Below are positions 1-41,850 of a DNA stretch of 41,850 bases, piece after piece (the stretch's first letter is position 1; the number at the start of each line of letters is the position of its first letter). Below the pieces are notes generated by a model. That model searched no databases. It saw only the letters and a program-made list of their open reading frames with translations, and was not told the origin of the DNA. The translations under genes were made by a program, and so were the position numbers. Source of the DNA: an uncultured Chlorobiaceae bacterium (lineage in GTDB: Bacteria; Bacteroidota; Ignavibacteria; UBA10030; SZUA-254); assembly GCA_964353675.1 (NCBI GenBank), contig CAYGXH010000001.1, positions 1 to 41,850 of the forward strand, written 5' to 3'.

Positions 1-546
1 GTTTACGTTGATTCCGAATGAAGCCCACTCGTTTGCTAAAGCCTTCGTTATCTGTGCTACCGCACCTTTACTTGCCGCATACGAGGGCACCAGGATACCG
101 CCCTGGAAACTCAGGAGCGATGCGACGCTGATAATTTTCCCGTACTTCCGTTTTATCATATCGCGGGCAACCGCCTGGCTGAGGAAGAAAAGCGTTTTCG
201 TGTTTACCGCCATGACATCGTCCCAGTCTTTTTCCGTAAAATCGATCGCAGGCGTGCGGCGGATTATTCCTGCATTATTTATAAGTATATCGATCTTCCC
301 GAACGCTTTCACCGACTGCTCGATGATCATGGGGATCGGATCTTTCGTCGCGAGGTCGGCACGTATGGTAATCGACTTCATGCCGAGTTTTGCAATCAGA
401 TTCTTAGTTTCCTCTGCATCCGTGCGATCAACGAGTACGACATCGGCTCCCGCTTCTGCCAGACCTACTGCCATCCCCTGTCCCAGACCCGTACCCGCAC
501 CGGTGACGATCGCTGTCTTACCTGTCAGGTTAAAAATATTCTGCAC
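1..546 (-). CDS. kduD: 2-dehydro-3-deoxy-D-gluconate 5-dehydrogenase (KduD-type SDR); 3' end cut by window edge
   Basis: Missing from the ORF track because it runs off the window. Reverse translation from GTG 546-544 gives VQNIFNLTGKTAIVTGAGTGLGQGMAVGLAEAGADVVLVDR...ILINNAGIIRR...EKDWDDVMAVN...SLLSFQGGILVPSYAASKGAV...ANEWASFGINVN. It has the TGxxxGxG Rossmann motif, NNAG, and the YxxxK catalytic motif, and closely resembles E. coli KduD blocks. GAGGA lies about 7 nt upstream of the GTG. The + ORF 8..586 is its antisense shadow. Confidence 0.85.
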   Translation of the reverse strand, partial: MQNIFNLTGKTAIVTGAGTGLGQGMAVGLAEAGADVVLVDRTDAEETKNLIAKLGMKSITIRADLATKDPIPMIIEQSVKAFGKIDILINNAGIIRRTPAIDFTEKDWDDVMAVNTKTLFFLSQAVARDMIKRKYGKIISVASLLSFQGGILVPSYAASKGAVAQITKALANEWASFGINVN

Positions 547-577
547 GATAATATCCTCATTTAATTATTTTATACCC

Positions 578-615
578 ATTGAATAGCCCCCATCTTAAGA
601 TGGGGGCTATTCAAT
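578..615 (-). terminator. 38-bp perfect palindrome: intercistronic stem-loop, possibly a weak terminator or RNA-stability element
   Basis: ATTGAATAGCCCCCATCTT|AAGATGGGGGCTATTCAAT is exactly self-complementary. It starts 6 nt after the DUF4861 stop (622) and ends 31 nt before the kduD GTG (546). No U-tract follows it on the transcribed strand, so it is not a canonical intrinsic terminator. Confidence 0.4.
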
Positions 616-621
616 AATGGA

Positions 622-1800
622 TTATTCCTTAATCTCAATAATTAGAGGTGATTCAAGATTATTTAAATAATTTTCCAGATATTGATTCCATTCTTCCATA
701 TTTTTAAAATCGCCGCTTCGCGTCCAGCCGGCTCCGGTGTAGTACGTAAATGGCGCCCCGGTCTTAGCAGAGCAAACAGCATAAACCTGGACACTGTCTT
801 CGTACACCCTCAATAATCTTTTATCCGGAATAACAATGCCGGTTCCGAGGAATTCATTCACCGGATCAGCATCGGTGGGTCCCCACACGGAAATACCGCC
901 ATCCTTTCCGATCTTATGGACTGAAACGCCGTTTCGCTTCACGAGACCGCAAACCAGGTTAACGGGGAGTCCGGACGCCGCTGCGATAATTACATTTTCA
1001 ATTTTGTTCAGGTTACTGCCGGCATCGAGAGTAAATTTTTTGATCTCAAGGTATTTTTCACCGCCGACATCGATGCCGGGATAATAGACTTCAAATATCG
1101 TTCTCAACGGTCCGTTCGCAATGATGCGGTAATAAGAAAACAGTCCTGCCTGATACACCTTACCGTCAAGAAGAATCGCCGTGCCCCCGCATCCGAGCGT
1201 TTTACCGACCAGGAAGAAGTCGGCGCCCTCTCCGTGATCAACATGGTACGAGACTCGCTCTTTCCCTTTCAGCGAATCGCCTTCGTACCATTTGTCGATA
1301 ATCTGGTATCTTACCCGCTTTACCAACACATCAATTCCATTGAAAACATCTCCTGCCAGCGGGGAGCCGTAAATTCTGTACGCGATCCGGTCATTTTCCC
1401 ACGCGACATCTTTTCTCGGCAGTGGGTACTTTGCATTCACATACGATTGAGCGGCTATTTTTCCTTTATGTGTTTCTACGGAAAACCATTTTTCCTCTCC
1501 AGGTTTAAAATTACTCATGAACAGGAGGTTTTCCGGAATACCGTCACAGTTTTCATCGACAGCCTGCGAGGTGACTTCTCTTTGAGTCGTTTTATCGATA
1601 ACAATCACATTGCTATCCGCAGATCCGACCGGCAACCTGAGATCCTGCCACATTATGCTCACAATTGCGTTTTGTCGTTCAAGTTGTGAAGGATTGGTTA
1701 CAGTTATGCGAATCCCGCTATCACCGCCGTATGAAATGGCGGAGATCAAACACAGGAGGATTAAAAACCGGGTATTTTTCATTTTCTGATATATTATCAT
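622..1800 (-). CDS. DUF4861-family secreted protein (pectin-locus associated, function unknown)
   Basis: A signal peptide appears if the start is ATG 1782 (MKNTRFLILLCLISAISYG). Motifs WENDRIAYRIYG, HVDHGEGADFF and LGCGG match my recollection of DUF4861 proteins that sit next to kduI/kduD in FCB pectin loci. Confidence 0.65.
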   Translation of the reverse strand: MIIYQKMKNTRFLILLCLISAISYGGDSGIRITVTNPSQLERQNAIVSIMWQDLRLPVGSADSNVIVIDKTTQREVTSQAVDENCDGIPENLLFMSNFKPGEEKWFSVETHKGKIAAQSYVNAKYPLPRKDVAWENDRIAYRIYGSPLAGDVFNGIDVLVKRVRYQIIDKWYEGDSLKGKERVSYHVDHGEGADFFLVGKTLGCGGTAILLDGKVYQAGLFSYYRIIANGPLRTIFEVYYPGIDVGGEKYLEIKKFTLDAGSNLNKIENVIIAAASGLPVNLVCGLVKRNGVSVHKIGKDGGISVWGPTDADPVNEFLGTGIVIPDKRLLRVYEDSVQVYAVCSAKTGAPFTYYTGAGWTRSGDFKNMEEWNQYLENYLNNLESPLIIEIKE

Positions 1801-1828
1801 TTGTGAAATGTCGATTTATTTAGTTTTA

Positions 1829-3445
1829 TTATTCAATCCTAAAATAGTCGAATGTTGCATAGCCCTCGTCATTCCGATCACCTCTTTTGATGCAAAATAA
1901 TCCGACTTTTGCTCCAATCCATTTCCCGGATTTAGCCGTGAAAGAAGCGCCAACCGATGAAAATCTCTGACCGTCGGTGCTGTAGCTGAACGTGCAGTTT
2001 GCATCGCGCTCAACGGCAACCCGTAAGTATAGATTTCCATCGTCGATGGGGATAGGATTCCCTTCCCACTCGATTGCACCACTATCGGCATCCTGGCATA
2101 CGGTTGTTGCGATATGCAATTTATTTCCGATTGAATTAACGGTGATATATGAATAATCCGAACCCATGACGATCAGTCCGGCTTTTTCACCATCACTTGT
2201 CAAATTACAGGTCATCTTCACAGTCGCAGTATATTCAGGGGCGCATAATTTTTGCAGCAGGAGATTCGGAACATCCCAGAAATTCCTGAAATCGCGCGGA
2301 AGCGCAATCGCATTCAGGCGCAGATTCCCGTCCATTGTTTCCACCCATCCCCACGTTGAGTCCGGGTTCGCATGCCATTGCCACTGCATTCCAATTTTTT
2401 CTTCATTAAACTCATCCGATGTCTGTGGGATTATCTCAGGGAAAGATTTTCCAACATCAGGTTTAGCATATGCCCCGACCGGTTCACCTTTTCCGTCTCC
2501 ATCCTTATCTACTCCGATGACAGGCCATCCATCTTTCCATTCCATCGGTTGTAAATGTACTACGCGGCCGTATACACCGCGATCCTGGAAATGGACGAAC
2601 CAGGATTCACCTGATTCGAGCTGTACCCATGCTCCCTGATGAGGTCCATTCACATCGGTTTCCCCTTGCGTGAGGACGATTTTATCCTCATAAGGTCCAT
2701 AAATACTTTTTGAACGCAGCACTGTTTGCCAACCGTTTTTAACGCCGCCTGCAGGTGCAAATATATAATAGTAGCCGCCCTGCTTGTACATTTTTGGTCC
2801 CTCTATCGTGGGCTGGCGTTCACGGCCATCGAAGATCGTGGTCCCGTCGTCGAGTATTTTTGTTCCCTCCGCATTCATCTTATGCATAGTCAGAATGCTG
2901 TTGATGCCGGAGCGGCTTTTCGCCCACGCATGAACAAGGTAGGCATTGCCGTCATCATCCCAGAACGGACAAGGATCAATCCAGCCGATCGCCGATTTCA
3001 CCAGCTGAGGTTTCGACCAGGCTCCTGTTGGATTTTTCGCTTTGATAAGATAAATGCCGAAATTGGGATCTCCATAGTAAATAAAATATTCACCGCTGTG
3101 GTATCGTATGCTGGGTGCCCATACGCCATTACCATGCTGTGGCTTAGCATAAACATCGGCAGGCAGTGGATCAGGAATCGCATGTCCGGCAATAGTCCAA
3201 TTGACGAGATCCGGCGACCAGAGAATAGGTAAGCCGGGGATACAGTTGAAGCTCGACGCAGTCATGAAAAAATCACTTCCCACACGAATTACATCGGGAT
3301 CCGAGTAATCGGCAAAGATTACAGGATTTCTATAAGTGCCGTCGCCATTGTCCGGTACCCATACCTGTCCGTATGCTACTGAGTACACATATGTACATCC
3401 GATGATGGGTAAGTATTTCATTATCGTCCGGAGTCTATTTGTCAT
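1829..3445 (-). CDS. Glycoside hydrolase family 43 (beta-xylosidase / alpha-L-arabinofuranosidase type) with C-terminal beta-sandwich domain
   Basis: NPVIFADYSDPDVIRVGSDFFMTASSF, PGLPILWSPDLVNW, WAPSIRYHSGEYFIYY and EGPKMYKQGGYYYIF are typical GH43 propeller blocks. About 200 aa of concanavalin-like tail follows. The probable true start is ATG 3421 (MKYLPIIGC...), which removes the 11-nt overlap with the upstream gene. Confidence 0.85.
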   Translation of the reverse strand: MTNRLRTIMKYLPIIGCTYVYSVAYGQVWVPDNGDGTYRNPVIFADYSDPDVIRVGSDFFMTASSFNCIPGLPILWSPDLVNWTIAGHAIPDPLPADVYAKPQHGNGVWAPSIRYHSGEYFIYYGDPNFGIYLIKAKNPTGAWSKPQLVKSAIGWIDPCPFWDDDGNAYLVHAWAKSRSGINSILTMHKMNAEGTKILDDGTTIFDGRERQPTIEGPKMYKQGGYYYIFAPAGGVKNGWQTVLRSKSIYGPYEDKIVLTQGETDVNGPHQGAWVQLESGESWFVHFQDRGVYGRVVHLQPMEWKDGWPVIGVDKDGDGKGEPVGAYAKPDVGKSFPEIIPQTSDEFNEEKIGMQWQWHANPDSTWGWVETMDGNLRLNAIALPRDFRNFWDVPNLLLQKLCAPEYTATVKMTCNLTSDGEKAGLIVMGSDYSYITVNSIGNKLHIATTVCQDADSGAIEWEGNPIPIDDGNLYLRVAVERDANCTFSYSTDGQRFSSVGASFTAKSGKWIGAKVGLFCIKRGDRNDEGYATFDYFRIE

Positions 3446-4196
3446 TTCGATCCAGATACTCTTTTTTTAGGTGTTTCGTTAATTCCGATTTCAGTTCGAT
3501 CAATCCTTCTACTGCAAGTTCAGCCATTTTAGTCGCACCGTACTCTGAAAAATGTGTATTATCTTCCTTGCCTTCGGGTAATGTTTTGTAAATACCCGGT
3601 TTTACCCATAAAAATATTAACTTCGAATTCTCGGGTCCCAGCTTTGTGACGAGTTGTTCGCTCTTCCTGTGCATATCAACCAACGGAATGTTATAAGCGG
3701 CGGCAACTTCACGGACGATCTGAGGATATACTCCATGTTCATCATAGAACTTACCATCCTTATCGAATCGTCGGCGGACGATTGGTGTGCAGAGAATCGG
3801 ACGTCCTTTTTTCTCCAGAGTCTCGGTAACAAACTTGATCAGATTATTACGATAATCTTCCGGAGGAGTATAGCGTTCAATTTTTTCTTTCTTCTCATCA
3901 TTATGTCCGAACTGAATAAAAACATAATCGCCCTGTTTTATATTTTCCACGATCGGCCGCCATCTGTTCTCGCGGAGGAAGGATCTCGTACTCCGCCCGT
4001 TTTGTGCATGGTTTTCGATCGCAACAGTCGAATCAAAGAAGCGGGGAAATACCTGTCCCCAGCCCCGTTCCGGATTATCATCGGTCGGTTTATCTGCCAT
4101 CGTAGAATCACCAATCATGTAAATCGTACACTGCGGTCCGGAGACCTGAAAAGCACCGCACAGAATAAGAGCAAGTATGAGAAACGTTTTTATCAT
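3435..4196 (-). CDS. SGNH/GDSL hydrolase, rhamnogalacturonan acetylesterase-like (CE12)
   Basis: Signal peptide, then SGNH blocks: IYMIGDSTMADK (block I), NGRSTRSF (II), IQFGHND (III), DNTHFSEYGA (V). Size and layout match RhgT-type CE12 esterases. Confidence 0.8.
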   Translation of the reverse strand: MIKTFLILALILCGAFQVSGPQCTIYMIGDSTMADKPTDDNPERGWGQVFPRFFDSTVAIENHAQNGRSTRSFLRENRWRPIVENIKQGDYVFIQFGHNDEKKEKIERYTPPEDYRNNLIKFVTETLEKKGRPILCTPIVRRRFDKDGKFYDEHGVYPQIVREVAAAYNIPLVDMHRKSEQLVTKLGPENSKLIFLWVKPGIYKTLPEGKEDNTHFSEYGATKMAELAVEGLIELKSELTKHLKKEYLDRNDK

Positions 4197-4237
4197 GATT
4201 CAATAAATTGGATGTTGTCTTTATTTTTGAGCACTAT

Positions 4238-5815
4238 TCAATGACGTGAAAATGGATCCAGATGTTTTTTAAAATGCCTGATGAGTGTCTGGTAATGAAG
4301 CTCCTCATTTTCGATCAGGCAATTCATGAAGCGCTCGCGGAACAGAAATTTTCCCTCTTCGTTTCGTTCAGTCAGGACTTTCCCGAATGTTACATGAAAT
4401 ACCTGACGCGCATCATGATCCTCGAACAGCGATAATAACTTCTCGTCTGAGCAATCCTTGCCCGCGGGTACGCGATTAATCTGCGCGGTTACATGATAGG
4501 ATTTGCGCTGATCCTCATATTGTTCCCTGGAATAATCCAACATCTCCCTGAGGAGCGGAGGATTAACCTTTGCTATAGTGCGCAGCGCTTCAAGGTAACT
4601 CGTTCCGGCAGTTTTCACATGAACGTTCCCCTGATGAAGCGATCCGATTACCTTATACACGCTGAATTTATCGCTCCCCGAATGAATGCTTATCTTATAT
4701 GGTCCAACAATCTGAGAAATAGCGGCGTGCTGTTTGTATTCAGCTTCGAATGCGGAAAGATTGCCCTTGTAATCAACTCCTTTTTCAAAATCACCGATAA
4801 AGCGTGGCGCCAAACTGACAATCTTGACACCCATTCTCTTGAGCTCATTCGCAACGAAATAATGTTCGAATGGTGTTGTGGGAATATCTGTCTCGTCAAC
4901 GGATAATTCCACTTCTGACGGCAGAGAGGCGTACCGATCTGTGAGGTGACGGTACATTTTCCTTGCATGTTCTATTACTGCGCCGTACTTCAGGAAAGCA
5001 CGTGCAACAGCTTCAGCGTCCGGTGTCAGCGCAACGTCTGCATTGAGCCTGATGGTTTTGGAGACGTACCGGGAATTCACATCATCGAGTTTGAGTCCGC
5101 CCGTATCGAGCTGTTTTGCCCTTTGGACGACATCCCCAATCGGAAGCGAAACGGCTTCATTGACGACGTGCACGCTCGGATCAAATGTATACATAGTAAA
5201 TCCGACTTTCGCGTATCGGTCGATGTCCTCGGTAGTCTTTAGGTGATCGGCATCCGCTCCAAATCCTTTGGTATATCCTTCCTGCAGCACTGCCCACGTT
5301 GCTGCATCGAGAACTTCCTCAGCTGTGCGCTGTGTCCGTTCGAGTTCACGGACAGATTGCTGAGCCAGAACAGGTCTCATGTGCGAACCGGCAAGAGACT
5401 GTATGTGAGCCGGGTTCGCGATGCCAAGCCTGTCGCCGAAACCAAATGAATCAGCGGTGCCTACCACGACCGGTCGTGTGAAGGGAAATAATTCGCGTAT
5501 CTTTTCCGCATTCCGGTGATCCAGAGGACACTGCTCCGCGTGGATGCCGTTACCAAATACATCCGGAGATACATTCTCTCCGTTGAACGTGATTTTATCC
5601 TTACTGTTGTCTGTTCTCCTCGCGATATAAAGATATTTACCGCTTTTATGACGACCGATGAAAAACAACGTATCCCCGAGCATCATCATCGATAATTTAT
5701 AGATACTGATCGTTTGTCCGTTGGATCCGTAGATTATAGTATGGGGATCATGTTTCTTCGATCCTTTCAGGAGCATTTCCTTAAGCTGCATTTGAGCCAT
5801 ATTAGAACCTTTCAT
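4238..5815 (-). CDS. uxaE: Tagaturonate/fructuronate epimerase (UxaE family)
   Basis: SFGFGDRLGIANPAH, LAQQSVRELERTQRT and GFGADADHLKT blocks are characteristic of the UxaE TIM-barrel epimerase family described for the Thermotoga hexuronate route. It lies immediately downstream of uxaC. Confidence 0.75.
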   Translation of the reverse strand: MKGSNMAQMQLKEMLLKGSKKHDPHTIIYGSNGQTISIYKLSMMMLGDTLFFIGRHKSGKYLYIARRTDNSKDKITFNGENVSPDVFGNGIHAEQCPLDHRNAEKIRELFPFTRPVVVGTADSFGFGDRLGIANPAHIQSLAGSHMRPVLAQQSVRELERTQRTAEEVLDAATWAVLQEGYTKGFGADADHLKTTEDIDRYAKVGFTMYTFDPSVHVVNEAVSLPIGDVVQRAKQLDTGGLKLDDVNSRYVSKTIRLNADVALTPDAEAVARAFLKYGAVIEHARKMYRHLTDRYASLPSEVELSVDETDIPTTPFEHYFVANELKRMGVKIVSLAPRFIGDFEKGVDYKGNLSAFEAEYKQHAAISQIVGPYKISIHSGSDKFSVYKVIGSLHQGNVHVKTAGTSYLEALRTIAKVNPPLLREMLDYSREQYEDQRKSYHVTAQINRVPAGKDCSDEKLLSLFEDHDARQVFHVTFGKVLTERNEEGKFLFRERFMNCLIENEELHYQTLIRHFKKHLDPFSRH

Positions 5816-5845
5816 ACACCACTGTTATAGATGTGAATCAGCTAT

Positions 5846-7285
5846 TTAAAAAAAATCAAAATATCGTCTTGCATTATTGTAGCAAATATCGTTTACCATA
5901 TTACCTACGAGATCAATATCGTCCGGTATCAGACCCATTTTCATTTCCCTCCCGAGAATTTCACACAGAATTCGTCTGAAATACTCATGCCTCGGATAGG
6001 AGAGAAAACTGCGGGAGTCTGTCAGCATTCCGACGAACTGACTTAACAAGCCCATATTTGACAGCGCATTGAGCTGGCGCTCTATGCCGTCTTTCTGATC
6101 CAGGAACCACCACGCACTTCCATACTGAATCTTACCCGGGATTTTACTATCCTGAAAGTTTCCGATAAGTGACGCGATAATTTCATTGTCAGCCGGATTG
6201 AGATTGTATACAGTTGTCTTTGCGAGCGAATTCCTGTCGTCGAGTCTGGCAAGGAGCCGCGCCAGCGGTTGGGCGATCGCATAGTCACCAATTGAATCAT
6301 AGCCGGTATCGGGACCGAGTTCGCGGTACATCCTCGGATTCGTATTCCTCATCGCTCCGAGGTGGAACTGCTGGACCCAGCCAGCCCGGTGGTCCATCAG
6401 ACACAATTCCAGAAGCACAGCAGATTTAAACTTAGCGCATGAAACCGGATCGATAGGCTTACCGGTTAATCCGTCGGAGAATATTTTACCAATTTCACTT
6501 TCATTGAATTCCTCTACGTACACAGTTTCGAGTCCGTGGTCCGACAGACGACATCCCTGTGAGTGAAAGAATGCATGTCTTTTACGCAGGGCTTCGAGAA
6601 AATCCTTATACGACGTTATCTGGATATCGGAAGCGGCGCTGAGCTTTTCAACGTATGTCTTGAACGCCGCGCCGCGTTCGACATTCATCGCCATATCAGC
6701 CCTGAAAGCTGGCAGGACCCGCACAGGAAATGTTTTGTCTTTCTTTAAGTGCAGGTGATACTCCAGCGAATCGATCGGATCGTCGGTTGTGCAAACGACA
6801 TCCACATTAAATTGTTTGATAATTCCGCGTGTAGAAAAATCACTCTCAGCCAACTTCGCATTGCACCGTTCCCAAACCTGTTTTGCCGTTTTTTCATTAA
6901 GGAGAACATCCGAAATACCGAAGGGGCGTTTCAGTTCCAAGTGTGTCCAGTGGTAGAGAGGATTGCGCAGTGTCTTCGGAACGGTCTGCGCCCATGCTTG
7001 AAATTTTTCCCAATCGGAAGCATCACCAGTTATATACTTTTCCGGAACACCGAACGTCCGCATTGCCCGCCATTTGTAATGATCGCCGGCCAGCCATATC
7101 TGCGTCATGTTTGCAAAACGCCTGTCTTCGGCAATCTCCTTAGGAGGTACATGACAGTGATAGTCGATGATGTGCTGGTTTTTCGCAAACCGATGGTACA
7201 GCTCGACTGCTCTGTCGTTTGTAAGAAGAAAATTTTCTGTTATGAATACATCTGCCATAATCTGCTCCGCATTAAATTTAATCAA
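5846..7285 (-). CDS. uxaC: Glucuronate/galacturonate isomerase
   Basis: FITENFLLTNDRAVELYH, IIDYHCHVPPKEI, GDHYKWRAMR and QFHLGAMRN give full-length similarity to UxaC. The track start is TTG 7285. ATG 7258 (MADVFITENF) is more plausible. Confidence 0.95.
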   Translation of the reverse strand: MIKFNAEQIMADVFITENFLLTNDRAVELYHRFAKNQHIIDYHCHVPPKEIAEDRRFANMTQIWLAGDHYKWRAMRTFGVPEKYITGDASDWEKFQAWAQTVPKTLRNPLYHWTHLELKRPFGISDVLLNEKTAKQVWERCNAKLAESDFSTRGIIKQFNVDVVCTTDDPIDSLEYHLHLKKDKTFPVRVLPAFRADMAMNVERGAAFKTYVEKLSAASDIQITSYKDFLEALRKRHAFFHSQGCRLSDHGLETVYVEEFNESEIGKIFSDGLTGKPIDPVSCAKFKSAVLLELCLMDHRAGWVQQFHLGAMRNTNPRMYRELGPDTGYDSIGDYAIAQPLARLLARLDDRNSLAKTTVYNLNPADNEIIASLIGNFQDSKIPGKIQYGSAWWFLDQKDGIERQLNALSNMGLLSQFVGMLTDSRSFLSYPRHEYFRRILCEILGREMKMGLIPDDIDLVGNMVNDICYNNARRYFDFF

Positions 7286-8367
7286 CGCTTTATCCTTGCT
7301 GAACCGCCGCTCATTACATGTTTAATTTCTTCGAGAGTCACCATACTTGTATCACCGCGTGTACTCTGCAGAAGAGCGCCGTGCGCCGCTCCCATGTCAA
7401 CACACTCCTGAGGTGACATTCCGTGCAATAATCCGTATATAAGTCCGCTGCAGAAGCCGTCGCCGCCTCCGACACGATCTTCTACTTCCAAACCAGGGTA
7501 TTTTTTAGATTCGAAAAATTGCCCGTCGCAGTACAGGATCGCCGACCAATTATTCACCAATCCGCTGACCACTTCTCTCAGTGTTGTCCCGACTACCTGA
7601 ATATGCGGATAGGCGGATACAACTTTTTTCACCATTTTTTTATATGCCTCGACCGGAAGCGACTTCAGAGATTCATCCGTCCCTTCAACGGTAAATCCCA
7701 AAACTTTCTGGAAATCCTCTTCGTTGCCGATGAGAACATCGATAAATGGTATGAGTTTCTTTGTTGCTTCAATCGCTTTGGCGCTCGACCAGAGTTTGCT
7801 TCTGAAATTGAGATCGTAACTCACCGTTGCACCGTTTTCATGGGCGGCCTTCATGGATTCGTACGCGACATCAGCGCATGGCTCGCTTAGAGCGGTAAAT
7901 ATGCCCCCTGTATGAAACCACCTGACTTTTCGTTCGCTGAAAATTCTCTTCCACTGAACATCACCCGCTTTCATGTGTGAAACAGCAGTATGACCACGGT
8001 CGTATAGGCTTAGACTAGGACGGACGCCAATGCCAACCTCGGTAAAATTCAATCCGATTCGATCGGCCCGGCCTGATCCATCGTACGGCACCCAGATGAC
8101 TTCGCTGAGGTCCATTCCCGCTGTCCGCGCGTGGTTTCTAATAAACGCCCCAAGCGGATTATCCACCAGACGGGAAATCCATCCCGCACGCATCCCATAG
8201 CGTGCCAGTGCATAGGATACATTGTATTCCCCGCCGCCCGCATAGACTTCAAAGTAGGGTGAAAGCTCAATCCGCTGATGTCCAGGCGGACTGAACCGTA
8301 TCATGCATTCTCCGAGGGAGAGAATATCCAGGCCTTTTTCCGCCGCCTCTTTTATTTTCATTGTCAT
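7282..8367 (-). CDS. kdgK: PfkB-family sugar-acid kinase, 2-dehydro-3-deoxygluconokinase-like (copy 1)
   Basis: Ribokinase-like fold motifs: LSLGECMIRFSP, GGGEYNVSYALARYG, and the C-terminal DRVGGGDGFCSGLIYGLL (GxGD catalytic/anion-hole motif). It ends GGSARIKR. Confidence 0.75.
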   Translation of the reverse strand: MTMKIKEAAEKGLDILSLGECMIRFSPPGHQRIELSPYFEVYAGGGEYNVSYALARYGMRAGWISRLVDNPLGAFIRNHARTAGMDLSEVIWVPYDGSGRADRIGLNFTEVGIGVRPSLSLYDRGHTAVSHMKAGDVQWKRIFSERKVRWFHTGGIFTALSEPCADVAYESMKAAHENGATVSYDLNFRSKLWSSAKAIEATKKLIPFIDVLIGNEEDFQKVLGFTVEGTDESLKSLPVEAYKKMVKKVVSAYPHIQVVGTTLREVVSGLVNNWSAILYCDGQFFESKKYPGLEVEDRVGGGDGFCSGLIYGLLHGMSPQECVDMGAAHGALLQSTRGDTSMVTLEEIKHVMSGGSARIKR

Positions 8368-8410
8368 ATATTAATTCTTTCTTATGTAAAAATTTCTATC
8401 ATTCCTGACA

Positions 8411-9493
8411 TCAGCGCTGGATACGTGCTGAGCCGCCTTTGGCGAATGCCCGTACCTGTTCGACTGTTGCCATCGTTGTATCTCCGGGATATGTCGTTAC
8501 CATCGCCCCATGTGCCCAGCCGAGTCTGACAGCTTCCTCAGGCGTCTCTCCATTCAGCAATCCGAAGATGAAGCCGCTGGCAAATCCATCACCCCCGCCG
8601 ACCCGGTCCAGAACATCTAACTCGCACGTAGGCGCAGAATAGGTCTTGCCGGTTATCCAGGCAACGGCGCTCCAGCTGTGGTGATTTGTAGAGTGAACTT
8701 CCCTGAGTGTTGTAGCGACAATCTTTACCTGCGGATGTTTCTGGACAACTTTATCGATCATCTGTAAGAAGACAGACGGATCGAGTTTCGATTTAGCGGC
8801 AACCTCCGGTCCGGGTATTCCCAATCCTTTCTGTAGATCTTCTTCATTGCCAACCAATACATCCACATTCTCAACTATCCGATTGATGATTTCTCCTGCC
8901 TTCTTTTCACCGCCCCAGATACTCCAGAGCTTTTCTCGGAAGTTAAGGTCGAAGCTAACTATCGCACCCGCTGATTTTGCCGCCTTCATCGCCTCGATGA
9001 TCAATTCCCCGGTTGTAGCCGACAGGGAAGCAAATATACCACCGCTGTGAAACCATCGCACTCCGCCGGTGAAGATTGCTTTCCAGTCGAAATCTCCGGG
9101 TTTCAGCAATGCACCAGCTTCATTCGACCGGTTGTAGAACACAACGGGCGGGCGAACGCCGTAGCCGCGATCGCTATAGACCGTTGCCATATTGGGACCA
9201 TTTACCCCGTTATGTTTGAAGTGTTTATAAAACGGTTTGACACCCATAGCCCGTACCCGTTCGGCTATCAGATCACCAATGGGATAATCGACCATTGCCG
9301 TAGCAATGGCAGTATTCATGCGGAAACAGTCGGCAAGGTTCGCGGCAACATTGTACTCACCGCCGCTCACATGAATATGGCATTCAGTCGCCTTCCTGAA
9401 TGGATAGATCCCCGGATCGAGGCGATGTACAAGAGCGCCAAGACTCAACAGGTCGATAGCGCCGGTTTTGGGAATCTTTAATTCATTACTCAT
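8411..9493 (-). CDS. PfkB-family sugar-acid kinase, KdgK-like paralogue (copy 2), substrate uncertain
   Basis: Same architecture as copy 1 (LSLGALVHRLDP, SGGEYNVAANLA, DRVGGGDGFASGFIFGLL, ends GGSARIQR), but clearly diverged across the substrate-lid region. Confidence 0.7.
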   Translation of the reverse strand: MSNELKIPKTGAIDLLSLGALVHRLDPGIYPFRKATECHIHVSGGEYNVAANLADCFRMNTAIATAMVDYPIGDLIAERVRAMGVKPFYKHFKHNGVNGPNMATVYSDRGYGVRPPVVFYNRSNEAGALLKPGDFDWKAIFTGGVRWFHSGGIFASLSATTGELIIEAMKAAKSAGAIVSFDLNFREKLWSIWGGEKKAGEIINRIVENVDVLVGNEEDLQKGLGIPGPEVAAKSKLDPSVFLQMIDKVVQKHPQVKIVATTLREVHSTNHHSWSAVAWITGKTYSAPTCELDVLDRVGGGDGFASGFIFGLLNGETPEEAVRLGWAHGAMVTTYPGDTTMATVEQVRAFAKGGSARIQR

Positions 9494-9523
9494 AAATTTT
9501 ACCTCAGTTCTTTTTTCCTTATT

Positions 9524-10795
9524 TCATTTGTTTATTTCACCAAAGGGATCATCATTCAGGCGATGGAGTATTTCTCCGGCTTTAGGGATATACAGGATGC
9601 CTTGCTTCTCTTGATTTTTCCATTCCTCCGGATTGATGCTCAACGGATCCCTGTAGCCGAGATTAATATGTTCACACATCTTTTCTGAAATACCGGTTGC
9701 CAGCACAACATTGATACGCGGCGATTCAACTCCGTCGGCGTAACTGCCAATTCCCTTCACGTGAGTCGAATGCGCAACAACACCTTTCGGAATATTTTTA
9801 AAAATATCCATCTGCTTTACGAAGTAATCACGGACGTGATATCCAATCCGCTCTATTATTGATCCGTGCGTCACGGAAATTTCTCTGATATGTGGTGCGT
9901 AGATAATTAACTCACCGCCGTCTGCGACTACAGGCTCAAGTTTATAAGCGCATTTCCCGCCTGTCCAGAGTTCATCGTACATACGAGGTGCACATGAGAG
10001 CACATTCGTAAAAGGGCGTTCCATGTACACAATGTGAATCTGATTGGAGAGATCCGCAGCGGCGGACCACGCCTCCTCAGGCGTACCGCAGTATAAACCT
10101 GCGAGATCGCTTCCGGTTACGACAAGACTCATGCAGAAGCGCTGTATCGTAACGAGTGCTGCAGCCGCATCGACTACCTCCCGCACAGGCGTCCACTTTT
10201 TGCCGATGATGCGCGGATTGGTGATCAACGCACCAAGCCAGTGAAACATATCGATGATTTCCTGCCCTGAAATTCCCGGAAACAGATATTTGTTTCCGCC
10301 AGAAAAACCTACCACTTCGTGCGGGAATGTGGGACCGATAATGAGAATAACATCATACTCGAACACAAGCTTGTTGATCGTAACATTCACCGGTTCTTTC
10401 ATCATGCCGCCGGATATTTCATCGATACGCGAAGCGCTGATAGCCCCGATCGAATGCAGATTGTTTTTATCTTTCCAGTTATGATTAAAAATCCGAGTCT
10501 TCGGGTACTTAGTACTACGCTCTCCGGGCTTAAGTCCCAGCCGTTTATCGATAGCTTCATCCGTCATGGGCGGATGAGTACCGAGAGCGATCAGAAAGTC
10601 GATAGCACTGCCTTGAGGTATCAGCGTTTCATAGAGTACCCTGAACATTACATCGATCGGAGCAGTCCTAGTATTATCGGGGATTACGGCAATGATTCGC
10701 TTGCCTGTTAACCTCTCGCGTTCAACGAATTCCGAGCAGATCCGTCGAATCTCTTCTTCCCTTAATATGGAATTAATCGAACCGTTGCCGATCAA
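9524..10795 (-). CDS. LarA-family (DUF2088) nickel-pincer-nucleotide-dependent 2-hydroxyacid racemase/epimerase homologue
   Basis: Motifs: IPDNTRT (D40-x-T-R43), ALGTHPPM (H74), FPHEVVGFSGGNKYLFPG (H159, K169), IIDMFHWLGA (H185). The H-to-K spacing of 10 and the K-to-H spacing of 16 equal those of L. plantarum LarA H174/K184/H200. TTG start with GGAG 6 nt upstream. No in-frame ATG or GTG lies further upstream before a stop. Confidence 0.75.
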   Translation of the reverse strand: MIGNGSINSILREEEIRRICSEFVERERLTGKRIIAVIPDNTRTAPIDVMFRVLYETLIPQGSAIDFLIALGTHPPMTDEAIDKRLGLKPGERSTKYPKTRIFNHNWKDKNNLHSIGAISASRIDEISGGMMKEPVNVTINKLVFEYDVILIIGPTFPHEVVGFSGGNKYLFPGISGQEIIDMFHWLGALITNPRIIGKKWTPVREVVDAAAALVTIQRFCMSLVVTGSDLAGLYCGTPEEAWSAAADLSNQIHIVYMERPFTNVLSCAPRMYDELWTGGKCAYKLEPVVADGGELIIYAPHIREISVTHGSIIERIGYHVRDYFVKQMDIFKNIPKGVVAHSTHVKGIGSYADGVESPRINVVLATGISEKMCEHINLGYRDPLSINPEEWKNQEKQGILYIPKAGEILHRLNDDPFGEINK

Positions 10796-10833
10796 CGCGA
10801 GCTCCGTTGGATTATACAGTACATAAAAATCAT

Positions 10834-12000
10834 TTATAGGTTACTTTTTCCGTTCACTGAAAAACCAATATTTCCGAGACATTGAACCAGTTCGGTCTGA
10901 GATTTTGCAATTTCAATATCAGTTGCAGCAAATTCCCGTCGCGTGGGATATTCGGCGCGAAGCTTACTAAAGTACTTTTTTCGTTCTTCCGGATTCAAGT
11001 TTAAAACCTTACGCAGGTTTGCATCATCGCTTTCAATATTGTAGCACTTTCCGACTATTTCCCGGAGCACTTTTATGTTATCGTTTTCCGGATTCCGTAG
11101 ACGTATTTTCGGTACATCCGGCGGTGGTAACTTACCCTCACTGTTCCAGGTCTGATTGGCTTTAAGATATCGGCAAACCGCTTCGTAGATGCTAACCGCC
11201 CCGTTTGTTTTACCCTCGACTGAATAACCGGCGATATGCGGTGTTCCAATGTCAATCATCTGCAAAATATCCCCATTAATATCCGGTTCGTTCTCCCACA
11301 CATCAAGCACTGCCGTACGGAGGTGATGTATGCGGAGTGCGTTCAGGAGCGCTTCGGTTTTTACCACCAGTCCACGTGAAGTATTGATAAGAATCGAATG
11401 AGGTTTCATCGCAGCGATGCGTTTCTCATCGAATAAATAATGGGTAGCATCGATTCCTTCATGCGTCAGCGGAACATGCAATGTGATAATGTCCGCATCC
11501 ATCAGGTCATCGAGTGAAACGAAATGTGGGTCGCCGTCCATACGTTGAAGCGGGGGATCATTCTGCAGTACTCTCATTCCGAGCGCAGTCGCTTTTCGGA
11601 CAACCTTGCTCCCCACATTTCCTACGCCGACGACACCTAGCGTGGTATGTCGAAGGTCAAGTCCCGATCGTTGCGCCAGCACGAAGATTGCCGCAACAAT
11701 ATATTCAGCTACAGAATTTGAGTTGCAGCCGGGAGCGTACGCAAACCGTATTCCCTTTGAAGAGAGGTATTGGAGAGCAACGTGATCATACCCGCTCGTA
11801 GCAGTACCAATAAATCGCACCTTGCTGCCTTCCAGCAATTCTTTACCTATTTTCGTAACGGAGCGTACTATAAGGAAGTCCGCATCGTGGACGGTCTTCG
11901 GAGTGATTGCCTGGCCGTCGACGAGGCGCACTTGTGCTATGCCGCTGTACATCGACTCAACGAAAGGAATATTTGCATCTGCCACGATCAAAGTGTTCAT
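10834..12000 (-). CDS. pdxB: 4-phosphoerythronate dehydrogenase-type D-2-hydroxyacid dehydrogenase
   Basis: Colinear with E. coli PdxB along its length: LIVRSVTKIGKELLEGSKVRFIGTATSGYDHV, APGCNSNSVAEY, VVGVGNVGSKV, DVWENEP, IGTPHIAGYS. The PdxB-specific C-terminal dimerisation domain is also present (YNIESDDANLRKV, FSKLRAEYPTRREF). Confidence 0.8.
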   Translation of the reverse strand: MNTLIVADANIPFVESMYSGIAQVRLVDGQAITPKTVHDADFLIVRSVTKIGKELLEGSKVRFIGTATSGYDHVALQYLSSKGIRFAYAPGCNSNSVAEYIVAAIFVLAQRSGLDLRHTTLGVVGVGNVGSKVVRKATALGMRVLQNDPPLQRMDGDPHFVSLDDLMDADIITLHVPLTHEGIDATHYLFDEKRIAAMKPHSILINTSRGLVVKTEALLNALRIHHLRTAVLDVWENEPDINGDILQMIDIGTPHIAGYSVEGKTNGAVSIYEAVCRYLKANQTWNSEGKLPPPDVPKIRLRNPENDNIKVLREIVGKCYNIESDDANLRKVLNLNPEERKKYFSKLRAEYPTRREFAATDIEIAKSQTELVQCLGNIGFSVNGKSNL

Positions 12001-12006
12001 ATTAAC

Positions 12007-13467
12007 TTATGCAGTATAAACTGATGATGCAGTATCTCCGCCATGGCCCGTCCAATTTGTATGGAAAAATTTTCCGCGTGGAGTATCAATTCGTTCGTAT
12101 TGATGGGCACCGAAGTAATCCCGTTGCGCCTGCAGAAGGTTTGCGGGCAACCGGCCGCAGCGCAATCCGTCGTAGAACGCAAGCGCTGTGGCATGTGCCG
12201 GAATCCAGATTCCGTGAGTCATAGCAGTTGCAATAACCCGGCGCCATCCGTCCTGCGCTTGCTTCATTTTCTCCTGGAAAAACCGATCAAAGAGAAGGTT
12301 TGATAAATTTGGTTCACGTTCGAATGCTTCTTTGATCTTGCCTAGAAAAACCGATCTGATGATACAGCCGCCCCGCCAGAGAAGCGCGATCCCGCCAAAG
12401 TTCAATTTCCATCCATACTCTTTCGCTGCTTCCTGCATGAGCATATATCCCTGTGTATATGAGACGAGCTTGGAGGCGTACAGCGCTTTTTCGAGGTCAT
12501 TTATAAAAGTTACCCTATCAACTACCGGATGCATGGCCGGACCGGCCAGTTCTTTGGATGCTTTCACGCGTTCATCTTTCATTGCTGAAAGGCAGCGTGC
12601 CAAAACTGCTTCGCTGATGAGAGTGAGTGGTATACCCAGGTCAAATGCAGCCACACTTGCCCACTTGCCGGTACCTTTCTGGCCTGCGGTATCGAGTATT
12701 TTTTCTATCAGGGGTGTTCCGTCGGTGTCCTTATGTGCAAGAATATCCCGGGTGATCTCAATGAGGTAGCTGTTCAGATCACCCTCATTCCATTTCCTGA
12801 ATACCTCATGCATTTCATCCGCCGTCATTCCGAGGAGAACCTTCATCATGTGATATGACTCGGCGATCAGCTGCATATCCCCGTACTCAATACCATTGTG
12901 CACCATTTTTACAAAATGTCCGGCTCCGTCGCTTCCTACCCAATCACAGCACGGCGTCCCGTCGGCAACCTTAGCGGCAATCTTCTGGAAGATCGGTTTC
13001 ACATGCTCCCACGCCTGCGGTGAACCGCCCGGCATAATTGAAGGTCCCTTCAGAGCGCCTTCCTCGCCGCCTGATATTCCCGTCCCGATGAAGGAATATC
13101 CCTTACTTTCGAGGTATTTTACTCTACGAATTGTATCGGGGAAATGTGAATTGCCGCCATCAATCAGGATATCATTCGTCTGCAAAAACGGGAGAATCTT
13201 CTCTATTATATCATCGACGGCTTTGCCGGCAGGGACCATAAGCAGAATTCTGCGGGGTTTTTTCAGTGATTTGCAGAGCTCATTAACTGAACTCACAGTG
13301 ATGATACTTTTACCGGCTGCAGCTCCCGCCATGAACTTACCGGCTTTCGATAAATCGAGGTCAAATCCGGCAACGGAGAAACCTTTACTTGCCATGTTGA
13401 GGGCAAGGTTTTGTCCCATGACACCCAAACCTACAATTCCTATATCTGCATTATTCATTATCATCAT
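12007..13467 (-). CDS. gnd: 6-phosphogluconate dehydrogenase, decarboxylating
   Basis: IGIVGLGVMGQNLALNMASKGF (NADP Rossmann), GHFVKMVHNGIEYGDMQLIAE (6PGD signature), LLQAQRDYFGAHQYERID. The stop lies 6 nt before the pdxB start. Confidence 0.95.
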   Translation of the reverse strand: MMIMNNADIGIVGLGVMGQNLALNMASKGFSVAGFDLDLSKAGKFMAGAAAGKSIITVSSVNELCKSLKKPRRILLMVPAGKAVDDIIEKILPFLQTNDILIDGGNSHFPDTIRRVKYLESKGYSFIGTGISGGEEGALKGPSIMPGGSPQAWEHVKPIFQKIAAKVADGTPCCDWVGSDGAGHFVKMVHNGIEYGDMQLIAESYHMMKVLLGMTADEMHEVFRKWNEGDLNSYLIEITRDILAHKDTDGTPLIEKILDTAGQKGTGKWASVAAFDLGIPLTLISEAVLARCLSAMKDERVKASKELAGPAMHPVVDRVTFINDLEKALYASKLVSYTQGYMLMQEAAKEYGWKLNFGGIALLWRGGCIIRSVFLGKIKEAFEREPNLSNLLFDRFFQEKMKQAQDGWRRVIATAMTHGIWIPAHATALAFYDGLRCGRLPANLLQAQRDYFGAHQYERIDTPRGKFFHTNWTGHGGDTASSVYTA

Positions 13468-13488
13468 CCTTTTAAAAGAGCATACAAG

Positions 13489-14322
13489 TTACACACCGCT
13501 GTAAGCAGAAAATCCGCCGTCCACCGGTAAAATAATGCCTGTCACAAAAGACGACAGCGGTGACAGCAGCCAGAGTGTTGCACCAAACAGATCGGCCGGG
13601 TCGCCGAATTTACCCATGGGTGTGTGATCAAGAATTTTTTTACCACGCTCCGTCAGTTGTCCGGTGTCCTTATCGGTCAGTAGAAATCTGTTCTGTGCCG
13701 TAAGGAAAAATCCGGGAGCAATAGCATTCACGCGAATATTGGGTGAATACTCCTGCGCCATATGGACAGCCAGCCACTGTGTGAAGTTACTGACGCCTGC
13801 CTTTGCAGCCGAGTACGCTGCAATTCGTGTGAGCGGCCTGAATGAATTCATGGAGGAAATATTTACGATAGTTCCTTTCTTGCGCTCTGCCATGTGCCGC
13901 CCGACGATCTGCGAGGGAATGATAGTTCCCATAATATTCAGATCGAAAACAAATTTCATTGCTTCCGGAGGGAGATCAAAGAATGACGCAGTCGGATTAG
14001 TGGTTGCTTTCGGATTATTACCTCCCGCTCCGTTGATGAGCGCATCGATCTTCCCGAATTCTTTAAGAACCTCATCCATTGCTCTCTTCATCATTTCAGG
14101 CTGCAAGACATCACCGTTGACGACGATAGCTCTGCCAACTTTCGAATCGAACCTTTTCACAACCTGCTCTGCCATGGCAGGGTCGCGATCTATGATTGCC
14201 ACGTTTGCATTACAACCGGCGAGCAGACAGGCCATCTCGCCGCAGAGTACACCGCCACCCCCTGTGATAATGACCGTATAATCCGTGAAATCGTATGCTT
14301 TACTCACATCCGCGAGATTCAT
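13489..14322 (-). CDS. uxuB: SDR-type fructuronate reductase / D-mannonate oxidoreductase-like
   Basis: VIITGGGGVLCGEMA, INGAGGNNPKATT, NISSMNSFRPLTRIAAYSAAKAG, VNAIAPGFFLTAQNRFLL and PVDGGFSAYSG match the classical-SDR mannonate-reductase subgroup seen in Bacteroidota uxu loci (recalled, not searched). Confidence 0.65.
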   Translation of the reverse strand: MNLADVSKAYDFTDYTVIITGGGGVLCGEMACLLAGCNANVAIIDRDPAMAEQVVKRFDSKVGRAIVVNGDVLQPEMMKRAMDEVLKEFGKIDALINGAGGNNPKATTNPTASFFDLPPEAMKFVFDLNIMGTIIPSQIVGRHMAERKKGTIVNISSMNSFRPLTRIAAYSAAKAGVSNFTQWLAVHMAQEYSPNIRVNAIAPGFFLTAQNRFLLTDKDTGQLTERGKKILDHTPMGKFGDPADLFGATLWLLSPLSSFVTGIILPVDGGFSAYSGV

Positions 14323-14355
14323 AATATGATCCTTCTTTCGATAAAGTGATGTTTG

Positions 14356-15675
14356 TTACAATTCGAGTTTCACCGGTTCAATTTTTGGAACTAAGAGGTG
14401 AAAAATTCCGAGCGCCAACAAATATGCAGATCCTGAGATGATAAAGAGTATCATGTAGCTGCCCGTCAATTCCAGGATATACCCCGCTATTGTAGAGATG
14501 AGCATTCCTCCCACAGCGCCTGCCATTCCCCCGATCCCAACGATGGACCCGACGGCTTTCTTAGGAAACATATCAGATACGGTCGTGAATATATTTGCCG
14601 ACCATCCCTGGTGTGCAGCTGCTGCCAGGCCAATCAGTCCGACGGCAATCCACATATTTGATGCAAAACTTGCCGTTACGATCGGTACGATGCAGATTGC
14701 ACAAATCAGCATTACTAATTTCCGCGATCGGTTAATCGGCATTCCTCGTTTTATGAAGGCAGACGACAACCATCCGCCGCCGATGCTTCCGACCGTTGTC
14801 ATCATATAGATGACGATGAGCGGAAGACCTAATTGCGAGATATTCAAACCATAATTCGAATTAAGGAACTTCGGCAGCCAGTACAGATAGAACCACCAAA
14901 TAGGGTCGGTGAGGAATTTCCCAACCACGAACGCCCATGTTTGCCGGTAACCGAGCAAACGCTTCCATGGAATTTTTCCTACTTCTTGTTCCTCAGGATC
15001 AGAGAGAATGTGATCTAGTTCCGACTTACTGATTCGTTTGTGCAGTTCCGGTTTCTCATACAGAAGCCACCAAAAAATGACCCAAATAAAACCTATTGCC
15101 CCCGTTACAATGAATGCCATCTGCCACCCGTAGCTTATCGTCAGCCACGGGACGACAAGAGGTGCGAATACTGCGCCGATATTCGCACCAGAATTAAAAA
15201 TACCGGTTGCGAGAGCCCTTTCCTTCTTTGGGAACCACTCTGCGGTTGCCTTAATTGCCGCGGGGAAATTAGCCGACTCACCGATACCAAGCGCAAATCG
15301 GGCGGTAGCAAAACCAAAGGCCGTCTTCACCAGCGAATGTCCCATTGCAGCCAGACTCCAGACCACAATGGCTACCGTAAATCCAATTTTTGTTCCGTAC
15401 TTATCGATCAACCGTCCGGCAAACAACAAACCGATTGCATACGCGGCTTGAAAAGCGACAACTATGTAACCGTATTCGATTTCATTCCATCCGATCTCTT
15501 TTCCGAGTACCGGGGCAAGAATTCCGAGTATCTGCCGATCTATATAGTTCACTGTTGTTGCAAAGAAAAGCAACGCGCAAATACTCCAGCGAAGATTCCC
15601 GACCTTTTGTGTTACAGCTGTATTTTTATCGGAGTTCGTATATTGTTGTTCCTGTTGTGTCATAGATATTTTCAT
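14356..15675 (-). CDS. exuT: MFS hexuronate transporter (ExuT / ACS family)
   Basis: Hydrophobic 12-TM profile. NYIDRQILGILAPVLGKEIGW and the GRLIDKYGTK loop are typical of ExuT-like permeases. Its start is 1 nt after the stop of the upstream gene. Confidence 0.85.
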   Translation of the reverse strand: MKISMTQQEQQYTNSDKNTAVTQKVGNLRWSICALLFFATTVNYIDRQILGILAPVLGKEIGWNEIEYGYIVVAFQAAYAIGLLFAGRLIDKYGTKIGFTVAIVVWSLAAMGHSLVKTAFGFATARFALGIGESANFPAAIKATAEWFPKKERALATGIFNSGANIGAVFAPLVVPWLTISYGWQMAFIVTGAIGFIWVIFWWLLYEKPELHKRISKSELDHILSDPEEQEVGKIPWKRLLGYRQTWAFVVGKFLTDPIWWFYLYWLPKFLNSNYGLNISQLGLPLIVIYMMTTVGSIGGGWLSSAFIKRGMPINRSRKLVMLICAICIVPIVTASFASNMWIAVGLIGLAAAAHQGWSANIFTTVSDMFPKKAVGSIVGIGGMAGAVGGMLISTIAGYILELTGSYMILFIISGSAYLLALGIFHLLVPKIEPVKLEL

Positions 15676-15676
15676 A

Positions 15677-18181
15677 TTATTTAAGAATGATCAATTTCCG
15701 TGTTTGTGTGAAGTTACCTACGCTCAACCGGTAAAAGTACATTCCACTCTGTACACCCTCCGCATTCCAATGGACAGTGTACTCACCCGGCTGTTTTAGT
15801 TCATTCATCAGCGTAGCCACTTCCCTCCCCAGCATATCGAAAACTTTCAACGTCACAAATGATCCGCCAGAAAGCTGGCGGGCAGGCAAATGACCCGCCT
15901 GCGTTCCGGGTGTATACTGGCTAACTTCGGCGGGCAGGCCAATGACAAATGATATTTTAGTTGTCGGATTAAAAGGATTCGGGTAATTCTGATCAAGATA
16001 ATATGAAGAAACAGAATTCCCGACCATTGTCTCATCACTACCGGGCGGCGGCGGCGGAGTATCTGCGGGCATCTCTGTTCTGATCCGGTTTTGAGCCAAT
16101 ATCTTCCCTCCGCCGGATAAGATGAGTTTTCCGGTTTGAGGCGCTTTAACCCAATATCCCTTTCCCGGATACATTGTATCAGAACTTACGTAACTTCCGG
16201 TATAAGTAAGGAATCCGCTTGTGACCATACCGGGTGGATCACTGGTAATATTAAGGACAAAAATTGGGATGCTGAGGGCACCGATCATATTCCATCCTAC
16301 AGAAACATTTACTGTATCATTCAGATTTGGGGTGCCCCAGACCTTTATATTTTCTTCCTGTGAGAACCTTAGCCAGTATCCGATAGCACATTCGATGGTA
16401 TCTCTCTGAACATAGGTACCTTCAAACGTAAATGCTGCTGATTCAGACGTTGGGAACAGATTGATTTTCCTCGGATCTTCCGATACCGAAGGAAGGGAAA
16501 CCATATTCCATCCCTCATATACAGTAAATATTACACTGTCCTGTCCGAAATGTGCGGTTATATTCTTATCCGCATCCATCGTGACGGTTATCGGATTCTC
16601 CGATCCGCCGGCATCACCGCTCCAACCAATAAAGCTAAATCCGACATCGGGTATTGCCGTCAGTTGAACATTTGTACCATGTTCGAAGATAGTATCCTCG
16701 GGATCTTTTAATATGATCCCATTTTCGGCGCTGATCGTAAGTGTATAGGTATTGATGGAAAATGTTACGCGGATTGCATGATTTCCCTGAACATCGCTAA
16801 AAGTATAGAGTGAAACCTGACCTATGTAAACATCATCAACAATCACACTATCGACATGATAACCGGTATCCGGAGTGAAGTTGAAGGTAGTATCATTTCC
16901 CTGCGGCACTGTAATCATACCTGATGGTGTTATCTGACCGTGTATTCCGGCTGATGCCGTGATTGTATAGGAGAGAGGGTTCGTTCCGCTTTCTAACGCG
17001 CCCAAATCCGGTCCGATACCGTTGTACGGAAATCCGACGTCAGTACCGCTATTGATGAGATCGCTTCCCGTCGCCAACCGCAGAAAATCATTTGTCGAAA
17101 GGGTTCCGTCACTATTGCGGGGTGCATGTGCAAGTGAAGTATCAGTGCTAAGAAAATCATCGGCGGCTACGGTGAATCCCTGCCAACTGTTTGTGGTTTG
17201 AACAGCGCCCGTGTTTATCGAAATGTTACCCGACCCGGAGATGTTGTTGATCAGAGTATCCTGCCCAACGCCAGGTGTTTCCGCGAAGGCAAAGTTATTC
17301 CCTCCGTTTCGCCACGCTGTATTATTATAGAGAGTTACACCTGCAGTATTGTGGTTTTGATCAAATCCTTTGGATTTATTATCAAAAGCGATACTGTGAG
17401 TAACACGGTGGGCTGCAGGGATGTAATTACCGCCAACCTTTATACCATTGCCATCCCCCTGGAAAGAGAGGTCACCCCAAATATTATACCCATTGTGGAA
17501 TGCCCAGCAGCTGTCTATGAGTACTCCATTCTGTCCTTCATAGAGATCCCATCCATCGTCTGAATTGTTCCATGCCCGGCAGCCATGGAATTCATTTCCC
17601 GGTCCGATATCAAGCTTTGGTGCAAATCCATCGGCGTTCTCACCATGCGTTAATGAATCGTAATTATCATACGAATCACAATTAACCACTACATTGTAAC
17701 CGCCCCCTCCGCTTATTTGTAATCCCGTATCTTTGTTTTTATATAGTGTGCAGTTTACAACTATATTATAATCTCCGGTGATGTATATCCCGTTATCCCC
17801 TGCATATCGTATTGTTAGTCCCTGAATATGCCAATAGTCTCTTGATACATACAATCCCCGCGAGGATGAAGAATAAGATTGGAGGGCAAAGTCGAGAATT
17901 GGAGTTTCCCCAGGATAAGCCCAGAGTTTAATATGCTGACCGGAAAGACCGCTAATACCGGTTTGAATAGTAGTTGAAATATTATATATCCCGTCACGGA
18001 GATATATCAGATCCCCGGCAGACACAACGCTCATAGCTTTCTGGATTGTTCTATAAGGATGATCGATTGAACCATCACTCGAGTCACTACCCGTGGGGGA
18101 CACATAAATCTGAGTAAATGATAACGTTGAAAGGAGCATTAACAACAGGAGTATAAACGTAAATCTTTTTTTCATAACCAC
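15677..18181 (-). CDS. Secreted right-handed beta-helix polysaccharide lyase-like protein (PL9-like), T9SS cargo
   Basis: Signal peptide from ATG 18175 (MKKRFTFILLLLMLLSTLSF). N-terminal IYVSPTGSDSSDGSIDHPYRTIQKAMSVVSAGDLIYLRDGIYN. Core HGENADGFAPKLDIGPGNEFHGCRAWNNSDDGWDL...GDGNGIKVGGN resembles PL9 pectate lyases. Two Ig/InlB-B-like repeats follow, then the GWNM module, a PPPPP linker and the NYPNPFNPTT sorting domain. Confidence 0.6.
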   Translation of the reverse strand: MVMKKRFTFILLLLMLLSTLSFTQIYVSPTGSDSSDGSIDHPYRTIQKAMSVVSAGDLIYLRDGIYNISTTIQTGISGLSGQHIKLWAYPGETPILDFALQSYSSSSRGLYVSRDYWHIQGLTIRYAGDNGIYITGDYNIVVNCTLYKNKDTGLQISGGGGYNVVVNCDSYDNYDSLTHGENADGFAPKLDIGPGNEFHGCRAWNNSDDGWDLYEGQNGVLIDSCWAFHNGYNIWGDLSFQGDGNGIKVGGNYIPAAHRVTHSIAFDNKSKGFDQNHNTAGVTLYNNTAWRNGGNNFAFAETPGVGQDTLINNISGSGNISINTGAVQTTNSWQGFTVAADDFLSTDTSLAHAPRNSDGTLSTNDFLRLATGSDLINSGTDVGFPYNGIGPDLGALESGTNPLSYTITASAGIHGQITPSGMITVPQGNDTTFNFTPDTGYHVDSVIVDDVYIGQVSLYTFSDVQGNHAIRVTFSINTYTLTISAENGIILKDPEDTIFEHGTNVQLTAIPDVGFSFIGWSGDAGGSENPITVTMDADKNITAHFGQDSVIFTVYEGWNMVSLPSVSEDPRKINLFPTSESAAFTFEGTYVQRDTIECAIGYWLRFSQEENIKVWGTPNLNDTVNVSVGWNMIGALSIPIFVLNITSDPPGMVTSGFLTYTGSYVSSDTMYPGKGYWVKAPQTGKLILSGGGKILAQNRIRTEMPADTPPPPPGSDETMVGNSVSSYYLDQNYPNPFNPTTKISFVIGLPAEVSQYTPGTQAGHLPARQLSGGSFVTLKVFDMLGREVATLMNELKQPGEYTVHWNAEGVQSGMYFYRLSVGNFTQTRKLIILK
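15680..15988 (-). other. T9SS C-terminal sorting domain (type A) with an insertion of about 20 aa
   Basis: NYPNPFNPTTKISFVIGLP[AEVSQYTPGTQAGHLPARQLSGGS]FVTLKVFDMLGREV...GMYFYRLSVGNFTQTRKLIILK. Confidence 0.8.
15959..16513 (-). repeat. Diverged third copy of the GWNM...GYW(L/V)K two-fold module plus poly-Pro linker
   Basis: GWNMVSLPSV...AIGYWLRF...GWNMIGALS...GKGYWVKA...PPPPP. It aligns with the copies at 21665..22222 and 26437..26994. Confidence 0.7.
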
Positions 18182-19683
18182 GTAACACTTTGTGAATATT
18201 TACTAAGGGAAATTTGAATCGGATTTCGTCCTATAATAAACCGATAATCAGATCCGGGAACATTTGTAATATTATTGTATGGATTCATATGATTGAGCTG
18301 TAGTTGAGATTCCTTCTCATCAGGAATTACTTTCCATGATCGAACGGATCCCGTTGAGAAATCCCAGACACGACCGGGAATAGTGTCGGTATCGGTAACA
18401 ACATCCACGCGCCAGTAGTAATGCGTATTCAGAGCAAGTTTTCCCGGCAAGCAATATGTTTTTTTCTGATTACGGGAAAATGCGGGAAGATTTTCGTTAC
18501 CAAAGTAAACATTATACGAAACGGCATTTCGTCCGCCGATCCACCGGAGTGTATCACATTTATCAAGAGCGATATCATTGCCATTATTCCGGGGCGTCGG
18601 TATGCTCGCAAACGGCAGAACCGCAGGCATAGACCGCTCGGGATCCCATTTCCCTTTGAATGTCCATAACGCTGTGACCTGGCTTTCAAGTACAGGACCT
18701 TCGTATGCGCTTGCCAGGTTATCGGCATACCACGGGAAATCATTACCTTCGCGGTGACAGTTATGGTAGTAATACCTCCCGCCCCATTTAAACTTCAGCG
18801 TATCGAAAGCCGGTCTGATCGGACGATCAAGCATGTTCGCTGAGAACCAGCAATCGAGCAGATAGAATTGCGCATCTTTATGGTTACGACCGAGCGGAAA
18901 ATTTACAATACCATCAAAGCGGGAATTCCTTATCACGAATTTTGATGTGCTGTCGATACTCCCATCATGCCAGATACTTGCGGTTTTATTATATCCGTAA
19001 AATTCACAATCGGTGAGATAGCACCAGCCTCTCGGGCAGACGTAGTCAACCCAACCCATGAAGAAACAATCGGCGTGGTAATACATGCCCGAAGCCGGAT
19101 TCCACAAACTCATTGTATCACCACCATTTGCCAGGATCGAGCAGTTTACGGTGATGATACGTGTGCAGTTATCGCCACCGCGTATGGCGAATGAATGGTC
19201 ATGATCACCGTAAATAGCGCCGTGATTGTTGTATACCGTGAGATTGGCAAGAGTAATATCGTGAACATCTTTCCCGATATTAATCACAGCCGATCCCCAG
19301 TCATCATCGTTATGATCCTTTCGCCAGTTACGTCTGAGTTCGGCATAAACAATCCGCGTACTTTCTCTATCCTCGCCGACGAGAGCAATGTTACTCTTCG
19401 ACACGTATAATTTTTCATTGTACGTCCCGGACTTGATGAGAATGATCCATGTGCGAACGGCATTGTCAGGCACGGAATCAATAGCATTTTGGATTGATGT
19501 AAAGTGGCCCGTTCCATCTTTTGCTACGATAATGTCACCATGATCGGATGCCCCGCCCGACACAGAATAAATGAATAGCAAAATAACGAGCAATAATATC
19601 AACCGTAAAGGTTGACGTAGCAAGTTTAGTATATCAGTAATGATGGTCATAGAGAATTCACTTACGGATAACTGCGCTTTCAT
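18172..19683 (-). CDS. Divergent pectin methylesterase-like protein (CE8 fold) with C-terminal Ig-like domain
   Basis: IIVAKDGTGHFTSIQNAIDSVP and SGTYNEKLYV have the CE8 N-terminal pattern. Active-site blocks are altered: HSFAI (vs QAVAL), NGGDTM (vs YQDTL), VDYVCPRG (vs VDFIFG), LGRNH (vs LGRPW). Alternative start ATG 19650 (MTIITD...). Its stop TGA overlaps the ATG of the next gene (ATGA at 18172-18175). Confidence 0.6.
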   Translation of the reverse strand: MKAQLSVSEFSMTIITDILNLLRQPLRLILLLVILLFIYSVSGGASDHGDIIVAKDGTGHFTSIQNAIDSVPDNAVRTWIILIKSGTYNEKLYVSKSNIALVGEDRESTRIVYAELRRNWRKDHNDDDWGSAVINIGKDVHDITLANLTVYNNHGAIYGDHDHSFAIRGGDNCTRIITVNCSILANGGDTMSLWNPASGMYYHADCFFMGWVDYVCPRGWCYLTDCEFYGYNKTASIWHDGSIDSTSKFVIRNSRFDGIVNFPLGRNHKDAQFYLLDCWFSANMLDRPIRPAFDTLKFKWGGRYYYHNCHREGNDFPWYADNLASAYEGPVLESQVTALWTFKGKWDPERSMPAVLPFASIPTPRNNGNDIALDKCDTLRWIGGRNAVSYNVYFGNENLPAFSRNQKKTYCLPGKLALNTHYYWRVDVVTDTDTIPGRVWDFSTGSVRSWKVIPDEKESQLQLNHMNPYNNITNVPGSDYRFIIGRNPIQISLSKYSQSVTWL

Positions 19684-21385
19684 TTACTTCCTTGCCGAGA
19701 TCTATTCCCCTTTTTGCTTGAGCGAGATCGATCTCTTTTATTTGTATATTCTCAGTTTTCACTCCACGCAGCGTCAGGAACGTTTCCGCATCGCGGGGAT
19801 ACGTGATTTTCGTGAGTTCTATATTCCGGCTGTTGACGACAGATACAACAGGACCGGCTTTCGGTAATATCTCAGCTCTGTTGAGCGAAATACCTTCAGC
19901 GTCTACTAAGAGGGCTCCTTTATCTGAAGCAATTCGCACGTCTTCAATATGGATATTTCTTACGGGCAATTCCGGCAATCCGTTAATGAGCACCGCGCGT
20001 TTTGCTCCGTTGCATACTATATTTTTTATGTAAAAATCCTCGAATTGCGGTGTTAAATCGGTAACTGGTTCGACCCGCTTCTGTCCGGTGTCCGGAGCCG
20101 CGGTCTCTTCCGGACTGAATCCACCATAGTACATATCGAAGATGATCGCTTCATTCACGATACCGCGCATCTGGATATTTTCCGCGTAAATATTTTTAAT
20201 AAGGCCTCCGTTGCCGCGGAGAGATTTAAAGCGCAGTCCAACATCGGTACCGATAAATACGCAGTTCCGGACCATTACATTCTGAGCGCCGCCTCTGCTG
20301 CCGCTCCCGATGACAAATCCGCCGTGGCCGTGGTACACGATACAATCGGCGATCACAATATTCGCGCACGAAGGTCCCGGTGTCTGCCTGTCGGCTATCG
20401 ATCCCGGCTTAAGACAGATCGCATCATCCCCGACATCGACTGTAGTGTTGTAGACAACAACGTTACGGCAGGATCCAAAATCCAGCCCGTCTCCGTTCTG
20501 TGCGAACCAGTCGGTTTGGATCTTTACATTTCGTACAATGATATTTTCCGATTGAAAAGGATATACATGAAACCTGGGCGAGTTACGGAACGTAGGACCA
20601 TCGAGTAGTATACCGTTGCACTGCACCAGCCGTACCATATCCGGACGCATATACTCCCGGGCTTTTGCATAGTCAGTAGCAGTCAGAGCTTTCCCCGATT
20701 TTTCAAGTTCCGCAAGATATTTCTCACCATCCATTGCTTCTTGCGAAGGCCACCACTGTTTCCCGTCAGGACTTACTACGCCACCCGATTCGGTTAGTTC
20801 TTTCCATTGACGTTCGGTTTGTTTTTCCCTTTTGACATATCGCCATACCTCCCCAGCACCATCTACGATTCCTTCGCCAGTTATTGCTATGTTATCTGCC
20901 CTGTAAGCATGAATTGGAGGGGCAACAATATAGCGTTTAGATTTTCCGTCGAAGCCGGCTATGAGAGGAAAATCTTCGATTCGACTGCTAAATTGAACAA
21001 GAGCTCCACGTTCGAGGTGTAGGTTGACGTTGCTTTTCAATCTGATGGGTCCGGTCAGCCAAGTGCCGGGCGGAACCACAACCGTACCGCCCCCTTCTTT
21101 TGCACAAGCATCGATCGCACTGGAGAAAGCTTCGGTATTCAGAGTTCGCCCGTCTGCGACAGCACCAAACTTCGCGATATTTACCTGCCGGTCCGGAAAA
21201 ACCGGAACACCTAATTCCGGCATAGTAAACGGGAGGTTTACGATGTAATCTTTCAACTCTTTCGAACTAGGATCCCCTGCCTTAGTGTTATTAAACAGGA
21301 AGACGTTCAGCATCACCAAGCAAATAGCAGAAAATTTTCGCATTTGTCTCATAGCCTCTGAATTGATCTTACAAATATCTATCAA
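19658..21385 (-). CDS. Glycoside hydrolase family 28 (polygalacturonase / exo-galacturonosidase)
   Basis: NIAKFGAVADGRTLNTEAFSSAIDACAKEGGGTVVVPPGTWLTGPI, then the four GH28 blocks NGDGLDF, GDDAICLK, GHGGFVIGS and RFKSLRG. Signal peptide from internal ATG (MRKFSAICLVMLNVFLF). Confidence 0.9.
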   Translation of the reverse strand: MIDICKINSEAMRQMRKFSAICLVMLNVFLFNNTKAGDPSSKELKDYIVNLPFTMPELGVPVFPDRQVNIAKFGAVADGRTLNTEAFSSAIDACAKEGGGTVVVPPGTWLTGPIRLKSNVNLHLERGALVQFSSRIEDFPLIAGFDGKSKRYIVAPPIHAYRADNIAITGEGIVDGAGEVWRYVKREKQTERQWKELTESGGVVSPDGKQWWPSQEAMDGEKYLAELEKSGKALTATDYAKAREYMRPDMVRLVQCNGILLDGPTFRNSPRFHVYPFQSENIIVRNVKIQTDWFAQNGDGLDFGSCRNVVVYNTTVDVGDDAICLKPGSIADRQTPGPSCANIVIADCIVYHGHGGFVIGSGSRGGAQNVMVRNCVFIGTDVGLRFKSLRGNGGLIKNIYAENIQMRGIVNEAIIFDMYYGGFSPEETAAPDTGQKRVEPVTDLTPQFEDFYIKNIVCNGAKRAVLINGLPELPVRNIHIEDVRIASDKGALLVDAEGISLNRAEILPKAGPVVSVVNSRNIELTKITYPRDAETFLTLRGVKTENIQIKEIDLAQAKRGIDLGKEVNESAVIRK

Positions 21386-21418
21386 TACTTCTCATTCTCT
21401 TTACTCATTACTCTTTGC

Positions 21419-24400
21419 TTACTTTATAAGTACCATAGCGCGAACTTCATTAAAAGTCCACCCATCCGAGAGCGAAGTTGCCTCAACCCTATAAATATAA
21501 ACTCCGGTTGCTAAATGATTCACCTCGTTGGTCCCGGCAGACCAAATAAATGTGTGGTAACCTTGTTCAAATATACCATCTGCAATCACACCCACCTCCC
21601 GTCCGAGCATATCGTATACACGGATAGACAACATTGATTGAGCCGGTAGTCCGACTTGGATTGTAGTTGATGGATTGAACGGATTCGGGTAATTCTGGCT
21701 TAGAGAAAATTCCAGCGGTTGTTCGCTTACCGCTCGGGATTCAAGCTCACCCATTGGCGGAGGCGGCGGAAGTTCCGTACCAGCCACGATACTGATGACA
21801 TTTTTCGGATTAGCTGATCCGGACAACTTCAGAATGATTTGCCCCTCCTCGCTCACCTTCACCCAGTATCCCTTGCCCGGTTTGATAGAGTCGGCAGTAA
21901 TGTATGCACCCTCATAATTGAAAAATTGGCTCGTCACTAATCCCGGTGGTTCACTTGTGATCGAGCTGGATGCGATAGGTTCACTTATCGAACCGATCAT
22001 ATTCCACCCTTCGGTGACATCGATAGTGTCCGACTCAAGGCTAATACCAGTTATCATGATGGTGTCAGAGGTTGCAAACTTAAGCCAGTAGCCAATACCG
22101 GGTTCGAGAGTATCCTCTACAAAATACTGATTATCATAGGCAAAGGCATCCGATGCGGCTAGCGGGAAGAGTGCTGTCTTCCGGGAGTCGATTGCCAGGC
22201 AGGGAAGCGAGATCATGTTCCAGCTTGAAAAGACCGGTACCGAGTACACACCGTAAACGAAGTTAGCTGTGACGGACTTATTATCATTCATCACAATTGA
22301 ATCCGGATTATTCGAACTGCTGAGGTCGCCGCTCCAGTTCGTGAAGTGATAACCTGTTGCAGGATTTGCCGTGAGCCGCACGATCGTGCCATTCAGATAG
22401 AAGGGCTGATCAGGATTTTTAGTGACTGTTCCGTTTGTCGTGTTAATAATTAACGTGAACTGATCGGGGGGATTCACTTCGAACGATACGTGAATAGTAT
22501 GATTTCCTGACACATTGTAAAAAGTATAGCTCTCCATATCCCCCTGATATATCTCATCCGCGAGCACACTGTCGATATGATATCCCGGCAAGGGGGTAAA
22601 TGAGAAGCGTGCGCTGTCCCCCTCATTGATCGCAATAATTCCCGATGGAGAAATTGAGCCGTTAACTCCGGCAGTCGCCGTTACAGTGTACTGGTTGGGG
22701 GAATAGTTAGCGGTGATAGTCTTATCGCCATTCATTAGTATAGTGGTCGGATTGGCAGATCCAGTGAGATCTCCACTCCATTCAACGAAGTGATATCCGG
22801 CATTCGGTAGGGCAGTTACCTGAACAGTTGTGCCGCTGTCGTACCGCGCCTGAGGCGGATCTTTCGTTACCGTCCCGTTAACCGCATTTACCCCCAGTGC
22901 ATACCTTGGTATTGTATAACTAGTACTGAAATCAAACTTACCACTTCCTGCGTAATCAACCACCATTTGAGGTATTAAACTTGCGGAATCAAGTGTGTAG
23001 GTGTAATAGACGGCTGGATCAAATGCCGTTCCGCGGGTTTGAGGCGTACCGCAGCTCACGAATATATTATTTCTTTCGACGACATCACCTGCAGGACTGC
23101 CATCACGGCTGGTATCCATCGGAAGGGTCAAATCCACAAAGTAGGATCCTTCGACTAGTACGTCCGCTTCCATATTCGATGAAATCCCATATACATGGTT
23201 TTTTCTGTAATAGTTGTTATAAACATGGACTTTACCGAACCGCACCCTGGGATTCCTCTGACCTGTACTATCGAAATAATTATGATGGTATGTTACCTTT
23301 AATGCGGTATCGGAGGTTTGCGAGTCCGAATGCCCTACCAAAGAATTTTTGTCTTGGTTGAAAAAATGGTTCCATGATATAGTTACATAAGAGGCCGTAT
23401 GGGTTACTGATAAAGCTTCGTCACCACAGTTCGTTATCGTACAATGATCCACCCAGAGGTGATGCCCGGTTTCTTCGGTATCATCAGCCTGAATGGAAAT
23501 TCCATCGATGGGTGCATTTTGAACTTTAATGTTCCTTACTATGATATTGCTCGAGCGGACGATGTTAAGTCCGAAACCGGAAAGTGTCGCGTCGCTCCCC
23601 ACGCCAATAATTGAAATATCGTATGCATCTTTTACATCAACTTTATCGGAAAAACCTGATCCAAGCGTCAGTGTGCCAATGATATAGACGGTTAGAGGCG
23701 GGAAATTTAACGTACGTCCGGCATCAACGCGCCTTAACATAATATTAGACAGGGTATCCGAATTGGTAACATACACAATCGCAGCATCCTGACCAGCACC
23801 GCCAGTTGTACCACCCGGATACCCTAGCGCTCCGACCGAGGCAAAACCCTTCGGACCTGATTCATAAGGGAACGAACCGAAGCCCGGAGAGGGTGGCATG
23901 ACGGCTATCTCTGTCTTGTGCGAATTCATTGTAAGAATGAAGGGATTAGTAGAACTCTCGTCAGTTCCACCCCACCGATAAAATACATTTCCGCCATATG
24001 GAGTCGCCGTAAGCGTTACCTCCGTTCCGGCGGTATAGTACGTCTGAGAAGGCGATGCTGCAACTGACCCGGAACCGCTCTTCTCGAGTGTCAACTTGTA
24101 CGTGGCAGTAGCCGCTTGACCACCAATCACGATCCTGTCGAGATTCGGACCGCTACCATTTGTCATTAATGTAAACCTGAGGCGATTGATGCCTGCCTGC
24201 AAATCAATAATTTTTGTCACGGATGACCAACTCGACCAGCTCCCTGTGCCTGGAAACGATAATGTGCCTGTAGATACGTCGTTCAAACTAACGACAAGAC
24301 TTCGACTGCTTCCGCCGTTAGCAAAATAGACTGTCACGGTATCTGTAACGGCTGTGACTCGACTGAAGATGATTTCTACAGAGCTGTTCGTTTTATCAGC

Positions 24401-26068
24401 CATATCAACATAACCTGAGCCTGTGTATCCGGCATATAGTGCTCTGACATATGAGCTATTAAGGATACCATCCTCAGCCTGAAATTCATTTGGTCCCGGC
24501 GGCGGTATACCATTCCCTGTAACTGCTACATTCTGTGTAGTCGCTCCACCCCCGGAATTCGTAATATTGCCGTTATAGCTCTGTATTGCGGTTGGTTGGA
24601 ATCTCACATAGATTGTTGTTGACCCCAAAGTCCCCCCTGAATAAGGTATCTGAAATGATGCACCAAATCCAAAACCGCTTGTGGCAGAAACTTCGAATCC
24701 TGCAGGGGCTGTGACAGTAATATTGCCGCTTGCCGGGCTTAAGGTAGTTCCGGAGAGAGTATATGTCTTTTCAACGGATGTGCTGTCAACCACCACACTG
24801 CTAAATTGCAGCGTTGATGGGATCACAACGATTGTCGGAACGGCAACGGTCGTCTGGCTTCCTGTACCGGGAGATGTGGTGTAATAATTCTGAGAGTTAT
24901 TTGTACCGGCATTGTATTCATATACCGCGACGTGATAGGTTGTATTCTGAGAAAGACCGCTCATCGTTACGGTCGTCCCCGTTCCTTCGTATACCACTTT
25001 ATTTCCGCTTCCCTGATCAGAAGCCAGTGTAAAATTACTATTTACACCGCTTATTGTATTTCCGTCAGTGGGCAACCACGACACAGGATTTGTCGAACGT
25101 GAAACAAGTATCCGGTGCGTGCCGTTACCGCCGGAAAAGTTAATCACGATTGAACTATCAGTCACCGTTCCAAAGCTCACACTTGACTGGACTGTCGGTT
25201 CTGTGGCGATGGCAACACCTGTGACAGATACATTCTGTGTCGCAGCACCATTGCTTGTGTGGGTAATATTTCCGGCAACAGTTCCCGTGGCAGAAGCGGG
25301 GGCAAATCTTGCATAAATTGTTGTGGTCGGTACTGAACCGCCGGATTGATAAAGCGTAACAGAAGAAGTAAATATGGAATTGTCTGTGCTAACTTCGTAT
25401 CCTGTCGGAGCAGTCACAACAATATCTGCGGTAAGATTATTGCCTGAAACAGTATAGTTCTGAGAGGAAGAAGTATTTCCACCAATAATATTTCCAAAAC
25501 TCGGAAGAGAAGTTGTGGAAACCGTAATCATGGGAGCAGTTGAGTAGCTGGTGATGACGATGTTATCAAAGTTCAAATCATTTACAGAACCCGTACCGTT
25601 TTGAAGCTTGAGTTTCACAATGGTTGCAGGTTCGTTTAGAGTTATAGAGCTGTATGCAAAGGAACCCGCTCCGGTAATGATCGAGTCAACCAATATCCAG
25701 GTTGTACCTCCATCTAACGACTTAGATATATATATAGGTTTTGCTGACGTTCCATATGCCCATAACGAAACACTCCCGACAGTATTCAGCGTAGGGGTAA
25801 TGATATATGCAGTATCAGTGGGAGGTTCTGTATCCTTTAATAACCGGATAGCATACGGGGCAGAATAATTTGCTGTTGAATGCCTGTAGGATCTGAACAG
25901 CGTCCAGGTTCCCGAGCTTGTTGAATAATCCGTTGGTACCGTGGGAGCGGATGAACTCGATGTCGGGATCGAATTCCCCGAATCCCAATTTTCGCTAATT
26001 TGGGTTTGCCCCAAAAGGATCAATGGCACACATAAAGTGCAAATAACTATCGATAATATTGTTTTCAT
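21419..26068 (-). CDS. 1549-aa multimodular secreted pectate lyase (PL1 catalytic domain + CBM35/6-like + Fn3-like + Ig/InlB-B-like repeats), T9SS cargo
   Basis: Signal peptide MKTILSIVICTLCVPLILLGQ. The PL1 core has HHLWVDHCTITNCGDEALSV, WNHFFNQDKNSLVGHSD and GQRNPRVRFGKVHVYNNYY. The CBM-like block is NEFQAEDGIL...GSGYVDM...NLDRIVI. Four repeats are of the (GYHF.(E/N)WSGD / GYHIDSV) type. The GWNM module, a PPPPP linker and the NYPNPFNPST sorting domain follow. Confidence 0.85.
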   Translation of the reverse strand: MKTILSIVICTLCVPLILLGQTQISENWDSGNSIPTSSSSAPTVPTDYSTSSGTWTLFRSYRHSTANYSAPYAIRLLKDTEPPTDTAYIITPTLNTVGSVSLWAYGTSAKPIYISKSLDGGTTWILVDSIITGAGSFAYSSITLNEPATIVKLKLQNGTGSVNDLNFDNIVITSYSTAPMITVSTTSLPSFGNIIGGNTSSSQNYTVSGNNLTADIVVTAPTGYEVSTDNSIFTSSVTLYQSGGSVPTTTIYARFAPASATGTVAGNITHTSNGAATQNVSVTGVAIATEPTVQSSVSFGTVTDSSIVINFSGGNGTHRILVSRSTNPVSWLPTDGNTISGVNSNFTLASDQGSGNKVVYEGTGTTVTMSGLSQNTTYHVAVYEYNAGTNNSQNYYTTSPGTGSQTTVAVPTIVVIPSTLQFSSVVVDSTSVEKTYTLSGTTLSPASGNITVTAPAGFEVSATSGFGFGASFQIPYSGGTLGSTTIYVRFQPTAIQSYNGNITNSGGGATTQNVAVTGNGIPPPGPNEFQAEDGILNSSYVRALYAGYTGSGYVDMADKTNSSVEIIFSRVTAVTDTVTVYFANGGSSRSLVVSLNDVSTGTLSFPGTGSWSSWSSVTKIIDLQAGINRLRFTLMTNGSGPNLDRIVIGGQAATATYKLTLEKSGSGSVAASPSQTYYTAGTEVTLTATPYGGNVFYRWGGTDESSTNPFILTMNSHKTEIAVMPPSPGFGSFPYESGPKGFASVGALGYPGGTTGGAGQDAAIVYVTNSDTLSNIMLRRVDAGRTLNFPPLTVYIIGTLTLGSGFSDKVDVKDAYDISIIGVGSDATLSGFGLNIVRSSNIIVRNIKVQNAPIDGISIQADDTEETGHHLWVDHCTITNCGDEALSVTHTASYVTISWNHFFNQDKNSLVGHSDSQTSDTALKVTYHHNYFDSTGQRNPRVRFGKVHVYNNYYRKNHVYGISSNMEADVLVEGSYFVDLTLPMDTSRDGSPAGDVVERNNIFVSCGTPQTRGTAFDPAVYYTYTLDSASLIPQMVVDYAGSGKFDFSTSYTIPRYALGVNAVNGTVTKDPPQARYDSGTTVQVTALPNAGYHFVEWSGDLTGSANPTTILMNGDKTITANYSPNQYTVTATAGVNGSISPSGIIAINEGDSARFSFTPLPGYHIDSVLADEIYQGDMESYTFYNVSGNHTIHVSFEVNPPDQFTLIINTTNGTVTKNPDQPFYLNGTIVRLTANPATGYHFTNWSGDLSSSNNPDSIVMNDNKSVTANFVYGVYSVPVFSSWNMISLPCLAIDSRKTALFPLAASDAFAYDNQYFVEDTLEPGIGYWLKFATSDTIMITGISLESDTIDVTEGWNMIGSISEPIASSSITSEPPGLVTSQFFNYEGAYITADSIKPGKGYWVKVSEEGQIILKLSGSANPKNVISIVAGTELPPPPPMGELESRAVSEQPLEFSLSQNYPNPFNPSTTIQVGLPAQSMLSIRVYDMLGREVGVIADGIFEQGYHTFIWSAGTNEVNHLATGVYIYRVEATSLSDGWTFNEVRAMVLIK
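21422..21694 (-). other. T9SS C-terminal sorting domain (type A)
   Basis: NYPNPFNPSTTIQVGLPAQSMLSIRVYDMLGREV...GVYIYRVEA...RAMVLIK. Confidence 0.85.
21665..22222 (-). repeat. GWNM...GYW(L/V)K two-fold module + poly-Pro linker, copy A (paralogous to 26437..26994)
   Basis: 186 codons from WNMISLPC to NPFNPST. Hand alignment to copy B shows 31 substitutions and no indels. Long identical nucleotide runs occur, for example ggaggcggcggaagttccgtaccagccacgat. Confidence 0.85.
22980..23870 (-). other. PL1 pectate lyase catalytic domain (approximate bounds)
   Basis: Spans GFASVGALGYPGGTTGG through YTYTLDSA. The WVDH and RxPxxR motifs are encoded near 23446-23457 and 23235-23260. Confidence 0.7.
24125..24495 (-). 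other. CBM6/CBM35-like carbohydrate-binding module (approximate bounds)
   Basis: NEFQAEDGILNSSYV...GYTGSGYVDMADK...TVYFANGGSSRSL...GSWSSWSSVT...NRLRF...GPNLDRIVI has the typical CBM35/6 layout. Confidence 0.55.
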
Positions 26069-26125
26069 TACCTATCTTTAAAATAAGGTTGCGATACTTG
26101 TTCCACAGGTGTCTTAGTGAATCTA

Positions 26126-26194
26126 CCACCCACCAAGGTGAACTATATCATGATAAACGTTCACCTCGGCAGGTGATTTTACCTAACGGTGGGC
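26126..26194 (-). promoter_or_regulatory. Structured intergenic element with nested, mutually exclusive inverted repeats
   Basis: Outer stem CCCACC (26129-34) / GGTGGG (26188-93). AGGTGAAC (26136-43) / GTTCACCT (26159-66) enclose the perfect palindrome TATCATGATA (26146-55). CACCT (26162-66) / AGGTG (26171-75) compete for the same arm. Confidence 0.4.
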
Positions 26195-26208
26195 ATTAAG
26201 TTATTTTT

Positions 26209-29031
26209 TTATTTCATAAGAACGATCTTTGCTGTGGCACTGAATTCATCCGTAATCATACGGATCAGATATATTCCGCTTCCCACCAGTTCGAGTTCGT
26301 CAGTTAAGCCATTCCATACTAACGAATAAATTCCGGCTTGCCGTTCTTCGTTCAGCAATGTGGACACTTTCTGCCCAAGCAGATTATAAACCGCTACCAG
26401 CACATGCTTGTTTGCAGGAAGGGAAATATCGAACTTCGTCGACGGATTGAACGGATTCGGGTAATTCTGGCTAAGAGAAAATTCCAGCGGTTGTCCGTTT
26501 ACTGTTCGGGATTCAATCTCACCCGTCGGCGGAGGCGGCGGAAGTTCCGTACCAGCCACGATATTGATCACATTCTTCGGATTAGCTGATCCAGACAACT
26601 TCATAATGATTTGTCCCGCCTCGGTCGCCTTCACCCAGTAACCTTTACCAGGCCTGATCGAGTCAGCAGCAACATACGCGCCTTCATAACTGAAGAATTG
26701 ACTCGTCACTAATCCCGGCGGTTCACTTGTGATCGCAGTGACCGCAATGGGTTCACTTATTGAACCTATCATGTTCCATCCCTCAATGACATCGATGGTG
26801 TCTGATTCAAGACTAACACCGGGTATCATGACGGTGTCAGAAGCTGCAAACTTTAGCCAGTAGCCGATACCGGATTTCAGCGTATCCTCTACTATATACT
26901 GATTATCGTAAGCAAAGGCATCCGATGTGGCGAGCGGGAAGAGCGTTGTCTTCCGGGCATCGACTACCATGCAAGGAAGTGATATCATGTTCCAGTTCAG
27001 ATTTACCATAACAGGAAGCGTCGCAGCATCAAGCGGATGAGCAAGATCCGACGCGCACCAACGTGACAATGAATTCAGACCGGTTACAGTCAGCGTATGC
27101 TGTCCGGCATTATTTGCTGCAGGCTGATTGCCCCATGTCAGACCTCCATCCTCCGACTTCCATAACAGCATAGTGGCAGCATCCAATCCGTTGAGTTCGC
27201 TTGCGTCATACCGGTAGATTAAAGTGGCATTCAATCCGGTATTTGTCGTCGGTCTAATATCAAAATACCGTTTTACACTCATCACTCCCTGCACAGCATG
27301 ATCCCGCGTGAGAATTGTACTGCCGAGATCAGCTGCGGAGCCGATCTGCACTCCCAGACCGGCGATGTTTACAGCACTGCTGGGAGAAGTAAGCGTTCGG
27401 GTGGTTGTTATCACTCCGCTTGTACCTGTGACAGTGTTACCTGAAGTTTCACTTAAAAGTCCCGCCGGTCCGAGCGTGATAGTATAGCCATTTAAATCGA
27501 GATCGCCGCTTATGACGGCAAGTGTGCCATCTATTGTAAACGCAGAGACCGAATCAACAAAAACACCCGCCGCATTATTAATTGTAAGATTATTTGCAGA
27601 AGCCGGGAATCCGCTGCCAAGCCGTTGTAGGGTTGTGCCATTGTATTCGAAGTTTGCTGCTGTTGCATAATTCCTGTCTCCGCTCACGCGAACAGCGCCG
27701 GAACTGCCCATACCTGTCGCGCGGATGCCATTTTCAGAAGCAGTTATCAGGGCAGCGCCGTCTTCGATTGTAAAACTACTTGGTATGAGGTTCGCATTGG
27801 TCCCGCCGCCGATATAGCCGTCCGGTCCGGCGATTACAGTCGCGTTATGTTTGATACGCTGCGTAGCGCCCGAACCTATGAACGGACTGTTGCCTATATT
27901 CACGGTCGTTACTGTAACACTGTCGCCAAACTGCATGTTGCACGCTCCTGACCATGCAACCGCAGAGTCGAGGGTTACTGTCTGTGTTCCTGCCTTATTG
28001 AAAACAAACTTACCGTTCGACGTCGCACCTGTATTAGGATCTGTTGAGTTCTGGTTAGTAGTCTTCGGTCCGTAGTATACATCACCCTGAATGTACCATG
28101 TTGCTGTTCCGGCAGCTGATTGCGAGCCCCTTGAAATAGAAACCTGGGACGCGCTATCCCGGACCTCTATATTACCCAAAACAGTCACAATAATATCAGT
28201 ATACGCTTTGCTTGTTCCGTTGGAGGATAAGATCGATTTGTTTAATACTGTGATATCACCATTGACAAATACTCGGGTAACATTACGCTGTGTATCCACA
28301 CCGGCATTCGGACCGCAGAAATATACTCTGCTCAAGCCCGTGCTCAGGACTGTGAGATCACCACGAATATAAGACGTAGTATCGACCGTTCCCGTCGGCG
28401 GATGCATTCCCATGTTGGCGTTTACCACCTGCCCGGGACAGTTCCAGATGATGTTATAGTAACTGCCGGGTCGACCTCCAGCTGAAGTAGCGGAATCTAA
28501 TCCCGTTACCAGAAGTGTGGAACCATCATCCCATACTGCATGAGGCGTTGTTCCGCCATTTTTACCATTTTGTTCCTGGTGGAATATTCCCCCGTTTCCA
28601 ATCACCAGATCGCCCGTACTTGTAGTTGTTATTGCATACCACCCGGACACTGTAGAAACTTTTCCTTTCTGTACCATCGTTCCATACACGTTCATCGTCC
28701 CGTTAGCAATGCACAAGGTAACGGTGGTATCTCCGACTATCCCTACAGCAAGCGTACCGCCTGCCTGAATGACAGAAGCGCCAACATATGTTTTACCTGT
28801 ATCTATCAGCGCGACACTATCACCGCTGAGGATTGTTGTCATATGCAGTGTATCGGGAAGAGCCGGTGCTGGCGACACCCAAACGGCACCGTCAAACTGT
28901 TCCCAAGTATTGGTATCGTACCATGAACCCGATTGATGCGTTCGGAAATCACCGGTACTCTGACTGACAGATCTGCTCGACAGCATCACCATCAGCAATC
29001 CTACAACAAAGAAAATTGCCAGCTTTTTCAT
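26209..29031 (-). CDS. 940-aa secreted protein of unknown function (beta-helix-like Gly/Thr/Asn-rich repeats), T9SS cargo
   Basis: Signal peptide MKKLAIFFVVGLLMVMLSSRSVSQ. N-terminal GDFRTHQSGSWYDTNTWEQFDGAVWV motif. No catalytic motif recognised. The C-terminus carries the GWNM module, a PPPPP linker and the NYPNPFNPST sorting domain. Confidence 0.8.
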   Translation of the reverse strand: MKKLAIFFVVGLLMVMLSSRSVSQSTGDFRTHQSGSWYDTNTWEQFDGAVWVSPAPALPDTLHMTTILSGDSVALIDTGKTYVGASVIQAGGTLAVGIVGDTTVTLCIANGTMNVYGTMVQKGKVSTVSGWYAITTTSTGDLVIGNGGIFHQEQNGKNGGTTPHAVWDDGSTLLVTGLDSATSAGGRPGSYYNIIWNCPGQVVNANMGMHPPTGTVDTTSYIRGDLTVLSTGLSRVYFCGPNAGVDTQRNVTRVFVNGDITVLNKSILSSNGTSKAYTDIIVTVLGNIEVRDSASQVSISRGSQSAAGTATWYIQGDVYYGPKTTNQNSTDPNTGATSNGKFVFNKAGTQTVTLDSAVAWSGACNMQFGDSVTVTTVNIGNSPFIGSGATQRIKHNATVIAGPDGYIGGGTNANLIPSSFTIEDGAALITASENGIRATGMGSSGAVRVSGDRNYATAANFEYNGTTLQRLGSGFPASANNLTINNAAGVFVDSVSAFTIDGTLAVISGDLDLNGYTITLGPAGLLSETSGNTVTGTSGVITTTRTLTSPSSAVNIAGLGVQIGSAADLGSTILTRDHAVQGVMSVKRYFDIRPTTNTGLNATLIYRYDASELNGLDAATMLLWKSEDGGLTWGNQPAANNAGQHTLTVTGLNSLSRWCASDLAHPLDAATLPVMVNLNWNMISLPCMVVDARKTTLFPLATSDAFAYDNQYIVEDTLKSGIGYWLKFAASDTVMIPGVSLESDTIDVIEGWNMIGSISEPIAVTAITSEPPGLVTSQFFSYEGAYVAADSIRPGKGYWVKATEAGQIIMKLSGSANPKNVINIVAGTELPPPPPTGEIESRTVNGQPLEFSLSQNYPNPFNPSTKFDISLPANKHVLVAVYNLLGQKVSTLLNEERQAGIYSLVWNGLTDELELVGSGIYLIRMITDEFSATAKIVLMK
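26212..26466 (-). other. T9SS C-terminal sorting domain (type A)
   Basis: NYPNPFNPSTKFDISLPANKHVLVAVYNLLGQKV...GIYLIRMITDEFSATAKIVLMK. Confidence 0.85.
26437..26994 (-). repeat. GWNM...GYW(L/V)K two-fold module + poly-Pro linker, copy B
   Basis: 186 codons colinear with 21665..22222 (see that entry). Confidence 0.85.
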
Positions 29032-29113
29032 AAAGACTCCTTTCTAAATGATAGTTCGAGTAGAATTCTTCTAAAAAAAACCGATGTCGTTTCTCACGAT
29101 GTGGTTAAACCGT

Positions 29114-30190
29114 TTATGGATTTTTTATAGCTTTATTTACATCCGGCACGTTAGCCGTTTGTGCACGTTTACAGGAACAGGTCTCACGAATCACCACCTG
29201 TGTCGGAAGAATGACATGATGTTCCCGTATCGCTTCATGATCCTGTATGCTTTCCAGTAGAACCTGAACTGCCCGTGCTCCTAATTCCCTTGCCGGTTGT
29301 CGGACCACGCTGATGGCAGGAGAGAGAAAACGCCCGACATCGCTGTCACCAAAGCAGATTATATCAATATCATCCGGAATTTTTATCCCGAGTTCTTTTG
29401 CAGCTTCATAAACACCAAGTGCAACAGGATAGGTGGCTGTAAGGATGAATTCCGGCAGTATCCCTTTATTATAGAGTTGTTTGAAACCTGCGTACCCATC
29501 ATCTTTCCCGTGCCCTCCTGTTACTATCCATTCGCGATTGAGGGGAATTCGGTACTCTTTCAGAGCATCCTGAAAACCCTGTAATCGGTTCTTTCCTATG
29601 TTGATGTTTGTATTTCCACCCAGAAATCCGAGTTTACGATAACCGATTTTAATGGCGTGTTCCACCGCTTCATAGGCACCTTCGTGGTCGTCTGTAAGAA
29701 CAGTACTGAAACCTGCGAGAGGCGGATCGGGAGCACGGTCCATGAATACGAGTGGGATTCCCATTTTTCTGATCCATCGGAAGCGTTCCATGTCCTGTGT
29801 TTCCTGCGAAATAGAAATGATAATTCCATCAACTCTCATGGCAACCAGAGTCTGCAGGTGTTTCAATTCGCGGACAGTGCTTTCCTGTGAGACGGTTAGA
29901 ATTGTCTCATACTGGTTTTCAAATGCCGTATCATAGGCACCTTCGATGACGGCTCCGAAAAATGCATGAGCTATCTTCGGCACAACCAGACCGATCATGT
30001 TTGTTCGCCTCGTTGAAAGGTTCCTCGCCATGATGTTTGGAGAGTATCCAAGCTCGGCTGCGACTTTCCTTACGCGTTTTGTCATTTCAATAGAAATATC
30101 CGGATGCCCCCGCAAGGCTTTTGAGACCGTCACGCGTGATACTTTCAAGGGTCTGGCGATATCATCAAGTGTTATGTGTCTCTTTTTCAC
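29114..30190 (-). CDS. LacI-family transcriptional regulator
   Basis: N-terminal HTH ITLDDIARPLKVSRVTVSKALRGHPDISIEMTKRVRKVAAELGYSPN, followed by a periplasmic-binding-protein-like sugar-binding core. GTG start at 30190. Confidence 0.9.
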   Translation of the reverse strand: MKKRHITLDDIARPLKVSRVTVSKALRGHPDISIEMTKRVRKVAAELGYSPNIMARNLSTRRTNMIGLVVPKIAHAFFGAVIEGAYDTAFENQYETILTVSQESTVRELKHLQTLVAMRVDGIIISISQETQDMERFRWIRKMGIPLVFMDRAPDPPLAGFSTVLTDDHEGAYEAVEHAIKIGYRKLGFLGGNTNINIGKNRLQGFQDALKEYRIPLNREWIVTGGHGKDDGYAGFKQLYNKGILPEFILTATYPVALGVYEAAKELGIKIPDDIDIICFGDSDVGRFLSPAISVVRQPARELGARAVQVLLESIQDHEAIREHHVILPTQVVIRETCSCKRAQTANVPDVNKAIKNP

Positions 30191-30206
30191 TTCCTATCCC
30201 TTTCTT

Positions 30207-30220
30207 TCACTGAACAGTGA
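30207..30220. promoter_or_regulatory. Candidate operator: 6-2-6 inverted repeat TCACTG-AA-CAGTGA upstream of the LacI gene
   Basis: Lies 17-30 nt upstream of the lacI-family GTG, inside the 54-nt gap after GH105. It is short enough to occur by chance. Confidence 0.25.
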
Positions 30221-30244
30221 TCCATACACAACCAAAGGGCCTTT

Positions 30245-31531
30245 TCATTGCCGTACTCGTGACTTCTTCCCCTTTTCGAGTTCAATTGCCGCGAGGAGTA
30301 ATGGCCCTATTCCTTTCATGTCATTCGTACGTTTCGGTTCGCTGAGGTAATAATCATAGCTGCCGTCTCTATAGGGATTACCGCCGAGGCCTGCACTGCG
30401 GCACGTCCCGTAAAGATCTATCAATCCATCTTCTGTAGTGCTTACATGGTATTTCACCACACCCTCGAATGTTTCTTCGGAGATTCTGAAAAATTCCTCA
30501 CCCAGATATCCGCGATTTACTCCTCTTGCAAATGCATATGCAAACATACACGATGCAGAAGTCTCGAGGTAATTACCCGCCCGTTTCCCCTCGTTCACCA
30601 CTTGAAACCACAGATTCGTCTCCGGATCTCGGTACTTTAAAAGAGAGGCGGCAAGATCCTTCAGTAATTTACCGAGGATGTCACGCTGTCGGTGCTCCGG
30701 CGGAAAATCATCCAGCACATCGACCAGAGCCATCATGTACCACCCCATGGCTCTACCCCAGAACGACGGTGATGCACCGGTCACCGGATTCGACCAACTC
30801 TGCTTTTTGCTTTCGTCCCACCCATGATAAAATAATCCGGTTGCACTGTCTTTCGTATGACTTGCAATCCATATAAACTGGTTGGCAATATCATCAAATG
30901 CGGCGGTATCGTGTGTCATGACGGCATATTGAGTATAGAAAGGTTCTGCCATATACAAACCATCGAGCCACATCTGGTAGGGATATATCTTTTTATGCCA
31001 GAATCCGCCTTCATTGGTACGGGGTTGTTCCCTTAATTGTCGGTGAAGCGTATCTGCTGCAGCGAGGTACCTTGTTTGACCTGTTTTCGTATAGACCTCG
31101 AGAAGAGCTCGCCCAGGTCCTATATTGTCGAGATTGTAGTCGGCCAATGGATAAGTCCGTATCCCTCCATTGTCATCGACATACTGATTCAGGTTTTTCC
31201 TGATAAACTCGAAATATTTTTCATCCCCCGAATGAATCCACATACGATGCAGTGCAACGAGCATCAAGCCCTGTTCATAATTCCACTTTTGATTCGGTGA
31301 ACCGGAATCAAACGTCACACTGCCCGGATGCCGCAGGAGGAACGTCTCCGCGATCCGCTGAGACCACGTCGCATCCTTGAGAATTTTAAACTCTGCCTGC
31401 TGCCCGGAGCATCCGGAGAAAAACAGAACTGTGGCGATATATAGATAAACGATTTTCATCTCTTGAGATTGATTACTGCCGCTTCGACCGAACGCTACTG
31501 AGAAGCAGATGAGTGCAGTTACATTGCGCAC
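30245..31531 (-). CDS. Unsaturated rhamnogalacturonyl hydrolase (GH105, YteR/YesR-like)
   Basis: KWNYEQGLMLVAL, GGFWHKKIYPYQMWLDGLYMAEPFY, GLFYHGWDES and FWGRAMGWYMMALVD are hallmark GH105 blocks. The likely true start is ATG 31459, giving lipoprotein signal MKIVYLYIATVLFFSGC. The track start is GTG 31531. Confidence 0.9.
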   Translation of the reverse strand: MRNVTALICFSVAFGRSGSNQSQEMKIVYLYIATVLFFSGCSGQQAEFKILKDATWSQRIAETFLLRHPGSVTFDSGSPNQKWNYEQGLMLVALHRMWIHSGDEKYFEFIRKNLNQYVDDNGGIRTYPLADYNLDNIGPGRALLEVYTKTGQTRYLAAADTLHRQLREQPRTNEGGFWHKKIYPYQMWLDGLYMAEPFYTQYAVMTHDTAAFDDIANQFIWIASHTKDSATGLFYHGWDESKKQSWSNPVTGASPSFWGRAMGWYMMALVDVLDDFPPEHRQRDILGKLLKDLAASLLKYRDPETNLWFQVVNEGKRAGNYLETSASCMFAYAFARGVNRGYLGEEFFRISEETFEGVVKYHVSTTEDGLIDLYGTCRSAGLGGNPYRDGSYDYYLSEPKRTNDMKGIGPLLLAAIELEKGKKSRVRQ

Positions 31532-31587
31532 ACACCTGCTTCAATCCTTACGGCTATAATTATTCTTCGATATCATCCCGCTTCATA

Positions 31588-33180
31588 TTACTTTACGAGC
31601 ATCATGCTTTTTATATCGACGTTGCGATCGGTCTGAATGCTGTAAAAGTACACTCCGGAACAGAGATTTGACGGAGCAAACTGTAAGTGGTGTATACCGG
31701 CATTCATATGCCCTTTTACTAAGGTCGTGATTTCCTGGCCGAGGACATCAAAAATCCTGACGATAACGAATGATTCAACCGGTAATCCGAACCGTATTTC
31801 AGTTGACGGGTTGAACGGATTAGGATAATTCTGGTCCACAAAAAATGTTTGAGGAATTGTCGTTTCGTCTGGTAAATTTACGGAAACGGGAACTAACAAG
31901 CTTCCTCCTTCATATAAAATCGATCCGCTGGGTCCAAGGATAAACGGTATCGTATTATCACATACACCGGCGACTAACCTGAGCATGCCGTTTATAGTTG
32001 TCGTTTGCGTCAGGGTTACGCCTGCTGAGTTGTTGATCATAAGATTGTTTACCGTTGTCGGCATCAGTGTACCGGTTACCTGTGCTGTTGTGCCATTAAA
32101 GATATAATTGGCGTCCGGACTCAGTACATTACCGCCGCCCGCACTGCCTCCAGTACATTGGATACTCCCGTTAATACCGGCAGGATGTCCGGTCGCAAGT
32201 GTTGCGCCGGGCAGTAAAATAAAGCTTCCCGTATTAGAACTGCTTATCTCGGTCGTACCCATATTCAGCCTAACTCCGCTGTCAACCTGTATAGTGAAAG
32301 GACTCGAGCCGGTACCGTAGGTAACATTCGTTAACGTTATAAACTGTACGGTGCCGACGTTTGCGAATATAAATTTTTGTGTTCGTGCAGAGCCGCCAGA
32401 ATTTTGCAGAGTGGCATTGGCTACATCGAAATCACCATAATGTCTCCATAAAACATCGGTACCGCTTCCCCTGCTCACGCTGAAGTTTCCGCCAGTTACG
32501 GAAATATCACCAAGCGTATTTACCTCTATCGATGCACTCGAACCCGAACCGTTTGATGCGAAGGCCCCGCCTGTAACAGAAATATTATTTATCGTTATGG
32601 GGCTGGAATACCCGGCAGGACTCGTCAGATAAACGCGTCCGTTTGGGACGGCATCGCCTGTACTATTGACGGTGAAATTACCGCGGATTGTGTTTCCGCT
32701 CATGGATAGATCAACATTCGCTGTCTGAGTTCTGCACGTCCAAATAAAATTGTAAAAATTCTGGTTGGCATTATTGGGTTTACTACCGGTCACGTAACCG
32801 GTCACATGACATGTCGATCCGTCAGCCCATGTACATACCGGGAGTGAACCGTTATTTTGATCATGCTGATAAATCCCGCCATCTGCAATGGTCAGACTTA
32901 CCGTTCCGCCAAGTTTACCCTGGTTCTTCAGAGTATCTGTGATTGAAACTGCAACATCGATGTAGACTGAGTCCGCACTCTGGATAGTGATGACTTCGGA
33001 TCCGGTTGGTGCACTCGAAGCTGGTACCCAAGTTGATCCGTTAAATGTCTGCCAAGTTGATGTCGCACTCCAAACACCCGTGGTTATCGATTTGAAATCT
33101 CCGTTCGCCTGTGCCATTACCGCAACGGATGAAAACAGTATGACAACAAGAATCGCGCAAAGAAGGTTAAAAGGTTTCAT
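31588..33180 (-). CDS. 530-aa secreted protein of unknown function, paralogous to the N-terminal part of the 940-aa protein; T9SS cargo
   Basis: Signal peptide MKPFNLLCAILVVILFSSVAVMAQA. GDFKSITTGVWSATSTWQTFNGSTWV, GGIYQHDQNNGSLPVCTWADGSTCHVTG and NFYNFIWTC align with the 26209..29031 product. The sorting domain is NYPNPFNPST. Confidence 0.8.
   Translation of the reverse strand: MKPFNLLCAILVVILFSSVAVMAQANGDFKSITTGVWSATSTWQTFNGSTWVPASSAPTGSEVITIQSADSVYIDVAVSITDTLKNQGKLGGTVSLTIADGGIYQHDQNNGSLPVCTWADGSTCHVTGYVTGSKPNNANQNFYNFIWTCRTQTANVDLSMSGNTIRGNFTVNSTGDAVPNGRVYLTSPAGYSSPITINNISVTGGAFASNGSGSSASIEVNTLGDISVTGGNFSVSRGSGTDVLWRHYGDFDVANATLQNSGGSARTQKFIFANVGTVQFITLTNVTYGTGSSPFTIQVDSGVRLNMGTTEISSSNTGSFILLPGATLATGHPAGINGSIQCTGGSAGGGNVLSPDANYIFNGTTAQVTGTLMPTTVNNLMINNSAGVTLTQTTTINGMLRLVAGVCDNTIPFILGPSGSILYEGGSLLVPVSVNLPDETTIPQTFFVDQNYPNPFNPSTEIRFGLPVESFVIVRIFDVLGQEITTLVKGHMNAGIHHLQFAPSNLCSGVYFYSIQTDRNVDIKSMMLVK
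31591..31830 (-). other. T9SS C-terminal sorting domain (type A)
   Basis: NYPNPFNPSTEIRFGLPVESFVIVRIFDVLGQEI...GVYFYSIQTDRNVDIKSMMLVK. Confidence 0.85.
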
Positions 33181-33292
33181 ATTGTATCTCCTTTTATAAA
33201 TTGTTGATTAGTGTCTGATACCGACGAAAATGTTTGAGAATAAAATTTCGCCTTAATTTTAATTATGTCTTTTTTTTCCAATTATATTTTCT

Positions 33293-34780
33293 CTATAAGA
33301 ACTTAGGCAGGAAATAGACCAAATCTGCCACAATGCAATGCCTTCGTTCAGAATTATGGTTAACATTCGTCTGCCATACATCCTGATACTTCATGGAGAA
33401 GTACTCGTACGTCAAATTCAACTGCATATTTGAAAACGATATCCCGCATCCCGCGGAGTATACTGAATAGGTGACCGGTTCACCTGCTATAGGATTTCCT
33501 TCCGGTTCAAATACTTCTGCCTGACCCCGCAAGCCTGAACGCAGAGCAAGCCACGCGAGCGGACGGTACTCTACTCCCAGATGAAGCACAGAAGCTGAGA
33601 GCCAGGGATTTGACCTAATGCCATCCGATGTAGTGTACACTGCTGAAGTGTACGGACGTATTTCATATTCCAGGCCGACTACGAGTTTCTGAATCGGAAA
33701 TATTGTAAGCCCGAACGTCCCGCGCCACGGAAGTTTGATCTTATCCTCTCCTCTGATTGTACTAAGCGAAGGGGTGCCTGAAGTATCGAACTGTATCTCC
33801 GTTGTGTACTTGCGCGTGATTGTCGTTGGTGGTTTTAGCGAAAATCCTACGTTAATATGTGCTCCGCGGTAAATTCCGCTGAATGTGCATTCGTATCCGC
33901 TGTAATCCGAGGTCCCTGATTCGACAATCCGTTGGTAAACAGAATCAAGCCGGAAGTAGTTATAAAAAAATACAAGCTTACCGCGACCGAGGAAATCCTG
34001 GACGTCATCCGTGCGTCCGTCGAGTATCATACCGCTCATGCCCAGAGATATTTTATCTGAGATCGATCCCGATAGAGCCGCCCCGTAACCCCGGACAGAT
34101 CCCTCGCGGCTTCTGAAGTACTTATACCATTGGACCGGTACGGTTGAATCCGGATTATTAGGAGGTAACGGTATAGGGATGGGTCGTTCTGAACCGATAT
34201 GGGGTGCCAATATATTATTATTCTGGTAGTATTGATTCAAATCCGCATATTCTATGGTACCAACACCGAATGTCAATCTTGTTTCGCCAAAAGAAAACGG
34301 TATTGCGAGGAACGCCTGGAGAGGAACACCTCTGTTTTTCGAACGATTCCAATTCGGACCTATATTATCGAAAGGCCTCTGTACAGTATCACCGGGATTC
34401 AAACCGGGATGGAGCGAGTCCGGATCACTTATGTATCCGGTCAATCCTTCCATGAGGAGACTTAAATTGGAGTAGTATTTTAAAGGGGTATAGTGCTGAA
34501 CCTGTTCAGATTTGGAAAATTGTCCTAGCCCTCCGAGCGATATTTGTATTCCATTGAGCGACTGAAGAGACGCAGGATTCGAGAACATTATTCCGGCATC
34601 ATTCACGATAGTTATGGTTGTTCCTCCCATCGCCCTTGATGCAGCGGAGGAAAGTACGTTATGGTCTATACCCTGTATGGTGAGAGGATCGCTTAATCCC
34701 TGTGAGAATACCTGTTGAATAATCAGAAGACAGGCAATCATGTATTTTAAGCGCATGAGTGTATTATAATAGTGCATCAT
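33293..34780 (-). CDS. Putative outer-membrane beta-barrel protein, distantly PorV/FadL-like
   Basis: Signal peptide from ATG 34756 (MRLKYMIACLLIIQQVFSQ). It has a degenerate copy of the PorV-type N-terminal motif (SSAASRAMGGTTITIVNDAGIMFSNPASL) and alternating beta-strand composition rich in Y/G/S. ATGA overlap with the upstream gene. Confidence 0.45.
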   Translation of the reverse strand: MMHYYNTLMRLKYMIACLLIIQQVFSQGLSDPLTIQGIDHNVLSSAASRAMGGTTITIVNDAGIMFSNPASLQSLNGIQISLGGLGQFSKSEQVQHYTPLKYYSNLSLLMEGLTGYISDPDSLHPGLNPGDTVQRPFDNIGPNWNRSKNRGVPLQAFLAIPFSFGETRLTFGVGTIEYADLNQYYQNNNILAPHIGSERPIPIPLPPNNPDSTVPVQWYKYFRSREGSVRGYGAALSGSISDKISLGMSGMILDGRTDDVQDFLGRGKLVFFYNYFRLDSVYQRIVESGTSDYSGYECTFSGIYRGAHINVGFSLKPPTTITRKYTTEIQFDTSGTPSLSTIRGEDKIKLPWRGTFGLTIFPIQKLVVGLEYEIRPYTSAVYTTSDGIRSNPWLSASVLHLGVEYRPLAWLALRSGLRGQAEVFEPEGNPIAGEPVTYSVYSAGCGISFSNMQLNLTYEYFSMKYQDVWQTNVNHNSERRHCIVADLVYFLPKFL

Positions 34781-35808
34781 TTTAGTATTGCTCCTAAGCT
34801 GATACGCTGTACATTCCCCAAATAGGTACCGATTGACCCATAACTATAGTCCAGCAACAGATCGACAGTTCCGACTGATTGTCTGATCCCGGCGCCGAGA
34901 GTGAGTCCTTCGTAATCGTAATTAAACTTATAACCGCACCGCAGTGAGAATGAGTGCATAAACTCATATTCGACTCCGAGGTGTGCCTGCTGGGTATAGT
35001 CGTTCGGCTGGAAAAGGTCAAAAGCTACGCCTAAACGGTTTTTCTCCTGATTATAAAGCAGGGCATCCGCTCCGATGACATTCGCCGCGATGCCGAACCT
35101 GAAGAGGAGCGGGACCGGATTTGACTCCTTAGCATATTTCACATTTGCGCCGAAGTTTTGTACCGAGGCAGCAATCTGAATTGACCGATATCCGGTATGG
35201 TATCTGACACCAAAATCAAACAGAATTCCATCCGCCCATGTATGGACGTTCTGATAGTTATCCTGACTGACCATAGCCAGTGCAGTCTGGCCGCCGAACA
35301 ACGATTCGTGTACATACTTGAGGCTGATGCCGGTTGAGAACTTATCGGTCAGACTTCGTGCATACGAAAGTCCAATGAGATAACTGAATGGATGAAATGT
35401 CCTGCCCGTCATACCGGGTGCATCCGGATCCTTGATGTACGGGGCCGCAACACTCGTTTCCTCAAATTCTCCGAAATCAACATATTGTATTTGAAGTCCT
35501 ACTGCGCCGAATCCGCTGAGCGGAAGAGCGTAACCCAGCGCTCCTTGCTGAGTATCGAAAATCCAGTTGATATATGTAGACGTCAGTTCATGGTTCTCGA
35601 TGATCGCGAGTCCGCCGGGATTCCAGAAGAGAGCTTCGGCACCTGATGCCCAGGCGGAGTATGCATCGCCTAATGCCGCACCTCGAGCGCAAGGCATCAC
35701 ATGCAGGAACTGCATTGAAGTGCTTCCCACCTTCTGGGCAACCACACCCGATGAAAAAGCACACATCGCAGCGAGTGTCAAAACAATTTTATACATGTTA
35801 TTCATCAC
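34777..35808 (-). CDS. PorV/PorQ-family outer-membrane beta-barrel protein
   Basis: Signal peptide MYKIVLTLAAMCAFSSGVVAQ. GSTSMQFLHVMPCARGAALGDAYSAWASGAEALFWNPGGLA matches the conserved N-terminal block of PorV/PorQ (UPF0164-like) barrels. About 340 aa with a beta-strand periodicity. Confidence 0.6.
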   Translation of the reverse strand: MMNNMYKIVLTLAAMCAFSSGVVAQKVGSTSMQFLHVMPCARGAALGDAYSAWASGAEALFWNPGGLAIIENHELTSTYINWIFDTQQGALGYALPLSGFGAVGLQIQYVDFGEFEETSVAAPYIKDPDAPGMTGRTFHPFSYLIGLSYARSLTDKFSTGISLKYVHESLFGGQTALAMVSQDNYQNVHTWADGILFDFGVRYHTGYRSIQIAASVQNFGANVKYAKESNPVPLLFRFGIAANVIGADALLYNQEKNRLGVAFDLFQPNDYTQQAHLGVEYEFMHSFSLRCGYKFNYDYEGLTLGAGIRQSVGTVDLLLDYSYGSIGTYLGNVQRISLGAILK

Positions 35809-35823
35809 CTCTTTGCCCTTCGT

Positions 35824-38061
35824 TCAATGTATAATGACAAACTTGCCATGCGTCCTGGCACCGCTTTGATCCTCAACGACAAAGAAATACACTCCGGAGG
35901 CGAGGATCTGATTATTCCTCGAAACTTGATACCATGGATTGTTAATAGCATCTACATCATGTTTGATGGTCTGTATGAGCTGACCGCTGTAGGAAAATAT
36001 TCTTATGGTGCAATGTTCGGTCAGTCCGTAGAATTGTAATCTGTCCGTTACCTCACCGTTTGGATCACTACCGGTCAGGCTATTGGTTACAACCAGCGGA
36101 TTAGGGACCACGTACACCTTCCCCAGTGTTGCTACGGCCGGCGCCTGTGTTTCATGGGGAGTTATATTTGTCATTCCGCTTTTTCCTCCCAGTGAATCCA
36201 CAGAAACAACTGCATAGTAGCAATAATCACCGATGTTGCTTGAAGTATCAAGCAGAACATAGACAGAATCGAAAAAGTAACGTGGATCCCTCCTTGCCAC
36301 GCTGTCCATAAGTGTCCAGGGTCCGAGCGGATGTGTTGCCCGCAATGCCCGATAATATTGGAATAGCCCATGGAGTCTTGGAGCATTGAATTCCTCAACC
36401 TGCGGTCCCCACGTAATCTTGTTTACGGCTGCACGAGTGTTTTCGACCGTGATAACGGGCGCGGGGCATGGTATGCTGGTGGTGTTATATGCTCCTAATG
36501 GTTTTAATGGATCTAATACGTCAGGTCGGGAATTACGGGGTTCGTACTGCATAGTATCATATTTTATAAGATCCCTTCCGGTGAACATTTCAATCGCCCG
36601 GTCTGCCACATCACGAATTGATACTACTTTTGGATCAACATACCATGGCAACGGATGCGTTTGGAGGTAATTGCTTCCTATCACCGCCGGTGTCCCGACG
36701 TATGGGTATGTCAGCTCCTGATACCAGCTTGGGATAGGATGAAGATATGGCTCGGGTTCTCCACGGAGACCTCCTCCAAGGTCCATATAGATACTATCGC
36801 TTGCCACACCGGGTCCGTAACCCACAACTTCGGCAACGACGAAGCACATCTTTTCCTGGGGTGGAAGTGTGTACGGCCCGAAACCATACCCACGGCATGC
36901 GGGCTGACTCCATCCGAGAGTCTGAGACGGTTTCGCGCGCCCGAACCAATAGTAATGATCACCGAAAAAGTAGAGGGAATCATTCTGTGATTTAAAAACA
37001 CTGCTCTTCCGGCTTAGTGGATCGAGCCAGGTTTGCAGTTTTGTTGGATAGAGGTTGCCGTTCTCATACCGATTAAGATAGGGTTGCTTGATTTTATTGT
37101 TTTCATCCCATACGAAATTTGTATCGGACGGACTCACATAAATGCCGGTTTTTCCTTTAACTGCAAGATGGTCATAATCGTAATACAGCATAATGAGTCC
37201 GGCTGCCTGAGGAGAATTGAGACCGCCTCTATCACTGGGTCTTGACCATACATCAAAGAATACCGAGTCGGGTTTTCCGATCCGGTCGTGATTATAGGAC
37301 ATGTATCGTTTGAAGTCGTACCTCGCGAACTGATCTGCCTGGCGCGTATCGGCTTCCGCCCACCTGTTGTACTTTCGCTCATACCCGAACATCGACGTAC
37401 AGAATCCATATCCCCACGCGACAAAAGCATCAGCAATAGTGTCTGATGTGCTGTTCTCCAATTCATATTCGTATATGATATGGCTGTCGTATCCCGGATA
37501 ACTCCAGGCACGACTCGTCCGCGTGACTACAATGCCGAGCGGTGTACCCCATTTCGCTTTGATTTTCTCTTCCGCTTCATCCGGATCAAAATCCGGATTC
37601 AGGGCGCCATCGGACAGCACTGGATAATTTTCGATCCGATCTATGGATATCGGATTGCTGTAGACATTTTCTACCTGAGTCGCGTTTCCGTTATTATCCG
37701 ATACGGCGCCGCAATACACGTACTGCCTGATGCCTGCCTTTGTGCCGCCGATATACAAACCCCCTCCGAAAGAATTATGCTGTCCCGCATATTCCTTTCT
37801 GTCAATGATTAGGTACGAATTGGGGGGCCATTCCATCGAAGGATATCCTACCAGCATACCGGCCGTTCCGTTATCATACGTTCTTCCCAGTTCGCCTGTA
37901 TTATAGACAGTCTGGTGAAGCATACCACGTGTATGAATTTTGAACTCGCGGAGTTGCGCGGATACGACCGAAATATAAAGCGCAGAGAGAAGTACTACCC
38001 ATGCGATATGTTTGATTTTTATCTTATGCATATCATTAAATCCCTTAGAATTCGACCACAA
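35824..38061 (-). CDS. 745-aa secreted protein of unknown function with a divergent sorting-domain-like C-terminal beta-sandwich
   Basis: Probable start ATG 38031 (MHKIKIKHIAWVVLLSALYISVVSAQ), with AAGGGA upstream. No lipobox Cys and no recognised catalytic or SusD-like motifs. The tail is VYVVPNPLVV...CTIRIFSYSGQLI...GVYFFVVEDQSGARTHGKFVIIH. Confidence 0.75.
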   Translation of the reverse strand: MWSNSKGFNDMHKIKIKHIAWVVLLSALYISVVSAQLREFKIHTRGMLHQTVYNTGELGRTYDNGTAGMLVGYPSMEWPPNSYLIIDRKEYAGQHNSFGGGLYIGGTKAGIRQYVYCGAVSDNNGNATQVENVYSNPISIDRIENYPVLSDGALNPDFDPDEAEEKIKAKWGTPLGIVVTRTSRAWSYPGYDSHIIYEYELENSTSDTIADAFVAWGYGFCTSMFGYERKYNRWAEADTRQADQFARYDFKRYMSYNHDRIGKPDSVFFDVWSRPSDRGGLNSPQAAGLIMLYYDYDHLAVKGKTGIYVSPSDTNFVWDENNKIKQPYLNRYENGNLYPTKLQTWLDPLSRKSSVFKSQNDSLYFFGDHYYWFGRAKPSQTLGWSQPACRGYGFGPYTLPPQEKMCFVVAEVVGYGPGVASDSIYMDLGGGLRGEPEPYLHPIPSWYQELTYPYVGTPAVIGSNYLQTHPLPWYVDPKVVSIRDVADRAIEMFTGRDLIKYDTMQYEPRNSRPDVLDPLKPLGAYNTTSIPCPAPVITVENTRAAVNKITWGPQVEEFNAPRLHGLFQYYRALRATHPLGPWTLMDSVARRDPRYFFDSVYVLLDTSSNIGDYCYYAVVSVDSLGGKSGMTNITPHETQAPAVATLGKVYVVPNPLVVTNSLTGSDPNGEVTDRLQFYGLTEHCTIRIFSYSGQLIQTIKHDVDAINNPWYQVSRNNQILASGVYFFVVEDQSGARTHGKFVIIH

Positions 38062-41044
38062 AACCTAGATTGAACGAGCGTGGAGCGTTATCGTAAATCA
38101 AAAACGACTGATCAACCGCGAACGCCTGGGACGGAATATTTGTATCCTGCCAATACAGTATTCCATTCTGCGGATTATCGATTGCATAATCCTCGTAAAA
38201 CTTGATCCGGTTATTCGTCGATCCCGCATCCGGCGTTGAGAAGATGTAATCATAATTGAGGATTTTATTGTCGAAAAGGTTGAACACCTCAAGGTAAACA
38301 AAAGCGCTCGTGCCGAAGAAGTTTGGAATCTTCTTGATAATTTTCGCATTCGTGGTGTATTCGGCGGGCGTCCGGGCGCCGTTTATGAGCTTCGTATTTC
38401 TTGATGAGGTATAAGGACGACCGCTCTTGAAAAATGAACTGATAGATATAGTCATATTTGTGAATGGTTCCATCTCTCCTTCATTTCCTGATTCAAAAGC
38501 GAGATTAAGTATTAAGTTATGCGTACGATCGAAGTTGAGCAATATATCTCTGACAGGCACTTTATCCAGTTTAGTGATTACTTCCCCGGTGAGCGGATCT
38601 TTGATGAAGGTCGGGGGAGCATTTGAAGTTGTCGCGCTCTTGCCTGTCGCGACGCTGAACTGATAGTTTGCCGATCCGGTAAATGGACCACGTTTTTTTG
38701 TAAGGGCGATCCGGAATCCGCGTATGTCGGCGTAATCCCTGTTGAAGTAAGTTTCATAGGATTGATCGGAAGTAAAGATCGCCATTTCAACCAGATTCTT
38801 GACATCCTTATAATATCCGCTTATATCGAGAGTGAATCCTTCACCCAACCCCTGCATGACACCTATGTCGTAGCTGTTTGTTGTTTCAGGTTTCAGCGTA
38901 GGGTTGCCGAGGCGTATCGGTCTTAATACCGCCTGCTGCACGCGCGATGAAATAATGTATTGAAAAGAAGGTCTTTGCATAAACGCGCCGTAGTTAAGGT
39001 GGAAAACGGTAGATGTGGAAACAGGAAACGATACGCCAACACGCGGTTGGAGGCGGCCGAGTATTGGAGCCTTTTCCCGCGAGGCAGCATCCGGGTCATT
39101 CGAAGGATTTCCGAGAGAATCAACTATACGGTAAGGATTAAACAGATCGGTGTAGTAATCGCTTTGCGAGCTCCAGATATCCATTCTTAAGCCGACATTC
39201 GCTATCATTCCCTTGAATTCCATTTTATCCTGCGCGTAGAAAGCAGCTTCAAACGGATTAGCCTCGTAAAGTTCGACCGCCCCGCCCGCGCCATCGCGGA
39301 CGCTAAGGTAATTAGAGACATCGATGCCATAGGAATTGAACTGAAAACCGCCGTTAAGCAGATGCGATTTCGTTACCTGGCTTGTTATGGATGCATCGGC
39401 GGATATCGTGCGCGTCAGCTCGTCCCTGAAAACATCATCGCCTCTGAGGTAATAAAATTCGTCAGGGGAGCGGACGGTCTGCGGTATGATTTTATCCCAG
39501 TCGATCTGGTAATTCAGATCGTTAACGATTAAGGAATCTGCGACAGAGGACGGTGATGGGGTTGATCCCACTTTCCTCTTCGTCCACAGAGAATTCAGTT
39601 TGATTTCATAAAAGGTACTTGGACTCAGCGTATGGGAAAAACGCGCGCCGAGCTGGAGGTTGGTTCTCTTCTGATAATTTATAGCCGTAATTCTGTCCCA
39701 GAGCCAATTGTAGTATCCAAGACTGCTCGAACTTGGGAACACACTGCTGTTGTCCTCCGTGAATCCTCCGCTGATCCGCAGCGATGCACCCCTTCCGATA
39801 TCAGTGGCAATATTACTCATAACCTGATACTGTATATCTGGCAATTCAGTGGGAAATACCGGCCAGACGATATTCCGCCTCAGCGCGAGGAACATCCGTA
39901 TGTTTTCATCTATTGGTCCGCCCGTCGAAGCTTCAATGGAATAATCGACATCTTTTCCGTAATCACGGTACAGATCCCTCCGCATCTGCATCCGCCAGAG
40001 AGTTCGTGCTACCTGAAGCTGAACGAGCGTATCTCCGCCATAACGATCCTTCAGTCCGGAACCCATCGATGTGTAGTAGGGCGTGTTCGTTTGCGGATCT
40101 CCAAGCAGCCAGGTATTCGTTTCAAGCAACAATTTAAGATATGGATTCGAGTGCGGGACATAGACGCTGTCGCCTATCATGTAGGGGTTCTTGCCCGGAT
40201 CATAAACACTGGACCCGAAGTGTTTGCGTCCCGGTGCACGCATACGGGTCTCGACTTTCGTTCTCCATCTATCGGACTTTCCTTCTTTCATCGAGATGTT
40301 CACAACTCCCGATTGCGCGTTACCGTACTGAGCACCGAAGCCACTCGTTATGACCTCAACTTCCTCTACCGCGCTCATTATAGGCATGAATGCGGTTGCG
40401 TTGTTGAGGGGATTGACTATGCCCATGCCCTGCAAAGTATAAAATTCTTCGCCGGTGCGTCCTCCTCTGAAATGGCCGTCGGTAATGTCGGCAGCAAGCT
40501 GGAGAACGTCACCCACATCCCTTACGCCGGCGACGGATGTGATCTCCTCGGGACGGATTATCGCACTGGTAGAAGTTTTTTCAGGCTCGACATCCGGACG
40601 GATTGCTTGAATAATCACTTCCTGCTGAATCAATGCTTCTGAGGACAAACGAAACTCTATTGGGGTTGTTCGTCCGCTATTGATAATGACATCACGCTGC
40701 ACTGTTCGCTGATACCCAATTATTGAAGCTTGAATGTCATATTTACCTGGAGGAATATTCAAAATAAAAAACGTTCCCTCCAGATCGGTTGAAGCTCCAA
40801 TCGTCGTACCGATTATTGTAATATTGCACCCGACCAGCGGTTCGCCCGACTCAGCATCTTTCACCACGCCAGACAATTTTCCAACATTCTGAGCAGGGAG
40901 CGAAACGACAGTGATAAGGATAAGTATGGCAAGGAGGAAAAGATTCCGCGCACTCTGCCTGCCTGGGGAGCGCTTTACAGCATTCCCACAGGATGCATAC
41001 AACCTACGGATGCAGGGCACTGGTAAAAATGTATCAAAATACAT
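38045..41044 (-). CDS. TonB-dependent outer-membrane receptor with N-terminal carboxypeptidase-regulatory-like domain (non-SusC type)
   Basis: GKLSGVVKDAESGEPLVGCNITIIGTTIGASTDLEGTFFILNIPPGKYDIQASIIGY (CarboxypepD_reg-like). Plug region FRGGRTGEEFYTLQGMGIVNP. A long beta-barrel ends with the C-terminal aromatic motif ...FNLGFVVEF. Confidence 0.85.
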   Translation of the reverse strand: MYFDTFLPVPCIRRLYASCGNAVKRSPGRQSARNLFLLAILILITVVSLPAQNVGKLSGVVKDAESGEPLVGCNITIIGTTIGASTDLEGTFFILNIPPGKYDIQASIIGYQRTVQRDVIINSGRTTPIEFRLSSEALIQQEVIIQAIRPDVEPEKTSTSAIIRPEEITSVAGVRDVGDVLQLAADITDGHFRGGRTGEEFYTLQGMGIVNPLNNATAFMPIMSAVEEVEVITSGFGAQYGNAQSGVVNISMKEGKSDRWRTKVETRMRAPGRKHFGSSVYDPGKNPYMIGDSVYVPHSNPYLKLLLETNTWLLGDPQTNTPYYTSMGSGLKDRYGGDTLVQLQVARTLWRMQMRRDLYRDYGKDVDYSIEASTGGPIDENIRMFLALRRNIVWPVFPTELPDIQYQVMSNIATDIGRGASLRISGGFTEDNSSVFPSSSSLGYYNWLWDRITAINYQKRTNLQLGARFSHTLSPSTFYEIKLNSLWTKRKVGSTPSPSSVADSLIVNDLNYQIDWDKIIPQTVRSPDEFYYLRGDDVFRDELTRTISADASITSQVTKSHLLNGGFQFNSYGIDVSNYLSVRDGAGGAVELYEANPFEAAFYAQDKMEFKGMIANVGLRMDIWSSQSDYYTDLFNPYRIVDSLGNPSNDPDAASREKAPILGRLQPRVGVSFPVSTSTVFHLNYGAFMQRPSFQYIISSRVQQAVLRPIRLGNPTLKPETTNSYDIGVMQGLGEGFTLDISGYYKDVKNLVEMAIFTSDQSYETYFNRDYADIRGFRIALTKKRGPFTGSANYQFSVATGKSATTSNAPPTFIKDPLTGEVITKLDKVPVRDILLNFDRTHNLILNLAFESGNEGEMEPFTNMTISISSFFKSGRPYTSSRNTKLINGARTPAEYTTNAKIIKKIPNFFGTSAFVYLEVFNLFDNKILNYDYIFSTPDAGSTNNRIKFYEDYAIDNPQNGILYWQDTNIPSQAFAVDQSFLIYDNAPRSFNLGFVVEF

Positions 41045-41102
41045 GTAGGCTCCTGATAATTAAACTATTAATAATCATTTCACGGCTAGATGCACTTAAA
41101 AC

Positions 41103-41850
41103 CTACTTCAGGTATAACATCTTTCTTGTTTCCATTCCTCTGTCGGTCAATAGCCGTGAAACGTACAGACCCGAACTCAGATTTGCTGCATTAAAAGTAA
41201 CCCGGTGAATTCCCGCATCGACAATGTCGTTCATGAGCGTTGTAATATATGCTCCGGCGATAGAATATACTTCCAACTTCACCATGCTCCGATACGGTAC
41301 TTCAAACTCGATTTCCGTGACAGGATTAAACGGATTTGGGTAATTGGATCGTATACGGTAGTTTACAATCTCTGTCACATTAATTTCATCAACATGGGTC
41401 GGATATTGTGGAACGAGACTGTTCAAATAATGCTCCAGGTTGGAATATCCGTCTGGATTGATAAAAGCTCCATCTGATGTATCAGCCGGATTTAAACTGT
41501 GTAAAATTTCCCAATCATCCGGTATTCCATCGTGGTCAGTATCCGCAGGCGGTTCTGCCGAATTTAATACGTGCCACCCTCCGACGTCATTCTGGGAGTC
41601 GATGATACCCGAATTCGCGCCAGTTAGACCTCCATACAGCGCCGTATCATTCTTAACTTCCCACACAATTCGCAGATCGACAGAGTCGCGCTTCGGCAGT
41701 GATGCGCCGCCGTGTTCGAGGACGGAGATGTATGCTTCTTCAGGTGACTGCTGAGTGATAGGTGCGAATTGAAACGGCTCATTGACACGGATGGTATCCT
41801 TGACAGCTTGTGTTGGTCCCTGCACGCCGTACGTCCAGTTATCAGCGGTC
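41103..41850 (-). CDS. C-terminal part of a secreted pectate-lyase-like protein (5' end outside window), T9SS cargo
   Basis: The frame stays open to the window edge (…TADNWTYGVQGPTQAV…). The GTG at 41825 in the track is internal. RDSVDLRIVWEVKN, IIDSQNDVGGW and the calcium-binding-like DTDHDGIPDDWE...NPADTSD...GYSNLEHYLNSL tail are typical of Bacteroidota PL1 lyase C-termini. The NYPNPFNPVT sorting domain follows. Confidence 0.6.
   Translation of the reverse strand, partial: TADNWTYGVQGPTQAVKDTIRVNEPFQFAPITQQSPEEAYISVLEHGGASLPKRDSVDLRIVWEVKNDTALYGGLTGANSGIIDSQNDVGGWHVLNSAEPPADTDHDGIPDDWEILHSLNPADTSDGAFINPDGYSNLEHYLNSLVPQYPTHVDEINVTEIVNYRIRSNYPNPFNPVTEIEFEVPYRSMVKLEVYSIAGAYITTLMNDIVDAGIHRVTFNAANLSSGLYVSRLLTDRGMETRKMLYLK
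41106..41345 (-). other. T9SS C-terminal sorting domain (type A)
   Basis: NYPNPFNPVTEIEFEVPYRSMVKLEVYSIAGAYI...GLYVSRLLTDRGMETRKMLYLK. Confidence 0.85.

Follow-up and report, generated by a model that had tools for sequence, protein, structure and literature searches.

A candidate Thermotoga-type (GntE) branch of hexuronate catabolism in a pectin utilisation locus

Gene content and architecture of the locus

What becomes of D-mannonate in a pectin locus that encodes the entry enzymes of hexuronate catabolism next to a LarA homologue and 6-phosphogluconate dehydrogenase (Gnd)? The question is raised by nine co-directional genes, all on the minus strand, in the window analysed here, which is a whole contig of 41.8 kb. 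We identified genes with Pfam and NCBIfam profiles, Pfam being applied to all open reading frames (ORFs) of at least 100 amino acids. The features that matter are the following.

1 to about 567, minus strand: kduD (2-dehydro-3-deoxy-D-gluconate 5-dehydrogenase), cut by the left contig end (tblastn, 54% identity to E. coli KduD residues 6-184, E 4e-61)
622 to 1800, minus strand: DUF4861 protein (PF16153, 251 bits)
4238 to 5815, minus strand: UxaE, tagaturonate/fructuronate epimerase (PF16257, 561 bits, full profile covered)
5846 to 7285, minus strand: UxaC, uronate isomerase (PF02614, 696 bits; NF002794, 640 bits; 56% identity to E. coli UxaC)
7282 to 8367, minus strand: PfkB kinase type 2 (best solved-structure match T. 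maritima KdgK, 2AFB, E 6.6e-72)
8411 to 9493, minus strand: PfkB kinase type 1, predicted gluconate 6-kinase or mannonate 6-kinase (orthologues beside LarA homologues)
9524 to 10795, minus strand: LarA homologue, predicted GntE-type nickel-pincer-dependent hexonate 2-epimerase of the LarA superfamily (PF09861; 4NAR match)
10834 to 12000, minus strand: PdxB homologue, 4-phosphoerythronate dehydrogenase type with DUF3410 domain (NF001309, 430.6 bits, cutoff 434)
12007 to 13467, minus strand: Gnd, decarboxylating 6-phosphogluconate dehydrogenase (TIGR00873, 736 bits, cutoff 427)
13489 to 14322, minus strand: SDR fructuronate reductase/D-mannonate oxidoreductase, UxuB/UxaD function (NF006132, 365 bits, cutoff 281)
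14356 to 15675, minus strand: ExuT-like MFS hexuronate transporter (PF07690, 230 bits; 34% identity to E. coli ExuT over 360 amino acids, E 5e-67)
15677 to 26068, minus strand: upstream pectinolytic genes for a PL9-like lyase, a pectinesterase, a GH28 protein and a giant PL1 lyase with CBM6 (Pfam)
29114 to 30190, minus strand: LacI-family regulator (Pfam LacI and Peripla_BP)

The block runs from the MFS gene through those for the SDR, Gnd, the PdxB homologue, the LarA homologue and the two PfkB kinases to UxaC and UxaE, with intergenic gaps of 33, 21, 6, 38, 30, 43, -4 and 30 nt, which are minimal values as derived from ORF coordinates. A preliminary description of this DNA had given the same content and order, which the profile searches bear out, but the range that it assigned to them, 4238 to 14322, holds eight of the genes and leaves out the exuT-like one. 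It had also reported that uxuA, uxaA and eda are missing from the window, and indeed neither tblastn with E. coli seeds nor Pfam searches of ORFs of at least 100 amino acids found UxuA, UxaA, Eda, Edd or KduI there. Since the window is the entire contig, the absence of a gene from it says little about the genome.

The pectinolytic genes share the direction of the block and are separated by 1 nt from its MFS gene; T9SS sorting tails are present on the PL9-like and the PL1 lyase. The LacI-family protein is a candidate repressor of the locus; in one related locus (L096) a LacI gene likewise abuts the module. The DUF4861 gene is conserved in relatives beside kduD or uxaC, adjoining KduD in L096 and UxaC/KduI in L177. 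Because the locus is syntenic in relatives (L092/L093, with proteins 64-90% identical to those of the window) and the core of the arrangement recurs across phyla, this arrangement is not due to chance. The reading that we favour, with a probability of about 0.5, is that the block forms the catabolic core of a pectin utilisation locus and represents the Thermotoga-type (GntE) branch of hexuronate catabolism.

A proposed route from hexuronates to pentose phosphate

In the proposed scheme, galacturonate would be imported by the ExuT-like transporter, converted by UxaC to tagaturonate and epimerised by UxaE to fructuronate, which would be formed from glucuronate directly. The SDR would then convert fructuronate to D-mannonate, the LarA homologue would epimerise this at C2 to gluconate, PfkB type 1 would phosphorylate gluconate to 6-phosphogluconate, and Gnd would yield ribulose-5-phosphate, CO2 and NADPH. 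If the scheme is true, its net outcome is a redox-neutral conversion of hexuronate to pentose phosphate. The central part of this route had been outlined in the preliminary description, and it gains from the placement of the LarA homologue in the GntE branch and from its neighbours, namely SDR, Gnd, UxaE and a kinase. As a prediction from sequence, the shunt from mannonate, via gluconate or its 6-phosphate, to 6-phosphogluconate and ribulose-5-phosphate is well supported; we infer its substrates and the order of epimerisation and phosphorylation.

The LarA homologue

The LarA homologue is similar over its full length to T. maritima GntE2 (TM0442, LarAH20, PDB 4NAR; E 1.7e-63). Identity falls from 51% with Trad_0660 of LarAH group 19 to 34% with TM0442 (group 20) and 28-30% with group 18. 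The protein conserves D40, R43, H74, H159, E160, V161, K169, H185, W186 and K281, and its signature reads D R H H E V K H V W T. K; all catalytic and NPN-binding positions, together with the loop EV and the Trp of the GntE signature, are invariant among 80 homologues. Membership of group 18 is ruled out by a score of 188 bits against the cutoff of 500 in the NCBIfam model. The placement proposed earlier as a check thus puts the protein nearest to group 19 and in the GntE branch, and we predict that it interconverts D-mannonate and D-gluconate, or their 6-phosphates. That the LarA family includes such epimerases had been stated correctly in the preliminary description: GntE1 from Corynebacterium glutamicum (group 19), GntE2 and the Phytophthora GntE (LarAH15) epimerise D-mannonate/D-gluconate in vitro (PMC7583248, PMC11770544). 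Counting against the favoured reading, larB, larC and larE, which serve cofactor synthesis, were found neither on the contig nor in the flanks of the 80 homologous loci.

Gene neighbourhoods and the two kinases

In 82 related loci, which come from many phyla, the LarA homologue most often neighbours an SDR (43 loci), and Gnd (31), UxaE (18) and UxaC (11) are also found; a genome scan placed UxuA and UxaA in none of the 82 neighbourhoods. Linkage between Gnd and the epimerase spans more than 10 phyla, and two loci (L005, L094) have stand-alone four-gene modules, SDR-Gnd-LarAH-PfkB, without other hexuronate genes.

The kinase beside the epimerase is of five interchangeable types, among them PfkB type 1 (11 of the 82 loci), FGGY kinases (3) and GntK/IdnK-type gluconokinases (3; TIGR01313, 179 bits, cutoff 114), and the active-site signature of the epimerase is the same whatever the kinase. 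This non-orthologous displacement suggests that the loci have gluconate or 6-phosphogluconate as a common intermediate. We know of no gluconokinase of the PfkB family, and this counts against the favoured reading.

In at least 12 loci the LarA homologue is followed by an orthologue of PfkB type 1 (69-87% identity), and more than 120 clusters match this kinase at 83-93% identity. In all three long contigs with PfkB type 1, a LarA homologue (group-18-like in one of them) and Gnd lie in the same cluster, each one to three genes away. The match of type 1 to KdgK 2AFB is weaker than that of type 2 (159 versus 245 bits), and NCBIfam models of 2-keto-3-deoxygluconate (KDG) kinase likewise score type 2 above type 1. 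Type 2 occurs with KduD and Eda in two related loci (L177/L178) and with Eda in a third (L001). We predict that type 1 is the dedicated kinase of the module, distinct from KdgK, and type 2 is probably the KDG kinase (KdgK) of a KduD branch.

The truncated kduD, which the preliminary description had overlooked and of which a plus-strand ORF at 8-586 is a shadow, and the KdgK-like second kinase indicate that a KDG branch parallels the shunt, its aldolase Eda probably lying off the contig; in L177/L178, Eda comes after kduD. Unsaturated uronates released by the lyases and GH88 would pass via KduD to KDG, which PfkB type 2 would phosphorylate for an Eda expected off-contig. A lack of the KDG route, as implied earlier, is not supported.

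Alternative readings

The high Km values of characterised GntEs for free mannonate (9-120 mM) and the finding that Lactobacillus suebicus extracts epimerise only the 6-phosphate (PMC6978723) mean that the order of the two steps may be reversed: PfkB type 1 would act as D-mannonate 6-kinase, and its product would be converted by the LarA homologue, as an NPN-dependent 6-phosphomannonate 2-epimerase, to 6-phosphogluconate for Gnd. Action on the 6-phospho form had rightly been allowed for in the preliminary description. Without ATP, the L. suebicus extracts turned no mannonate into gluconate; they made 6-phosphomannonate and interconverted it with 6-phosphogluconate, and a TM0442 homologue abundant on galacturonate was named as candidate epimerase (Valk 2020, PMC6978723). 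Moreover, GntE1, the group-19 enzyme nearest to the window protein, has the Km of 120 mM, and Desguin 2020 suspected that its native substrate is another (PMC7583248). PfkB type 1 is very strongly conserved, module-specific and not KdgK, and the adjoining PdxB, which acts on a phosphorylated 2-hydroxy acid, is a weak hint in the same direction. However, PfkB is replaced by GntK/IdnK-type and FGGY kinases in other loci with no change in the epimerase signature, T. maritima GntK is a gluconate kinase in the literature, E. coli GntK reportedly does not use mannonate (as cited in PMC6978723), and all three GntE-branch enzymes named above act on the free acid in vitro. We consider the reversed order possible, if rather unlikely.

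Alternatively, there may be no shunt: gnd and pdxB would be housekeeping genes, the LarA homologue would epimerise another 2-hydroxy acid (altronate/allonate, an aldarate or an RG-II-derived acid), the PfkB kinases would serve KDG-type substrates, and UxuA encoded elsewhere would dehydrate mannonate. Both uxuA and eda could indeed lie beyond this contig, pipelines annotate both kinases as KDG kinases, sequence identity does not separate the PdxB homologue from housekeeping PdxBs, and uronic or aldaric acids have been speculated as group-19 substrates (Desguin 2020, PMC7583248). UxuA also adjoins the module in one locus (L179, found from the PfkB type 1 side), which equally means that the shunt need not replace the dehydratase route. 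Yet the recurrent Gnd linkage with its four-gene modules, the bona fide gluconokinases that stand in for PfkB, the lack of UxuA in all 82 neighbourhoods and the pectin induction of the same gene set in T. maritima (PMC3750489) argue against this explanation, which we judge improbable.

The PdxB homologue has no step in the favoured scheme, which counts against that scheme. In about 12 other loci, too, a PdxB homologue lies directly upstream of the LarA gene or near it. The KguK/KguD analogy of the preliminary description, in which PfkB would phosphorylate a 2-keto-hexonate and the PdxB-like dehydrogenase would reduce 2-keto-6-phosphogluconate to 6-phosphogluconate for Gnd, is very improbable: Gnd does neighbour a PfkB kinase and a D-2-hydroxyacid dehydrogenase, the latter repeatedly just upstream of the epimerase, and the 2-keto intermediate of a LarA-type mechanism could conceivably leak, but the dehydrogenase carries DUF3410 and scores 285 bits to Salmonella PdxB (3OET) against 75 bits to a 2-ketogluconate reductase, no enzyme of the locus makes 2-ketogluconate, the pathway yields a 2-keto acid at none of its steps, and about 70 of the 82 modules are without PdxB.

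Comparison with known systems

The favoured route through mannonate, gluconate and Gnd had been presented as a new variant of hexuronate catabolism, but the pathway is already on record (Rodionova 2012, Desguin 2020, Valk 2020), and the locus adds a further instance of it. The epimerase activity was demonstrated in 2020. The shunt was proposed by Rodionova 2012 for the UxaR-regulated pectin operon aldH-pelB-gnd-uxaR-uxaE-uxaD-gntE-gntK of T. maritima (as cited in PMC3750489, PMC6978723 and PMC7583248), whose gnd-uxaRED-gntEK part is pectin-induced (PMC3750489). That operon shares with the window UxaC, UxaE, an SDR fructuronate reductase, a LarA-family epimerase, a sugar-acid kinase, Gnd, clustered pectinases and the proposed logic from mannonate via gluconate and 6-phosphogluconate to ribulose-5-phosphate. 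The epimerases are full-length homologues with identical catalytic and NPN-binding residues, although only 34% identical overall, the window protein being nearer to group 19. The window further differs in its PfkB-family kinase (FGGY GntK in T. maritima), the inserted PdxB homologue, a LacI-type rather than GntR-type regulator, its T9SS-bearing FCB-type host, and a second, KdgK-like PfkB and kduD in the same operon, whereas kdgAK-uxuBA is a separate operon in T. maritima.

The window protein is 51% identical to Trad_0660 of LarAH group 19, but at the position of LarA V297 it shares the Gly of group 20, whereas Ala occupies this position in the group-19 sequences examined. In 2020, larB, larC and larE were overrepresented in the neighbourhoods of group 19; the window has none of the three. 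The tabulated neighbourhood of group 18 ('putative hexonate epimerase'), comprising SDR (36%), Gnd (32%), a ribokinase-family kinase (16%), MFS, UxaC and KduI (Desguin 2020 Table S1, PMC7583248), matches the locus, although the protein itself is not a member.

The hybrid isomerase/phosphoketolase pathway of L. suebicus, shown in extracts from mannonate through 6-phosphogluconate to Gnd (Valk 2020, PMC6978723), likewise uses UxaC, UxaE and UxuB, is redox-neutral from galacturonate to ribulose-5-phosphate and involves a TM0442 homologue expressed on galacturonate. There the kinase acts first, followed by a 6-phosphomannonate 2-epimerase; the suspected kinases are gluconate-kinase homologues, and the genes are not clustered, in contrast to those of the window. 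The canonical isomerase (Ashwell) pathway consists of UxaC-UxaB-UxaA or UxuB-UxuA, then KdgK and Eda, plus KduI/KduD. The window shares UxaC, the KdgK-like PfkB and KduD with it; the contig lacks UxaA, UxaB, UxuA, KduI and Eda, and the epimerase/kinase/Gnd module would take over, or parallel, the fate of mannonate.

A hexuronate catabolic block within a pectin locus

The large open reading frames in the 41,850-bp window are all on the minus strand, and nine of them form a block with minimal intergenic gaps of -4 to 43 nt. The genes of this block, together with a gene fragment at the left end of the contig, are:

14356-15675, minus strand: ExuT-like MFS transporter (34% identity to E. coli ExuT, E 5e-67)
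13489-14322, minus strand: SDR D-mannonate oxidoreductase (NF006132, 365 bits, cutoff 281)
12007-13467, minus strand: Gnd (TIGR00873, 736 bits)
10834-12000, minus strand: PdxB homologue (NF001309, 430.6 bits against a cutoff of 434; DUF3410 present)
9524-10795, minus strand: LarA homologue (PF09861)
8411-9493, minus strand: PfkB kinase type 1 (PF00294)
7282-8367, minus strand: PfkB kinase type 2 (PF00294)
5846-7285, minus strand: UxaC (PF02614)
4238-5815, minus strand: UxaE (PF16257)
about 567..1, minus strand: truncated kduD (54% identity to E. coli KduD), cut by the left contig end; the plus-strand open reading frame 8-586 is its shadow

Pfam and NCBIfam searches recover the same genes in the same order as the preliminary description, whose range of 4238-14322 delimits a real block but omits the exuT-like gene. 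Searches of the window by tblastn with E. coli queries gave no match to UxuA, UxaA, Eda, Edd or KduI, the best E value for the first four being only 0.78. The preliminary observation that UxuA and Eda are missing holds for the window, which is a whole contig, but one gene of the 2-keto-3-deoxygluconate (KDG) route is present there as the truncated kduD.

Upstream of the block, Pfam identifies a PL9-like lyase, a pectinesterase, GH28, a giant PL1 lyase, a LacI regulator and GH88, and downstream of it a GDSL esterase, GH43 and a DUF4861 protein. The PL9-like and PL1 lyases, and several proteins further upstream, carry T9SS sorting tails. The block is part of a pectin locus. Only two features hint at its induction by pectin or galacturonate: the LacI gene, and pectinase genes that read in the same direction. 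A sigma-70 promoter scan of the window stayed at background level and is uninformative for an FCB-type host, and scans of the window for tRNAs and Rfam families gave no matches. Every terminator-like site on the coding strand is intragenic, and none falls in an intergenic gap.

Two further observations concern the surface-associated part of the locus. The PL1 pectate lyase (21419-26068, minus strand; 1549 aa) combines CBM6, three InlB-B-repeat-like domains and a T9SS sorting tail, and is kept at equal length in the closest syntenic relatives (L092 and L093), whose contigs stop within uxaE. A series of genes at 31588-41825 (minus strand) encodes T9SS-tail proteins, among them a PorV-like protein (343 aa) and a 999-aa CarboxypepD_reg protein in which neither a Plug nor a barrel domain is detectable; 745-aa and 495-aa T9SS-tail proteins in this series have no Pfam match, and it contains no SusC/SusD pair. 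The series may provide the pectin locus with an alternative set of outer-membrane proteins for uptake or secretion.

As the gene order in two long contigs (L177 and L178) includes PfkB1-Gnd-KduD-Eda, the Eda aldolase of the window's organism may, by analogy, lie just past the contig end. This would not refute a shunt through Gnd, because Eda serves the KDG branch. In a third long contig, L179, a divergent UxuA gene (14302-15495, minus strand) adjoins a UxaC-UxaE-PfkB1-LarAH-Gnd module, so one genome can contain both the dehydratase route and the shunt; in Thermotoga maritima the shunt coexists with a kdgAK-uxuBA operon (PMC3750489). The DUF4861 protein adjoins kduD, uxaC or kduI as a conserved neighbour in pectin loci (window 622-1800, minus strand; L096 647-1972; L177 1-204), and since kduI is missing from the window, it might have a part in the metabolism of 5-keto-4-deoxyuronate.

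The LarA homologue belongs to the GntE branch

The LarA homologue contains Lar_N (PF09861, 80.6 bits, cutoff 23.3) and matches the solved LarA-family structures 4NAR, 2YJG, 5HUQ and 6D6Z. The best of these matches, over the full length (E 1.7e-63), is 4NAR, the apoprotein of T. maritima GntE2 (TM0442, LarAH20), which was shown to be a D-mannonate/D-gluconate 2-epimerase dependent on the nickel-pincer cofactor (NPN) (PMC7583248); true lactate racemases match only at about 1e-7. Among the reference sequences of Desguin 2020 (Dataset S2), identity is 51% to Truepera Trad_0660 and 42% to a second member of group 19, 34% to TM0442 of group 20, 28-30% to group 18 and 24% to LarA. Membership in group 18 was rejected, as the score with NF052594 (putative hexonate epimerase) is 188.3 bits against a curated cutoff of 500.

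The catalytic residues D40, H74, H159 and K281 correspond to LarA D72, H108, H174 and K298, and the NPN-binding residues R43, K169 and H185 to LarA R75, K184 and H200. The GntE signature (PMC7583248) comprises Glu followed by Val/Ser behind the catalytic His, Trp at LarA-Y294 and a small residue ahead of the catalytic Lys; in the window's protein it is present as H159-E160-V161 and W277-T-G-G-K281. None of the catalytic, NPN-binding and signature positions varies across 80 homologues. Profile and identity comparison thus bear out the earlier recognition of a LarA-type protein and place it in the GntE branch of the LarA superfamily, nearest to group 19, as a predicted mannonate/gluconate epimerase.

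This activity has been demonstrated only for GntE1, GntE2 and LarAH15, and the in vitro Km values of the group 19, group 20 and Phytophthora LarAH15 enzymes for mannonate/gluconate are 9-120 mM (PMC7583248, PMC11770544). Group 18 of the 2020 dataset contains a Phytophthora protein; if LarAH15 shares the clade of that protein, groups 18, 19 and 20 each have a characterised member. No larB, larC or larE was found on the 41.8-kb contig, or by Pfam among 140 same-strand neighbour ORFs up to 3.5 kb from LarA homologues.

Neighbourhoods of the epimerase across genomes

The family is very large: a protein search with the window's LarA homologue gave 8000 matches, the best 120 listed having 64-80% identity. 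In a set of genomes limited to one per species, most of them metagenome-assembled, close homologues occur at no fewer than 596 loci, in phyla that include Bacteroidota, Ignavibacteria, Calditrichota, KSB1, Fidelibacterota, Acidobacteriota, Myxococcota, Verrucomicrobiota, Planctomycetota, Hydrogenedentota, Elusimicrobia, Armatimonadota and Chloroflexota. Because the labels of the ORF caller are unreliable at high-GC loci (shadow ORFs), neighbours in 82 loci were labelled by tblastn and then counted.

Neighbours of the LarA homologue (loci out of 82)
SDR: 43
Gnd: 31
UxaE: 18
HAD-like protein: 15
PPi-phosphofructokinase: 12
UxaC: 11
PfkB type 1: 11
PdxB homologue: about 10
FGGY kinase: 3
GntK/IdnK-type gluconokinase: 3
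Eda: 1
UxuA: 0
UxaA: 0

The proposed co-occurrence of the LarA homologue with Gnd and UxaE is apparent in these counts, and in two loci (L005 and L094) SDR-Gnd-LarAH-PfkB stands alone as a four-gene module. A Pfam census of 140 unlabelled neighbours revealed no further recurrent family and no UxuA. Epimerase homologues usually stand beside SDR, Gnd and a kinase, which shows that the shunt is no Thermotoga or Lactobacillus oddity. For group 18, Table S1 of Desguin 2020 lists SDR, Gnd, a ribokinase-family kinase, MFS, UxaC and KduI as context (PMC7583248). A separate context is seen in some Acidobacteriota loci (L070 2238-5224, L041, L049, L051), where the LarA homologue is followed by a molybdopterin oxidoreductase and a protein of the fatty-acid-hydroxylase family in place of a kinase or Gnd.

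No FGGY or GntK/IdnK kinase homologue is present in the window, where a PfkB kinase holds the corresponding position. In six other loci this position is taken by an FGGY or GntK-type kinase, the neighbouring gluconokinase scoring 179 bits with TIGR01313 (cutoff 114), and the T. maritima kinase in the same role is of the FGGY family. Such interchange of PfkB, FGGY and GntK-type kinases is classic non-orthologous displacement, and links what the epimerase makes to 6-phosphogluconate, on which Gnd acts. Across epimerase homologues, the active-site signature did not correlate with kinase type, in a comparison that left out seven C-terminal signature positions misaligned by MAFFT.

Roles of the two PfkB kinases

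The two PfkB kinases share about 40% identity. Elsewhere, orthologues of type 1 (69-87% identity) follow the epimerase. Type 1 is extraordinarily conserved, much more so than its partner epimerase: over 120 clusters share 83-93% identity, and every one has a length of 360 aa. In all three long contigs with type 1 (L177-L179) it clusters with a LarA homologue and Gnd. The LarA homologue has 49% identity to that of the window in L177 and L178, and 29% in L179, where it is group-18-like; type 1 thus has partner epimerases from more than one Desguin group, which implies that groups 18 and 19 can replace each other in this module.

Type 2 has T. maritima KDG kinase (KdgK, 2AFB) as its best solved-structure match (E 6.6e-72), with 245 bits versus 159 for type 1, although it scores below cutoff with all NCBIfam KDG-kinase models. 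It co-occurs with KduD and Eda in L177 and L178, and with Eda in L001. On the basis of neighbourhoods, conservation and KdgK similarity, we assign type 1 as the shunt kinase, a predicted gluconate or mannonate 6-kinase, and type 2 as the predicted kinase for KDG derived via KduD from lyase-generated unsaturated uronates. Annotation pipelines label type 1 as KDG kinase, which is probably a systematic mis-annotation.

Order of the epimerase and kinase steps

We estimate a probability of roughly 0.8 that the block encodes the shunt from galacturonate to ribulose-5-phosphate, with the epimerase and kinase acting in either order. That mannonate would be epimerised to gluconate as the free acid, and then phosphorylated to 6-phosphogluconate, has about even odds; in favour of this order, PfkB is replaced in other loci by bona fide gluconokinase families, and GntE enzymes act on the free acids in vitro. 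The reverse order, in which the kinase acts first and 6-phosphomannonate is epimerised, seems a weaker candidate and is on balance unlikely, although it would fit the high Km values of GntEs and data from Lactobacillus suebicus. In extracts of that organism, mannonate is phosphorylated first and then epimerised as the 6-phosphate; a TM0442 homologue is expressed, and the genes for both steps are unassigned (Valk 2020, PMC6978723).

PdxB and possible pentose-phosphate accessories

Aside from the shunt in either order, gnd and pdxB could be housekeeping genes hitch-hiking in the block, which is improbable given the phylum-wide linkage of the epimerase to Gnd. A reading in which the dehydrogenase and a kinase act like KguD and KguK is highly improbable, since the dehydrogenase scores 285 bits with Salmonella PdxB (3OET) versus 75 bits with a 2-ketogluconate reductase. 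With another solved PdxB, 2O4C, it scores 265 bits.

About 12 loci, which come from several phyla, have a PdxB homologue directly upstream of, or near, the epimerase. An independent metagenome sample has PdxB beside modules of a group-18-like LarAH and Gnd in about 9 of 80 loci (L105, L115, L119, L122, L125, L126, L129, L130, L138), where PPi-phosphofructokinase and the HAD-like protein are neighbours too. PdxBs from housekeeping and module contexts are equally distant (39-50% identity) and so cannot be distinguished by identity, and most of the equally similar ones are in ordinary contexts. A dedicated paralogue clade was rejected on the evidence at hand, as PdxBs from ordinary contexts, human-gut Bacteroidales among them, reach the same similarity (41-50%) as those linked to the module.

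The PPi-phosphofructokinase neighbour, which the module carries in many lineages (L011, L017, L021, L022, L032-L034, L036, L047, L067, L072), was considered as a hexonate kinase and rejected, because it belongs to subfamily PRK14072 (367 bits, above cutoff); an accessory role in the pentose-phosphate pathway or glycolysis is more likely. The HAD-like protein (about 297 aa; no PDB or NCBIfam match) usually accompanies it, and L179 contains a transketolase gene. These three look like pentose-phosphate accessories travelling with Gnd. As 4-phosphoerythronate inhibits 6-phosphogluconate dehydrogenase, we speculate that PdxB, and perhaps also the HAD-like protein, could guard Gnd under high pentose-phosphate flux.

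A joint reading, in which PfkB type 1 would be a D-mannonate 6-kinase, group-18/19 LarAHs NPN-dependent 6-phosphomannonate 2-epimerases, and PdxB and the HAD-like protein damage control, is doubtful; if true, it would supply genes for two orphan activities measured in L. suebicus.

Comparison with known pathways

The window is an additional member of a known pathway, in a T9SS-bearing uncultured FCB-type organism. The preliminary description was largely right in proposing the shunt, but overlooked the parallel KDG branch, and its 'new variant' of hexuronate catabolism had already been described (Rodionova 2012, as cited in PMC3750489 and PMC6978723; Desguin 2020, PMC7583248; Valk 2020, PMC6978723). 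Conversion of galacturonate to ribulose-5-phosphate by the GntE shunt has no net redox cost, which is relevant to anaerobic pectin fermentation and metabolic engineering (Valk 2020, PMC6978723). The main interest lies in the breadth of the module, the probable mis-annotated PfkB hexonate kinase and the order of the epimerase and kinase steps. Recombinant targets are defined for the question of free acid versus 6-phosphate, and for the association of PdxB with the module.

From the canonical isomerase pathway's lower half (UxuA/UxaA, Eda), the window holds only the kduD fragment. With the T. maritima-type pathway it shares UxaC, UxaE, SDR fructuronate reductase, GntE, Gnd and pectinases, all encoded together; one difference lies in the kinase, GntK being an FGGY enzyme there and a PfkB kinase occurring in the window.

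Follow-up and report, generated by a model that had tools for sequence, protein, structure and literature searches.

The closest described systems to the gene analyzed here are two LarA homologues (LarAH), GntE1 (LarAH19) of C. glutamicum and GntE2 (LarAH20) of T. maritima. GntE1, the only tested member of LarAH Group 19, is a nickel-pincer-nucleotide (NPN)-dependent D-mannonate/D-gluconate 2-epimerase (Desguin 2020, PMC7583248); both GntE1 and GntE2 convert D-mannonate to D-gluconate only when NPN is present, and an 'EV/S' substrate-loop signature has been described for the GntE branch (PMC7583248). The Km of GntE1 for D-mannonate is 120 mM, and the authors of that study questioned whether mannonate is its natural substrate (PMC7583248). 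LarE and LarB adjoin 33% of Group 19 genes (Desguin Table S1, PMC7583248). For T. maritima, a uxaE-uxaD-gntE-gntK-gnd route is established (PMC3750489).

The gene described here lies in a stretch of 41,850 bp, analyzed as a whole and referred to as the window, which is also the whole contig. It belongs to the already described GntE-type family and is not a new kind of system. Judged from its sequence and surroundings, its product is probably an NPN-dependent C2 epimerase of hexonic acids, through which pectin-derived mannonate would pass to gluconate and on into the pentose phosphate pathway.

The gene and its family placement

The reading frame and its start are as follows.

9524..10795, minus strand: LarAH gene (LarAH Group 19, GntE1 type), 423 aa, TTG start (ORF, Pfam, PDB, tree, model)
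10802..10805, minus strand: GGAG Shine-Dalgarno-like motif, 6 nt 5' of the TTG start (read directly)

On the 5' side of the TTG, 15 in-frame codons containing no ATG, GTG or TTG lead to a stop, which bears out the claim of an earlier note on this DNA that the TTG with GGAG upstream is the only canonical start. The protein matches Pfam Lar_N (PF09861; E=1.2e-22, 80.6 bits against a cutoff of 23.3) over profile positions 52-194 of 204, and aligns along its entire length with PDB 4NAR (E=1.7e-63), so that its homology to LarA is not due to chance; the Lar_N domain and the two-domain LarA fold (Pfam; AF2 model with Foldseek) place it in the LarA superfamily. An 80%-identical orthologue has equal length and matching gene context. 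Among species-representative genomes, at least 594 stretches carry the family, and the closest relative in that collection is 68% identical.

Identity of the query is 50-55% to non-actinobacterial members of Group 19 (Chloroflexi, cyanobacterial, Planctomycete and Deinococcus-Thermus (Truepera)) but only 43% to the tested enzyme, C. glutamicum GntE1; T. maritima GntE2 (35%), Group 18 (23-29%) and LarA (19%) are more distant. Placement on a phylogeny, which the earlier note had proposed, puts the query inside the GntE1 clade and outside the lactate racemase clade: in a neighbor-joining tree (300 bootstraps) support is 100% for the GntE branch and 94% for the clade formed by Group 19, the query and related loci (93% for Group 19 when the Planctomycete member is included), with Group 20 in a clade of its own (97%). 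The Group 19 signature consists of an E-V loop, V at the I220 position, W-T-A/G-K in alpha11 and G-L-A-S-T-H-R/K in alpha14. The query reads D R H H E V K H V W T G K plus G V A S T H K, which fits the published Group 19 rows, the diagnostic positions being E160, V161, V204, W277, T278, G280 and K281, followed by G338, V340, A341, S343, T344, H345 and K347. The V for L and K for R in alpha14 of the query are conservative changes found also in listed Group 19 members. The alpha14 residues were read directly against Group 19 sequences, as the MAFFT alignment to LarA is unreliable there, its last seven signature columns disagreeing with the published table.

By these sequence comparisons the protein is assigned to LarAH Group 19, GntE1 type (Desguin 2020), and is not a lactate racemase, which corrects the public names 'lactate racemase' and 'DUF2088' carried by its homologues. 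No NCBIfam model reaches its cutoff on the query. The best match, NF052594 (Group 18), was rejected at 188.3 bits against a cutoff of 500; LarA sensu stricto (NF033504, Ni_dep_LarA) was rejected at 68.2 bits against 460 and with E160/V161 replacing F175/F176; and Group 20 (GntE2) was rejected on E-V rather than E-S, V rather than A at the I220 position, and the low identity given above.

Active-site residues and predicted structure

Alignment with MAFFT to LarA of L. plantarum equates D40 with D72, R43 with R75, H74 with H108, H159 with H174, K169 with K184, H185 with H200 and K281 with K298; the codons of the mapped residues were confirmed in the DNA.

10667..10678, minus strand: D40-N-T-R43 codons (LarA D72, catalytic Asp, and R75, cofactor-binding Arg; MAFFT, DNA; D and R in 83/83)
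10574..10576, minus strand: H74 codon (LarA H108, acid/base His; MAFFT, DNA, conservation)
10289..10321, minus strand: H159-E160-V161...G-F-S-G-G-N-K169 codons (catalytic His, 'EV' loop and cofactor-tethering Lys; MAFFT, DNA, conservation)
10241..10243, minus strand: H185 codon (LarA H200, Ni ligand), followed by the invariant W186 (MAFFT, DNA, conservation)
9953..9967, minus strand: W277-T-G-G-K281 codons (LarA Y294, Q295, V297 and K298; alpha11 signature W.T.GK; MAFFT, DNA, conservation)
9755..9784, minus strand: G338-V-V-A-H-S-T-H-V-K347 codons, alpha14 signature (G V A S T H K; Desguin supplement Group 19 rows, conservation)

The mapping and the codons confirm the presence of D40/R43, H74, H159, K169 and H185 as listed in the earlier note, to which K281 is now added, and the H/K/H motif maps onto the LarA cofactor site. 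A HMMER pairwise alignment that, with a one-residue gap, would pair H185 with LarA N199 was rejected, as both the 2YJG alignment and MAFFT give H200.

The spacings that the earlier note had singled out require a more modest interpretation. The distances from H159 to K169 (10 residues) and from K169 to H185 (16 residues) do equal those of LarA, but they are the same in 16 of 16 aligned sequences (groups 1, 6, 18, 19 and 20 plus the query) and are thus not diagnostic of anything narrower. Likewise, the counts for the other two peculiarities it named are correct, the N-terminus being 32 residues shorter (D40 versus LarA D72) and the segment from H74 to H159 spanning 85 residues versus 66 in LarA (19 more), but they are not peculiar to this protein: D40/H74/H159 numbering is identical in the Group 19 protein of N. 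punctiforme. As read from the alignments, the short N-terminus and the longer inter-His segment are traits of the Group 19 clade and not a truncation.

The AlphaFold (AF2) model has a pLDDT of 87.3, falling below 50 at residues 166-169, and in Foldseek superpositions it reaches TM 0.84 against GntE2 (4NAR) and TM 0.70 against holo-LarA (5HUQ). The three cofactor-binding residues (R43/K169/H185) and the four catalytic ones (D40/H74/H159/K281) do not vary in any of 83 homologues, which come from many phyla. This invariance and the two TM values support the view, already taken in the earlier note, that the active site is intact and the enzyme probably catalytically competent.

Gene neighborhood, proposed route and its alternatives

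The gene is part of a same-strand pectin/galacturonate array, with intergenic gaps of -4 to 43 nt in its vicinity, and secreted lyases, an esterase and a GH28 enzyme for pectin breakdown are encoded upstream. Its other members are listed here.

4238..5815, minus strand: UxaE, tagaturonate/fructuronate epimerase (Pfam UxaE 2.9e-168)
5846..7285, minus strand: UxaC, uronate isomerase (Pfam UxaC 2.4e-209)
7282..8367, minus strand: PfkB_B, second PfkB kinase, nearer to KDG kinases, with 40% identity to PfkB_A
8411..9493, minus strand: PfkB_A, PfkB-family and KDG-kinase-like, candidate hexonate 6-kinase for gluconate or mannonate (Pfam PfkB; PDB 2AFB KDG kinase 9.7e-46)
10834..12000, minus strand: PdxB-family, 4-phosphoerythronate dehydrogenase-like (Pfam 2-Hacid_dh + DUF3410; PDB 3OET 5.7e-84; NCBIfam PRK00257 430.6 bits, cutoff 434)
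12007..13467, minus strand: Gnd, decarboxylating 6-phosphogluconate dehydrogenase (TIGR00873 736 bits, cutoff 426.7)
13489..14322, minus strand: SDR, D-mannonate oxidoreductase subfamily, fructuronate reductase candidate (NCBIfam PRK08277 365 bits, cutoff 281)
14356..15675, minus strand: MFS transporter, galactonate/hexuronate type (Pfam MFS_1; TIGR00893 261.5 bits, below cutoff)

A terminator scan gave no minus-strand matches in the intergenic gaps of the block, and neither Rfam nor tRNA scans of the window gave a hit, hence no Ni/Co riboswitch. A sugar-acid rather than lactate setting, as the earlier note had it, is supported by the gnd, pdxB-like, PfkB, UxaC and UxaE neighbors in a pectin locus together with placement in the GntE1 clade.

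In the proposed route, pectin would be cut by the secreted pectin-degrading enzymes, and galacturonate taken up by the MFS transporter, isomerized to tagaturonate by UxaC, epimerized to fructuronate by UxaE and reduced to D-mannonate by the SDR. The LarA homologue would then convert D-mannonate to D-gluconate by inversion at C2, which by analogy with LarA may proceed by transient hydride transfer to a Ni-bound pyridinium cofactor tethered to K169, with H74 and H159 as putative acid/base residues and H185 as putative Ni ligand. The adjacent PfkB kinase would phosphorylate gluconate to 6-phosphogluconate, from which Gnd would form ribulose-5-phosphate. Such a route would be redox neutral, as the NAD(P)H used by the SDR is regenerated by Gnd. 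UxuA and Eda genes, from which the branch served by PfkB_B might be told, are absent.

The context recurs in 83 related loci, where the common neighbors are a mannonate-oxidoreductase-type SDR, Gnd and a kinase that belongs to one of five families; within 6 kb of LarAH an SDR is found in 52 loci, Gnd in 29, UxaE in 18 and UxaC in 13. The adjoining kinase is PfkB_A in 11 loci (68-86% identity), PFK-like in 11, FGGY in 4, a GntK P-loop kinase in 4 (TIGR01313 179 bits, cutoff 113.75) and PfkB_B-like in 1, and a PdxB-like gene lies directly 5' of LarAH in 8 non-redundant related loci. The pocket residues show no co-variation with kinase family, except that position 347 is K instead of R in PfkB_A loci, and this constancy of the aligned pocket suggests a single substrate; the bona fide gluconokinase-type partners favor gluconate as the product.

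Points against this scheme are the 120 mM Km of GntE1 with its authors' doubt (PMC7583248), an adjacent kinase that is a KDG-kinase-like PfkB and not a recognized gluconokinase, and a PdxB-like gene in the operon that has no part in the scheme. The Km and the type of kinase also speak for a route in which the kinase would act first, PfkB_A phosphorylating D-mannonate and LarAH epimerizing 6-phospho-D-mannonate to 6-phosphogluconate, an order that we regard as unlikely but deserving of consideration. It has been seen biochemically in extracts of Lactobacillus suebicus, where an expressed gntE homologue was noted (Valk et al. 2020, PMC6978723), and since neither 6-phosphomannonate nor mannonate kinase appears in any later paper of the literature searched, the genes are unnamed there. 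A PFK-family partner in 11 loci, the recurrence beside LarAH of a PdxB-family gene, whose product takes a phospho-aldonate as substrate, and a Group 19 pocket of S-T-H-x-K/R versus V-I-N-x-R in GntE2 point the same way. However, free mannonate is epimerized in vitro by GntE1, GntE2 and LarAH15, GntK/IdnK-type gluconokinases scoring above cutoff pair with LarAH in four relatives and FGGY kinases with gluconokinase as best match in four more, pocket residues are alike across kinase types, and the 2024 LarAH paper (PMC11770544) makes no mention of phosphorylated substrates. Were this reading true, PfkB_A (8411-9493), a highly conserved paralogue, would be a mannonate kinase with a PdxB-like neighbor also working on a phospho-aldonate, LarAH and PfkB_A would be the structural genes for two orphan L. 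suebicus activities, and the 120 mM Km that GntE1 shows with free mannonate would be explained.

Epimerization might instead precede reduction. D-fructuronate (5-dehydro-D-mannonate) and 5-dehydro-D-gluconate differ at C2 only, so that LarAH could interconvert these two and the SDR, as a gluconate 5-dehydrogenase (its third-best NCBIfam match, 171.9 bits), would yield gluconate; the SDR, however, passes the D-mannonate oxidoreductase model (365 versus 281) and fails that for gluconate 5-dehydrogenase (171.9 versus 279), and the published activity of the GntE branch is on mannonate/gluconate, which leaves this order improbable. Action on aldaric or uronic acids, e.g. D-glucarate to D-mannarate, was suggested for GntE1 by Desguin et al. 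from the high Km and uronate-linked context (PMC7583248), but it is very improbable here, where aldarate dehydratase and uronate dehydrogenase domains are absent from the window and only the SDR is a commoner neighbor than Gnd (29/83 loci), which acts on 6-phosphogluconate.

As the earlier note had observed, the window contains no larB, larC or larE: LarB/LarC/LarE Pfam domains are absent from its coding-strand ORFs of at least 120 aa, and verified LarE, LarB and LarC seeds gave no tblastn match to it at E<=1e-3. Their absence from 41.8 kb could signify a cofactor-less relic or a non-NPN enzyme in an organism lacking larBCE, which is nevertheless highly improbable given an intact gene, an 80%-identical orthologue of the same length and context, and seven catalytic/cofactor residues invariant in 83 homologues of many phyla. 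Moreover, larBCE within 10 kb of LarAH is absent in 82 of the 83 related loci, trans-encoded larBCE being the common arrangement in Group 19, and a single 56%-identical relative carries FGGY kinase-LarAH-UxaC-SDR-LarE-LarB-LarC in one array, its LarE, LarB and LarC all above NCBIfam cutoffs. It is plausible that the cofactor is supplied by larB/C/E elsewhere in the genome. Finally, lactate racemase, the name given to homologues by JGI and NCBI ('nickel-dependent lactate racemase') and compatible with the Lar_N match, can be dismissed in view of the Ni_dep_LarA score, the 19% identity to LarA, an E-V rather than F-F loop, a polar alpha14 without Trp, and the absence of lactate-metabolism genes nearby.

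Comparison with known systems

The preferred reading, C2 epimerization of mannonate to gluconate, finds its nearest counterpart in C. glutamicum GntE1 and Group 19, which share the clade (94% bootstrap), the uronate-linked context, an inter-His spacing of 85-86 residues and 13 core signature residues with the query, save for G in place of A at the V297 position, a G also present in Planctomycete members. In contrast, actinobacterial Group 19 proteins have a ~15-residue N-terminal extension that the query lacks, the query locus has no adjoining larE/larB, and its neighbors (Gnd, PfkB kinase, SDR) are nearer to those tabulated for Group 18 than for Group 19 in PMC7583248. The linkage to Gnd and a hexonate kinase indicates that Group 19 feeds hexuronate carbon into the pentose phosphate pathway, by a redox-neutral route that is of interest for converting pectin.

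Group 18 itself (NF052594, 'nickel-dependent putative hexonate epimerase') resembles the query in its E-V loop, alpha11 W and SDR/Gnd/ribokinase-family context, but it has W-L/V-N-K versus W-T-G-K and is a sister clade at 23-29% identity. With LarA (Lactiplantibacillus plantarum, 5HUQ) the query has in common the fold, the seven residue equivalents, the 10/16 spacings and presumably the NPN chemistry; it differs in its N-terminus (32 shorter), its inter-His segment (19 longer), a polar rather than aromatic pocket and the lack of a lar operon.

GntE2/LarAH20 of T. maritima (TM0442, 4NAR) is the best solved-structure match, with a short N-terminus and catalytic set like those of the query, and the two share the same pathway logic of uxaE, SDR reductase, epimerase, kinase and gnd. 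However, they belong to separate clades, GntE2 having an E-S loop and N A A V I N R in alpha14 where the query has E-V and G V A S T H K, and the partner kinase is FGGY in T. maritima and PfkB in the query locus. L. suebicus (PMC6978723) has the overall conversion in common with the route proposed here: galacturonate passes through UxaC, UxaE and a fructuronate reductase and ends as 6-phosphogluconate, the substrate of Gnd, in a redox-neutral manner; in L. suebicus the kinase acts before the epimerase, and either order is compatible with the query locus.

Start codon, active site and family of the LarA homologue

The LarA homologue (LarAH, the query) is encoded at 9524-10795 (-) by an open reading frame of 423 aa with a TTG start and GGAG 6 nt ahead of it, the TTG and GGAG being those read in the earlier note; in frame 5' of the TTG there are 15 codons lacking ATG, GTG or TTG, then a stop, and a longer N-terminus is excluded because the end of the upstream gene at 10834 leaves no space. 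When the query was aligned by MAFFT with L. plantarum LarA (reference sequence from the Desguin 2020 supplement), D40, R43, H74, H159, K169 and H185 mapped onto LarA D72, R75, H108, H174, K184 and H200, and the codons of the mapped residues were confirmed in the DNA; the catalytic constellation proposed earlier is thus present, and K281, equivalent to LarA K298, is additional to it. The other reported features also hold: 10- and 16-residue spacings as in LarA, an H-to-H segment 19 residues longer, and an N-terminus 32 residues shorter, the Pfam Lar_N match (E=1.2e-22) beginning at profile position 52 of 204. The seemingly odd N-terminus and H-to-H length are clade traits. Relative to LarA, Groups 18, 19 and 20 of the LarAH classification all lack 14-43 residues ahead of the catalytic Asp; the query has the H-to-H spacing of Group 19 (85), against 77 in Group 18, 79-81 in Group 20 and 63-66 in LarA and Mar2; the D40/H74/H159 numbering is exactly the same in Nostoc Group 19 and the query; and the 10/16 spacing is common to every group aligned.

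The query is a new member of an already described family. For every LarAH group, the supplement of PMC7583248 provides sequences along with a signature of 20 residues, and the query signature (D R H H E V K H V W T G K + G V A S T H K) has the Group 19 pattern. Identity to the query is 50-55% for non-actinobacterial Group 19 proteins (Nostoc, Roseiflexus, Planctomyces, Truepera), 43% for C. glutamicum GntE1, 35% for T. maritima GntE2, 23-29% for Group 18 and 19% for LarA; in a neighbor-joining tree (300 bootstraps) the GntE branch (Groups 18, 19 and 20) has 100% support and Group 19 with the query 94%. Among solved structures, the closest in sequence is 4NAR (E=1.7e-63, query residues 11-413 on 10-422), T. 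maritima TM0442, which is GntE2 (LarAH20), one of two proteins shown to be D-gluconate 2-epimerases dependent on the nickel-pincer nucleotide (PMC7583248). An AlphaFold2 model (57 homologues in the alignment; pLDDT 87.3, pTM 0.86), poorly defined solely in the GGNK cofactor loop, matched 4NAR in Foldseek with TM 0.84 and rmsd 2.8 Å, followed by LarA-family structures at TM 0.6-0.73 (holo-LarA 5HUQ, 0.70). No NCBIfam model reached its cutoff for the query, the top one being that for Group 18 (188 bits vs 500); the lactate racemase model gave 68 bits vs a cutoff of 460. The family has at least 8000 protein matches at E<=1e-10 and at least 594 matching stretches in species-representative genomes of many phyla, the top 120 database homologues being 412-441 aa long. 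The nearest named LarAH relatives are from Bacteroidota, Calditrichota, KSB1 and Fidelibacterota MAGs (65-68% identity).

The operon and the rest of the window

All large genes between 41825 and 622 are on the minus strand, and nine of them form a closely packed block.

Genes of the block, in 5'-3' order of the minus strand
14356-15675, minus, MFS transporter
13489-14322, minus, SDR; above the cutoff of the D-mannonate oxidoreductase model (365 bits vs 281)
12007-13467, minus, Gnd; passes TIGR00873 (736 bits vs 427)
10834-12000, minus, PdxB-like; PDB 3OET, 5.7e-84; PRK00257, 430.6 bits vs cutoff 434
9524-10795, minus, LarAH
8411-9493, minus, PfkB_A, a PfkB kinase
7282-8367, minus, PfkB_B, a PfkB kinase
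5846-7285, minus, UxaC
4238-5815, minus, UxaE

Intergenic gaps in the block are -4 to 43 nt, and a terminator scan gave no minus-strand match in any of them. Upstream of the block lie genes for pectate lyases, a pectinesterase, GH28, GH88 and a LacI regulator, several with type IX secretion sorting domains. The sugar-acid catabolism setting suggested by the earlier note is supported by Gnd, SDR, PfkB, UxaC and UxaE on one strand and pectin genes upstream; no Eda, KduI or UxuA gene was found in the window. The tandem PfkB_A and PfkB_B are 40% identical, PfkB_B scoring above PfkB_A against KDG-kinase models. Between gnd and LarAH lies a PdxB-family gene of full length, which is of the 4-phosphoerythronate dehydrogenase type and includes DUF3410; the substrate of its product may be a phosphorylated aldonate.

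Sorting domains (Por_Secre_tail) occur at protein ends in 15677-29031 (-), 31588-33180 (-) and 41103-41825 (-), on pectinolytic enzymes, among them a Pel9A-like lyase and a pectate lyase of 1549 aa that carries CBM6 and Flg_new_2 repeats, as well as on several proteins in which no catalytic domain is recognised. These sorting domains point to an organism of the FCB group. At 33293-41044 (-) lies the gene of a CarboxypepD_reg protein of 999 aa, TonB-dependent receptor-like and weakly matching Plug, with three further genes after it; they encode a 745-aa protein (sub-threshold CHU_C/Por_Secre_tail matches only), an outer-membrane protein of 343 aa that is PorV-like, and a protein of 495 aa whose sole match, a weak one, is to the FadL family. 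No SusD-like partner was detected there, so the locus resembles a PUL but departs from the classical SusC/SusD type. On the plus strand, a single sizeable ORF is free of overlap with minus-strand genes, 8-586 (+) (192 aa), and it has no Pfam match; no tRNA genes, nor Rfam families at gathering threshold, were found in 1-41850, and GC content is 47%.

Conserved neighbours and cofactor genes in relatives

ORFs were extracted from 83 non-redundant loci around LarAH homologues and scored by BLAST with the window proteins and by unbiased clustering; all counts are lower bounds, many loci being short contigs. Within 6 kb of LarAH were found the mannonate-oxidoreductase-like SDR (52/83), Gnd (29), UxaE (18), a 295-aa HAD protein (14), UxaC (13) and the PdxB-like protein (8, always directly upstream of LarAH, 42-64% identical). 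Kinases, counted over whole loci of up to 10 kb, were PfkB_A (11/83, beside LarAH; 68-86% identical, a conservation above that of LarAH), a PPi-PFK-like kinase (11), the GntK/IdnK P-loop gluconokinase (4; 179 bits vs 113.75) and an FGGY kinase (4). In an 80%-identical orthologue the nine-gene order is unchanged. From these counts and this order, the conserved core consists of reductase, epimerase and Gnd together with a kinase, which may be of any of the families. Each as a modest addition to knowledge, Group 19 enzymes outside Actinobacteria are tightly linked to Gnd and a kinase, the kinase slot beside LarAH is filled by five kinase families, and a PdxB-family gene without an evident role in the hexuronate route is a recurrent neighbour.

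The PdxB-like gene also adjoins LarAH in loci L005, L026, L030, L039, L055, L057 and L001, and the MAGs that have it are labelled Bacteroidetes, Elusimicrobia, Nitrospiraceae and Hydrogenedentes. In locus L015 (2445-3734 and 3781-4668), LarAH is followed by a PFK-family kinase and PfkB_A is absent; L007, L013, L016, L027, L026, L030, L039, L057, L047 and L062 are similarly arranged. This kinase scores 362 bits vs a cutoff of 273 with PRK14072 (NCBIfam, diphosphate-fructose-6-phosphate 1-phosphotransferase) and is often followed by the 295-aa HAD-superfamily protein, which has a DSDG motif and no NCBIfam match. A PFK-type enzyme is unexpected in a sugar-acid operon; its substrate may be fructuronate, which resembles fructose 6-phosphate.

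No coding-strand ORF of the window, which makes up the entire contig, has a LarB, LarC or LarE domain, and domain search and tblastn agree with the absence of larB/larC/larE noted earlier. Lar motif scans of all 83 loci gave a single match set, in L036 (a Capsulimonadaceae MAG; LarAH 56% identical), the only locus with cofactor genes in cis, where 8238-16792 is a same-strand array of FGGY kinase, LarAH, UxaC, mannonate-oxidoreductase SDR, LarE (324 bits vs 150), LarB (274 vs 175) and LarC (209 and 149 vs 90 and 50). Seeded with these LarE, LarB and LarC proteins, tblastn found nothing in the window or the remaining loci. Since LarE and LarB, moreover, adjoin 33% of Group 19 genes (Desguin Table S1, PMC7583248), cofactor supply from elsewhere in the genome is the usual arrangement for the Group 19 clade and may hold for this organism too.

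Substrate and order of reactions

By analogy with LarA and the tested homologues, catalysis would proceed by proton-coupled hydride transfer to the Ni-pincer cofactor, with K169 as tether, H185 as Ni ligand and H74/H159 as acid/base pair. Most likely, D-mannonate would be epimerised as the free acid to D-gluconate, then phosphorylated and passed to Gnd; this order probably applies because GntE1, GntE2 and LarAH15 have published D-mannonate to D-gluconate activity, because recognised gluconokinase families occur as partners in relatives, and because pocket residues in relatives do not co-vary with kinase family. The main rival, considerably less probable, reverses the order, a mannonate kinase acting before a 6-phosphomannonate 2-epimerase, as demonstrated in L. 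suebicus extracts (PMC6978723), for which no genes are assigned in the searchable literature. It draws on the GntE1 Km for mannonate of 120 mM (PMC7583248), the KDG-kinase-like character of the kinase adjoining the query, the PFK-family partners in 11 loci, the recurring PdxB-like neighbour, and the greater polarity and basicity of the Group 19 pocket compared with GntE2. What these two readings leave is shared between epimerisation of the keto-acids, aldarates as substrates, a protein without activity, and lactate.

The free-acid route has a precedent in gene content: the family was first predicted in a pathway of this kind by Rodionova 2012, as cited in PMC6978723 and PMC3750489, and the window's genes match in content the T. 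maritima pectin operon aldH-pelB-gnd-uxaR-uxaE-uxaD-gntE-gntK (PMC3750489).

Follow-up and report, generated by a model that had tools for sequence, protein, structure and literature searches.

A conserved five-gene outer-membrane module that probably captures glycans without a SusD lipoprotein

Results

In a 41,850-nt stretch of DNA from an uncultured Chlorobiaceae bacterium (contig CAYGXH010000001.1; hereafter the window), we identified a block of five genes that probably constitutes an outer-membrane module performing SusC/SusD-type glycan capture without a SusD lipoprotein. SusC/SusD pairs mediate glycan capture in classical Bacteroidota. We infer, with a probability of roughly 55%, that the product of the second gene, X735, takes the part of SusD as partner or lid, being exported by the T9SS and held beside the receptor by its cognate barrel. 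No published description of the module was found in the literature, in line with an earlier note on this DNA, which knew of no described system with such a composition.

All five ORFs are located on the minus strand and encode, in order of transcription, a TonB-dependent receptor (999-aa ORF, 38045..41044), X735 (35824..38031), the outer-membrane barrel PorVL343 (34777..35808), a second barrel, B495 (33293..34780), and the T9SS cargo protein C530 (31588..33180). An ORF check confirmed these coordinates as well as the spacing: 13 nt separate the receptor stop from the X735 ATG, PorVL343 starts 15 nt past the X735 stop, and the stop of PorVL343 overlaps the start of B495 (ATGA). Gene content, spacings and family resemblances as first described were thus borne out by ORF coordinates and profile searches, including the 530-aa T9SS cargo directly after the 495-aa barrel. 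A profile scan of the 25 long ORFs (≥240 aa) that tile the window returned no SusD/RagB match, in agreement with the original proposal of a module that lacks SusD.

The receptor carries an N-terminal CarboxypepD_reg domain (residues 57–145, nt 40610..40876; PF13715 (CarbopepD_reg_2), 63.7 bits), followed by plug and barrel. It matched Plug weakly and gave many partial matches to TonB-receptor models of NCBIfam, and its orthologues (941–1032 aa) carry Plug, TonB_dep_Rec_b-barrel and OMP_b-brl_3. The receptor is SusC-like in its size and its extended N-terminus. Membership in the SusC/RagA family was rejected, since TIGR04056 scored 53.5 bits against a cut-off of 368 and the match was limited to residues 56–170.

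The block lies in a pectin locus. On the same strand, a set of downstream pectin genes (15677..31531) comprises GH88 (30245..31531), a LacI regulator (29114..30190), a 940-aa T9SS cargo protein (26209..29031), a PL1+CBM6 T9SS cargo protein (21419..26068), GH28 (19658..21385), a pectinesterase (18172..19683) and a PL9 T9SS cargo protein (15677..18181). An uptake and hexuronate catabolism set, again on the minus strand (622..15675), encodes MFS, SDR, 6PGD-like, 2-hydroxyacid dehydrogenase and LarN-like proteins, two PfkB kinases, UxaC, UxaE, a GDSL esterase, GH43 and DUF4861.

When one genome was surveyed for each species, 237 genomes encoded an X735 relative. We counted gene order in the best 80 loci, using as denominators the loci with room for the gene in question. 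The receptor was directly upstream of X735 in 68 of 71 and a PorV-family barrel directly downstream in 67 of 70, with B495 next after this barrel in 63 of 66 and C530 next after B495 in 54 of 62. Median gaps along the block were 15, 11 and −4 nt. The same order and strand in nearly all 80 surveyed genomes, whose records carry the labels Ignavibacteria, KSB1, Calditrichia and Rhodothermales, make this arrangement far beyond chance, and the syntenic conservation that had been put forward as a check on the block is very strong. GH88, LacI, GH28 and PL9 recur beside it in other genomes, and of the 54 loci that span 15 kb or more, 45 include a pectinase gene. Conservation of X735, PorVL343 and the receptor (0.58–0.60) exceeds that of the GH88 enzyme in the same loci (0.47). 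A cultured carrier of the block is Roseithermus sacchariphilus (L052), which grows on pectin (PMC7409140).

The arrangement extends to distant X735 relatives (about 25% identity, without a Pfam domain). Of the seven that we looked up, six sit between a receptor gene and the gene for a PorV-family barrel, as triads in non-pectin loci (GH38/DUF4185, GHL10 and others), and a further lookup in the second large X orthologue group agreed with the triad. Two barrels from distant triads scored 176 and 180 bits on NF033709. B495 was absent from the non-pectin triads examined. Finding this triad at loci for different glycans identifies the receptor, X and the PorV-family barrel as the core that is conserved irrespective of substrate, and the pectin version adds two genes to it. 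Three orphan X735 paralogues, however, have no receptor next to them, and in two of these (L064 and L082) the barrel is missing as well, which counts against the SusD-substitute reading.

X735 belongs to an uncharacterised superfamily of secreted proteins (739 homologues in our search). The listed ORF of 745 aa starts at a TTG, whereas the ATG at 38031, exactly 13 nt past the receptor TAA, gives 735 aa and fits the start suspected earlier. The protein consists of a signal peptide (residues 1–25, nt 37957..38031), a novel N-terminal domain (residues about 26–520, nt 36472..37956), an FN3-like domain (residues about 521–635, nt 36127..36471) and a divergent type A T9SS sorting domain (residues 636–735, nt 35827..36126). 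The leader is of the signal-peptidase-I type ('VSA|Q') and lacks a lipobox Cys, so the slot of SusD is indeed filled by a non-lipoprotein, as the earlier note had it. The X735 sequence matched no Pfam domain and no PDB sequence. Its AF2 model (pLDDT 65) matched solely tandem FN3/Ig folds at the C-terminus; with this model no fold relative of the N-terminal domain was found, and the conserved residues 21–89 fall below a pLDDT of 50. The mediocre model of the N-terminal domain offers no readable binding site.

Conservation in X735 could also reflect catalysis. It is possible, although rather unlikely, that X735 is a surface-anchored enzyme from a new family of CAZymes, responsible for the final extracellular cleavage of pectin, with the receptor importing the products and the barrel anchoring or escorting it. 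This would fit the very high conservation of X735, the many invariant Arg, His, Asp, Glu, Trp and Tyr residues of the pectin-type family, the substrate-specific X subfamilies with their variable middle regions and the T9SS-anchored enzymes that are common in the same locus. However, X735 matches no catalytic family in Pfam, NCBIfam or PDB, and the residues invariant across the superfamily are almost all Gly, Pro, Trp, Tyr and Asn, with E154 as the single near-invariant acidic residue. The 13-nt gap after the receptor suits a receptor partner better, as does the mirror-tree analysis, in which correlations are confounded by shared descent or block transfer and the highest was that of the X735 N-terminal domain with the receptor (r = 0.94; partial correlation 0.83 when controlling for B495).

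The X735 tail scored at threshold on TIGR04183 (23.4 bits, cut-off 23), and PF18962 was not reported for it in the Pfam scan. An alignment places it alongside the window's five clear type A sorting domains (Y..PNP, SGVYF, hydrophobic-basic end), which upholds the initial impression of a sorting-domain-like tail. Its NCBIfam matches were PorZ and PorU, and the sole PDB match of the X735 family profile was a weak one to the PorZ tail (5m11_A, E = 0.006). Among T9SS proteins, it is these two that keep their tails, PorZ on PorQ and PorU on PorV (PMC10202324). No segment of X735 is better conserved than the tail (identity 0.68, body 0.60), and this is equally true of the superfamily as a whole, where PNP, G713 and Y715 are invariant and C674, I676 and H691 nearly so; no dip in conservation was seen at the junction with FN3. 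The pairwise distances of the tail follow the rest of the block (r = 0.76–0.89). C530, the fifth member of the pectin-type block, has an ordinary type A sorting domain (residues 452–524, nt 31609..31827; PF18962 (Por_Secre_tail), 30.8 bits; TIGR04183, 31.2 bits) behind a repetitive, Gly/Thr/Asn-rich body, and profile searches found no other domain. The distances of its tail correlate at r = 0.10–0.26 with all block parts and at 0.20 with its own body. Judged from sequence comparison, the C530 tail appears to evolve like a free tag, whereas the X735 tail appears to behave like an integral domain, unlike ordinary cargo tails. With the receptor controlled for, the X735 tail and PorVL343 had a partial correlation of only 0.14, so co-evolution gives no signal specific to this pair.

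PorVL343 is a member of the PorV/PorQ family, as had been suggested (NF033709, 213 bits, cut-off 90), and matched PorV in the PDB (6h3i_F, E = 2.9e-8). Assignment to either equivalog was rejected, both for PorQ (93.6 bits, cut-off 220) and for PorV (82.2 bits, cut-off 250). PorV is a known T9SS cargo shuttle (PMC10202324) and the window encodes at least six further sorting-domain proteins, which is what one would expect if every sorting-domain enzyme of the locus were shuttled by the PorV-family barrel, as a locus-specific carrier, and tethered by B495, with X735 as just another cargo. We consider this improbable. The barrel always adjoins X, even in triads with no more than one or two T9SS cargo genes in the vicinity, the fold of B495 is not PorV-like (see below), and ordinary cargo tails look like generic tags: besides the C530 tail, that of PL9 reaches a conservation of 0.35, while its catalytic body has 0.50. 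The earlier suggestion that the barrels hold the many sorting-domain enzymes encoded in the neighbourhood finds no support.

B495 is a FadL-superfamily barrel. Its AF2 model (pLDDT 80) has strands of 22–28 residues with long extracellular extensions, and its best PDB folds were BamG (9hiv_F, E = 2.3e-16, TMt 0.70; 9n2d_B; 9hjm_F), then FadL/TodX, with PorV at rank 28 (TM 0.45). NF053685 (BamG) scored 48.8 bits against a cut-off of 250, and several family members matched PF03349. The earlier note gave it a degenerate PorV-type motif at the N-terminus; the PorV-family model matches residues 44–83 alone, at 28.6 bits and below cut-off, and the predicted fold is FadL/BamG-like rather than PorV-like, leaving one PorV-type barrel in the block, not two. 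That both small barrels are ordinary FadL-type channels or porins, co-expressed to let small products diffuse through, without a T9SS role and with the X735 tail as a plain cleaved signal, seems very unlikely. PorV and BamG do both belong to the FadL superfamily, PorVL343 weakly matched Toluene_X (18.9 bits) and some B495 relatives match PF03349, but PorVL343 lies far above the PorV/PorQ family cut-off, FadL channels carry hydrophobic molecules rather than uronates (PMC12611786), and neither the tight junctions and synteny of about 96% nor a tail that is the most conserved part of X735 would be expected. Least probable of all is that X735 and its barrel are a general T9SS attachment component, a PorZ/PorQ or PorU/PorV paralogue placed in a carbohydrate locus by chance: the PorZ/PorU-like tail and the barrel family would fit, but X735 matches PorZ and PorU in the tail only, without beta-propeller or peptidase region, PorVL343 falls below both equivalog cut-offs, some genomes have more than one X735-type copy, and divergent X subfamilies each have a receptor in loci for different substrates.

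Discussion

Taken as a whole, the region is probably an outer-membrane capture and import module within a pectin (homogalacturonan) utilisation locus, in a Bacteroidota/FCB host that falls outside the classical SusCD users and most likely belongs to the class Ignavibacteria; susCD genes were 'scarcely detected' in CAZyme clusters of Ignavibacteriales (PMC10576277). In the model that we propose, T9SS-secreted PL1, PL9, CE8 and GH28 enzymes would cut pectin extracellularly, the TonB-dependent receptor would import the oligogalacturonides, and GH88 and the UxaC/UxaE pathway would complete their breakdown. X735, with its novel N-terminal domain, FN3 spacer and divergent type A sorting domain, would take the place of SusD. 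It would cross the outer membrane via the T9SS and, with its sorting domain uncleaved, could stay at the surface on the co-encoded PorV/PorQ-family barrel, much as PorQ retains PorZ and PorV retains PorU. Its N-terminal domain would thereby be parked on or beside the receptor and could serve it as a lid or as a partner that binds the substrate. For the pectin version, C530 and the FadL/BamG-like barrel with its extracellular pillar might extend the complex. The original interpretation of this block accordingly keeps its composition, the lack of SusD, the non-lipoprotein X735, the PorV/PorQ-family barrel of 343 aa and the synteny, and loses the PorV-like 495-aa barrel, while its tethering of nearby enzymes is weakened.

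Comparison with known systems

A close parallel is offered by the SusC/SusD (RagA/RagB) pairs and the 'utilisome' of polysaccharide utilisation loci in Bacteroidota, with which the block shares a large TonB-dependent receptor extended at its N-terminus by CarboxypepD_reg, a gene directly after it for a secreted, probably surface-exposed partner whose family diversifies by substrate, and a substrate-specific CAZyme locus with a regulator. It differs in a receptor that fails the SusC/RagA model, in two extra small barrels in the operon and in a LacI regulator instead of HTCS or ECF-sigma; X735 has neither a SusD/RagB (TPR-like) fold signal nor a lipobox, and a T9SS sorting domain replaces the lipid anchor.

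Like the PorZ–PorQ and PorU–PorV sub-complexes of the T9SS attachment complex in Porphyromonas gingivalis, X735 and PorVL343 pair a protein that ends in a type A-like domain with a 14-strand PorV/PorQ-family barrel. The tails closest to that of X735 are those of PorZ and PorU, which are retained and barrel-bound (PMC10202324), retention of the X735 tail being our proposal. Unlike these proteins, X735 has no PorZ beta-propellers and no PorU peptidase domain, and the pair shares an operon with a TonB-dependent receptor and occurs in divergent versions at loci for different substrates. A cargo-specific barrel gene also adjoins a T9SS cargo gene in the case of type B CTD cargo and PorP/SprF-like barrels (SprB/SprF of Flavobacterium johnsoniae). 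There, however, the resemblance ends: the X735 tail is type A-like (TIGR04183; Pfam CHU_C reached 16.8 bits, cut-off 27), PorVL343 is of the PorV/PorQ family without a PorP/SprF match, and the pair is tied to nutrient import rather than gliding adhesins.

BamG, a FadL-family barrel of the Bacteroidota BAM complex that docks the surface lipoprotein BamH and serves as a docking pillar for a surface protein, not as a channel (PMC12611786), is closest to B495 in predicted fold, and B495 likewise has long strands that project past the membrane, pointing to a scaffold role and not to a channel. B495 differs from it in its sub-cut-off BamG score, in being about 100 residues longer and in its location in a pectin locus instead of among BAM genes. 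Finally, by the published gene list alone, the xylan locus Rmar_1070-1073 of Rhodothermus marinus (PMC6987092) has the same gene pattern as the block: a TonB-dependent receptor, a hypothetical protein with a por secretion tail, a hypothetical protein and a second hypothetical protein with a por secretion tail. These genes, published merely as uninterpreted hypothetical proteins apart from the receptor, form part of a LacI-regulated CAZyme cluster.

Genomic context of the five-gene block

The window (41.85 kb, probably an entire contig, ∼47% G+C) is a pectin (homogalacturonan) utilisation locus, and its minus strand carries every long ORF that we accepted as a gene. The first gene in the direction of transcription encodes a T9SS cargo protein, which is followed by the five-gene block studied here (31588..41044). 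Downstream of the block lie, in order, genes for a GH88 enzyme, a LacI regulator, a 940-aa T9SS cargo, a 1549-aa PL1+CBM6 T9SS cargo, a GH28 enzyme, a pectinesterase, a PL9 T9SS cargo, an MFS transporter, a hexuronate pathway (SDR, 6PGD-like, 2-hydroxyacid dehydrogenase, LarN-like, two PfkB kinases, UxaC and UxaE) and, at the end, a GDSL esterase, GH43 and DUF4861. Substrate-coherent CAZymes and a regulator are thus co-localised on one strand (GH88, GH28, PL1, PL9, CE8, LacI). None of the 25 scanned long ORFs, which tile the window, matched the SusD/RagB Pfam families.

Several features of the surrounding sequence deserve mention. The small T9SS cargo ahead of the block ('up240', 41103..41825, truncated at the window edge) is conserved and lies near the block in many genomes. 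The 940-aa cargo (26209..29031) has no recognisable domain besides its tail. The hexuronate set (4238..13467), in which UxaE (tagaturonate epimerase) occurs with UxaC, two PfkB kinases, a LarN-like protein, a PdxB-like 2-hydroxyacid dehydrogenase (with DUF3410) and a 6-phosphogluconate-dehydrogenase-family enzyme, is unusual and may encode a non-standard galacturonate route. A 336-aa plus-strand ORF antisense within the receptor gene (39632..40642) is most likely spurious. Neither promoters nor terminators exceeded the number expected from shuffled sequence, which leaves the operon boundaries undefined; a sigma-70 consensus probably suits this phylum poorly. In all five block proteins (31588..41044), Gln directly follows the predicted signal-peptide cleavage site (LPA|QN, VSA|QL, VVA|QK, VFS|QG, VMA|QA), in agreement with the Bacteroidetes 'Q-rule', which is reported not to be valid across the whole FCB group (PMC5837995).

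The block is syntenically conserved

The earlier note had described four of these genes as a candidate SusD-less receptor module for glycan capture and import. ORF and profile checks bore out its account of the composition, including the families, the 13-nt and 15-nt spacings and the ATGA overlap. To the block belong a 999-aa TonB-dependent receptor, a 735-aa secreted protein (X735), a 343-aa barrel (PorVL343), a 495-aa barrel (B495) and a 530-aa T9SS cargo (C530).

Homologue searches returned 739 relatives of X735 at E ≤ 0.001, the best 120 of which are 56–81% identical, and 466 relatives of B495. A scan of one genome per species located an X735 relative in 237 genomes, and the best 80 loci were analysed by ORF calling and phmmer with the window proteins, using an order-based count with loci where the contig leaves room for the gene as denominator. 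The module indeed proved syntenically conserved: the receptor was directly upstream of X735 in 68/71 loci and PorVL343 directly downstream in 67/70, with B495 next after PorVL343 in 63/66 and C530 next after B495 in 54/62. These counts rule out chance adjacency. Median intergenic gaps in the surveyed blocks were 15, 11 and −4 nt. Pectinase genes were found beside the block in 45 of the 54 loci of at least 15 kb. A diverged subgroup (∼45% identity) keeps the order receptor, X735 relative, PorVL343-like barrel and B495, and then has an MFS gene instead of C530.

Carriers are labelled as Ignavibacteria/Ignavibacteriales, 'Bacteroidota bacterium', KSB1, Calditrichia or Rhodothermales; among them is the cultured Roseithermus sacchariphilus (L052; complete genome), which is reported to use pectin (PMC7409140). 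The labels of some carrier MAGs (L008, L037, L040, L047, L053, L068, L080) include Chitinophagales, Chitinophagaceae, Cytophagia and even Synechococcus. These may be binning or taxonomy errors; if correct, the block is present in classical SusCD-using orders too.

The survey also revealed three orphan X735 paralogues (45–51% identity) without an adjacent receptor (L064, 9968..12190; L082, 9989..12157; L077, 3328..5490). Each is a second copy, its genome having a complete block elsewhere. The barrel is missing as well in L064, where the neighbour is a small T9SS cargo, and in L082, where an MFS/Atg22-like gene and BatD are adjacent; the L077 contig ends at the X735 gene. In addition, one KSB1 locus (L002, 185..5213) has a second CarboxypepD_reg TonB receptor (993 aa) near its pectin block, followed by a 563-aa T9SS cargo and without a PorV-family barrel. 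The same pair was found by phmmer in L028 and L033 and may represent another SusD-less arrangement of receptor and T9SS partner.

The receptor and its putative secreted partner

The receptor (38045..41044, minus strand) carries a CarboxypepD_reg domain at its N-terminus (63.7 bits) and partially matches TonB-receptor models. It was rejected as a SusC/RagA member: TIGR04056 scored 53.5 bits against a cut-off of 368.25, and residues 56–170 alone were matched.

The ATG of X735 (35824..38031) lies 13 nt past the receptor stop and opens a 735-aa protein whose leader, by sequence, is of the signal-peptidase-I type without a lipobox Cys. X735 has no Pfam domain, a relaxed Pfam scan of its N-terminal domain gave only noise, and a sequence search of the PDB gave no match. 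A fold search with the predicted model matched only the C-terminal FN3/Ig tandem; no fold relative or binding site was identifiable for the N-domain, because the model is too weak (pLDDT 65, with conserved residues 21–89 below 50). Residues 21–89 (37765..37968), the most N-terminal segment of the mature protein, are strongly conserved (RDxRVHxRGMLHQTVYNTGELGR…PSMEWPPNS…GQHNSFGGG) despite an AlphaFold2 pLDDT below 50, and might form an interface that folds only once a partner is bound.

Among all pairs in the block, the X735 N-domain and the receptor gave the highest mirror-tree correlation (r = 0.94; partial 0.83), although shared ancestry or transfer of the block confounds such values. X735, PorVL343 and the receptor are also better conserved (0.58–0.60) than the GH88 enzyme of the same loci (0.47). 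Gene adjacency, this correlation and conservation above that of GH88 together support a partnership of receptor and X735.

The X735 tail behaves like a domain

The C-terminal 100 residues of X735 score right at the cut-off for the T9SS type A sorting domain (TIGR04183, 23.4 bits versus 23; PF18962 was not reported). They can be aligned to the window's five clear-cut sorting domains (Y..PNP, SGVYF) but have an 11-residue insert and a terminal His. CHU_C scored 16.8 bits in X735 against a cut-off of 27, and no block protein matched TIGR04131 or PorP/SprF. The NCBIfam matches to the tail are PorZ and PorU, and the sole PDB match of the X735 family profile is the PorZ tail (5m11_A, E = 0.006). Both equivalog matches are restricted to the C-terminal 100 residues; X735 lacks the PorZ beta-propeller and the PorU peptidase domain. 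According to a T9SS review, PorZ and PorU are the two proteins that keep their C-terminal domains, held by PorQ and PorV; the review also speculates that cognate PorV-like barrels shield such tails from cleavage (PMC10202324).

Across 46 complete blocks, the tail is the best conserved part of X735 (mean pairwise column identity 0.68 versus 0.60 for the body), and conservation does not drop where the FN3 domain meets the tail. The PL9 tail, by comparison, falls below its own catalytic body (0.35 versus 0.50), and C530 shows a dip (0.36) immediately ahead of its tail. Pairwise distances of the X735 tail follow the rest of the block (r = 0.76–0.89), whereas those of the C530 tail follow nothing, its own body included (r = 0.10–0.26). 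The partial mirror-tree correlation between the X735 tail and PorVL343 was only 0.14, giving no signal of specific coupling. Judged from these alignments, the X735 tail behaves like a domain rather than a tag, and the patterns argue for a tail that would be retained and not cleaved by PorU.

Two barrels of different kinds

PorVL343 (34777..35808) starts 15 nt after X735 and clearly belongs to the PorV/PorQ family, in keeping with the resemblance described in the earlier note (NF033709, 213 bits versus a cut-off of 90); the PDB PorV was matched with E = 2.9e-8. It scored too low to be PorV or PorQ proper (82.2 versus 250 for NF033710 and 93.6 versus 220 for NF033711) or PorV2 (27.5 versus 325).

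The start of B495 (33293..34780) overlaps PorVL343 by ATGA. The earlier note had taken B495 for a second PorV-type barrel, a reading that the data contradict: NF033709 gave 28.6 bits against 90, from residues 44–83 alone, and PorV ranked only 28th in the fold search (TM 0.45). The AlphaFold2 model (pLDDT 80) has strands of 22–28 residues and is closest in the PDB to BamG (9hiv_F, E = 2.3e-16, TM 0.70; then 9n2d_B and 9hjm_F), with FadL, TodX and TbuX ranking after it (E = 1e-13 to 1e-14). Some B495 relatives match Pfam Toluene_X, and a PDB sequence search with B495 gave no match. By its predicted fold, B495 is a FadL-type barrel. PorV itself is of the FadL type, so PorVL343 and B495 are distantly related, but B495 is not a PorV. 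Nor is it a BamG equivalog (NF053685, 48.8 bits versus 250), and its gene lies in a pectin locus. BamG offers an informative precedent: rather than serving as a channel, this FadL-family barrel docks a surface protein on a pillar built from its extended extracellular strands (PMC12611786), and the modelled strands of B495 are likewise long.

C530 (31588..33180) begins 112 nt after B495. A PDB sequence search with C530 gave no match, and relaxed Pfam scans of its body and of the 940-aa cargo returned only noise.

A generic triad beyond pectin

An exhaustive profile-free search yielded ∼25 full-length clusters of X735 at 50% identity and, outside them, many 600–800-aa proteins that share its N- and C-terminal parts. 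We looked up seven of these distant relatives, which are 23–37% identical in the superfamily alignment. In six, a CarboxypepD_reg-type receptor (950–1032 aa where the gene is complete) is followed by the X735 relative (X) and then by a 314–333-aa protein; the seventh is on an uninformative 4-kb contig. Scoring two of the downstream proteins on the PorV/PorQ family model gave 176 and 180 bits. Enzymes encoded near these triads include GH38 with DUF4185/DUF5005 and an ABC importer, GHL10, and GFO/IDH-type oxidoreductases. Another large group of orthologues has X proteins of ∼605–613 aa, whose best 120 matches are mostly 52–69% identical and mostly from Ignavibacteriales; the same conserved context was present in one 3-Mb contig.

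None of ten distant X members has a Pfam domain. The alignment shows a shared N-terminal beta-rich domain (HxRG…NxG…WP…GGG…AEE…AWSYP.YDDFII.EY..NTG), an 'FGPYTL.PGDS' motif, a PPPAP linker, an FN3 domain and the tail, around a variable, indel-rich middle region. At ∼25% identity, the invariant positions of the superfamily cluster in the tail (PNP, G713 and Y715, with C674, I676 and H691 near-invariant).

Proposed working and alternative explanations

We propose that X735 would be exported via the T9SS and that its tail would remain bound to PorVL343, while its N-terminal domain would serve the receptor as a substrate-binding partner or lid, as SusD does for SusC. B495 might act as a BamG-like scaffold, and C530 may be an extra surface component of the pectin version. 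More generally, non-Bacteroidia FCB bacteria (Ignavibacteria, KSB1, Calditrichota, Rhodothermales) may use an unrecognised class of glycan importer, a 'T9SS-assembled utilisome', to which we tentatively assign a probability of about 0.45. It would consist of a TonB-dependent transporter and a partner from a new superfamily that replaces the SusD lipoprotein, is delivered by the T9SS and stays permanently attached to a dedicated PorQ-like barrel through a sorting domain that is not cleaved. Substrate-specific subfamilies would serve pectin, mannoside-type glycans and others, the pectin type adding a BamG-like scaffold barrel.

Among the alternatives, X735 could be a new surface enzyme. Its many invariant charged residues within the pectin family would suit a catalyst; however, there is no catalytic-family signal, and the residues invariant across the superfamily are structural in character, so we consider this possible but disfavour it. 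We likewise disfavour a PorV-family barrel that shuttles all cargo of the locus, as the barrel always accompanies X regardless of which other cargo is encoded nearby. The same observation leaves the earlier idea that the barrels tether the many neighbouring sorting-domain enzymes unsupported, and the earlier interpretation as a whole is only partly supported. Plain FadL channels do not fit the family score or the substrate. Reading the X–barrel pair as a general T9SS component is at odds with its context, since divergent X subfamilies each accompany a receptor and their loci differ in substrate.

Significance and comparison with known systems

The recognised hallmark of glycan uptake in Bacteroidota is the SusC/SusD pair, on which PUL-prediction tools rely. 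Ignavibacteria and related lineages, which are abundant as polymer degraders in soils, sediments and bioreactors, nevertheless largely lack SusD, and susCD genes were 'scarcely detected' in Ignavibacteriales CAZyme clusters (PMC10576277). Our results bear on how these bacteria capture glycans at the outer membrane. A conserved triad would supply a searchable marker for their polysaccharide loci and establish a protein superfamily for which Pfam has no model so far. It would also give PorV/PorQ-type barrels, known from the secretion machinery, a further part in permanently anchoring nutrient-uptake partners, and show a second evolutionary route to surface display, by sorting domain and barrel rather than lipid anchor. 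Cultured Rhodothermales allow a direct test: pectin supports growth of Roseithermus sacchariphilus, which has the pectin block, and Rhodothermus marinus is genetically tractable.

What we rate as new is an import system of TonB receptor and putative surface partner assembled with T9SS parts instead of lipoproteins. A full-text literature search found no description of the triad, in keeping with the novelty that the earlier note had expected, although most subscription journals lay outside its coverage and prior art is possible. Compared with the SusCD core or utilisome, the module appears functionally similar, but it has neither a SusC/RagA receptor nor a SusD lipoprotein. Its anchoring logic resembles that of PorZ–PorQ and PorU–PorV and, in principle, that of type B CTD and PorP/SprF pairs, although the block proteins are not members of any of these equivalogs. 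A published parallel in gene pattern is a xylan cluster of Rhodothermus marinus, Rmar_1070-1073, tabulated as a TonB receptor, a hypothetical protein with a por-tail, a hypothetical protein and a further hypothetical protein with a por-tail, and left uninterpreted there (PMC6987092). By this published annotation it matches the triad plus cargo, and is apparently a xylan version of the same architecture.
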